Source: Klebsiella phage ST11-OXA245phi3.1. Taken from it: a DNA stretch of 33,326 nt. A program made the position numbers and the translations under genes. Under the pieces are notes generated by a model. The model made no database searches and was not told where the DNA came from. It worked only from the letters and a program-made list of their open reading frames with translations. Of the stretch, positions 1 through 33,326 are shown piece after piece. The stretch lies in the sequence record MK416009.1; one strand, given 5' to 3'. Within the stretch, counting starts at the first letter, position 1. Every line of letters begins with the position of its first letter.

Positions 1-936
1 TTATACATTTTTAGTAAAAACTCTTTTACATTTTGCCAAAACGATAATGTCAGTAAGTAAGCATTCAAAACTTGCGTTAGTGCCTACAACTTTAACCATA
101 CCAACGGGTATGCGAGTCAAATCTTTGATGCTTATTTTCCCTTCAATATTCACAAGCCACTTGCCATCAGTAACTTCATTAAATTTTGATTCTACAATAT
201 ATATTTCCTCATCAATGAATACTGCTAAAGGTTGCAGAAAGGTTCCTTCTAACAACTTAGAGTCAAAAGTCAAAACGGTTTCTTGAGCAAGAGATCCATC
301 AATTATTTTATGATATGGGATAGTGATAGTATTGATTCGAGGCTTTTCAAACATTGCCCCGTTACCAGTGGTTAGCCATGTTAATGAAGCACCAGTTTCC
401 AGTGAGCATTGAATAATCCAGTCAGCAGGAAAGGTATCTCTCATGTAACGATTGGCTAATGTACTTTTTGATACACCAATATGATCAGCTAAAGCTTGTC
501 TTGTCTTAAATCCATAAGCCAAAACGATTCGCTCTATTGCTGCTTTTCCGCCTTGGTTAATAGTAAAAAAGTTCTCATTTTGGATGTCTTGTTCTCTATT
601 GAGATGTTGATGCTTGCTGTCACAATTGTTGTGACTTTTTTCTGCATTATTTGTAATTCTTCCCTTCTCTGTATCAGTGCCAAATGCCAACCACTCGACC
701 GGCACTCCAGTCTCCATGCTACAGATAACGACCCAATCAGCAGGGAAAGTGTCACGGGCATACCTGTTCGCCATTGTACTTTGCGATATACCTAGGTGAT
801 TACAGAATGCTTGTCGGGAAGAAAAACCATAGGCTTTCAGTATCCGAGCTATAACCGATTGCCCTCCGCGATTCTGCATGATTAAGGATTTCTTTTTTTC
901 GTCCACATGGCGAAATGTGATTTCGTGTGTTGACAT
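1..936 (-). CDS. cI: Immunity repressor of 186 CI type. It has two tandem phage-CI-type HTH domains plus a non-peptidase C-terminal domain.
   Basis: Complete 311-aa ORF with its stop codon at positions 1-3. Two homologous ~85-aa segments are present (...ARILKAYGFSSRQAFCNHLGISQSTMANRYARDTFPADW... and ...IERIVLAYGFKTRQALADHIGVSKSTLANRYMRDTFPADW...). It is divergent from an apl/cII operon. No S24 Ser-Lys dyad motif (G-D-S-M type) was seen in the C-terminal domain. Confidence 0.7.
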   Translation of the reverse strand: MSTHEITFRHVDEKKKSLIMQNRGGQSVIARILKAYGFSSRQAFCNHLGISQSTMANRYARDTFPADWVVICSMETGVPVEWLAFGTDTEKGRITNNAEKSHNNCDSKHQHLNREQDIQNENFFTINQGGKAAIERIVLAYGFKTRQALADHIGVSKSTLANRYMRDTFPADWIIQCSLETGASLTWLTTGNGAMFEKPRINTITIPYHKIIDGSLAQETVLTFDSKLLEGTFLQPLAVFIDEEIYIVESKFNEVTDGKWLVNIEGKISIKDLTRIPVGMVKVVGTNASFECLLTDIIVLAKCKRVFTKNV

Positions 937-1024
937 AACCGATTTGTGATCCTATTCTCCGAAATGTGAAGTTGAAGCCACGATTAAAACTGACTCACCA
1001 CAAGCCAATAGGAGATGTTGCATC
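937..1024. promoter_or_regulatory. Lysis-lysogeny switch region (pR/pL-type promoters and operators) between cI and apl.
   Basis: An 88-bp intergenic region lies between the minus-strand repressor gene and the plus-strand apl-cII operon. An AGGAG RBS sits before the apl ATG at 1025. I did not resolve individual operators. Confidence 0.35.
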
Positions 1025-1246
1025 ATGACCCCTAACATTTCAATAACCCTGAATACGCCACATGTCACAATTGAGCGTTATAGCGAACTTACTGGTCTTT
1101 CAATCGACACAATTAACGATATGCTGGCTGACGGTCGCATCCCTCGGCATCGCCTTCGGAAAGACAAGAAAAGAGAAAAGGTGATGATCAACCTTGCTGC
1201 TCTTACCGTTGATGCACTTACTGATTGCAATGTTGTATTCAACTAG
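1025..1246 (+). CDS. apl: Apl/Cox-like excisionase and transcriptional regulator.
   Basis: 73-aa ORF that is the first gene of the rightward operon, immediately upstream of cII. It is small and basic with an HTH-like region ([24 protein letters not shown]). An AGGAG RBS lies 12 nt upstream. Confidence 0.6.
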
Positions 1247-1278
1247 TTCCATTTTGGGATGCATCAGGGGTGTCGACC

Positions 1279-1788
1279 ATGTTTGATTACCAAGTTTCCA
1301 AACATCCACATTTTGATGAAGCCTGTCGTGCATTCGCATTGCGCCACAACCTGGTGCAACTGGCAGAACGTGCTGGCATGAATGTGCAGATTCTGCGGAA
1401 CAAGCTGAACCCAGCTCAACCTCATTTATTAACCGCACCAGAAATCTGGCTGCTTACCGATCTGACTGAAGATTCAACGCTGGTAGATGGTTTTCTGGCA
1501 CAGATTCATTGTCTGCCATGTGTACCGATTAATGAGGTGGCAAAAGAGAAACTGCCACATTACGTCATGAGTGCAACCGCAGAGATCGGGCGTGTTGCAG
1601 CAGGTGCGGTATCTGGCGATGTAAAAACCAGTGCAGGTCGTCGTGATGCTATCAGCAGCATTAACTCTGTAACACGACTGATGGCGCTGGCCGCTGTTTC
1701 ATTGCAGGCCCGTTTACAGGCTAATCCTGCGATGGCGAGTGCAGTTGATACCGTGACTGGCCTCGGTGCTTCATTCGGTTTGCTGTGA
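1279..1788 (+). CDS. cII: CII-like lysogeny establishment activator (186 CII family).
   Basis: 169 aa from the ATG at 1279, the same length as 186 CII. The N-terminus [19 protein letters not shown] and the internal [25 protein letters not shown] match my memory of 186 CII closely. Confidence 0.8.
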
Positions 1789-1795
1789 GGTGCTT

Positions 1796-1996
1796 ATGCT
1801 GACGAAAGAACCATCATTTGCATCGCTGCTGGTAAAACAAAGTCCGGCAATGCACTACGGGCACGGCTGGATCATGGGTGAGGATGGTAAACGCTGGCAT
1901 CCGTGCCGTTCACAAGATGAATTGCTGGCAGAACTATCTACGAAAAAACAGGGGAACAAATGGCTATTGAAGGCGCTGCGGCGACTGTTCCATTAA
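1796..1996 (+). CDS. Hypothetical early protein, at the position of 186 fil.
   Basis: 66-aa ORF from the ATG at 1796 with a GAGGTG RBS. It lies in the early operon after cII. I recognise no domain. Confidence 0.4.
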   Translation: MLTKEPSFASLLVKQSPAMHYGHGWIMGEDGKRWHPCRSQDELLAELSTKKQGNKWLLKALRRLFH

Positions 1997-2301
1997 GCCC
2001 CGGTGAACGCCTGAACGGACTTAATCACATTGCGGAATTAAGGGCGAAAGTATTTGGCCTGAATATTGAGTCAGAGCTTGAGCGGTTTATTAAAGATATG
2101 CGTGATCCACGGGATATCAATAATGAACAAAATAAACGGGCACTGGCTGCCATATTCTTTATGGCAAAAATCCCAGCTGAACGTCATAGCATCAGCATTA
2201 ATGAGCTGACCACTGACGAAAAGCGGGAGCTGATTAAAGCAATGAATCATTTTCGTGCAGTGGTGAGCTTATTTCCCAGACGGCTAACCATGCCGAATTA
2301 A
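1960..2301 (+). CDS. Hypothetical early protein, at the position of 186 dhr / P2 orf78-83.
   Basis: 113-aa ORF overlapping the previous gene by 37 nt in another frame. Codon usage matches the backbone. Confidence 0.45.
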   Translation: MAIEGAAATVPLSPGERLNGLNHIAELRAKVFGLNIESELERFIKDMRDPRDINNEQNKRALAAIFFMAKIPAERHSISINELTTDEKRELIKAMNHFRAVVSLFPRRLTMPN

Positions 2302-2368
2302 CCAACTAATGAAATTCATGGCGTAAACCCGCCGGGCATCCCTTTATCTAAATTCAGGAGAATTGATT

Positions 2369-2602
2369 ATGCGTAGTATTGAAACCCTCACGACTAAAAC
2401 CGGACCGGATGATGCAGGGCTTAATATTTTACTGACAGAGGCTCGTCTGGAAGACCGCCGGGCAAGGGCTGAAGCAATGGCAGCTCGCCTTGATAGCCTG
2501 GCGTGTCATATCACATCCCGCCAGCTAAACCACGTCGAAGCGGCAGAACTGCTGCGTGTGACTGCTGAAGCAATCCAGAACGAAGCGCAGGAGATCCACT
2601 GA
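2369..2602 (+). CDS. Hypothetical small early protein.
   Basis: 77 aa from the ATG at 2369 with an AGGAG RBS 9 nt upstream. Its stop overlaps the next start (ATGA). Confidence 0.45.
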   Translation: MRSIETLTTKTGPDDAGLNILLTEARLEDRRARAEAMAARLDSLACHITSRQLNHVEAAELLRVTAEAIQNEAQEIH

Positions 2603-2829
2603 TGGCTGATGCAATGGATCTCGTACAGCAGCGCGTTGAAGAAGAACGCCAGCGTCATATCCGTACTGCCCGCGCCAAAACGCCGGGCGTATCCCGCGTG
2701 CTTTGCATTGAGTGTGAAGCACCAATTCCGCCAGCACGACGTCGCGCCATTCCGGGTGTGCAGCTTTGCATTACCTGTCAGGAAATCGCAGAGCTGAAAG
2801 GCAAACATTACAACGGAGGTGCTGTATGA
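2602..2829 (+). CDS. TraR/DksA-family C4 zinc-finger protein.
   Basis: 75 aa carrying CIECEAPIPPARRRAIPGVQLCITCQ (Cys-x2-Cys...Cys-x2-Cys) at the C-terminus. This is typical of phage TraR-like proteins in P2 early operons. Confidence 0.65.
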   Translation: MADAMDLVQQRVEEERQRHIRTARAKTPGVSRVLCIECEAPIPPARRRAIPGVQLCITCQEIAELKGKHYNGGAV

Positions 2830-3683
2830 GCACCATCCTGAAATGGGCGGGTAATAAAACCGCCATTATGCCAGAACTGAAAAAATACCTTCCTGCTGGC
2901 CCGCGACTGGTTGAACCTTTCGCGGGTTCTTGTGCTGTGATGATAGAGACGGATTACCCCAGCTATCTTGTTGCGGATATTAATCCTGATTTAATCAACC
3001 TCTATAAAAAGGTTGCTGCTGATTGCGAGGCGTTTATATCTCGTGCCAGAGCTTTATTTGAGGAAGCAAACAGGGAGGTGGCTTATTACAACATAAGGCA
3101 GGAGTTTAATTACTCCACTGAAATTACTGATTTCATGAAAGCGGTATATTTCCTGTATCTCAATCGTCATGGTTACCGTGGGTTATGTCGCTATAACAAG
3201 AGCGGGCATTTCAACATTCCCTATGGGAATTATAAAAATCCGTATTTCCCTGAAAAAGAAATTCGCAAATTTGCAGAAAAAGCCCAGCGAGCAACGTTTA
3301 TCTGCGCCAGCTTTGATGAAACGCTGGCGATGTTGAAGGCGGGGGATGTGGTGTATTGCGATCCGCCTTATTACGGTACGTTTTCCGGCTATCACACTGA
3401 TGGCTTCACTAAGGATGACCAGTATCACCTGGCATCCGTTCTTGAACATCGATCATCTGAAGGTCATCCGGTCATTGTTTCTAACAGTGACACATCCCTG
3501 ATTCGTTCGCTGTATCGCAATTTCACTCACCACTACATCAAGGCAAAACGCAGCATCGGCGTGTCGGCTGGCGAGAGTAAATCTGCAACAGAAATCATTG
3601 CTGTTTCCGGGGCGCGCTGCTGGGTGGGATTTGCTCCTTCGCGTGGCGTAGATAGTTCTGCTGTGTACGAGGTGCGTGTATGA
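2826..3683 (+). CDS. dam: DNA adenine methyltransferase (Dam, GATC-specific N6-MTase family).
   Basis: 285 aa from the ATG at 2826. The N-terminus [15 protein letters not shown] is the AdoMet-binding motif, and a DPPY catalytic motif ([15 protein letters not shown]) is present. It sits between the small early genes and A, as in Fels-2/WPhi-type P2 phages. Confidence 0.85.
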
Positions 3684-6094
3684 GTCATGACGATATGAGC
3701 AACTCTAGCGGCTTTAACGAGGCCGCTGCATCATTTTCATGGAACGGCCCGAAAAAGGCCATTAATCCTTATCTGGACCCGGCGGAAGTTGCGCCGGAGT
3801 CTGCACTTTCAAACCTGATCACTCTGTATGCTGCCGATAACGAGCAGGAACAACTGCGCCGCGAGGCACTGAGTGAGCAGGTCTGGGAGCGTTATTTCTT
3901 TAATGAATCCCGTGATCCTGTCCAGCGCGAAATGGAGCAGGATAAGCTCATTAGCCGGGTAAAGCTGGCGCATGAGCAGCAGCGTTTTAATCCAGACATG
4001 GTCATTCTGGCTGACGTCAACGCCCAGCCTTCCCATATCAGCAAGCCGCTGATGCAACGTATTGAATACTTCAGCAGCCTGGGCAGGCCAAAGGCTTATT
4101 CCCGCTATTTGCGTGAGACGATTAAGCCATGTCTGGAACGACTGGAGCATGTACGCGACAGTCAGCTATCCACTTCTTTTCGCTTTATGGCAAGCCATGA
4201 AGGGCTGGACGGCCTGCTGATCCTGCCTGAAATGAGTCAGGATCAGGTGAAACGCCTGTCTACCCTTGTCGCTGCGCATATGAGCATGTGTCTTGATGCC
4301 GCTTGTGGTGATTTGTACGCCACCGATGATGTTAAGCCAGAAGAAATCCGCAAGACATGGGAAAAGGTGGCAGCGGAAACCCTACGTTTGGATGTCATCC
4401 CGCCTGCGTTTGAGCAACTCCGTCGGAAAAGAAACCGCCGTAAACCAGTGCCCTATGAACTCATTCCGGGCTCGCTGGCGCGTATGCTGTGCGCCGACTG
4501 GTGGTATCGGAAATTGTGGAAGATGCGTTGTGAATGGCGGGAAGAGCAGTTGCGTGCTGTCTGCCTGGTCAGCAAAAAAGCATCTCCCTATGTCAGCTAT
4601 GAAGCTGTGATGCATAAACGTGAGCAGCGCCGTAAGTCGCTGGAGTTTTTCCGTTCTCATGAACTGGTGAACGAAGACGGCGACACGCTGGACATGGAAG
4701 ATGTGGTAAACGCCAGCTGCAGCAACCCGGCGCATCGCCGCAATGAGATGATGGCCTGTGTTAAAGGTCTGGAGCTTATCGCGGAAATGCGCGGTGACTG
4801 CGCCGTTTTCTACACCATTACCTGTCCGTCACGTTTCCATTCCACGCTCAATAACGGCAGACCCAATCCGACCTGGAAAAACGCGACGGTAAGACAAAGC
4901 AGCGATTATCTGGTCGATATGTTTGCTGCATTTCGTAAGGCGATGCACAAAGCCGGGTTGCGCTGGTATGGCGTGCGGGTGGCTGAGCCGCATCACGACG
5001 GCACAGTTCACTGGCACCTGTTGTGTTTCATGCGCAAAAAAGACCGCCGCGCCATTACTGCATTGTTGCGTAAGTTTGCTATCCGTGAAGACCGCGAGGA
5101 GCTGGGCAATAACACGGGGCCGCGCTTTAAGTCTGAGCTGATTAACCCGCGCAAAGGAACGCCGACAAGCTACATAGCGAAATACATCAGTAAGAACATT
5201 GACGGGCGTGGTCTGGCTGGCGAGATCAGCAAGGAAACGGGTAAATCTCTTCGTGATAACGCTGAATACGTGAATGCCTGGGCGTCTTTGCATCGTGTTC
5301 AGCAATTCCGCTTCTTTGGTATTCCGGGGCGTCAGGCTTACCGTGAACTGCGATTGCTGGCTGGTCAGGCGGCAAGGCAGCAGGGTGACAAAAAAGCAGG
5401 TGTGCCGGTACTGGATAACCCGCGCCTTGATGCCATTCTGGCTGCTGCTGATGCTGGTTGTTTTGCCACCTATATCATGAAGCAGGGAGGTGTACTGGTT
5501 CCCCGTAAATATCACCTCATCAGAACTGCTTATGAAATTAACGAAGAGCCGACCGCCTATGGCGATCACGGTATTCGTATTTATGGCATCTGGTCACCCA
5601 TTGCAGAGGGCAAGATCTGCACTCATGCAGTGAAGTGGAAAATGGTTCGTAAGGCCGTTGACGTTCAGGAGGCGGCAGCCGACCAGGGCGCTTGCGCCCC
5701 TTGGACTCGTGGCAATAACTGTCCCCTTGCTGAAAATTTGAACCAACAAGGGAAAGACAAATCAGCTGATGGGGATACCAGGACGGACATTACCCGCATG
5801 GATGACAAGGAGTTGCACGATTACCTGCACAGTATGAGCAAAAAAGAGCGCCGGGAACTGGCTGCAAGGTTACGCCTGGTGAAACCGAAACGGCGTAAAG
5901 ACTACAAACAGCGAATTACAGACCATCAGCGACAGCAGCTCGTCTATGAACTGAAGTCCAGAGGATTTGATGGCAGCGAGAAAGAGGTCGATTTACTCCT
6001 TCGCGGCGGCAGTATTCCATCAGGAGCAGGCCTGCGTATCTTCTATCGGAACCAGCGTTTGCAGGAAGATGATAAGTGGCGAAACCTGTATTAA
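3680..6094 (+). CDS. A: Replication initiation endonuclease, gene A (rolling-circle).
   Basis: 804 aa. The conserved catalytic tyrosine region [12 protein letters not shown] and the His motif [10 protein letters not shown] are present. Position and size match P2/186 gpA. Confidence 0.85.
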
Positions 6095-6186
6095 TTACGC
6101 GGGTTAACAATTCGTGCTCTTAATAATACCAGGCATATCAGGCTGATGAACGTAAAAAAACGTTTTACATCAGTAATATTATTATA

Positions 6187-6206
6187 TACTGTAAATATAA
6201 ACAGTG
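6187..6206. promoter_or_regulatory. LexA (SOS) box overlapping a sigma70-like promoter.
   Basis: TACTGTAAATATAAACAGTG fits CTGT-N8-ACAG with an AT-rich spacer and is close to the consensus TACTGTATATATATACAGTA. TTTACA and TATACT -35/-10-like hexamers lie immediately upstream and overlapping. The box sits 40 bp upstream of the ORF at 6248. Confidence 0.6.
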
Positions 6207-6247
6207 GCTATACATACAGTGTTGCTTGTGGTGTCATAGGAGGAAAG

Positions 6248-6436
6248 ATGCAGGACTATTTTTTGGAGTCTTTGAAGCTCCAGCGCATTGATTTTTTTCT
6301 TAAGCTTGTAGCGGCTAGTGAGTGTAGTGATGAAGAGAAGGGGCTGGCTTTGCAGTGGGTTTCTGAACTGACAGATGAACTCATGGCAAAAATCAGAACC
6401 CACGAATACAACCGCTCAATGGATGTCATCAGCTGA
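6248..6436 (+). CDS. Small hypothetical protein, first gene of the SOS-controlled operon and a candidate antirepressor.
   Basis: 62 aa with an AGGAGGA RBS 4-10 nt upstream. It is downstream of the LexA box and 10 nt upstream of the DinI-like gene. Confidence 0.45.
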   Translation: MQDYFLESLKLQRIDFFLKLVAASECSDEEKGLALQWVSELTDELMAKIRTHEYNRSMDVIS

Positions 6437-6446
6437 GGTGACTTTT

Positions 6447-6680
6447 ATGCGCATTGAAATAATGATCGATAAAGAGCAGAAGATTAGCCAGTCTACCCTG
6501 GACGCCCTTGAATCCGAGCTTTACCGCAATCTGCGCCCCCTGTATCCCAAAACGGTAATCCGTATCCGTAAAGGTAGCTCTAACGGTGTGGAACTGACCG
6601 GACTGCAACTGGACGAAGAAAGAAAACAAGTGATGAAAATTATGCAGAAGGTGTGGGAAGACGACAGCTGGCTGCATTGA
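6447..6680 (+). CDS. DinI-family protein (DinI/MsgA/Tum C-terminal-domain-like).
   Basis: 77 aa, MRIEIMIDKEQKISQSTLDALESELYRNL...VWEDDSWLH. It resembles E. coli DinI (MRIEVTIAKT...ETWESADDWF) in length, N-terminal MRIE start and acidic C-terminal W-rich tail. A GAGGTGA RBS is present. Confidence 0.7.
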   Translation: MRIEIMIDKEQKISQSTLDALESELYRNLRPLYPKTVIRIRKGSSNGVELTGLQLDEERKQVMKIMQKVWEDDSWLH

Positions 6681-6734
6681 TTTTGTCAATAGACGCTTGT
6701 TTTTTCTAATCAAAAAGGGTTACATATGAGTGAG

Positions 6735-6769
6735 AGGCGATGATCAATCAGATATCGCCTTGTTTTTTG
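6735..6769 (+). terminator. Rho-independent terminator of the SOS operon.
   Basis: AGGCGAT...ATCGCCT stem followed by TGTTTTTTG. Confidence 0.45.
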
Positions 6770-6794
6770 TCAAGAAAAGAATAATAGGCTAAAA

Positions 6795-7472
6795 ATGAAA
6801 ATTAATAATGTAGCGTTACCAATATCTCTTGCTGTAATCCTAACTGGTTGCGTACCACATGCTTCTAACCGAAATATCACTGCTATTGAAGTGGTGAAGC
6901 CTGCTATTGGGCAAAGTGCTACCGCCTACATGGGCGATCCCATTATCACATCTGCTACTGGATTTAAAACGGACGTATTAGAACTTGGTGCGGCTAATGG
7001 TGCATTGTCTTCTATCGCTGCTGGTACATATTGCAGTGAGGGGAATGGAATTTATCGCAATTATCATAACCCTCAAGCTGTTGCGTTAAAAAATCTCTAT
7101 GGGCAAATCGGTAACTATGTTGATTATGTTAGTTACGATGCTGCAAAAAATGAGATATCACCGCCAAATGGCACTTCTTATACTGCATCAGAAATTTCTA
7201 TCAAACGTGTTCCTGATGGGCTGTGTCGAGTGAGTAACTCATTGGTTAAGACTATCGAATACAATGGAAATGCAGGCGGTGTAATGAAGTTCACCTATCG
7301 TGAATTTGCAAACGATATGGCTCGTGCAGCATTTACAACAGATTTTTCTGTAGATTCTAAAGGAAGTGATGTTATCGCTTACAAAGGTGCCAAGTTCAAA
7401 GTGAACAAGGCTGATAACTCGTCTATTTCTTATACCATTATTTCTGGCTTTGACAAGGCTGTCACGTTCTAG
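6795..7472 (+). CDS. Predicted lipoprotein of unknown function (moron).
   Basis: 225 aa. The N-terminus MKINNVALPISLAVILTGC has a signal peptide plus a lipobox (LTG-C). It lies in a low-GC (~40%) region that departs from backbone composition. Confidence 0.7.
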   Translation: MKINNVALPISLAVILTGCVPHASNRNITAIEVVKPAIGQSATAYMGDPIITSATGFKTDVLELGAANGALSSIAAGTYCSEGNGIYRNYHNPQAVALKNLYGQIGNYVDYVSYDAAKNEISPPNGTSYTASEISIKRVPDGLCRVSNSLVKTIEYNGNAGGVMKFTYREFANDMARAAFTTDFSVDSKGSDVIAYKGAKFKVNKADNSSISYTIISGFDKAVTF

Positions 7473-7576
7473 GTTTCACGCTTACTGAGTATGTTACGAT
7501 TTTGCACATTCTGCATAAACGCGCATGTCTATGCTGCATGAGATCGCATGATCGTTTGAGGATCTTTTGTGTTAAG

Positions 7577-7600
7577 GCCCGCCAGTTCTAGCGGGCTTTT
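7577..7600 (+). terminator. Rho-independent terminator.
   Basis: GCCCGC-cagttcta-GCGGGC stem followed by TTTTG. Confidence 0.5.
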
Positions 7601-7645
7601 GCGTAGATCATGCAGGTGCATGAAAACCACTACATAAAGTGGGCA

Positions 7646-7664
7646 GGCGTGGCGGGGATACGAG
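7646..7664. other. Putative cos (cohesive end site) of the prophage.
   Basis: GGCGTGGCGGGGATACGAG followed by CGCGCGCTG. It resembles the P2/186 19-nt cohesive ends as I remember them (GGCGAGGCGGGGAAAGCAC / GGCGTGGCGGGGAAAGCAT, followed by ..GCGCGCTG). It lies between gene A and portal Q, as expected for a P2-type genome. Confidence 0.4.
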
Positions 7665-7747
7665 CGCGCGCTGGAGGGATAAATGGAATTGAAAATGTAC
7701 CTTCTTAGAGATAACCTTCGCTAAAACTTTATTACTAAGGAGTGATA

Positions 7748-9490
7748 ATGAGTACCTGGAACCAAGCCTATTCTGCAAGAGAAGATTTGAAATCGTATGG
7801 TGATAATGGACTGGCTTTGTTTGCGTTAGCATTACATTTCAGAATTGATGATATTGATAGTGTCGCAGCAGAGTCCATTACCGATGGACATGACGATAAG
7901 AAATGTGACCTTGTGTATATTAATGAAGAAGAAGAATTTGCTGTACTTGCTCAATGCTATTTCTCAAGCAAAGATAGACAGGAAGCTCCAGCAAATAAAG
8001 CGAGTGATCTTAATATTGCTTTAGCATGGCTTCTGCAAAGAGATTTGCATGATGTACCCGATAGAATAAAATCTTCTGCTCAACAGATACGGACATCAAT
8101 CAAACAAGGGAAAATTAAAACTCTGTACGTTTGGTATGTTCATAACTTACCATCTTCAACAAATGTGGCTCAAGAGCTAATTACGGTTCAGCAGACAGCA
8201 GCAACTATTTTAAAACATGATTTTGAAGATGCTAAAATACAAGTGCATGCAATGGAAGTAGGCACTGAAAAGTTGACGGAATGGTATAGTGAATCACTAT
8301 CACCAATACTGGTTGATGAGATTTTCAATATTAAAGTCAGTGATGGTGGCTATGAAATAAAAGGAGATAATTGGAATGCATTCTGTACTACCATTCAGGG
8401 AAGAGATTTAGCTAGAGCGTACAAAAAGCATAAATTAAAAATATTTTCAGCAAATGTTAGAGACTACCTTGGATCAAGGTCATCTGATTCAAATATCAAT
8501 AATGGTATCCGTAACAGTGCGGAAAATTCAGCATCAGAATTTTGGGCATACAATAATGGCGTAACTGTTTTGGTTCATGAATATAAATTCAATGAAGCAT
8601 CAAAGAATCTTGAAATCAGAGGGATGTCAATAGTTAATGGAGCACAGACAACAGGTGCTTTAGGAACGCTGCCACGATTACCTCCAGAATCAGTTAAAGT
8701 CCAAGCTAGATTTATAAAAGTCAAAGATGCGGATGCTGATCTAATTCAGAATATAATTCAGTATAATAACAGTCAGAATAAAGTTGAAGCATCTGATTTC
8801 AGAAGCACAGACAAAATTCAAAAACGACTTAAAAATGAATTTGCTTCTATTCCTGATGCTGAATATGATGGAGGAAGACGAGGAGGTGCTGAAAGTGTCA
8901 TTCGTCGAAAAACTAATCTACTGCCTTCTTATACTGTTGGTCAAGCTTTGATGAGTTTCCATGGAGAGCCGACGATAGCTTATAATCAGCGATCTGCAAT
9001 TTGGACTAATGACTCTCATTATTCTAAGATTTTTAATGACAGTACAAAAGCTTCACATATTGTTTGTGCGTATTCTCTCATGCGGTGTATTGAGAACAAG
9101 AAAATAGCTTTGGCAAAGAAAGATACTCTTTCAAAAAATGATAGCGCTCAATTGGGATATCTCAGGCATCGTGGTTCAATACCTTTATTGTGCTCGGCTA
9201 TTGCCGAATGTTTGGAAAACTTTTTGGGCCGTCCCGTTCCTAATTTATTTAGAGTTTCGTTTGGAAGTACGGTCTCTCCTTCTCAGGCTGAAAGTATTTG
9301 GGAGCCAATTGTAGATGTGTGTCTGGCTTTAAGTAATCAGTTGCTGCCTGCACTGGTTGAAGGAGGGTTGAAAAGTCCTACAAAAGTTAAAGATTGTATA
9401 TCAAATTTTTCACAGCTTATTACTGCAACGGCCCAAATGAACCAGCCTGTATATGAGGCATTTGAGAAAAAAATCAAATCCGCATTCTAA
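7748..9490 (+). CDS. AIPR-like (abortive infection phage resistance, PF10592-like) protein. Candidate anti-phage defence cargo.
   Basis: 580 aa from the ATG at 7748, with a perfect AAGGAG SD 5 nt upstream. GC is about 36%. It contains an SIVNGAQTTGALGT motif, which I recall as the conserved AIPR core, and has no Walker A/B motifs. It lies at the cos-Q junction of the defence hotspot. Confidence 0.55.
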   Translation: MSTWNQAYSAREDLKSYGDNGLALFALALHFRIDDIDSVAAESITDGHDDKKCDLVYINEEEEFAVLAQCYFSSKDRQEAPANKASDLNIALAWLLQRDLHDVPDRIKSSAQQIRTSIKQGKIKTLYVWYVHNLPSSTNVAQELITVQQTAATILKHDFEDAKIQVHAMEVGTEKLTEWYSESLSPILVDEIFNIKVSDGGYEIKGDNWNAFCTTIQGRDLARAYKKHKLKIFSANVRDYLGSRSSDSNINNGIRNSAENSASEFWAYNNGVTVLVHEYKFNEASKNLEIRGMSIVNGAQTTGALGTLPRLPPESVKVQARFIKVKDADADLIQNIIQYNNSQNKVEASDFRSTDKIQKRLKNEFASIPDAEYDGGRRGGAESVIRRKTNLLPSYTVGQALMSFHGEPTIAYNQRSAIWTNDSHYSKIFNDSTKASHIVCAYSLMRCIENKKIALAKKDTLSKNDSAQLGYLRHRGSIPLLCSAIAECLENFLGRPVPNLFRVSFGSTVSPSQAESIWEPIVDVCLALSNQLLPALVEGGLKSPTKVKDCISNFSQLITATAQMNQPVYEAFEKKIKSAF

Positions 9491-9495
9491 CTAAA

Positions 9496-9519
9496 AGAAG
9501 GCCTTGTAAGAGGCCTTCT
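9496..9519. terminator. Bidirectional rho-independent terminator between the convergent AIPR-like and Q genes.
   Basis: Perfect 9-bp stem AGAAGGCCT / AGGCCTTCT with a 6-nt loop, flanked by A/T runs on both sides. Confidence 0.55.
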
Positions 9520-9551
9520 TGATATTTTACTGATCAGCGAACATATTGTCG

Positions 9552-10580
9552 TCATAATGAGTATGTCGCAAAACGAATAATTTCATCTTTCAACCATCTA
9601 TTTAGTTCCTGTAGCCGTTTCTGTAGCGGCATTAATTCGTTACGAACAAAAACGCAACTGGCTTTCTCTACATCCCCAAACCCTCCAACATTATTAGGCA
9701 TAATCCCCATCATTTGCGGCGGCACGCGGTGCGCAGCCATCATGTCGTCGCGGCTGACATTTTTGATATTCAGAAATTCATCCTTCGCCGCGACTTCTGA
9801 TAACGGGATGATTTGAAGCCCGTCTTTTTTACCGTTAGGCGAGTACATAAACAGGTTACGGAAGTTACCAGGACCTTTGGCACTTTTCATCGCGTTGCGG
9901 AGATTGTTCACATCCTCCTGATTCTGCGCGGCATCGGTCATATACATGATGAAGCCTGCATGGCTGCCGTTGATGTAATACTTGCGGCGGAACAGCGTGG
10001 CGGACTCGTTGAGCAAAGCGGATGGGATGGCAGAAAGATAACCGGGCAGGCCGTAGATCTCCTGGTTGATGTCCGGTTCCATCAGATGAAAAATGCTGCC
10101 TTTCGTGAACTGATACGGCTGGGTTGTCATACCATATTGCACAAACCAGTAAGTATCCATGTCTAATCCGCGTCGGGTGTATTTTGCCAGAGCAGGCTCA
10201 AGGGCGATAACTTCACCGAAGCGGTTAGTGCGTTTCTCCAGGTAGGCGTTACCAAAAACCAGATAGTCCTGCACAAAACGTGAAAAAGCCTGCTGGCTGA
10301 GCAGCGGGTGAGGGATATAGGTGCTGGTCAGAATATTGCACTTTACTGCAATCGGTGAGCTGTGATGCACGGCGGCGCGGAAGGTTCGCGCCAGTCCGTC
10401 AAAACTCACTGGCGGCTCATACCAGCGATCTGTCTGTACGCATTCCACATAGTCCAGTAGTTCGCGGCGATCCAGAACTGGAATGGGATCGCCGAAGCTG
10501 AATGCTTCGGCTGAAGTCTGGCTTTTATGCTGGGTCTGGTTCTGCGACGCAGCGCGGTTCTTCTTACTCTTTCCCATCAA
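9552..10580 (-). CDS. Q: Portal protein (P2 gpQ).
   Basis: 342 aa; P2 gpQ is about 344 aa. It is first in a leftward Q-P operon that overlaps P by 4 nt. Confidence 0.85.
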   Translation of the reverse strand: MMGKSKKNRAASQNQTQHKSQTSAEAFSFGDPIPVLDRRELLDYVECVQTDRWYEPPVSFDGLARTFRAAVHHSSPIAVKCNILTSTYIPHPLLSQQAFSRFVQDYLVFGNAYLEKRTNRFGEVIALEPALAKYTRRGLDMDTYWFVQYGMTTQPYQFTKGSIFHLMEPDINQEIYGLPGYLSAIPSALLNESATLFRRKYYINGSHAGFIMYMTDAAQNQEDVNNLRNAMKSAKGPGNFRNLFMYSPNGKKDGLQIIPLSEVAAKDEFLNIKNVSRDDMMAAHRVPPQMMGIMPNNVGGFGDVEKASCVFVRNELMPLQKRLQELNRWLKDEIIRFATYSL

Positions 10581-12343
10581 AAAATCTCCACAATATTACT
10601 GGTATTGGCGGACTCGCCCTGCAGTGGTTCGTTAAACAGTGCGTGCATTGTTGCCCACGCCAGATCGGCGTGGCTGGTTTCTTCGCTGCGGCTGGCTTCA
10701 TACGTCGGGCGGTTGCCACTGGCGGTGGTGGCGCGACGGATTGCCATGAATGACTGCGCAATGTCGGTGTGCCCGGCGTCAAACTCCAGACGGCGGTGGC
10801 TGATAATGTCGTAGGCCTTGAGTACCAGAGCGTTTTTAACGTTGGGGTTGTAGACAAACTCCCGGACGGCAGGAAAAAACGCTTTCACGTTCTCGTAAAC
10901 CCCGTGACCGACGCCGGTTGAGTCGATACCGATGTATGTCACGTTGTACTGTTCAGTCAGTTTTTTGATGGCGTCAGCCTGGGCGCGGAAGTCCATCCCG
11001 CGCCACTGGTGACGCTCAAGAATGCGGAACTTACCGCCCGGCACGGCTGGCGGTGCCACCACCACGCACCCGGCGCTGTCGCCGTTTTGCGTACCTTTTG
11101 CCGGGTCATAACCGATCCACACTTCGCGCCAGCCAAACGGGCGCAGGGCCAGTGCATGAAAGTCGGTCCAGACTTCCCAGCTGTCCACCATGCACGCCTG
11201 CAGCTCGCTGAGCGGAAACACGGACGCGAGATCGTCCACAAACTCGCACATCAGCAGGTTCTGGTATTCGTCCGGGCTGTACTCCATGCGCAACTGGTCG
11301 AGATCGAACAGGTTACATCCGCCGCGCACAGCATCTTCCACGGTGACTATCTGGCGGTATTGCCCGTCTGCGCACAGCAGGCCGGGGGCCAGATTGCTGT
11401 GGGACAGGTCGATGTCCACCTTATCGGCTTTGTTGCGCCCACGGTTGAACAGCGCACCGGACCAGAACGGATAAGCACTGTGTGTCAGGCTGGATGGTGT
11501 GGAAAAATAGGTTTGTCGCCATTTTTTGTGAATAGCCATACCGGAAGCCACTTTGCGCAGCTCCTGGAATTTCGGTATCCAGAAATATTCATCCAGATAC
11601 AGGTTGCCGTGGTAACTCTGGGCCGTGCGGGCATTGGTGCCGAGGAAGTAAAGCGTAGCCCCGCTGGGAAGCACCATCGGATCGCCTTTCAGCTCCACTT
11701 CCACTTCTTTGGCGAAGTCGATGATGTACTGTTTAAAGACGTGGGCCTGTGCCTTACTGGCGGAAAGGAAAATCTGGTTACGTCCGGTAAGCAGGGCGTC
11801 AATCAGGGCTTCACGGGCAAAGTAAAAGGTCGCGCCGACCTGGCGTGACTTCAGCAGGTTGCGGATGCGGTTGGTTTTTCCGGCTTCCCACCAGTGGCGC
11901 TGGTAGTTGAACATGGAGGAATGGAAGATTTCTTCCAGCTTCTCAATCTGTTCATCGGTGAAAACGTTCTTTTCCGGCTGACGACGCGGGCCTTTGTTGC
12001 GGTTGGCGACGTTAGGGTTTAAGTCGGCTTCGTTGCCGCCATTGTTAAACTTGCCGATCCGCGCGTGGCGCTCCGACTGGCGCGCCAGCAGGTCAATCTC
12101 TTTGAAATCTTTCCCTTCTTTGTGCTCCTTCATGATGAGCTGGCAGTAGCGTGCGGCGGTGGTGAGCTGCATCTGATCCAGCGGCCCATAGTCACCCCAC
12201 TTGTCGCGTTTCTTCCAGCTGTGAACGGTTGCAACTTTCTCGCCCAGCATTTCAGCAATGCGGGCTACGCGATATCCCTGAAAGTACAGCAGCATGGCCT
12301 GCCGACGGGGATCGAGATCTGCGGATGTCAGTGTGGTGTTCAT
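10577..12343 (-). CDS. P: Terminase large subunit (ATPase, P2 gpP).
   Basis: 588 aa with a Walker A-like region and a nuclease C-terminal domain. P2 gpP is 590 aa and sits in the equivalent position. Confidence 0.9.
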   Translation of the reverse strand: MNTTLTSADLDPRRQAMLLYFQGYRVARIAEMLGEKVATVHSWKKRDKWGDYGPLDQMQLTTAARYCQLIMKEHKEGKDFKEIDLLARQSERHARIGKFNNGGNEADLNPNVANRNKGPRRQPEKNVFTDEQIEKLEEIFHSSMFNYQRHWWEAGKTNRIRNLLKSRQVGATFYFAREALIDALLTGRNQIFLSASKAQAHVFKQYIIDFAKEVEVELKGDPMVLPSGATLYFLGTNARTAQSYHGNLYLDEYFWIPKFQELRKVASGMAIHKKWRQTYFSTPSSLTHSAYPFWSGALFNRGRNKADKVDIDLSHSNLAPGLLCADGQYRQIVTVEDAVRGGCNLFDLDQLRMEYSPDEYQNLLMCEFVDDLASVFPLSELQACMVDSWEVWTDFHALALRPFGWREVWIGYDPAKGTQNGDSAGCVVVAPPAVPGGKFRILERHQWRGMDFRAQADAIKKLTEQYNVTYIGIDSTGVGHGVYENVKAFFPAVREFVYNPNVKNALVLKAYDIISHRRLEFDAGHTDIAQSFMAIRRATTASGNRPTYEASRSEETSHADLAWATMHALFNEPLQGESANTSNIVEIF

Positions 12344-12389
12344 GGCACAAACCTACAGCCTTGAATGAAGGCTTTCCCCGCCTGCGGTT

Positions 12390-12407
12390 TGTGTGGTTGT
12401 CGGTACA
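12390..12407. promoter_or_regulatory. Ogr/B-type late activator binding site (TGT-N12-ACA) in the divergent P/O late promoter region.
   Basis: TGTgtggttgtcggtACA, centred about 88 bp upstream of the O start codon and 55 bp from the P start. Confidence 0.45.
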
Positions 12408-12485
12408 AATACCGTGCATTGTTTCACTGCCCTCATCACCGCAACCATAAGGCTCCAGTAAGTTTTTTCTAACGGAGCACGGCTC

Positions 12486-13319
12486 ATGACAGTGAAAGCA
12501 AAGCGTTTTCGCATCGGGGTGGAAGGTGCCACCACCGACGGACGCGAAATCCAGCGTGAATGGCTGGAACAGATGGCAGCCAGCTACAACCCGGCAGTGT
12601 ATACCGCGCTGATTAACCTTGAGCACATCAAGTCTTATCTGCCGGACAGCACCTTTAACCGCTACGGCAAGGTAACGGCGCTGTTTGCTGAAGAAATCAC
12701 GGAAGGTCCGCTGGCAGGCAAGATGGCGCTGTATGCCGACGTTGAGCCAACGGAGTCCCTGGTGGAGCTGGTGAAAAAAGGCCAGAAATTATTCACTTCT
12801 ATGGAAGTCAGCCCGAAGTTCGCTGATACGGGCAAAGCCTACCTGGTTGGCCTGGCTGCCACTGATGATCCAGCCAGTCTGGGTACGGAAATGCTGACAT
12901 TCAGCGCCAGTGCAGCCCATAACCCGCTGGCAAACCGCAAGCAGAATCCCGCCAATCTCTTTACCGCCGCAGAGGAAACGGTGATCGAACTGGAAGAAAT
13001 CCAGGAGGACAAGCCGTCCCTGTTTGCCCGCGTCACGGCGCTGTTCACCAAAAAAGAGCAGTCCGACGATGCCCGGTTCTCTGATGTGCATAAGGCCGTG
13101 GAGCTGGTCGCCACTGAGCAGCAAAACCTGAGCGCACGCACCGAAAAATCCCTGTCTGAGCAGGAAGAACGCCTGTCTGAGCTGGAGACAGCCCTGCAGG
13201 CACAACAGGCCGCCTTTAACGAACTGGTGGACAAGCTGAGCCATGAGGACTGCCGCCAGGACTACCGCCAGCGTGCAACAGGCGGTAACGCCCCCGCTGA
13301 CACTCTGACCAATTGCTGA
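12486..13319 (+). CDS. O: Capsid scaffolding protein (P2 gpO).
   Basis: 277 aa in the equivalent position, with an acidic, coiled-coil-rich C-terminus. Confidence 0.85.
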   Translation: MTVKAKRFRIGVEGATTDGREIQREWLEQMAASYNPAVYTALINLEHIKSYLPDSTFNRYGKVTALFAEEITEGPLAGKMALYADVEPTESLVELVKKGQKLFTSMEVSPKFADTGKAYLVGLAATDDPASLGTEMLTFSASAAHNPLANRKQNPANLFTAAEETVIELEEIQEDKPSLFARVTALFTKKEQSDDARFSDVHKAVELVATEQQNLSARTEKSLSEQEERLSELETALQAQQAAFNELVDKLSHEDCRQDYRQRATGGNAPADTLTNC

Positions 13320-13335
13320 TGGAGCATAAAACCCG

Positions 13336-14394
13336 ATGAAGAAGAATACCCGCTTTGCTTTTAACGCTTACCTGCAGCAGCTGGCGCGTCTGAACGGTGT
13401 GGCAGCTGAAGAACTGTCCAGCAAGTTCACCGTGGAGCCGTCTGTACAGCAGACGCTGGAAGACCAGATCCAGCAGTCCGCCGCTTTCCTGACGCTGATT
13501 AACGTCACGCCAGTGACTGAGCAGTCCGGTCAGCTGCTGGGGCTGGGGGTTGGCAGCACCATTGCCGGAACCACTGACACCACCGCGAAAGAGCGTGAAC
13601 CTGTCGATCCGACGCTGATGGTCGATGTGGAATACAAATGCGAACAGACCAACTTTGACACGGTGCTGACCTACGCGAAGCTGGACCTGTGGGCGAAGTT
13701 TCAGGATTTCCAGGTGCGTATCCGTAACGCCATCGTGAAACGTCAGGCACTGGACCGCATCATGATCGGCTTTAACGGCGTGAAGCGTGCGAAAACCTCC
13801 AACCGTAGCGAAAACCCGCTGCTGCAGGATGTGAACAAAGGCTGGCTGCAGAAAATCCGTGAGGATGCACCGGAGCACGTCATGGGCAGCACCACCACGG
13901 GCGGTGAAACCACACCGGGTGCGGTGAAAGTCGGTAAAGGTGGCGAATATGCCAACCTGGACGCCGTGGTGATGGATGCCGTTAATGAGCTTATCGACGT
14001 GGTCTACCAGGACGATGACGATCTGGTGGTGATTTGCGGTCGTGAACTGCTGTCTGACAAGTATTTCCCGCTGGTCAACAAAGAGCAGGAAAACAGTGAA
14101 AAACTGGCAGCCGATATGATTATCAGTCAGAAACGCATGGGCGGTCTGCAGGCCGTGCGTGCGCCGTTCTTCCCGCCGAATGCGCTGCTGATCACCCGTC
14201 TGGATAACCTGTCCATCTACTGGCAGGAAGACACCCGCCGCCGTTCAGTTATCGACAACCCGAAACGTGACCGGATTGAAAACTTTGAATCTGTTAACGA
14301 AGCCTATGTGGTTGAGGACTACCGCTGCGCCGCACTGGTGGAAAACATCCAGATTGGCGATTTCAGCGCCGCCGCAGCAGAAGCCGGAGCGTAA
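13336..14394 (+). CDS. N: Major capsid protein (P2 gpN).
   Basis: 352 aa; P2 gpN is 357 aa. Order is conserved. Confidence 0.9.
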   Translation: MKKNTRFAFNAYLQQLARLNGVAAEELSSKFTVEPSVQQTLEDQIQQSAAFLTLINVTPVTEQSGQLLGLGVGSTIAGTTDTTAKEREPVDPTLMVDVEYKCEQTNFDTVLTYAKLDLWAKFQDFQVRIRNAIVKRQALDRIMIGFNGVKRAKTSNRSENPLLQDVNKGWLQKIREDAPEHVMGSTTTGGETTPGAVKVGKGGEYANLDAVVMDAVNELIDVVYQDDDDLVVICGRELLSDKYFPLVNKEQENSEKLAADMIISQKRMGGLQAVRAPFFPPNALLITRLDNLSIYWQEDTRRRSVIDNPKRDRIENFESVNEAYVVEDYRCAALVENIQIGDFSAAAAEAGA

Positions 14395-14397
14395 CCT

Positions 14398-15048
14398 ATG
14401 AGCCTGAGTCCCGCACGGCAGCATCGCCTGCGCGTTCAGGCTGAACAGGCCGCCCGTGAAGGCGGCAGTGTTCGCCACGCGTCGGGCTATGACCTGATGC
14501 TGCTGCAACTGGCGGAAGACCGCCGCCGTCTCAAGGGCGTTCAGTCCACGGTGAAAAAAGCGGAAATAAAGGTGGAGCTGCTGCCGAAATATGCCGCCTG
14601 GGCGGAGGGCGTCCTGGCTGCCGGAGGCGCTCAACAGGATGACGTGCTGATGTACGTGATGCTGTGGCGCATTGATGCCGGAGATTATGCCGGGGCGCTG
14701 GAGATCGGGCGTCATGCCCTGCGTCATGGCTGGGTGATGCCGCTGGGTAACCGCAACGTGCAGACCGTGCTGGCAGAGGAAATGGCAGATGCAGCCCAGA
14801 GCGCAATGCTTGCCGCCACCGGCTTTGATGCCGATCTGTTGCTGCAGACGCTGGAGCTGACAGACGGTCTGGATATGCCGGACCAGTCACGGGCGCGTCT
14901 GCATAAAGCGATTGGCGCTGTCCTGAGTGAAAGCAATCCGGCTTCCGCCCTTAATCATCTTAACCATGCGTTACAGCTCGATCCCCGCTGTGGCGTGAAA
15001 AAAGACAAACAGCAGCTGGAGCGCAGACTGCGCAATGACAGCCGCTGA
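14398..15048 (+). CDS. M: Terminase small (endonuclease) subunit (P2 gpM).
   Basis: 216 aa in the equivalent position. Confidence 0.8.
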   Translation: MSLSPARQHRLRVQAEQAAREGGSVRHASGYDLMLLQLAEDRRRLKGVQSTVKKAEIKVELLPKYAAWAEGVLAAGGAQQDDVLMYVMLWRIDAGDYAGALEIGRHALRHGWVMPLGNRNVQTVLAEEMADAAQSAMLAATGFDADLLLQTLELTDGLDMPDQSRARLHKAIGAVLSESNPASALNHLNHALQLDPRCGVKKDKQQLERRLRNDSR

Positions 15049-15143
15049 CAGAACGTGCCCCCGCGCACGGGCGGCACGGGGTGGCGAAAGGCACCGCCAC
15101 ATCAAAACCCCGTCCACCGCCCTCTATTTCAGGAGAAAGCAGC

Positions 15144-15608
15144 ATGAAGTTTGTTGCGCCAGAACAGGCACCGGAACAGGCGGAAATCATCAGAAATACG
15201 CCGTTCTGGCCTGATGTGGACCTGTCGGAGTTTCGCAGCGTGATGCGCACTGACGGCACGGTGACGCAGCCGCGTTTAAAGCAGGTTGCGCTGTCGGCAA
15301 TTTCGGAGGTCAACGCAGAGCTGTATGAGTTTCGCAGACGCCAGCAGATGCTGGGGTATGCCTCGCTGGCAGAGGTTCCGGCAGAACAGCTGGACGGGAA
15401 AAGTGAGCGCATTCAGCACTATTTCAACGCGGTTTACTGCTGGGCACGCGCCATGCTCAACGAACGATACCAGGACTATGACGCCACGGCATCCGGTGTG
15501 AAGCGCGGCGAAGAACTGGCAGAAGCCAGCGGTGATTTGTGGCGTGACGCCCGCTGGGCCGTCAGCCGGGTGCAGGATGCGCCGCACTGCACAGTGGAGC
15601 TGATCTGA
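15144..15608 (+). CDS. L: Head completion/stabilisation protein (P2 gpL).
   Basis: 154 aa from the ATG at 15144 with an AGGAGA RBS. It lies in the L position. Confidence 0.75.
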   Translation: MKFVAPEQAPEQAEIIRNTPFWPDVDLSEFRSVMRTDGTVTQPRLKQVALSAISEVNAELYEFRRRQQMLGYASLAEVPAEQLDGKSERIQHYFNAVYCWARAMLNERYQDYDATASGVKRGEELAEASGDLWRDARWAVSRVQDAPHCTVELI

Positions 15609-15811
15609 TGAAAGTGCGTGCGTACCAGGGTGACACGGTGGACGCGCTTTGCTGGCGTCATTACGGACGCACGCAGGGCGTCACGGAGCAGGTACTGCAG
15701 GCAAATCCGGGGCTGGCTGAGCACGGCCCGTTCTTACCACACGGGCTGCAGGTGGATCTGCCGGATATTGCCACCACCTCCACGGTGCAGACCGTCCAGT
15801 TATGGGACTGA
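15608..15811 (+). CDS. X: Tail protein X (LysM-like).
   Basis: 67 aa, the same length as P2 gpX. Its start overlaps the L stop (ATGA). Confidence 0.7.
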   Translation: MKVRAYQGDTVDALCWRHYGRTQGVTEQVLQANPGLAEHGPFLPHGLQVDLPDIATTSTVQTVQLWD

Positions 15812-15814
15812 AAT

Positions 15815-16030
15815 ATGACGCTTGAACGGATCAGCGCCTTCATCACGTACTGCATCGCTGTACTGCTGGCATGGATGGGAGATTTATCGCTTAAGGATGT
15901 GTCGACAGTGGGCGGTGTGTTGATTGGCGTGCTGATGCTGGCCATCAACTGGTACTACAAACACAAAACCTACCAGCTGCTGCGCGGCGGAAAAATTACA
16001 CGGGGGGAATATGAATCCTTCAACCGTTAA
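15815..16030 (+). CDS. Holin, pinholin-like with two TM segments.
   Basis: 71 aa with two hydrophobic segments (ISAFITYCIAVLLAWMG and VGGVLIGVLMLAINWYY) and a charged C-terminus. It lies immediately upstream of and overlapping the endolysin. Confidence 0.65.
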   Translation: MTLERISAFITYCIAVLLAWMGDLSLKDVSTVGGVLIGVLMLAINWYYKHKTYQLLRGGKITRGEYESFNR

Positions 16031-16520
16031 ACGCTGCCTGGTAGGGGCGGTGCTGGCGATTGCCGCCACCCTGCCGGGCTTTCAGCAACTTCATACCTCA
16101 ATGGAAGGGTTGAAGCTGATAGCCGATTACGAGGGCTGCCGCCTGCAGCCGTATCAGTGTGATGCGGGGGTGTGGACCGATGGCATTGGCAATACGTCCG
16201 GCGTGGTGCCGGGGAAGACCATCACGGAACGGCAGGCCGCCGGGAGTTTCATCACCAACGTTTTAAGGGTGGAGAAGGCGCTGGATCGCTGTGTCCTGGT
16301 GAGCGTACCGCAGAACGTCTATGACGCGCTGGTATCGCTGGCCTTCAACGTGGGAACCGGCAATGCCTGCGGTTCAACCATGGTGAAGTTTATCAATCAG
16401 AAGCGCTGGCGCGAGGCCTGCTATCAGTTGCCACGCTGGGTATACGTCAAAGGCGTATTTAATCCGGGACTGGACAACCGCCGCGCGCGGGAGCTGTCCT
16501 GGTGCTTAAAAGGAGCGTAA
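16011..16520 (+). CDS. SAR-type endolysin (GH24, T4-lysozyme/P21 R family).
   Basis: 169 aa. The N-terminal hydrophobic signal-anchor-release segment is RCLVGAVLAIAATLPG, followed by the EG..L..Y.C.AGVWTDGIGNT catalytic region of GH24 lysozymes. Confidence 0.8.
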   Translation: MNPSTVKRCLVGAVLAIAATLPGFQQLHTSMEGLKLIADYEGCRLQPYQCDAGVWTDGIGNTSGVVPGKTITERQAAGSFITNVLRVEKALDRCVLVSVPQNVYDALVSLAFNVGTGNACGSTMVKFINQKRWREACYQLPRWVYVKGVFNPGLDNRRARELSWCLKGA

Positions 16521-16524
16521 CGAA

Positions 16525-16908
16525 ATGAAAAAGAAACTGATCGGTGGGTTATTTTCGGTGCTGTACACGGCTCTGATGATTTTTAGTCTCTTTGTTCCAA
16601 ACAATATTGTTCCGGCACTGGTTACAGCCTTGACCTGGATAGCCTGCCTGCTGAGCTGGGGAGCGGTGCTACTATGCCTGGCTGGATGGTATGCGGGCGG
16701 CACTCATCGGCGGGAGGCAAAGCAGGCGCTGACGCGCTTTTTCAGCACGCCAGGAAACCAGGTGATCCGATGGGCCAGGTGTTCACTACTTGTGATTTTT
16801 CTCCCCTTTACGGGCCACGTTGTCACCCTGGTATTTTATCTGCTGACGCTGGCCGCGCTTAAGGTTCTGCGTGCGCAGATTATTGATGCGGAGCCGGTGA
16901 CGGTATGA
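16525..16908 (+). CDS. lysA: LysA-like multi-TM lysis timing protein.
   Basis: 127 aa with 3-4 predicted TM helices, between the endolysin and the spanins as in P2. Confidence 0.5.
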   Translation: MKKKLIGGLFSVLYTALMIFSLFVPNNIVPALVTALTWIACLLSWGAVLLCLAGWYAGGTHRREAKQALTRFFSTPGNQVIRWARCSLLVIFLPFTGHVVTLVFYLLTLAALKVLRAQIIDAEPVTV

Positions 16909-17333
16909 CGAAGGCGCTGGCGGTAATTCTGGCGCTGGTAGTGCTGGCGCTTGGCTGGCAGTCATGGCGGATGAAGGAGGCCAGCCAGACCATCGAGCGG
17001 CAAGGGCGGGATCTGAAAACGACAGGCGAAAAACTGGCAAAGACGAACAGCCAGCTGATCGCCCTGTCCATCTTGTCCGAAACCAATAACCGGGAACAGG
17101 CAAGGCTTTACGCGGTGGCAGAAAGTACAAACGCGCTGCTGCGAAGCCGTCAGCGCAGAATTGAGGAGTTAAAACGTGAAAATGAGGATTTACGCCGCTG
17201 GGCTGACACTCTTCTGCCTGCTGACGTTATCAGGATGCGCGAACGTCCAGCCCTCGCCGGAGGTGCTGCTTACCGTGAATGGTTGTCCCAGAGTGACGCA
17301 GTGCCGCCTGGAAAAGTCGGTGGCACGCACTAA
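16905..17333 (+). CDS. lysB: LysB, an Rz-like inner-membrane spanin.
   Basis: 142 aa with an N-terminal TM, a coiled-coil-rich body and a proline-rich C-terminus. lysC is embedded in it out of frame. Confidence 0.6.
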   Translation: MTKALAVILALVVLALGWQSWRMKEASQTIERQGRDLKTTGEKLAKTNSQLIALSILSETNNREQARLYAVAESTNALLRSRQRRIEELKRENEDLRRWADTLLPADVIRMRERPALAGGAAYREWLSQSDAVPPGKVGGTH

Positions 17334-17466
17334 CGGCGATCTGCTGACCGCGCTGGATGAAGCGGAGGCGGCCTGGGCGGTCTGCGCCGATAAAGTGGAC
17401 ACGATAATTTCCTGTCAGGAGCGAAACAGTGAACAAGCCTCAATCCTTACGCCGCGCCCTGAATAA
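17176..17466 (+). CDS. lysC: LysC, an Rz1-like outer-membrane lipoprotein spanin.
   Basis: 96 aa with the lipobox LLTLSGC. It starts inside lysB in the +1 frame and extends beyond it (P2 lysB/lysC architecture). Confidence 0.6.
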   Translation: MKMRIYAAGLTLFCLLTLSGCANVQPSPEVLLTVNGCPRVTQCRLEKSVARTNGDLLTALDEAEAAWAVCADKVDTIISCQERNSEQASILTPRPE

Positions 17467-17860
17467 CGCGGTGCCATATGTCCGTGATAACCCGGATAAG
17501 CTGCATTTGTTCGTTGATAACGGATCGGTGGTGGCAACCGGGGCAGCGTCACTTTCATGGGAATATCGTTACACCCTGAATGTGGTGATTGTGGATTTCA
17601 GCGGCGATCAGGGGTTATTGATGGCGCCGGTGGTGGCCTGGCTCATGGAGAATCAGCCGGATGCCATTCATAACCCGGAGCTGCGGGAAAAGTTGCTTTC
17701 CTTTGAAGTCGATATTTTGCGCAATGATATCTGTGATATCAGCCTGAACCTGCAACTGACAGAGCGTGTGATAGTCAGCGCTGACGGTGACGTGTCCAGC
17801 GTCGAAGCAGTGCCGGAACCGGACGAACCGGACGAAATGTGGGCGGTGAGCCGTGGCTGA
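17429..17860 (+). CDS. R: Tail completion protein R.
   Basis: 143 aa with a GTG start, in the equivalent position. Confidence 0.7.
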   Translation: MNKPQSLRRALNNAVPYVRDNPDKLHLFVDNGSVVATGAASLSWEYRYTLNVVIVDFSGDQGLLMAPVVAWLMENQPDAIHNPELREKLLSFEVDILRNDICDISLNLQLTERVIVSADGDVSSVEAVPEPDEPDEMWAVSRG

Positions 17861-18299
17861 TCTGCAGGAAGTTGACGCCTGGTTAGATGCGCTCTTGGCG
17901 GGTCTGGAGCCTGCCGCACGTAAGCGCATGATGCGGGAGCTGGCGCAGCAGCTGCGCCTCAACCAGCAGAAAAATATCAGGATGCAGCGCAACCCGGACG
18001 GGACGGCTTACGAGCCGCGTCGCGTGACGGCCAGAACGAAACAGGGCCGCATCCGTCGGCAGATGTTTGCAAAACTCCGCACAACAAAATACCTGAAAGC
18101 CGTCGCCAGCCAGGACTCGGCAAGCGTCGAGTTTGAGAGCCGTGTGCAGCGCATAGCCCGTGTGCATCACTATGGCTTGCGTGATCGGGTCAGCCGTAAA
18201 GGCCCTGTGATTACTTATCCGCATCGACGATTACTAGGAGCTAATCATCATGTCATTGAGTTAATTCACAATAGTTTATATAGATGGTTGTTTAATTAA
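17853..18299 (+). CDS. S: Tail completion protein S, with its C-terminus running into low-GC inserted DNA.
   Basis: 148 aa with a GTG start overlapping the R stop. The final ~15 codons (…VIELIHNSLYRWLFN) are AT-rich and non-backbone-like. Confidence 0.7.
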   Translation: MADLQEVDAWLDALLAGLEPAARKRMMRELAQQLRLNQQKNIRMQRNPDGTAYEPRRVTARTKQGRIRRQMFAKLRTTKYLKAVASQDSASVEFESRVQRIARVHHYGLRDRVSRKGPVITYPHRRLLGANHHVIELIHNSLYRWLFN

Positions 18300-18988
18300 T
18301 TTTCATTTTTAAATTTACTTTTTGTTTGTGCTGCTATAGCCTCTGTTAGCCCTGCAATTAATTTTTCTTGTGGAGGATGCGGGGTTTTATCAAAGCTGAT
18401 ATTGTGATTCCTTAAGGCATCTAGAGTAGACGAGAATTTTGATATATCTCCCCGAGATAGCATATATGCTATCTTTTGGTTCTCATAATCATTGCTAAGT
18501 TGCATGTAATATTTGGTAAAAATAACAAATATGCGTGTTACATATCCTATAAATAAAAGAACGGAAAAGCTAATTAATATAGAGGCTATTGAATCGGCTA
18601 TTTTTTCTGACTTGTCTTTTTTGAGGTAAATTAAATCATCAGGTTGTAACTTGAATCTATCATTTCTAGCGGTGTTGGCATCGCTAACGCTATTATTTTT
18701 GTCATGTAGGTTTTGTGTTTTTGTATTGAAAAAGGCCTCTAAGGCTTTTGTGTAGTTATTTAGAATAGTGGTTGCTTGATATAGTTCATTATTTCCATCA
18801 ATCATGCTTGATATGAAATTTGTTATTGGGTTGTTGTTTTTTGATTTGATTGCGAAGATTCCGGTTAATACTAGGGCAGTGGCCAACAAAAGAATGTATA
18901 TAAAAGTGATTGTTATTCTTCTTGTGCTAATACTTCTTGTGTTTAACTCTTTTAAAGTTTCTAAATAAATTTTTTGTTCTTCGTCCAT
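18296..18988 (-). CDS. Two-TM membrane protein of unknown function. Cargo at the S-V (P2 orf30) hotspot, and a candidate defence or exclusion protein.
   Basis: 230 aa from the ATG at 18988 with a GAGAGA RBS; a TTG at 19036 would give 246 aa. GC is about 30%. Predicted topology is a ~25-aa N-terminal cytoplasmic segment, TM1 (ITITFIYILLLATALVLTGIFAI), a ~95-aa loop, TM2 (IASILISFSVLLFIGYVTRIFVIF) and a ~70-aa C-terminal domain. It is on the opposite strand to the tail operon. Confidence 0.6.
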   Translation of the reverse strand: MDEEQKIYLETLKELNTRSISTRRITITFIYILLLATALVLTGIFAIKSKNNNPITNFISSMIDGNNELYQATTILNNYTKALEAFFNTKTQNLHDKNNSVSDANTARNDRFKLQPDDLIYLKKDKSEKIADSIASILISFSVLLFIGYVTRIFVIFTKYYMQLSNDYENQKIAYMLSRGDISKFSSTLDALRNHNISFDKTPHPPQEKLIAGLTEAIAAQTKSKFKNEN

Positions 18989-19017
18989 ATCTTTCTCTCT
19001 TGCTGTACCAGAAGTAT

Positions 19018-19035
19018 TGTACTGTTGTTCATACA
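19018..19035. promoter_or_regulatory. Ogr/B-type late activator site (TGT-N12-ACA) upstream of V, in a P_V position.
   Basis: TGTactgttgttcatACA, about 50 bp upstream of the V start codon. Confidence 0.4.
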
Positions 19036-19082
19036 ATCTACCTGAACTATCTAAAAAGTCGACAAACAGTCATCCTGATTGG

Positions 19083-19655
19083 ATGAATACTCAACTAACC
19101 GAAATCATGCGCCTTATCACTAATCTGATCCGCACCGGCATTGTGACCGAAGTGGACCGGGACAGCTGGCTGTGCCGGGTGAAAACGGGCGACCTCGAAA
19201 CCAACTGGATTAACTGGCTGACCTACCGTGCAGGTAAATCCCGCACCTGGTGGTGCCCGTCTCCAGGGGAGCAGGTGGTGCTGTTCAGCCTGGGCGGCAA
19301 TCTGGAGACAGCCTTTGCGCTTCCGGCCATCTACTCCAACGCCTGCCCGCCGCCGTCAGACTCTGAAAGTGCGGACGTGACCGCATACGAGGATGGCGGC
19401 TGGTTCGAATACGACCCCGCCACCGGGCGCTGGATTATTCGCGGCGTGAAAAGCGTGCTGATTGAGTCTTCGCAGGTTGTCTCCTGCAAAACCGGTGAGT
19501 TTGTGATCGAGGCTGACACCACCCGTATTAACAGCAATGTGATCCTGAATGGCGATGTGACCCACGGCGGCGGCGCGATGACGTCAAACGGCGTCGTTGC
19601 TGATAAGCATAAACACCCTGGCGACAGTGGCGGAACGACAGGAGACCCATTTTGA
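19083..19655 (+). CDS. V: Baseplate spike/assembly protein V.
   Basis: 190 aa from the ATG at 19083. MNTQLTEIMRLITNLIRTGIVTEVD and the C-terminal HKHPGDSGGTTGDPF match P2 gpV (MNTLANIQELARALRNMIRTGII... HTHKHPGDSGGTTGSPL). Confidence 0.85.
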   Translation: MNTQLTEIMRLITNLIRTGIVTEVDRDSWLCRVKTGDLETNWINWLTYRAGKSRTWWCPSPGEQVVLFSLGGNLETAFALPAIYSNACPPPSDSESADVTAYEDGGWFEYDPATGRWIIRGVKSVLIESSQVVSCKTGEFVIEADTTRINSNVILNGDVTHGGGAMTSNGVVADKHKHPGDSGGTTGDPF

Positions 19656-20014
19656 CGCTCTATATCGGGATGAGCCGCGATACCGGCAGAGCTATTACGG
19701 AATCTGACCACCTGCGTCAGTCGGTGCGTGACATTTTGCTGACCCCGCAAGGGAGCCGGCTTGCGCGCCGGGAGTATGGTTCCCTGCTTTCAGCGCTCAT
19801 TGACCAGCCGCAAAACCCGGCGCTGCGCCTGCAAATCATGGCTGCGGTGTATGTGGCGCTGCGGCGCTGGGAGCCGCGGCTGCAACTGGACACCATCACG
19901 GTTAACAGCAGCAACATGGATGGCGCAATGGTTATTGAGCTGGCAGGCCAGCGTAATGACGGCGTGCCCGTGTCCCTTTCCGTATCGACAGGAGCAGACA
20001 ATGGCCGTTATTGA
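19652..20014 (+). CDS. W: Baseplate wedge protein W (gp25-like).
   Basis: 120 aa. Its start overlaps the V stop, in the equivalent position. Confidence 0.85.
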   Translation: MTLYIGMSRDTGRAITESDHLRQSVRDILLTPQGSRLARREYGSLLSALIDQPQNPALRLQIMAAVYVALRRWEPRLQLDTITVNSSNMDGAMVIELAGQRNDGVPVSLSVSTGADNGRY

Positions 20015-20909
20015 CCTTTCCCAGCTGCCGCCGCCGCAAATTGTGGATGTGCCGGATTTTGAAACCCTGCTGACTGAGCGCAAGGCTGAATTTGTCGCGT
20101 TATTTCCGGCAGAAGAACAGGAGGCCGTGGCCCGCACCTTAACGCTTGAGTCTGAGCCGGTGGTGAAAATGCTGCAGGAAAATGTGTACCGGGAGTTGCT
20201 GCTGCGCCAGAGGATTAACGAGGCAGCGAGAGCCGTGATGGTGGCCTATTCCGGCGGGGATGACCTGGACAATTTAGGCGCAAATAACAACGTACAGCGC
20301 CGGGTGATTACAGCTGCAGATGACACCACAACACCACCCACGGAGGCGGTAATGGAATCTGACGCGGATTATCGCCAGCGCATTCCTGCTGCATTTGAGG
20401 GGATGAGCGTTGCCGGACCAGTCGGAGCCTATGAATATCACGCGCTTAGCTCGGATGGTCGGGTGGCGGATGCGTCAGCGTTCAGCCCGTCACCGGCAGA
20501 AGTCGTGGTGACTATTCTGGCCCGCGACGGCGATGGTACTGCGCCTGAAGACTTACTGCAGGTCGTCGGTGAGGCCCTGAATGATGAGGCTGTGCGGCCA
20601 GTGGCGGATCGGGTGAGCGTCCGATCTGCTGAGATTGTCCCCTATGAAATTGATGCGGTTCTTTATGTCTACCCCGGCCCGGCTAAGGAACCCATCCTGG
20701 CGGCAGCGAAAGCGCAGGGCACGGCATACATCAACGAGCAGCGTCGCCTGGGGCGTGATGTGCGGTTGTCCGCGATCTATGCCGCGCTGCATGTTCAGGG
20801 TGTCCAGCGCGTCGAACTGATAAAGCCACTGACGGACATGGTGCTAGATAAAACGCAGGCGTCATATTGCACCGATTTTAAAGCAGAAATTGGTGGCTCT
20901 GATGACTAG
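20001..20909 (+). CDS. J: Baseplate protein J.
   Basis: 302 aa from the ATG at 20001 (MAVIDLSQLPPPQIVDV...) with a GGAGCAGACA RBS. Confidence 0.9.
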   Translation: MAVIDLSQLPPPQIVDVPDFETLLTERKAEFVALFPAEEQEAVARTLTLESEPVVKMLQENVYRELLLRQRINEAARAVMVAYSGGDDLDNLGANNNVQRRVITAADDTTTPPTEAVMESDADYRQRIPAAFEGMSVAGPVGAYEYHALSSDGRVADASAFSPSPAEVVVTILARDGDGTAPEDLLQVVGEALNDEAVRPVADRVSVRSAEIVPYEIDAVLYVYPGPAKEPILAAAKAQGTAYINEQRRLGRDVRLSAIYAALHVQGVQRVELIKPLTDMVLDKTQASYCTDFKAEIGGSDD

Positions 20910-21501
20910 CAGCCTGTTGCCGCCGGGGTCGTCTGCGCTGGAGCGCAGGCTGGCGCAAGCCTGTTCAGGTATCAGTGATTTAAACGTGCCGCTGCGTGAC
21001 CTGTGGAACCCGTGGAAATGCCCGGCAAAGTTTCTGCCGTACCTGGCCTGGGCTTTCTCCGTTGATCGATGGGAGGAAACCTGGACAGAAACCGCTAAGC
21101 GGCAGGCAGTAAGTGATGCGTTCTGGATCCATCAGCGAAAAGGAACGGTGGCGGCAGTTAAGCGGGTGATCGAGGGGCTGGGGTATTCGATGACCATTGA
21201 GGAATGGTGGGAGGTGGCCGACCCCGCCGGGACGTTTCGGCTTGAGATCGATCTGAATGAAATCGGCATCACTGAGCCGATGATTTATGAGCTTGAGAGG
21301 ATTATAGGTGATGCCAAACCGGCGAGCAGACACATCTCTCAGATGACATTGTCTACTACCTCTCGCGGTATTGCGCATCTTGGTGCTGCCGCAATTATTG
21401 GCGACGAAGTAAGTGTTTATCCGCAGCAATATAAGCCGGGCAACGATATTTTTTACGATGGCCTGATTTTCCATGACGGCAATTATCAGTATGAGGAATG
21501 A
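20902..21501 (+). CDS. I: Baseplate protein I (tail formation).
   Basis: 199 aa from the ATG at 20902 (MTSSLLPPGSSALE...), which resembles the P2 gpI N-terminus (MSDSRLLPTGSSPLE..). Confidence 0.8.
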   Translation: MTSSLLPPGSSALERRLAQACSGISDLNVPLRDLWNPWKCPAKFLPYLAWAFSVDRWEETWTETAKRQAVSDAFWIHQRKGTVAAVKRVIEGLGYSMTIEEWWEVADPAGTFRLEIDLNEIGITEPMIYELERIIGDAKPASRHISQMTLSTTSRGIAHLGAAAIIGDEVSVYPQQYKPGNDIFYDGLIFHDGNYQYEE

Positions 21502-21502
21502 T

Positions 21503-24454
21503 ATGGCGAGCATAAAAGAATTGCCGCGCTGGGAAGATGAGGTCTATCAGATCGCGCGTGGTGATAAAGTAGAAGGTGGTGTCGGTGGTATAGCGAATAT
21601 GCAGGCGAAGACGCTGGCAGAACGTACCCGGTATCTAAAAAACGTTGTTGAATCTATTCCGGATTACCGCGAATTCACATTTTATAAAACTGAAAATGAT
21701 CCGGAAGGAAAGTTAGCTGGAATCGCTGAAACCCATGACGGCCAGCTATTTCGTGTTGCTCAGGGGATCGATAGCGAAAACTCTTTTATCTATTATCGGA
21801 ATGATGATGGTGATGCTGTTCCGGTTGCATGGCAGCCTGGCACAGAGTTAGTCAAAATATTGAGCAACCTGATTAGTGATCAGGGAGATAACCCATTTTC
21901 TGTCGTTTTCGATAATGGGCTTTCTCCGTTGGGCTATAAAAATGGACGCTTATACGCTGATGAATTTGAAAAGCTATACTCCTCAGATTCCGGGTTAGAG
22001 TTTGGTGGCAGCATAATTGATAATAATCCTCCAGAAGGTTGGAGATTTGTTATTTACTACCGCAACGGGTTAGTGATGTGTGGTCAAAAAGATGACGGCA
22101 CAATGATCGGTTTTGGTGAGGGGGGGAGCGGTGGCGGTTCTATTGAACCAGGTGATACAGCTCCTGACTATGATTCAATTCGAATGTATTCAGGTACAGC
22201 GACAGTGCGTGACGTAGTTGGGAAACGCGCTGGCGGTCGTTTTGTTGTTAATCCGGATGACACCACATCGGAGGAGATCCCCGGAGGGATACTGGTCGAT
22301 GTGCTGGGGCGTCGATGGTATCGACAGGCTGATTTTGTTTCCTATGATATGTTTCTTGCGCCGCGAATACCCGCAGCGACTCTGTTGTCCGTACAGGTTG
22401 CACTGGCAATGGGGAACAGGTCATCAGCAATAGCATACCTCGCAGGAGTGGAGGCAGCAGATAAAGCTATCCAGGCGGCTCACCGCTTTGCGAACATCAT
22501 GAAAATCCCCGTACGTCAGAATGACGGTGCATTCCTGATGTTGGTTGATCATGAAGCAGAAGTACGAACAAATACCGACCTGTCAGGGGCGATAATTCTT
22601 ACCTCTGCAAATTCCGGTGTGAACGAGATACGCTGGGGACCTTTACGACTGCTTGACCCTTCAGCACCTGAACCGATGCGCATGTTCAACATAAAAGGTA
22701 AACCGCGTATTGAACTGACAGCTGAAGAGTTAGCGACATTTAACGCAACGTATTCAAAGTATCTGAAAAAAGGCTCTCAGTACCTGCCTTATCCGAAACT
22801 GTACGCGTATTACGGTGGGATGTTCTATGCGCTGTCGCATGAAGTGGAAATTTACCGCAATGGAGAAAGGAATAACCCTCGTGACCGGGTTTTATACCGC
22901 GATTTCTCCCGTATTGGTAGAAATGGCGCGCTGACGGAACGGATTGTGAAAGATATTCCGACCGGCTCAATTGGCTACGCTGCGATTATCCCGAAAGAAG
23001 ATGATTTTCTGGAATTTGAATGCCCGCATTTTATTGAGCTGGGCGACAGTCGTCGATTCCTGAATATCGAAGTTTCCAGGCCGATGGTGCGCATTAAAAA
23101 TCTGGTGCATACGTCGTGGCAAACAGCTTCAACAAGTCTCGAAAGCCGCGTGGTTATTTCTGCTCGCGAAGTCTTTGACGTCTTTTGCGAATACGGAGAA
23201 ACCACCTGTCACCCGGCGGAGAACGGCTCATATGTCATCTGCATTCGAGATACCTGCAACGTGCATATCGATAACTATTACGGACTGCATGGCTGGGGAT
23301 TTCAGGGGCATCACGGAATAAAGGGTTTATACGGCAACAGAAATACGTTTAACCGCGTTGATTTCCACAGCTTCGGGTACGATGTTTTCTTCAAAGATCT
23401 GACTGTGAAAGGCAGGCAAATTAACCTGCAGGGAGGTAATGAGTGGTCGATAGAGAAACTTCGTCTGTATATCACCCGCACCAGTGGCGATGCAGTGGAG
23501 TATTTCCTTAACTACGCCATCGGCATGAGGCAGGACTATGCCAGTGACTGCGATGGCATTCTCAATATTGATGGTGTCACGGTGATGTGGGACAGAGGGC
23601 TACCCGCATGGTACAACACGACCCGGTCATTTGACCTTGTCAGAATTATCGATACGGCCAACTCTCTTGATCAGGGCATCGACAGCAAACTACCCCCCGT
23701 TATCAGAATTCGCAATGTCGTGTTTGACCTTGCCGGCATCCAGACCGGAAGACCGAATGACAATTTTGAGTTCTGCGCTGTTACGGCCTTACGTTCTCAG
23801 TTTACCGACTACTCGGTAACCGGACGTAAAACGCTGCTACCCGACAATATCACCGTTGACGGAATGACAGCTATTAACGTTCAGCCCACGCAGAACGCGG
23901 TGATGTGCGGCATCAAATTGCCTGCCGACCTCTATCAGAACACTGTGGGCTCACGCAACAAAAAGGGCAGCGACGGGACGAACGCCCGCATAACGCTGCG
24001 CAACCTGCACAGCGTTATCAACAATCCGTCTATCGAGCTGGCTGCAGCCCAGACCGTCGATATTCCGGGAAACGCGGCAACCTGGACCGCTGATTACCTG
24101 AACAGTGATTACAGCTGGATACCGCGGATTATCCTGGAAAATTGTATCCCGGCAATTATCCATGCTCCTGGCGCAAAAGCTGTTGTCGATATTCATGGCG
24201 GCAAGCTGGCGCGGGTCTACACCAACGGCAATAGCAACCGCTGCCGGGTCACCAGTGCTGATATTGAGCTGATCCCTGATGCGTCGGGTGTGACCTATTT
24301 CGCTGCAGATAAAACGCTGGTGACGGGCTGTTCATGGCTGAACCCGGCCAGTGGCGCAACCTATCCAGGCACATTGCGTGGTTCAGGAAACGAAATGATC
24401 GGAGAAAGTGCTAAAGCACCAAACCTTCCTGCAAAAGCTTTTATTGAGGAATAA
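21503..24454 (+). CDS. Tailspike-like receptor-binding protein. It has an N-terminal particle-attachment domain, a Gly-rich linker and a large C-terminal domain, possibly a beta-helix depolymerase.
   Basis: 983 aa from the ATG at 21503 with a GAGGA RBS 8 nt upstream. It lies immediately after I. The conserved-looking N-terminus is MASIKELPRWEDEVYQIARGDKVEGGVGG..., the linker is GEGGSGGGS at about aa 215, and the C-terminal region is repeat-rich and Asn/Gly-rich. The first ~700 bp have lower GC than the backbone. Confidence 0.6.
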   Translation: MASIKELPRWEDEVYQIARGDKVEGGVGGIANMQAKTLAERTRYLKNVVESIPDYREFTFYKTENDPEGKLAGIAETHDGQLFRVAQGIDSENSFIYYRNDDGDAVPVAWQPGTELVKILSNLISDQGDNPFSVVFDNGLSPLGYKNGRLYADEFEKLYSSDSGLEFGGSIIDNNPPEGWRFVIYYRNGLVMCGQKDDGTMIGFGEGGSGGGSIEPGDTAPDYDSIRMYSGTATVRDVVGKRAGGRFVVNPDDTTSEEIPGGILVDVLGRRWYRQADFVSYDMFLAPRIPAATLLSVQVALAMGNRSSAIAYLAGVEAADKAIQAAHRFANIMKIPVRQNDGAFLMLVDHEAEVRTNTDLSGAIILTSANSGVNEIRWGPLRLLDPSAPEPMRMFNIKGKPRIELTAEELATFNATYSKYLKKGSQYLPYPKLYAYYGGMFYALSHEVEIYRNGERNNPRDRVLYRDFSRIGRNGALTERIVKDIPTGSIGYAAIIPKEDDFLEFECPHFIELGDSRRFLNIEVSRPMVRIKNLVHTSWQTASTSLESRVVISAREVFDVFCEYGETTCHPAENGSYVICIRDTCNVHIDNYYGLHGWGFQGHHGIKGLYGNRNTFNRVDFHSFGYDVFFKDLTVKGRQINLQGGNEWSIEKLRLYITRTSGDAVEYFLNYAIGMRQDYASDCDGILNIDGVTVMWDRGLPAWYNTTRSFDLVRIIDTANSLDQGIDSKLPPVIRIRNVVFDLAGIQTGRPNDNFEFCAVTALRSQFTDYSVTGRKTLLPDNITVDGMTAINVQPTQNAVMCGIKLPADLYQNTVGSRNKKGSDGTNARITLRNLHSVINNPSIELAAAQTVDIPGNAATWTADYLNSDYSWIPRIILENCIPAIIHAPGAKAVVDIHGGKLARVYTNGNSNRCRVTSADIELIPDASGVTYFAADKTLVTGCSWLNPASGATYPGTLRGSGNEMIGESAKAPNLPAKAFIEE

Positions 24455-24457
24455 TAA

Positions 24458-25189
24458 ATGGGAAACGGAACGCGTATTTTACTTAACTCGGACGGTGTTA
24501 TTACTAACTGGGAAAAGCAATATTTTGAACCAGTAAAGTCACCACTGGCAGCAATTGCAAACCCGATCGTGGCTTTTGATTTACTGACTCCTGTAGATAA
24601 CTCACGACATGGTTTCAGCGTGCAGCAAGGTGTGCAGATCCTGAAAGGGTATGGACTTGAATTTCCTGGTTCCGCCGGTAGCCAGACTACGTTTGCAAAG
24701 TCCGGACTGTCCGGACTGTCTTTTCTTACTGCATTTCGGTTAAGCGCAGTTGATGTATTTCAGTACGTGCTTGACTGCAGGGATCTGACACCAGGTACAG
24801 GCCATGGTTACGCCATTACGTTTAACCCTGCCGGTCAGCGGCTTGAGCTTCGTGTCGGCTGGCCTGACGGTAGTCAGGGTATCTATTTTCAGGAAGGTAA
24901 GACGATTGTTGCGGGGCAATGGTATGTGGCATGCGGTGTCATTTCTCCTAACCGCAATCACAAATTAACGTTGTCAGATGGGACTGCAATTGCTGCAAGC
25001 CCTGCGGGTTATCTGTTAAACGTGGCGGGAAACAAGCTAATGCTGGGTGCCAGTGCTGCCGGTTCATCAATGATGAAAGGTGATCTGGCTTTCTTTGGTG
25101 CATGGGAAAAAGAATTTACCGCAGGCGACACTCTGACGGCTGTCGCGCTGGGTAAAAACATCATGGCTTTAAGAGGGCAGGCAGTATGA
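24458..25189 (+). CDS. LamG-like (concanavalin-A-like lectin/glucanase fold) protein.
   Basis: 243 aa with a GAGGA RBS. The sequence pattern is typical of LamG_3 jelly-roll domains (…QWYVACGV…NKLMLGA…GDLAFFGAWEKEFTAGD). Confidence 0.5.
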   Translation: MGNGTRILLNSDGVITNWEKQYFEPVKSPLAAIANPIVAFDLLTPVDNSRHGFSVQQGVQILKGYGLEFPGSAGSQTTFAKSGLSGLSFLTAFRLSAVDVFQYVLDCRDLTPGTGHGYAITFNPAGQRLELRVGWPDGSQGIYFQEGKTIVAGQWYVACGVISPNRNHKLTLSDGTAIAASPAGYLLNVAGNKLMLGASAAGSSMMKGDLAFFGAWEKEFTAGDTLTAVALGKNIMALRGQAV

Positions 25190-25389
25190 CAACCGTAGAA
25201 GTACGCATTGAAACAGTTAATGGCAGCATGGTCACTTTTTCGCGTGTATCTGAAAACTGGGTAAATCTGAACCAGTACGAACGGGATGACATTATCAGCG
25301 GATGGATAAATGAGGATAAAAACAGCCAGGCCGCATTATCGGCTAGTGATGGATATACCCTGAGCTATCACGTTTTAGCTCAAGAATAG
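25186..25389 (+). CDS. Small hypothetical protein.
   Basis: 67 aa. Its start overlaps the LamG-like stop. Lower-GC composition. Confidence 0.4.
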   Translation: MTTVEVRIETVNGSMVTFSRVSENWVNLNQYERDDIISGWINEDKNSQAALSASDGYTLSYHVLAQE

Positions 25390-25418
25390 CCGAGGCGCCA
25401 GACAGAAAAGGATAAGAG

Positions 25419-26495
25419 ATGAGCACAGCCTTTTATACAAAACTGACCGCGGCGGGAGTTAATGCCATGACTCGCGCAGTCATGAATAATGAACCAATCT
25501 CTATTACTGAAATGGCTGTTGGAGATGGTGGCGGTAATAATATTAATCCTGACGGAATGCAGGGACTAGTTAATGAAGTTTACCGCGCTCCGTTAAACAG
25601 GCTGGTTATTGCTGATCTGGACAGAAATGTCATCCGGGCAGAAATGCTGATGATGCCCCAGGTTGGCGGATGGTGGCTGCGTGAAGCGGCGTTATTTGAT
25701 GACAGAGGGATCTGTCTGGCCGTAGCAAGTTTACCTCCATCCTATAAGCCATTGCTGGAACAAGGGGCAGGGCGTATGAGCACGGTGAATATTTACATCA
25801 CCGTCAACAATATTGCCGATGTGCAACTAATTACTGACCCGGCGATCATTCTGGCAACGATAACTGAGGTTGATAAGGCTAAGGGTGAGGCAAAGGATTA
25901 CGCCGACGAAATTGTAGGTAACTTAGACAAGAATATTCAGCAGGTGATTGCTGATGCTATAACGGCGGCAAAGCGAGATTTCTGGGAAGATGATAATCCG
26001 GTTGGCACCACCCGCTTTTTTAACCAGAACCTCAATCCCAATGAGCGCTGGCCGTGGTCGCAATGGGTGTACACCGGCGAAAACAAAACGATCCGCGTCG
26101 GCAGGGCTGACGGTTCGGACGTCGGGCAGACAGGCGGCAGCGATACTGTCACACTCCAGCAGGCTAACCTGCCCGCTGTGCAGGTTAACGTCAGTGGCGA
26201 AACCAGTGAACTCCCCGGGCAGGAGCTGACCACCAGGGAGGCGGGACGGCATAAACACAAAGGCGGAATGCTCGCCCCTGGCGAGGCCTGGGATGATAAT
26301 TACATAGTCGGTTCGGATAACGACAGCCGCCGCACCAGAAATTATACGGATGAGGTGGCCGATCATAGCCATATTGTGGACTTGCCAGCCCACAAACACA
26401 CGACCACCGGCAAAACCGATAACCTCGGTGAAGGGAAATCATTCAGCGTGGTTGAAGCCCACACACTGCTGATGTGCTGGAGCCGCGTTGCCTGA
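25419..26495 (+). CDS. H: Tail fibre protein H, short form. It has the conserved N-terminal baseplate-attachment domain and a His-rich C-terminal tip.
   Basis: 358 aa. ...ISITEMAVGDGGGNNINPDG...MMPQVGGWWLREAALFDDRG...SYKPLLEQGAGR matches the P2 gpH N-terminal domain (TTMAVGDGGGK...PPEVGGFWMRELGLYDDAG...SYKPALAEGSGR). The C-terminus carries HKHKGG...HSH...HKHTTTG HxH-type motifs. Confidence 0.75.
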   Translation: MSTAFYTKLTAAGVNAMTRAVMNNEPISITEMAVGDGGGNNINPDGMQGLVNEVYRAPLNRLVIADLDRNVIRAEMLMMPQVGGWWLREAALFDDRGICLAVASLPPSYKPLLEQGAGRMSTVNIYITVNNIADVQLITDPAIILATITEVDKAKGEAKDYADEIVGNLDKNIQQVIADAITAAKRDFWEDDNPVGTTRFFNQNLNPNERWPWSQWVYTGENKTIRVGRADGSDVGQTGGSDTVTLQQANLPAVQVNVSGETSELPGQELTTREAGRHKHKGGMLAPGEAWDDNYIVGSDNDSRRTRNYTDEVADHSHIVDLPAHKHTTTGKTDNLGEGKSFSVVEAHTLLMCWSRVA

Positions 26496-26514
26496 TAAAT
26501 CCCGGTATCAGTCT

Positions 26515-26535
26515 GCCCCGATAAGGGGCTTTTTT
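26515..26535 (+). terminator. Rho-independent terminator after H.
   Basis: GCCCC-gataa-GGGGC followed by TTTTTT. Confidence 0.5.
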
Positions 26536-26546
26536 CTGTCTGCGGT

Positions 26547-26564
26547 TGTGCCATTGACGGTACA
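26547..26564. promoter_or_regulatory. Ogr/B-type late activator site (TGT-N12-ACA), a P_F-type late promoter upstream of FI.
   Basis: TGTgccattgacggtACA, about 80 bp upstream of the FI start codon. Its right half ..cggtACA is shared with the site at 12390. Confidence 0.45.
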
Positions 26565-26633
26565 ACGGCCATCAACGGCTTGCGGTGCATGATTTCCCTA
26601 CCATGGGTGAACCCCTAAACAGGAGATTCATTC

Positions 26634-27806
26634 ATGGCGCAAGACTATCACCATGGCGTGCGTGTTGTTGAAGTTAACGACGGCACCCGCTCTATCACGA
26701 CGGTGAGCACGGCGATTGTGGGCATGGTATGCACCGGCGATGATGCCGATGCCTCAGTGTTCCCGCTCAATAAGCCGGTTCTGCTTACCGATGTACTGAC
26801 CGCCAGCGGTAAAGCGGGCGAGTCCGGCACGCTGGCCCGCTCACTGGATGCCATCGCAGACCAGGCAAAACCCGTCACCGTTGTGGTGCGTGTTGCCCAG
26901 GGCGAAACCGAAGCGGAAACCACCTCCAATATTATCGGCGGCGTAACCGCTGACGGTAAGAAAACGGGCATCAAAGCGCTGCTTTCGGCGCAGTCGCAGC
27001 TGGGTTTAAAGCCGCGCATTCTTGGTGTGCCGGGCCATGACACGCAGGCTGTTTCCACTGAACTGTTAAGCGTGGCGCAGAGCCTGCGCGGCTTTGCGTA
27101 CCTGTCTGCCTACGGTTGTAAAACCGTGGAAGAAGCGATTGCCTACCGCGAAAATTTCAGTCAGCGAGAAGGGATGCTGATCTGGCCTGATTTCATCAAC
27201 TTTGACACGGTGCTGCAGGCGGATGCGACTGCTTACGCCACTGCCCGCGCGCTGGGTCTGCGTGCAAAAATCGACGAGCAGACCGGCTGGCACAAAACCC
27301 TTTCTAACGTGGGCGTCAACGGCGTAACCGGCTTGTCTGCGGATGTGTTCTGGGATCTGCAGGACCCGGCAACCGATGCCGGACTGCTGAACCAGAACGA
27401 CGTCACCACCTTGATCCGCAAGGATGGTTTCCGCTTCTGGGGTTCCCGCTGCCTGAGCGATGACCCGTTATTCCAGTTTGAAAACTACACCCGTACCGCG
27501 CAGGTGCTGGCAGACACCATGGCGGAGGCGCATATGTGGGCGGTGGACATGCCGCTTAACCCTTCGCTGGCTCGCGACATTATCGAAGGTATCCGCGCCA
27601 AAATGCGCAGCCTGGTAAATCAGGGCTACCTCATTGGCGGTGATTGCTGGATTGATGACAGTGTGAATGACAAAGACACGCTGAAAGCCGGGAAACTCTG
27701 GATCGACTACGACTATACGCCAGTGCCTCCACTGGAAAACCTGATGCTGCGCCAGCGCATCACTGACCGTTACCTGGTGGATTTCACCACCCGCGTAAGC
27801 GCATAA
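26634..27806 (+). CDS. FI: Tail sheath protein FI.
   Basis: 390 aa. [40 protein letters not shown]... is near-identical to my memory of the P2 FI N-terminus. Confidence 0.9.
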
Positions 27807-27815
27807 GGGGGACCC

Positions 27816-28331
27816 ATGGCCTTACCACGCAAGTTAAAACACCTGAATATTTTTAATGCCGGTAACAACTGGATGGGCATTGCTGAATCCGTCACCCTGC
27901 CGAAATTCACCCGCAAGCTGGAAAACTACCGCGGCGGCGGTATGCCCGGTTCAGTCGGTATTGATCTGGGGCTGGATGATGGCGCGCTGGATACGGAAAT
28001 GACCATCGGCGGCACTGAGGCGCTTCTGTTTAAACAGATGGGCAAAGCCACGGTGGACGGCGTGCAGCTGCGCTTTACCGGGTCTATTCAGCGTGACGAC
28101 ACCGGCGAAGTTCAGGCCGTTGAGCTGGTCGTCCGTGGGCGCCACAAAGAGGTGGATTCCGGCGAGTGGAAAACCGGCGAGAGCAATTCCACCAAGGTCA
28201 GCAGCGTTAACTGTTACGCGAAGCTGACCATTAACGGTGAAGTGCTCTATGAGGTCGATGCGATCAACATGATTGAAGTTGTTGATGGTGTTGACCTGAT
28301 GGAAGAACACCGTAACGCCATCGGTCTGTAA
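27816..28331 (+). CDS. FII: Tail tube protein FII.
   Basis: 171 aa. MALPRKLKHLNIFNAGNNWMGIAESVTLPKFTRKLENYRG matches P2 FII. Confidence 0.9.
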   Translation: MALPRKLKHLNIFNAGNNWMGIAESVTLPKFTRKLENYRGGGMPGSVGIDLGLDDGALDTEMTIGGTEALLFKQMGKATVDGVQLRFTGSIQRDDTGEVQAVELVVRGRHKEVDSGEWKTGESNSTKVSSVNCYAKLTINGEVLYEVDAINMIEVVDGVDLMEEHRNAIGL

Positions 28332-28383
28332 TTTTTTCCTGGCGCGCGAGGTCGCGCCAGCCAACCCATAACAGGAAAAGAGC

Positions 28384-28683
28384 ATGAGTGAGAAAACAGA
28401 AGCAACGGTGAAACTGGATAGCCCGATTAAGCGTGGTGATACCACGATTACGGAAATTATGCTGCGTAAGCCGCAATCCGGCGCGCTGCGCGGTACGCGA
28501 CTGCAGGCGGTGATGGAGATGGACGTGGCCTCAATGATGACCGTGATCCCCCGCATCTCCACGCCAACGCTGACCCCGCAGGAAATGGCGGACCTCGACC
28601 CGGCAGACCTGGCCGCGATGTCTGTCGAGGTGGTCCTTTTTTTGTTGCCGAAGTCGGCACTTGCCGATTTGCCGACAGCCTGA
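28384..28683 (+). CDS. E: Tail assembly chaperone E.
   Basis: 99 aa, ending just after a T TTT TTG slippery heptamer. Confidence 0.8.
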   Translation: MSEKTEATVKLDSPIKRGDTTITEIMLRKPQSGALRGTRLQAVMEMDVASMMTVIPRISTPTLTPQEMADLDPADLAAMSVEVVLFLLPKSALADLPTA

Positions 28684-28817
28684 CGGTAGATGACCTGGTG
28701 GCGGATATCGCCACGATCTTTCACTGGCCGCCGTCCGTCACTGACGTTATGCCGCTGACGGAAGTGCTGGAGTGGCGGCACAGAGCGATAATGCGTAGCG
28801 GGGCCAGCGATGAGTGA
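28384..28817 (+). CDS. E+E': E+E' tail assembly chaperone made by a programmed -1 frameshift.
   Basis: The slippery sequence TTTTTTG lies at 28638-28644. The -1 frame is open from there to the TGA at 28815-28817 and encodes ...LTVDDLVADIATIFHWPPSVTDVMPLTEVLEWRHRAIMRSGASDE, overlapping the T start. This is the same arrangement as P2 E/E'. Confidence 0.7.
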
Positions 28818-31437
28818 TAAAAACCTGCGCCTGCAGGTGGTTCTGAATGCGGTTGATAAACTCACCCGCCCTTTAAAAAATGCGCTGGCTGGCTCGAAGG
28901 AGCTGGCCTCCGGCATCCGGCAGACCCGTGATCAGCTTAAACGGCTTAACGACGCGGGGAGCCAGTTAAAATCTTTTGATCAACTCTCACAGAGTCTGAA
29001 CCGGACCAGCAACGAGCTGGACCAGGCGCGGCTGCGTGCGCAGATGATGACGCGCGAACTGGCAGCGCTCGAATCCCCCACGAAAAAACAGACGCAGGCG
29101 CTTGAGGCGCAATGGCGCGCCGTATCACGCCTGGAACAAAAGCAGCAGCAGGAAACGCGGCAGATGGCGGCAACCAGGGCGGAGCTGTACCGCCTTGGCA
29201 TCTCTGCGGGCGGCGGTGCCCGTGAAACAGCCCGCATTACCCGCGAAACTGATCGCTATAACCAGCAGCTGGCAGAGCAGGAGCGGCGCTTGCGGGACGT
29301 GGGCGAGCGCCAGCGCAAGCTGAATGCGATCAGGGCCAAAGCTGACAAGATGCGCGACGTGCGTAACAACCTGGCGGGGAACGGTGCCGGGATGATGGCC
29401 GCCGGGGTGACAACGGGCGCGACGCTGCTGGCGCCTATTCGCGCCTACTCGGAATCAGAGAACGCCGCAAACCAGCTGGCAGGCTCAATGATGGGGCCGG
29501 GCGGAAAGGTGGCGCCTGAGTTCATGAAACTAAACAAACTGGCAATAGCCCTGGGTGACCGGCTGCCCGGCACCACGGCAGACTTTCAGAACATGATGAC
29601 CATGTTACGTCGTCAGGGGATGTCAGCGCAGGTTATCCTGGGCGGGCTGGGTGAGTCGGCGGCTTACCTTGGCGTGCAGCTGCAGATGGCGCCGACGGAG
29701 GCTGCAGAGTTTGCCGCAAAATTGCAGGACGCCACGCAGACCACCGAAAAAGACATGATGAGCCTGATGGATCTTATCCAGCGTGGTTTTTATGCGGGCG
29801 TAGACCCCGGGAATATGCTGCAGGGTTTCGCAAATATCAGCAGCGCTATGGACATTATCAAGCAGAAGGGCCTGGATGCTGCAAAAACCTTCAGTCCGCT
29901 TCTCGTCATGGCCGATCAGGCGGGGATGGCTGGAGAGTCAGCGGGTAATGCCTACCGTAAAATTTTTCAGGCCACGCTGGATGCGAAAAATATTAAGGGC
30001 ATAAACGACGGGCTGAAAGGAAAGGGCATCAAGTTCGATTTCTCCGACGGGAAAGGCGGATTTGGTGGTCTGGAAAAGATGTACGCGCAGTTAGAAAAGC
30101 TTGAAAAACTAAATCCTGAAACGAAATTTGCAACGATGAAAGCCCTGTTTGGTAATGATAATGAGGTGCTAAAAGCGCTGAATACCATGATGTCAAAAGG
30201 CATGGCGGGCTATCGTGAAACCGTCGCTAAACTGGAGAGCCAGGCAACTCTGCGCGAGCGCGTCGAGGCGTCCCTGAATACCTTAGGCAACAAATGGGAA
30301 GCCGCTGGCGGCTCTTTTACTAACGCCATGGCAAGCATCGGAGAAACCGTCGCTCCAGTGCTGAAAAATATAGCGGACTGGCTGGGTAATCTGGCGTCCG
30401 CGCTGGATGGTTTTGTGAAGCGTCATCCGCAACTGACGGCGGCGCTATTTAAAATTGCGGCCGTATTTGCCGTGGTAGCTACCGCAGCGGGTGTGGTGTC
30501 ACTGGCCCTGGCATCCATTTTGGGTCCTATGGCGGTACTGCGGGTAAGTGCTGGCATTCTCCAGCTGATATTTGCTTCTGCGTTTGGTCTGGTCACAAGA
30601 GTAATTGGCGGTGCAGGCCAGGCGGTCATCTGGTTAGGCCGGTTGATGATGGCTAACCCCATTCTGGCGATAGTTGGCCTGATTGCGATGGGAGCCATCT
30701 ATATCTGGCAGAACTGGGAAACGCTGGGGCCGAAGTTTAAAGCACTCTGGGATGCCATCACGTCAGGGGTGTCAGTAGCCTGGACTGTGATTAAGCAGAC
30801 CATAAGCAGCAAATGGGATGAAATTCTGAGTGATGTTGCCGCGCTGGCCGCAAAGTTTAAAGCAGTGGGCGGGGCGATCATTGACGGCATCCTGAGCGGT
30901 ATCAATGAGAAGTGGGAAACGCTTAAGAGCAAGCTGGCATCGGTCAAAAGCTATCTGCCGGACTGGATGACCGGCGGGGACAAATCGCCAGGCGCACCTC
31001 AGCAGAAAGGGCCGAGCGGATTTTTCGCGGGGATGTATGACGGCGGCGGCTATATTCCACACGGGAAGGTGGGCATTGCTGGCGAGAATGGCCCGGAGCT
31101 GATTAACGGCCCGGCCTATGTGACCAGCCGCAGGAGAACGGCCGCGCTGGCGTCCGTAGTCGCCGGAATGATGGGGGGAGCAATGCCAGCAGAGGCCGCC
31201 CCGCTTCATCCCATGAGTCTGCCGGCAGCTTCATACCGTCCTGTAACTGATAAGCTAGCAGGCAGCCAGCCTGTATTCCAGTTTGAAACCCATGCGCAAA
31301 TTATTATCCAGGCTCTGCCCGGTCAGAGTGCGCAGGATATTGCGCAGGAAGTTGCACGGCAGCTTGATGCGCGCGAGCGACGCATGAAGGCGAAGGCCCG
31401 CAGCAATTTCAGTGATCAAGGGGGGTACGATTCATGA
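28810..31437 (+). CDS. T: Tail tape measure protein T.
   Basis: 875 aa, coiled-coil-rich, with TM-like segments near the C-terminus. It lies between E' and U. Confidence 0.9.
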   Translation: MSDKNLRLQVVLNAVDKLTRPLKNALAGSKELASGIRQTRDQLKRLNDAGSQLKSFDQLSQSLNRTSNELDQARLRAQMMTRELAALESPTKKQTQALEAQWRAVSRLEQKQQQETRQMAATRAELYRLGISAGGGARETARITRETDRYNQQLAEQERRLRDVGERQRKLNAIRAKADKMRDVRNNLAGNGAGMMAAGVTTGATLLAPIRAYSESENAANQLAGSMMGPGGKVAPEFMKLNKLAIALGDRLPGTTADFQNMMTMLRRQGMSAQVILGGLGESAAYLGVQLQMAPTEAAEFAAKLQDATQTTEKDMMSLMDLIQRGFYAGVDPGNMLQGFANISSAMDIIKQKGLDAAKTFSPLLVMADQAGMAGESAGNAYRKIFQATLDAKNIKGINDGLKGKGIKFDFSDGKGGFGGLEKMYAQLEKLEKLNPETKFATMKALFGNDNEVLKALNTMMSKGMAGYRETVAKLESQATLRERVEASLNTLGNKWEAAGGSFTNAMASIGETVAPVLKNIADWLGNLASALDGFVKRHPQLTAALFKIAAVFAVVATAAGVVSLALASILGPMAVLRVSAGILQLIFASAFGLVTRVIGGAGQAVIWLGRLMMANPILAIVGLIAMGAIYIWQNWETLGPKFKALWDAITSGVSVAWTVIKQTISSKWDEILSDVAALAAKFKAVGGAIIDGILSGINEKWETLKSKLASVKSYLPDWMTGGDKSPGAPQQKGPSGFFAGMYDGGGYIPHGKVGIAGENGPELINGPAYVTSRRRTAALASVVAGMMGGAMPAEAAPLHPMSLPAASYRPVTDKLAGSQPVFQFETHAQIIIQALPGQSAQDIAQEVARQLDARERRMKAKARSNFSDQGGYDS

Positions 31438-31919
31438 TGATGGTCCTGGGCTTATTTGTGTTTCAGCTGCGCACGGTTCCCTATCAGCAACTGCAGTATC
31501 AGCGGAACTGGCGCCATGTGACCAACAACCGCGTTAATCGCCGTCCGACAACGCAATTTTTGGGGCCAGATAACGATCAGCTGACGCTCTCCGGCGTCCT
31601 CATGCCGGAAGTGACCGGCGGCCGGTTGTCGTTGCTGGCGCTGGAGCTGATGGCAGAGCAGGGGAAGGCGTGGCCCCTGATTGAAGGCAGCGGCACGATT
31701 TACGGCATGTATGTGATTGAGGGACTGAATCAGACTAAAACGGAGTTTTTCCGCGACGGTATGCCGCGCAGGATTGAGTTCACCCTGTCGCTAAAACGCG
31801 TGGATGAATCCCTGTCCGATATGTTCGGTGATCTCAGTGCGCAACTGAATAATCTGCAGGGAACGGAAACATCTGCCTTAAGCGATATCAGTAAAACGGT
31901 GGGAGGGCTGCTGTCGTGA
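31434..31919 (+). CDS. U: Tail protein U.
   Basis: 161 aa (MMMVLGLFVFQLRTVPYQ...), matching the P2 gpU N-terminus (MMVLGLFVF...). Confidence 0.8.
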   Translation: MMMVLGLFVFQLRTVPYQQLQYQRNWRHVTNNRVNRRPTTQFLGPDNDQLTLSGVLMPEVTGGRLSLLALELMAEQGKAWPLIEGSGTIYGMYVIEGLNQTKTEFFRDGMPRRIEFTLSLKRVDESLSDMFGDLSAQLNNLQGTETSALSDISKTVGGLLS

Positions 31920-33016
31920 ATTTCAGCTCTGAACTGCTTAACAAAGGCAACAAAACTCCGGCATTCAGCATCAGTATTGAAGGCAGGGATATCACCACTG
32001 TGCTGGACAACCGCCTGATGGGGCTGACGCTGACGGATAACCGGGGATTTGAAGCGGACCAGCTTGATCTGGAGCTGGACGACGCCGATGGAAAAATCGT
32101 GCTGCCGCGCCGTGGTGCGGTCATTACGCTGGCGCTGGGCTGGAAGGGGCAGCCGCTTTTCCCGAAAGGGGCATTCACGGTGGACGAGATTGAACACACT
32201 GGCGCACCGGACCGCCTGACTATCCGGGCGCGAAGTGCTGATTTTCGGGAAACCCTGAATACCCGCCGTGAAAAATCGTGGCATAACACCACCATCGGGG
32301 AAGTGGTGAAGGAAATAGCCGCGCGGCACAAGCTGAAGATGGCACTGGGTAAAGAGCTGTCGGATAAGCCCGTGGAGCATATAGACCAGACTAATGAGAG
32401 TGACGGCAGTTTTCTGATGCGACTGGCGCGACAGTACGGTGCCATCGCGTCGGTGAAAAATGGCAATCTGTTATTCATCCGGCAGGGGCAGGGCAAAAGC
32501 GCCACTGGTAAACCACTGCCAGTGATCACTATCACACGCAAGGACGGCGACAGTCACCGCTTTACCCTGGCAGATCGCGGAGCCTACACGGGCGTAATTG
32601 CCAGCTGGTTGCATACCCGTGAACCTGCGAAGAAAGAAAGCACCACGGTGAAGCGTAAGCGCAGAACTAAGAAGCAGAAGAAAGAGCCGGAAGCGAAGCA
32701 GGGCGATTACCTGGTGGGTACGGATGAAAATGTGCTGGTACTTAATCGCACTTATGCCAACCGGAGCAACGCCGAACGAGCGGCGAAAATGCAGTGGGAA
32801 CGCCTGCAACGCGGCGTTGCGTCATTCTCGCTACAACTGGCGGAAGGGCGGGCAGATCTCTACACGGAAATGCCAGTGAAAGTCAGTGGCTTTAAACAGC
32901 CGATAGATGATGCGGAATGGACTATTACCACCCTGACGCATACTGTCAGCCCGGATAACGGTTTTACGACCAGTCTGGAGCTTGAAGTGAAGATTGATGA
33001 TTTCGAAATGGAATGA
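31916..33016 (+). CDS. D: Tail protein D (late control gene D).
   Basis: 366 aa. Its start overlaps the U stop, and it is the last tail gene before ogr. It contains a Lys-rich insert (KRKRRTKKQKKEPEAKQ). Confidence 0.85.
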   Translation: MNFSSELLNKGNKTPAFSISIEGRDITTVLDNRLMGLTLTDNRGFEADQLDLELDDADGKIVLPRRGAVITLALGWKGQPLFPKGAFTVDEIEHTGAPDRLTIRARSADFRETLNTRREKSWHNTTIGEVVKEIAARHKLKMALGKELSDKPVEHIDQTNESDGSFLMRLARQYGAIASVKNGNLLFIRQGQGKSATGKPLPVITITRKDGDSHRFTLADRGAYTGVIASWLHTREPAKKESTTVKRKRRTKKQKKEPEAKQGDYLVGTDENVLVLNRTYANRSNAERAAKMQWERLQRGVASFSLQLAEGRADLYTEMPVKVSGFKQPIDDAEWTITTLTHTVSPDNGFTTSLELEVKIDDFEME

Positions 33017-33107
33017 TTCTTCGCAATGGAGAACTTTTAAGTTTTCAAAATGGAATAATGCGGTATCATTATTGTGAATTTAGCAAAAATGGGGAGAACT
33101 CGAAAAA

Positions 33108-33326
33108 ATGATGATTTGCCCACTGTGTGGAAGTGCCGCCCATACTCGCAGCAGTTTTCAGGTATCTTCATTGACCAAAGAGCGTTACAACCAGTGCCAG
33201 AACATTAACTGCAGCCATACTTTTGTTACCCATGAAACTTTTGTTCGTTCGATTGCAACGCCAAAAGAGTCAAATCCGGTTCAGCCGCATCCAATGAAAT
33301 CAGGACAGGTGGCGCTCTCTCTTTGA
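33108..33326 (+). CDS. ogr: Ogr/Delta/B-family zinc-finger late transcription activator.
   Basis: 72 aa. MMICPLCGSAAHTRSS...ERYNQCQNINCSHTF has the Cys-x2-Cys-x22-Cys-x4-Cys arrangement of P2 Ogr (MFHCPLCQHAAHARTS...ERYHQCQNVNCSATF). Its TGA stop is at the window end. Confidence 0.8.
   Translation: MMICPLCGSAAHTRSSFQVSSLTKERYNQCQNINCSHTFVTHETFVRSIATPKESNPVQPHPMKSGQVALSL

Follow-up and report, generated by a model that had tools for sequence, protein, structure and literature searches.

The window, i.e., the whole 33,326-nucleotide stretch of Klebsiella phage ST11-OXA245phi3.1 (MK416009.1) that was analyzed, carries a Tum-type operon at positions 6164-6768, flanked by replication gene A and the portal gene and beside genes for a 186-type CII and a CI repressor without an S24 domain. 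Gene A (Phage_GPA, E = 1e-127) ends at 6094, directly upstream of the operon, while the portal and terminase genes lie downstream on the opposite strand, convergent with it. The operon occupies the right-hand end of the early region, ahead of the portal/cos region, and the same gene order was found in 186, Fels-2, PSP3, DuoHS, and all metagenomic relatives. The features of the locus are as follows.

6164-6169, + strand: -35 hexamer TTTACA of the SOS promoter, read from the sequence, conserved in relatives and with an equivalent in 186 p95
6187-6206, no strand: LexA (SOS) box 1, TACTGTAAATATAAACAGTG, 17/20 to the consensus; its first six bases, TACTGT, form the -10 hexamer
6202-6221, no strand: LexA box 2, CAGTGGCTATACATACAGTG, GTG-N10-CAG, 14/20, overlapping box 1 by 5 nt
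6238-6243, + strand: Shine-Dalgarno sequence AGGAGG of the 62-aa ORF, read from the sequence and kept in relatives
6248-6436, + strand: tumA-like gene, 62 aa (ATG at 6248, TGA at 6434-6436), homologue of the N-terminal half of 186 Tum
6435-6440, + strand: Shine-Dalgarno sequence GAGGTG of the DinI-like ORF, overlapping the tumA stop codon
6447-6680, + strand: tumB/dinI-like gene, 77 aa, PF06183, 10 nt (6437-6446) after tumA
6735-6768, + strand: intrinsic-terminator-like hairpin AGGCGAT...ATCGCCT followed by TTGTTTTTT, seen in the fold, at the position of 186 t95a
1-936, - strand: cI, 311 aa, a 186-type repressor and presumed target of TumA, with a tandem of two HTH domains but lacking an S24 domain

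The first-pass annotation, which had been made from the sequence alone, placed the unit at the position of the tum gene of coliphage 186 and noted a 186-type cII and a CI lacking an S24 peptidase motif; all of this was borne out. The cII product matched Phage_CP76 (E = 4e-42). In Pfam, the CI protein matched Phage_CI_repr in two stretches (E = 8.7e-58) and Phage_CI_C (E = 1.3e-26), while Peptidase_S24 gave no match to the 311-aa protein at E-values up to 0.1. By this search it is not a lambda-type autocleavage repressor, which would carry an S24 domain with an Ala-Gly site and a Ser/Lys dyad. An AbiU/AIPR gene is carried as cargo downstream of the operon. The downstream ORF was also considered as a counterpart of 186 orf97, but this was rejected for lack of homology; the ORF corresponds to Fels-2 STM2726.

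The 62-aa ORF belongs to phrog_698 (E = 3.6e-38). Its product had been described as having no recognisable domain, which holds for Pfam, NCBIfam, and PADLOC, none of which contains a family for it; it does, however, have a family, that of TumA and the Tum N-terminus, to which phrog_698 corresponds. Direct BLASTP of the protein against 186 Tum or PSP3 TumA gave no match, but an HMM of the 62-aa protein family matched residues 5-48 of 186 Tum with 35.5 bits (E = 4e-13), hhalign supported the relationship (94.4%, E = 9e-8), and PSP3 TumA was matched weakly by the family profile (E = 0.003). The family shares with 186 Tum the motif E-x5-[QE]R[IV]-x10-C-x7-A[LI]-x[WL]-x2-E[LI]. Based on the profile match, the 62-aa protein is assigned to the TumA/Tum N-terminal family as the predicted antirepressor half of Tum. 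AlphaFold models it as a helical hairpin (pLDDT 86.7), for which Foldseek found only generic helical hairpins in the PDB (best E = 1.2), and a sequence search of the PDB with the protein found nothing. A phmmer search of 1.84 billion representatives returned 66 small stand-alone relatives and none fused to DinI, so the fused form of 186 is out of reach from the single sequence. In essentially every genome record the protein is labelled "hypothetical protein", and PHROGs lists its family as of unknown function.

The gene that follows after ten nucleotides had been called a DinI-family gene, and rightly so. Its 77-aa product matched the DinI profile PF06183 over all 63 positions (1-63; E = 6.6e-23, 81.3 bits against a cut-off of 24.2), positions 71-148 of the 151 of phrog_189, and, over its full length, residues 1-77 of the E. 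coli DinI structure 1GHH (E = 2.7e-6). Its NCBIfam equivalog score was below the cut-off (42.7 vs. 111), which indicates a paralogue rather than the host DinI itself. From its family membership, the protein would bind RecA filaments and modulate their co-protease activity. Residues 71-145 of 186 Tum were aligned directly with it at 41% identity (E = 3e-24). Of the two ORFs expected to align with 186 Tum, the DinI-like one thus does so pairwise, whereas the 62-aa one does so by family profile and not by BLASTP; together they cover both parts of Tum, as the proposed split into two proteins had it.

A 6-bp hairpin at the junction of the two ORFs (6425-6442) was called by the consensus scanner and contains the Shine-Dalgarno sequence of the DinI-like ORF. 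It is present in near-identical relatives only; therefore, we do not claim translational coupling, and any function of the hairpin would be putative. The terminator that had been assigned to the end of the unit is visible in the fold as the stem AGGCGAT/ATCGCCT (6735-6760) and the following T-run (whole-segment z-score -1.4), and DuoHS and Fels-2 have retained it. With a loop of more than 8 nt, the terminator at about 6735-6768 escaped the consensus scanner.

SOS box 1 is the sole site of its kind in the 33.3-kb window, and a site of 17/20 or better occurred in none of 100 shuffles, in agreement with the near-consensus box reported upstream of the 62-aa ORF. The looser pattern CTGT-N8-ACAG alone is not significant, because 45 of the 100 shuffles contained one or more. 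The promoter consists of TTTACA, a 17-nt spacer, and TACTGT (6187-6192) within the box. The generic consensus scanner called no promoter on the + strand here and instead placed a promoter-like site on the minus strand, spanning the SOS boxes. In the annotated promoter p95 of 186, the -10 hexamer is likewise formed by the first six bases of the LexA box, and TT(T/C)ACA is found equally far from the SOS box in Fels-2, DuoHS, MLG42, SopEPhi, ST437phi4.1, ESSI2_ev040, and L016, the flanks of which have diverged. A + strand promoter at 6164-6192 overlapped by the SOS box, as first annotated, is therefore supported by analogy with p95 and by conservation, and not by the scan. Of about 20 related loci, all except ST15-OXA48phi14.1 have a LexA box of 16-19/20 directly ahead of the tumA-like gene, and the box is kept although the remaining upstream DNA of these loci cannot be aligned. 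Only one additional box of this quality was seen in the 91.7 kb of the first 18 loci retrieved.

The second SOS box, which the first-pass annotation missed, overlaps box 1, and nine phage lineages have kept it although bases in it have changed. The resulting 35-nt operator, ACTGTAAATATAAACAGTGGCTATACATACAGTG, aligns column by column with ACTGTATATAAAACCAGTGGTTATATATACAGTA, a sequence that immediately precedes colicin genes on two Col plasmids, and the operator query found matches in more than 1,100 plasmids. Judged by this alignment, the two overlapping SOS boxes form an operator of the colicin type, in which the second box has GTG for CTG. The likeness may reflect shared ancestry or convergence on a geometry for two LexA dimers. 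The overlapping SOS boxes of colicin genes bind two LexA dimers (PMC2994835), and by analogy two dimers would occupy the boxes at 6187-6221, with a tighter or delayed derepression.

Fels-2 of Salmonella and the prophage DuoHS of E. coli HS carry the whole operon block at 97-98% identity, and 1125 of 5426 complete E. coli genomes (about a fifth) contain it. The window and DuoHS have promoter, ORFs, and terminator in common at about 98% identity, and ECHS_RS04495 of DuoHS, which adjoins the DinI gene, encodes a 62-aa protein 98% identical to the TumA of the window (1 of 62 residues differs). In DuoHS, an in-frame deletion of tum, which removes the locus ECHS_RS04495, abolishes induction by mitomycin C, and so does lexA(Ind-) (PMC12055606). 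We found that the primers used for the deletion, NHR24 and NHR28, have perfect matches in the window at 6228-6250 and 6434-6456; they join the ATG to the TGA of exactly the 62-aa ORF and leave dinI intact. The need for the 62-aa gene and for a cleavable LexA was thus shown by others on an allele 98% identical to that of the window, which upholds by analogy the proposal of a LexA-controlled induction device. The deletion demonstrates that the gene is necessary; sufficiency and direct binding to CI are separate matters. It could also have reduced the translation of DinI, if the two genes are translationally coupled. Fels-2 and PSP3 have two genes in place of one tum, the upstream one encoding the antirepressor and the downstream one the DinI homologue (Lemire 2011, PMC3121763). 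Fels-2 is cited there as making a lexA-null mutation lethal in Salmonella (Bunny 2002), and the biochemical inactivation of CI DNA binding is cited there for 186 Tum only (Shearwin 1998). Which protein is the true antirepressor had been left open; that role had already been assigned to the upstream gene, in PSP3 as tumA (PMC3121763) and in DuoHS by the tum deletion (PMC12055606).

With the anatomy, homologies, and conservation described above, we conclude with a probability of about 85% that the operon is the SOS-induction switch of a P2-like prophage of the 186/Fels-2 type, with Tum split into tumA and tumB. As long as the lysogen is undamaged, LexA on the operator, probably as two dimers covering the -10 region and the transcription start, would keep the operon silent. 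Upon DNA damage, active RecA would promote the self-cleavage of LexA and the operon would be transcribed up to the terminator at about 6768. The 62-residue TumA would then bind the non-cleavable CI and remove it from its operators, so that the lytic promoter is derepressed. The DinI homologue would not be the antirepressor and most likely would bind RecA filaments, tuning the strength or duration of the SOS signal.

The step that depends most on the window's own CI is its recognition by TumA. An internal duplication of the HTH in this CI is visible by BLAST, with HTH1 at about residues 20-110, HTH2 at about 126-197, and the C-terminal domain at about 206-311, and the protein shares 40-45% identity overall with the CIs of DuoHS (189 aa) and Fels-2 (210 aa), which have no such extra copy. 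With this divergence and the extra HTH, the sensitivity of the window's CI to its TumA is an assumption. It is accordingly conceivable, though we consider it unlikely, that the operon is expressed in the SOS response while TumA is mismatched with the resident tandem-HTH CI, so that the module no longer induces its own prophage and at most acts in trans on other P2-like prophages or is a relic. Besides the extra N-terminal HTH, the low identity of the C-terminal domain (24-32% to those of the CIs that are known to function with the allele) speaks for such a mismatch, as does the clear mosaicism of P2-like early regions, in which TumA stays 98-100% identical beside very different CIs. On the other hand, the HTH adjoining the C-terminal domain is 60-78% identical to those of CIs that accompany the same TumA allele, and in Klebsiella phage 4LV2017 and the Kp48xx phages this allele is found beside a further tandem-HTH CI. 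PSP3, too, pairs a two-HTH CI with tumA/tumB, and the operator, the Shine-Dalgarno sequences, and both ORFs of the window are intact. A single TumA allele thus goes together with CIs of very different C-terminal domains, including the tandem-HTH CI of the window. In a set of 14 phages, TumA identity tracked the identity of the CI N-terminal domain (Spearman 0.80, Mantel p about 0.001) and much more weakly that of the C-terminal domain (Spearman 0.28, p 0.08), in a sample of related phages confounded by shared ancestry. These comparisons suggest that the N-terminal HTH domain of CI is most likely the target of TumA.

A role reversal, in which the DinI-like protein or an obligate pair is the real effector and the 62-aa protein a mere chaperone or adaptor, e.g., by non-covalent reconstitution of Tum, appears very unlikely. 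That 186 Tum unites both parts in one chain would be in line with it, as would the 10-nt gap and the Shine-Dalgarno sequence of the second ORF lying over the stop codon of the first, which suggest balanced co-expression. However, induction of DuoHS is blocked by the tum deletion with dinI intact, and in PSP3 the antirepressor activity is assigned to the upstream gene (PMC3121763). Moreover, in at least four diverged lineages of distant relatives, tumA lies behind gpA with a LexA box and no dinI gene, which argues for tumA as the core of the module and DinI as an accessory. In the Gifsy phages the DinI and antirepressor genes are separate and in reversed order (PMC3121763). Finally, that AT-rich intergenic DNA produced the palindrome of the SOS box by chance, with the ORFs expressed constitutively or from an upstream early transcript, would fit the silent + strand scan and the 45% of shuffles with the loose pattern, but can practically be dismissed in view of the 0 of 100 shuffles at 17/20 or better over the full 20-mer, the retention of the box in all but one of the related loci even with unalignable flanks, and the block of DuoHS induction by lexA(Ind-).

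Returning to the split SOS-induction switch, its first interpretation was essentially right, but the module is already known: the split Tum of Fels-2/PSP3-type phages entered the literature in 2002-2011, and the 98%-identical allele was deleted and characterized in DuoHS in 2025, so as a discovery it is minor. Its value lies in annotation, as a 62-aa gene labelled hypothetical decides the response of a prophage to DNA-damaging antibiotics in about one-fifth of complete E. coli genomes. Beyond this, a combined reading can be put forward only tentatively, and we rather doubt that it holds in full: a colicin-type double operator would have replaced the 186-type single box in the Fels-2/Elveevirus lineage, the near-invariant TumA would serve as a "master key" for divergent CIs, and DinI would be an optional add-on that prolongs the signal. 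If the first part is true, commitment to lysis needs a deeper or longer depletion of LexA than ordinary SOS genes do. If the second is true, TumA recognizes the conserved HTH of many divergent CIs, including tandem-HTH ones, and could therefore cross-induce co-resident P2-like prophages, similar to the Gifsy antirepressors, which can act on non-cognate repressors (PMC3121763). The dual operator and the association of one TumA with many CIs offer hypotheses, cheap to test, about induction thresholds and cross-talk among P2-like prophages.

Among the known systems, the closest are DuoHS and Fels-2. The counterparts of the two ORFs are ECHS_RS04495 and the DinI gene ECHS_RS04500 in DuoHS, and STM2728 and STM2726.1 in Fels-2; at about 97-98% nucleotide identity, both prophages have the promoter, the dual SOS box, the ORFs, and the terminator of the window, with the place after gpA and a TumA that differs at 1 of 62 residues. 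Both differ from the window in their single-HTH CIs, in contrast to the 311-aa tandem-HTH protein, and in a downstream cargo unlike its AbiU/AIPR gene. PSP3 resembles the window in having a small antirepressor gene and a DinI-like gene behind one LexA box after gene A, and in the two HTH copies of its CI; the two genes are annotated as tumA and tumB, tumA with the remark "similar to 5' end 186 tum; UV induction of prophage". However, PSP3 TumA is very diverged (about 13% identity), the PSP3 ORFs are in one frame and separated by a stop codon and one codon, whereas those of the window are in different frames and 10 nt apart, and a single SOS box (19/20) takes the place of the dual boxes. Coliphage 186 shares the position, the LexA-repressed promoter with its -10 region inside the box, the non-cleavable CI, and the 186-type CII, and its partial terminator t95a has a place equivalent to that of the window's terminator. 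Its Tum, with an antirepressor N-terminal and a DinI-like C-terminal part, is one chain of 146 aa, in which nested internal starts also give the DinI-like part alone, whereas the window holds both parts as separate proteins and has two SOS boxes instead of one.

The dinI-gfoA operons of Gifsy-1/-3 and AntC of N15 are alike in that a small antirepressor, which acts by binding a non-cleavable repressor, is under LexA control. In the Gifsy phages its gene shares a transcript with that of a DinI homologue (PMC3121763), but with dinI first and the separate antirepressor gene second. These phages are lambdoid or N15 with repressors of another family, and the likeness drawn here is one of logic. The colicin operons, in turn, have similar overlapping SOS boxes and unrelated downstream genes, and in both the colicin operons and the operon of the window the regulated product kills the cell that produces it.

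The window takes in both the early and the late part of a prophage of the P2/186-like type (Peduoviridae), in which a LexA-controlled tumA/dinI unit lies after replication gene A and before two cargo genes. The 150-nt gap after gene A holds the promoter, the SOS box and the Shine-Dalgarno sequence of the first ORF. The features are, in gene order:

1-936, minus strand: cI
after cI: apl-like ORF
after the apl-like ORF: cII of the 186 type (Phage_CP76, E 4e-42)
between cII and gene A: Dam methylase gene
3680-6094: replication gene A (Phage_GPA, E 1e-127)
6164-6169, plus strand: -35 element TTTACA, with a 17-nt spacer to box 1
6187-6206: LexA box 1, TACTGTAAATATAAACAGTG
6202-6221: LexA box 2, CAGTGGCTATACATACAGTG (GTG-N10-CAG, 14/20), five bases in common with box 1
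6238-6243: AGGAGG preceding the ATG of the 62-codon ORF
6248-6436, plus strand: tumA-like ORF of 62 codons (ATG 6248, stop 6434-6436)
6447-6680, plus strand: dinI-like ORF of 77 codons, ten nt past the first ORF, with GAGGTG ahead
6735-6768: terminator from sequence and fold, stem AGGCGAT/ATCGCCT followed by TTGTTTTTT
6795-7472, plus strand: cargo ORF of 225 aa with a lipoprotein-like N-terminus (…LAVILTGC), 99% identical to Fels-2 STM2726
7742-9490, plus strand: cargo ORF of 582 aa with an AIPR domain (PF10592, E 2e-34; PADLOC AbiU, E 2e-34)
beyond the cargo genes, minus strand: portal and terminase

The 225-aa ORF, also found in DuoHS, a prophage of E. coli HS, matched no family in Pfam, NCBIfam or PADLOC. 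It sits where 186 has orf97, although the two share no homology. Should the terminator at ~6768 be a partial one, like t95a of 186, transcripts starting at the SOS promoter may extend into this ORF. The AIPR/AbiU ORF is a defence gene of the abortive-infection type. It lies in the stretch between SOS operon and portal gene, a slot whose cargo varies: that of relatives includes a reverse transcriptase, a TIR protein and DUF6575. The stop codon of tumA and the Shine-Dalgarno of dinI are enclosed by a 6-bp hairpin (GTCATC…GGTGAC, 6425-6442), an arrangement suggestive of translational coupling. Only near-identical relatives keep the hairpin; the junctions of MLG42, SopEPhi and ST437phi4.1 differ, so covariation lends it no support.

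Box 1 matches the LexA consensus at 17 of 20 positions, is the sole such site across 33 kb, and its score was reached in 0 of 100 shuffles; the short core pattern by itself was not significant in the shuffle comparison. Conservation is stronger evidence than the shuffles. A box of 16-19/20 lies 3-47 nt ahead of the start of the small gene in 186, PSP3, Fels-2, DuoHS and five metagenomic or genomic relatives with protein identities of only 37-54%, even though the upstream DNA is unalignable across this set. Across the 18 loci fetched first (91.7 kb in total), just one further box of this quality occurred. A generic consensus scanner did not call the tumA promoter, but TT(T/C)ACA is retained at the same spacing in diverged relatives, and the layout matches that of p95, the SOS promoter of 186, in which the LexA box begins with the annotated -10 hexamer. 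The first-pass annotation of an SOS operon is confirmed; the sequence shows a LexA box or boxes on the promoter, two cistrons and a terminator, and the link between LexA and tumA is conserved.

The exception among about 20 related loci is Klebsiella phage ST15-OXA48phi14.1, which has no box of 16-19/20. Upstream of 7310 in this locus the right arm of box 1 is changed from CAG to CAT (…ATAAACATTGG…), perhaps a natural operator variant with weakened or lost repression; its TumA carries K19R. On the minus strand of the window, a promoter-like site (TAGCCA-18-TATAAT, 10/12; 6181-6210) lies across the SOS boxes and is directed towards the end of gene A; it probably just reflects the AT-rich palindromes. 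DuoHS has a second LexA box in its int-cI interval (TACTGTATGTATAACCAGTG, 16/20; L007:2835-2854 in the fetched locus), just beyond the 3' terminus of int (1774-2805), ~140 nt downstream of ECHS_RS23290, a small minus-strand ORF (2994-3185). The window begins at cI and so excludes the counterpart of this interval.

The 77-aa ORF belongs to the DinI family (PF06183, E 6.6e-23), aligns over its full length with E. coli DinI (1GHH) and shares 41% identity with Tum of 186 across residues 71-145 (E 3e-24). The 62-aa ORF had no family in Pfam, NCBIfam or PADLOC and no pairwise BLASTP match to 186 Tum or PSP3 TumA, and was assigned to phrog_698, annotated as 'unknown function'. Among 1.84 billion representative proteins it had 66 relatives, nearly all stand-alone and of ~60-75 residues. 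A profile HMM of the window protein and 28 diverse family members matched residues 5-48 of 186 Tum (35.5 bits; E 4e-13 within this one comparison), as did hhalign (probability 94.4%, E 9e-8). By these profile matches, the 62-aa protein corresponds to the N-terminal half of Tum, the half that is not DinI-like. Positions E7, R13, C26, A34, W37, E40 and L41 are near-invariant in the family. The AlphaFold model is a two-helix hairpin (H2-23 and H28-61, pLDDT 86.7), for which no informative structural neighbours were found.

The 700-bp block is 100% identical in Klebsiella phage ST437-OXA245phi4.2, 97.4% identical in Salmonella Fels-2 and ~98% identical in many E. coli prophages, and 1125 of 5426 complete E. 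coli genomes carry it. In the PSP3 GenBank record the upstream gene is tumA ('similar to 5' end 186 tum; UV induction of prophage') and its partner tumB, to which the Fels-2 record refers its DinI gene; the split of tum in Fels-2 and PSP3 has been described, the antirepressor being encoded first and the DinI homologue second (Lemire et al. 2011, PMC3121763). In the Phollow study, an in-frame 'delta-tum' was built in DuoHS with the primers GTGGTGTCATAGGAGGAAAGATG+TGA and ATAGGAGGAAAGATG+TGAGGTGACTTTTATGCGCATTG (PMC12055606). Both are perfect matches to the window (6228-6250 and 6434-6456); therefore, the deleted gene is precisely the 62-aa ORF, with dinI kept. In DuoHS this is ECHS_RS04495, a 62-aa 'hypothetical protein' 98% identical to that of the window and adjoining a DinI-like gene. 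Mitomycin C induction of DuoHS was abolished by delta-tum and likewise by lexA(Ind-), so that induction needs both LexA cleavage and the small gene (PMC12055606). Together with a non-cleavable CI and the finding that the two cistrons are each homologous to a different half of Tum, these phenotypes support the earlier reading of the unit as a 186-Tum-type induction device. The identity of the true antirepressor, which had been left open, is answered as well: since deleting the 62-aa ORF alone blocks induction, the small protein is the antirepressor component.

TumA is the core of the module and DinI is an accessory, fused in 186, juxtaposed in PSP3, Fels-2 and the window, or absent, because four diverged lineages (P0147, P0152, P0168 and P0172) have a tumA-like gene after gpA with a LexA box ahead but no dinI, followed directly by convergent ogr and portal, while lineage P0141 has the DinI partner. 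DinI would tune RecA filaments and, through them, how long the SOS signal lasts. In the record of 186, a modulating effect on SOS induction is given for its short, DinI-like forms of Tum. Most TumA homologues from dinI-less lineages (compared in P0147, P0149, P0152, P0155, P0169, P0172, P0177, P0181 and the loci L024 and L025) have a glycine-rich conserved C-terminal tail (…K-N/S-P-Q-x-G-G-…-G-x-[LF]-Q). The window protein is without this tail, which may be a degron or an additional interaction motif in place of DinI.

According to Shearwin 1998, as cited in PMC3121763, 186 Tum binds CI and blocks operator binding. The window CI (311 aa) is unusual in having a tandem pair of Phage_CI_repr HTH domains (residues ~20-110 and ~126-197; 98.6 bits by internal BLAST) followed by one Phage_CI_C, in contrast to the single HTH in 186, Fels-2 and DuoHS, and its overall identity to the Fels-2 and DuoHS CIs is only 40-45%. 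Full-length tandem-HTH CIs occur elsewhere in Klebsiella 4LV2017 and Kp48xx phages (52% identity) and in PSP3 (286 aa). A minor alternative is that, in a mosaic prophage, the resident TumA no longer fits its own CI; however, the same allele partners the tandem-HTH CI of 4LV2017, and PSP3 likewise pairs a two-HTH CI with tumA/tumB. In seven phages with TumA 98-100% identical, the CI HTH domains are 57-79% identical and the C-terminal domains only 24-59% (median 29%). Across a small, phylogenetically structured sample of 14 phages, TumA identity followed CI-NTD identity (Spearman 0.80, Mantel p ~0.001) more closely than CI-CTD identity (0.28, p 0.08). This fits a TumA that targets the DNA-binding HTH domain of CI and tolerates many CI variants, which we keep as a lead because of the nature of the sample.

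The double box is retained, with base changes, in DuoHS, Fels-2, 4LV2017, Cartapus, Kp4848-2, MLG42, SopEPhi and ST437phi4.1, and a single box is found in 186, PSP3, ESSI2_ev040, Cronobacter ESSI-2 and the locus L016. Overlapping boxes of colicin operons bind two LexA dimers (PMC2994835). We infer that two dimers would likewise occupy the double operator here and raise the induction threshold, a point on which no statement was found in the accessible literature. A 49-nt query over the operator matched >1,100 plasmids, mostly small and mobilizable, and in the two that were examined the match lay 38 nt upstream of a colicin gene. The window and colicin operators align in register (ACTGTAAATATAAACAGTGGCTATACATACAGTG and ACTGTATATAAAACCAGTGGTTATATATACAGTA, respectively). 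In the Col plasmids (L014 and L015, 1501-1549) the likeness of the colicin promoter to the phage tumA promoter extends slightly past the SOS boxes into the leader (…GTCATAGGAGG against …GTCAAAGAGGA), and either common ancestry of a regulatory cassette or convergence could account for it. What the analysis adds is to point out an annotation gap, at a very common 62-aa antirepressor, and two testable side points, the colicin-type dual operator and the pairing of a single TumA allele with many CI types; the module itself is already known, of textbook lineage and genetically dissected in a 98%-identical copy.

Follow-up and report, generated by a model that had tools for sequence, protein, structure and literature searches.

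An AIPR-family gene carried as accessory cargo beside the cos site of a P2-like Klebsiella prophage

Introduction

The cos-proximal interval between gpA and gpQ is a well documented hotspot in P2-like phages, with 1,650 arrangements recorded in 18,150 loci (Rousset et al., 2022; PMC9122126). In that study defence was obtained from three of the eight newly cloned cargos, in addition to old–tin, and its P2 and P4 tables both list arrangements containing an AIPR gene. The related AbiU has also been reported from the P2 and P4 hotspots in a 2026 study (PMC13586616).

AbiU of L. lactis (AbiU1/AbiUi), a member of the AIPR family (PF10592, COG1479-related), confers phage resistance on its own, reducing the efficiency of plating (EOP) only 10- to 100-fold, and delays phage transcription (PMC13064643). 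Members of the AIPR/AbiU family are routinely counted as defence proteins, and yet none has been characterized biochemically or structurally. The preliminary description of the DNA studied here stated that AIPR-type proteins have no known mechanism, which is correct as far as biochemistry is concerned but leaves aside the ParB-superfamily nuclease domain predicted in 2013 (PMC3632139), as well as the FokI-like nuclease fold reported for AbiU in 2026 with AlphaFold2 and the delayed transcription mentioned above (PMC13064643).

Here, we describe an AIPR gene in Klebsiella phage ST11-OXA245phi3.1 (MK416009.1). The window, meaning the whole stretch of DNA that was analysed, comprises 33,326 nucleotides. 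Its bases 1–18,281 correspond, position by position and in reverse complement, to the sequence of Klebsiella phage ST437-OXA245phi4.2 (NC_049449.1; Felsduovirus), in which the gene is 100% identical. It is labelled 'Abi alpha-like abortive infection mechanism' in NC_049449.1 and 'AIPR protein' in GenBank.

Results and discussion

Genomic context and limits of the cassette

The AIPR open reading frame occupies positions 7748–9490 on the plus strand and encodes 580 amino acids counted from its ATG, in an intact frame. An upstream GTG at 7742 would extend the product to 582 amino acids, but lies inside the Shine–Dalgarno (SD) sequence; RefSeq and GenBank make an identical call of a 1743-bp CDS. 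The gene is located between gpA and gpQ and adjoins a putative cos site, with the following surroundings:

3680–6094, gene A (gpA); Pfam Phage_GPA, E = 1e-127
6248–6436, plus strand, conserved ORF of 62 amino acids on the A side of cos
6447–6680, plus strand, DinI-like gene on the A side of cos; Pfam DinI, E = 6.6e-23; PHROG 698
6795–7472, plus strand, gene for a predicted lipoprotein of 225 amino acids on the A side of cos, with a signal-like N-terminus and an LTGC lipobox
7577–7600, plus strand, GC-rich terminator-like hairpin upstream of cos, read from the sequence as GCCCGC, 8 nt and GCGGGC followed by TTTT
7642–7672, core of a cos site of the P2/186/P4 type, assigned by homology
7646–7664, equivalent of the 19-nt cohesive end, GGCGTGGCGGGGATACGAG, assigned by homology
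9552–10577, minus strand, portal gene Q; Pfam Phage_portal and annotation
10577–12343, minus strand, large terminase gene P

The cos site suspected in the preliminary description is supported by alignment of its core with the cos of P4, with a Klebsiella P4-like cos (both sequences taken from Table S2A of Rousset et al.) and with two P2-like prophages from E. coli. A search with the P2 cos 19-mer, allowing up to three mismatches, returned no match; the site differs from that of P2 at five positions and is nearer to the 186/Klebsiella type.

On the A side of cos, the pair formed by the 62-amino-acid ORF and the DinI-like gene is common to E. coli P2-like prophages and is annotated in the loci of four relatives. 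The lipoprotein gene is a second low-GC cargo (GC 0.404), which is missing in three E. coli relatives and lies outside the AIPR cassette; its product matches PHROG 1353, of unknown function, and gave no match to Pfam or PADLOC. The hairpin at 7577–7600 went unreported by the terminator scan and is kept in three aligned prophages.

Where other prophages have a different cargo, homology with them stops approximately 8 nt after the cos core and resumes at about the stop codon of Q, and the cassette is therefore taken to span approximately 7673–9551. A repeat search around it found no flanking direct or inverted repeats indicative of a transposon-type insertion, and an Rfam scan of positions 6000–9700 found no RNA family.

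Distribution of the gene and variability of the site

Comparison of the locus by synteny across P2-like prophages, a check that the preliminary description had proposed, revealed sharp homology breakpoints and a variable cargo. The same slot is occupied by a gene for a PIN protein in an E. coli P2-like prophage, by genes for a hypothetical protein and a reverse transcriptase (RT) in Klebsiella phage 4LV2017 and by a distant AIPR gene, the product of which is 25% identical to that described here, in Salmonella phage RE-2010. Among 1237 complete E. coli genomes with a matching cos flank, the AIPR gene is present in 17 (∼1.4%), always annotated as 'AIPR family protein' and always adjoining the portal gene; 13 E. 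coli genomes, as well as Klebsiella, have copies that are identical or more than 99% identical. For approximately 1240 E. coli records, the match is limited to the cos flank. Since the gene is found in so few of the genomes with this cos flank, a structural or packaging gene conserved at this position, the outcome named in the preliminary description as contradicting a defence role, was rejected. The AIPR gene is an accessory cargo that a P2-like Klebsiella prophage (Felsduovirus) has acquired horizontally, situated in the cos-adjacent gpA–gpQ hotspot at which related phages exchange different defence genes.

Family assignment and gene neighbourhoods

The assignment to the AIPR family made in the preliminary description was upheld by profile searches. 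The Pfam AIPR model (PF10592) matched residues 233–451 with a score of 119.9 bits, far above its gathering threshold of 25 (E = 2.3e-34), the PADLOC AbiU model (PDLC02357) matched residues 101–451 (E = 1.8e-34), a partial match covering positions 125–451 of a profile of 537, and PHROG 1841 matched over the full length (E = 1e-245). Proteins 99% identical to this one bear the RefSeq name 'AIPR family protein'. The conserved core singled out from the sequence, SIVNGAQTTGALG, is found at residues 294–306, and no other motif of the family is as strongly conserved. All of the AIPR core motifs are present: NNGxT (N269-N-G-x-T273), (I/V)xNGxQT (I295-V-N-G-A-Q-T301), NxQN (N341-x-Q-N344) and DxR..D (D350, R352 and D355) are near-invariant in 108 representatives and are also common to two distant AIPRs.

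The family to which the protein belongs is large, with 5477 cluster representatives at 50% identity, from Gammaproteobacteria to Cyanobacteria, recovered at E ≤ 1e-3 in an exhaustive HMMER search, among which the full-length architecture is retained down to approximately 30% identity. Homologues of 575–585 amino acids with 99–100% query coverage and at least 53% identity were found in Gammaproteobacteria, Cyanobacteria, Bacteroidota and other groups.

In the prophage, the neighbours of the AIPR gene are the DinI-like gene, the lipoprotein gene and the portal gene; in an E. coli islet, a homologue is accompanied by HNH, resolvase and integrase genes, and in a cyanobacterial chromosome another lies between uvrA and a Uma2 gene. 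No conserved partner gene was found across these three contexts. Since the neighbourhoods have nothing in common, the gene is likely to work alone and, judged by its surroundings, is a stand-alone gene, in keeping with the single-gene system envisaged in the preliminary description.

The same neighbourhoods bear on whether the gene serves defence at all. It could instead be selfish or serve the prophage, for example as an addiction or toxin module stabilizing the prophage, or as a factor directed against P4-like satellites or against the host's own DNA transactions near cos. The hotspot does carry non-defence cargo, plasmid-partition systems being present in about one quarter of P2-like phages and a cytolethal distending toxin being encoded by about 2% of them (PMC9122126), and most of the hotspot systems cloned in that study gave no defence. 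The only hotspot AIPR cloned so far, which came from a P4 satellite and was tested under its native promoter (pFR77), is placed there among the 'additional tested systems' of Table S2B, outside the seven validated ones. This P4 AIPR is 23% identical to the protein of the prophage, whose own accession found no match among the rows of those tables listed. On the other hand, the founding member of the family, AbiU, is an experimentally selected phage-resistance gene, no antitoxin-like partner is conserved in the three contexts, and homologues occur in mobile islets and in chromosomes without any phage context, which makes it unlikely that the gene acts specifically in P2 packaging or on satellites. 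Taken together, we regard a role outside defence as improbable.

Domain organization and selection

Structure prediction, which had also been suggested in the preliminary description, yielded a full-length AlphaFold2 model (pLDDT 82, pTM 0.74) with three domains, encoded as follows:

7748–8299, plus strand, residues 1–184, predicted N-terminal nuclease-fold domain of the PD-(D/E)xK (FokI/Mrr) type
8300–8917, plus strand, residues 185–390, AIPR core (PF10592 match at residues 233–451)
8918–9490, plus strand, residues 391–580 and the stop codon, predicted all-helical conserved C-terminal domain, with H437 and E490 near-invariant

In the model, residues 1–184 display the α/β core fold typical of restriction endonucleases. 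The AIPR core, which carries the motifs N236-x-R238, N269-N-G-x-T273, N297-G-A-Q-T301-x-G303, N341-x-Q-N344, D350-x-R352 and D355, shows a weak predicted similarity to the ParB/sulfiredoxin/DUF262-like fold. The arginine-containing ParB/sulfiredoxin motif (DGQQR or GxxR) is absent from it, and the segment presumed to be its counterpart from motif resemblance and secondary structure, N297-G-A-Q-T301, has no arginine. The search for structural relatives returned no confident one for the C-terminal helical domain, and neither sequence searches nor Foldseek against the PDB found a solved relative of the protein.

The preliminary description had considered the C-terminal half, approximately residues 380–580, to be long and divergent and a possible specificity or effector domain. 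This proposal did not withstand the comparison with homologues. The mean identity to the query is 53% for residues 381–580 versus 63% for residues 1–380, homologues with as little as approximately 30% identity still align over the whole of the C-terminal part, and invariant residues extend to position 542. In comparison with an allele from E. coli that is 85% identical at the DNA level and has a dS of approximately 1, dN/dS is 0.029 for residues 1–184, 0.031 for residues 185–390 and 0.038 for residues 391–580, with an overall value of 0.033. The gene is under purifying selection that is uniform over the three domains, and a divergent C-terminal specificity module was rejected, this region being constrained like the rest of the protein.

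Within the N-terminal domain, D46, D50, D54, Q69, Y71, K84, H132 and N133 are near-invariant in the 108 representatives, which share 29–50% identity. The canonical lysine of the (D/E/Q)xK motif is replaced by Y71, this position being occupied by tyrosine in 96 of the 108 representatives and by lysine in none, and an invariant, subfamily-specific lysine, K84, lies at the beginning of the following helix. Both the P4 AIPR and the AIPR of RE-2010 display QxK where the subfamily has Q69-C-Y71, and both are devoid of a lysine at the position of K84. This distribution in the alignment suggests that the catalytic lysine may have been relocated to K84.

Since the canonical lysine is a tyrosine throughout the subfamily, nuclease activity is not assured, and the main alternative is therefore a defence protein with a non-catalytic PD-(D/E)xK fold that would bind nucleic acid and occupy or sequester phage DNA or the transcription machinery; the delayed transcription seen with AbiU would then need no cleavage. 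The substitution at Y71 is consistent with such a binding mode, as are the many DNA-binding, non-nucleolytic members of the ParB/sulfiredoxin superfamily, such as KorB and PadC, and the observation that AbiU delays but does not abolish phage transcription and affords modest protection (PMC13064643). The remainder of the putative active site argues in the opposite direction: D46, D50, D54 and Q69 are almost invariant, a set that inactive domains seldom retain at a dN/dS of approximately 0.03, and the invariant K84, together with the lack of lysine at that position in the two AIPRs of the QxK type, is the pattern expected of a relocated catalytic lysine. A purely binding function appears unlikely.

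Expression signals and base composition

Besides the coding region, the cassette includes the following signals:

7673–7747, plus strand, 5′ region specific to the AIPR cassette, containing the SD sequence and a candidate TTGAAA at 7689–7694 paired with either GATAAC at 7710–7715 or TAACCT at 7712–7717
7737–7742, plus strand, SD sequence AAGGAG, 5 nt upstream of the AIPR ATG
9495–9520, plus strand, intrinsic terminator detected by the terminator scan in the space between the AIPR and Q genes, which are convergent; hairpin with an 11-bp stem and a downstream T-run

The perfect SD sequence and the terminator of its own that had been ascribed to the gene are both in place. The terminator, missing from the aligned relatives carrying PIN and RT genes, is judged from this alignment to belong to the AIPR cassette. 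The 5′ region is identical in an E. coli prophage that carries the AIPR gene and unrelated in the one that carries the PIN gene. The promoter-like region mentioned in the preliminary description fared less well, as a σ70 scan of the plus strand from cos to the AIPR ATG found no promoter and the best pairs obtained by a lenient hexamer search by hand, TTGAAA-15-GATAAC and TTGAAA-17-TAACCT, are weak.

The AIPR gene has a GC content of 37.2%, compared with 52.9% in the remainder of the window, and a GC3 of 0.257 versus 0.568 for gene A, values that support its foreign origin. The view that this is the most compositionally foreign stretch is valid at the scale of gene length, but not at the scale of 700 bp, where the ORF at 18296–19036 (741 bp) has a lower GC content of 31.7%.

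The base composition and the weak promoter candidates raise the question of whether the gene is at present without function in its host, as a passenger that is silent or decaying. No consensus promoter is present, and the very low GC content makes silencing by H-NS plausible; H-NS silencing of AT-rich immunity loci is reported in a preprint (bioRxiv 10.64898/2026.09.05.749240), and the AT-rich AIPR cargo may be subject to it. Against decay, the frame of 580 codons is intact in DNA of 37% GC, the overall dN/dS is low relative to an allele at a dS of about 1, the gene is identical or nearly so in Klebsiella and the 13 E. coli genomes mentioned above, and both the SD sequence and the terminator are preserved. 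That the gene is a mere passenger is thus very improbable.

Proposed function

A one-protein, nuclease-based anti-phage system is the most likely working model, and one that we consider somewhat probable. AbiU of L. lactis serves as its precedent; the modest protection afforded by AbiU, the listing of the P4 AIPR outside the validated systems, the tyrosine at position 71 and the lack of a convincing promoter count against it. We infer that the AIPR protein would be expressed at a low level from the lysogen and that some feature of the infecting phage, either nucleic acid or a nucleotide, would be sensed or bound by the AIPR core together with the C-terminal domain. Nucleic acid would subsequently be cut by the N-terminal nuclease module, and cleavage would block early phage gene expression or replication, through either direct restriction or abortive infection.

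A more specific and decidedly speculative version of this model is that the AIPR subfamily of approximately 580 amino acids constitutes a self-contained, nucleotide-gated restriction enzyme with an inverted-GmrSD layout. The ParB/DUF262-like core and the helical C-terminal domain would recognize a feature of phage DNA, such as a base modification or free cos-type ends, and switch on a PD-(D/E)xK domain in which the lysine has moved from the QxK motif to K84. If true, this would provide the first mechanism for AIPR/AbiU proteins, a family of thousands of protein clusters.

The domain map, together with D54, Q69, Y71, K84 and the segment N297–T301, offers direct targets for mutagenesis. If active in Enterobacteriaceae, a compact, single-gene and phage-borne member of the family would be a convenient model, although nothing favours this particular gene over the other members, which number in the thousands.

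Comparison with known systems

The preliminary description located the gene where P2 carries tin and old. Like the AIPR gene, these are lysogenic-conversion or exclusion genes of low GC content, placed in the A–Q interval near cos, and to this extent the parallel holds. The sides of cos are nevertheless opposite: in P2, tin and old are found on the A side and read towards A, whereas the AIPR gene is on the Q side, with transcription directed towards Q, in a position where P2 has only 167 nt between cosL and Q. The protein also bears no detected homology to OLD or Tin, PADLOC having returned only AbiU and MzaE. In agreement with the absence of ATPase motifs noted previously, no Walker A motif was found in the AIPR protein, which, unlike OLD, has neither an ATPase nor a TOPRIM domain.

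MzaE, from the MZA system, has the AIPR core in common with this protein (NCBIfam NF041935, E = 1e-18; PADLOC MzaE, E = 4e-16), but only approximately 150 residues match. An identity as MzaE was rejected, the score with NF041935 being 67.3 bits against an equivalog cutoff of 1050 and the neighbours MzaA–D being absent. GmrSD/BrxU and SspE, which combine a DUF262 ParB-like NTPase with a DUF1524 HNH nuclease, are also among the closest known systems.

In relation to AbiU, the profile match is confined to residues 101–451, the subfamily described here has QxY and K84 instead of QxK, and the gene lacks a HEPN AbiU2-like neighbour. The gene resides in a Gram-negative P2-like prophage, whereas AbiU of L. 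lactis is encoded on a lactococcal plasmid. The agreement with the hotspot cargo described by Rousset et al. (PMC9122126) is close, as the gene occupies the same interval, adjoins cos and is swapped for unrelated genes in relatives. The novelty attributed to the locus in the preliminary description is not sustained: the AIPR annotation already exists in GenBank and RefSeq, AIPR genes were catalogued as hotspot cargo by Rousset et al. (2022) and AbiU was reported from the hotspot subsequently (PMC13586616), so that the presence of an AIPR gene in the P2 hotspot repeats published findings. Since it was already annotated and such cargo had already been catalogued at this site, the AIPR gene of this Klebsiella prophage is a typical example of a class already known at this locus.

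Variable cargo on both sides of cos

The interval between gpA and gpQ of P2-like phages, which adjoins cos, holds the following features besides the AIPR gene of the window (positions are those of the window unless stated otherwise).

Features at the hotspot
3872-5536 of Salmonella phage RE-2010: AIPR gene of another subfamily, 554 aa, in the cos-to-Q slot
6795-7472, + strand: gene for a predicted lipoprotein of 225 aa, having a signal peptide with an LTGC lipobox
7577-7600: GC-rich hairpin followed by TTTT, just upstream of cos

In RE-2010, another Felsduovirus, the slot that is occupied in the window is filled by a different AIPR subfamily, whose protein shares 25% identity with the window AIPR and carries the canonical QxK motif. 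The AIPR family has therefore been captured independently at this hotspot at least twice.

The lipoprotein gene (40% GC), flanked by the DinI-like gene and cos, is missing in the E. coli P2-like relatives examined, which indicates that the phage carries variable cargo of its own on the A side of cos. Its product matches PHROG 1353 (unknown function), and searches of Pfam and PADLOC returned no matches. The hairpin is kept in the E. coli relatives and is not among the terminators reported by the terminator scan; transcription of the early (A-side) operon may end here, before it reaches cos.

Other regions of the prophage

Features outside the hotspot
1-936, - strand: CI-type repressor ORF, 311 aa
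17853-18299: tail-completion-like ORF
18296-19036, - strand: ORF of 246 aa
19017-19655: baseplate-like ORF
25419-26495, + strand: second tail-fibre-like gene, 358 aa

The repressor ORF matches the Phage_CI_repr HTH domain in two stretches as well as the CI C-terminal domain, and is longer than its 210-aa counterpart (a 633-bp annotated CDS) in the E. coli prophage L001.

The window reaches its minimum GC (31.7%) at the 246-aa ORF, which lies on the opposite strand to its flanking tail-completion-like and baseplate-like neighbours. This ORF matches PHROG 2611 (unknown function) over 230 aa (E=1.5e-158), gave no match in Pfam or PADLOC, and looks like a second moron, in the place that orf30 has in P2.

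The tail-fibre-like gene, whose product matches the tail collar fibre family PHROG 4618 (E=8e-153), follows ORFs of 993 aa (21473-24454) and 243 aa (24458-25189) and precedes one of 390 aa (26634-27806). This gene possibly represents an additional host-range module, in the position that Z/fun occupies in P2.
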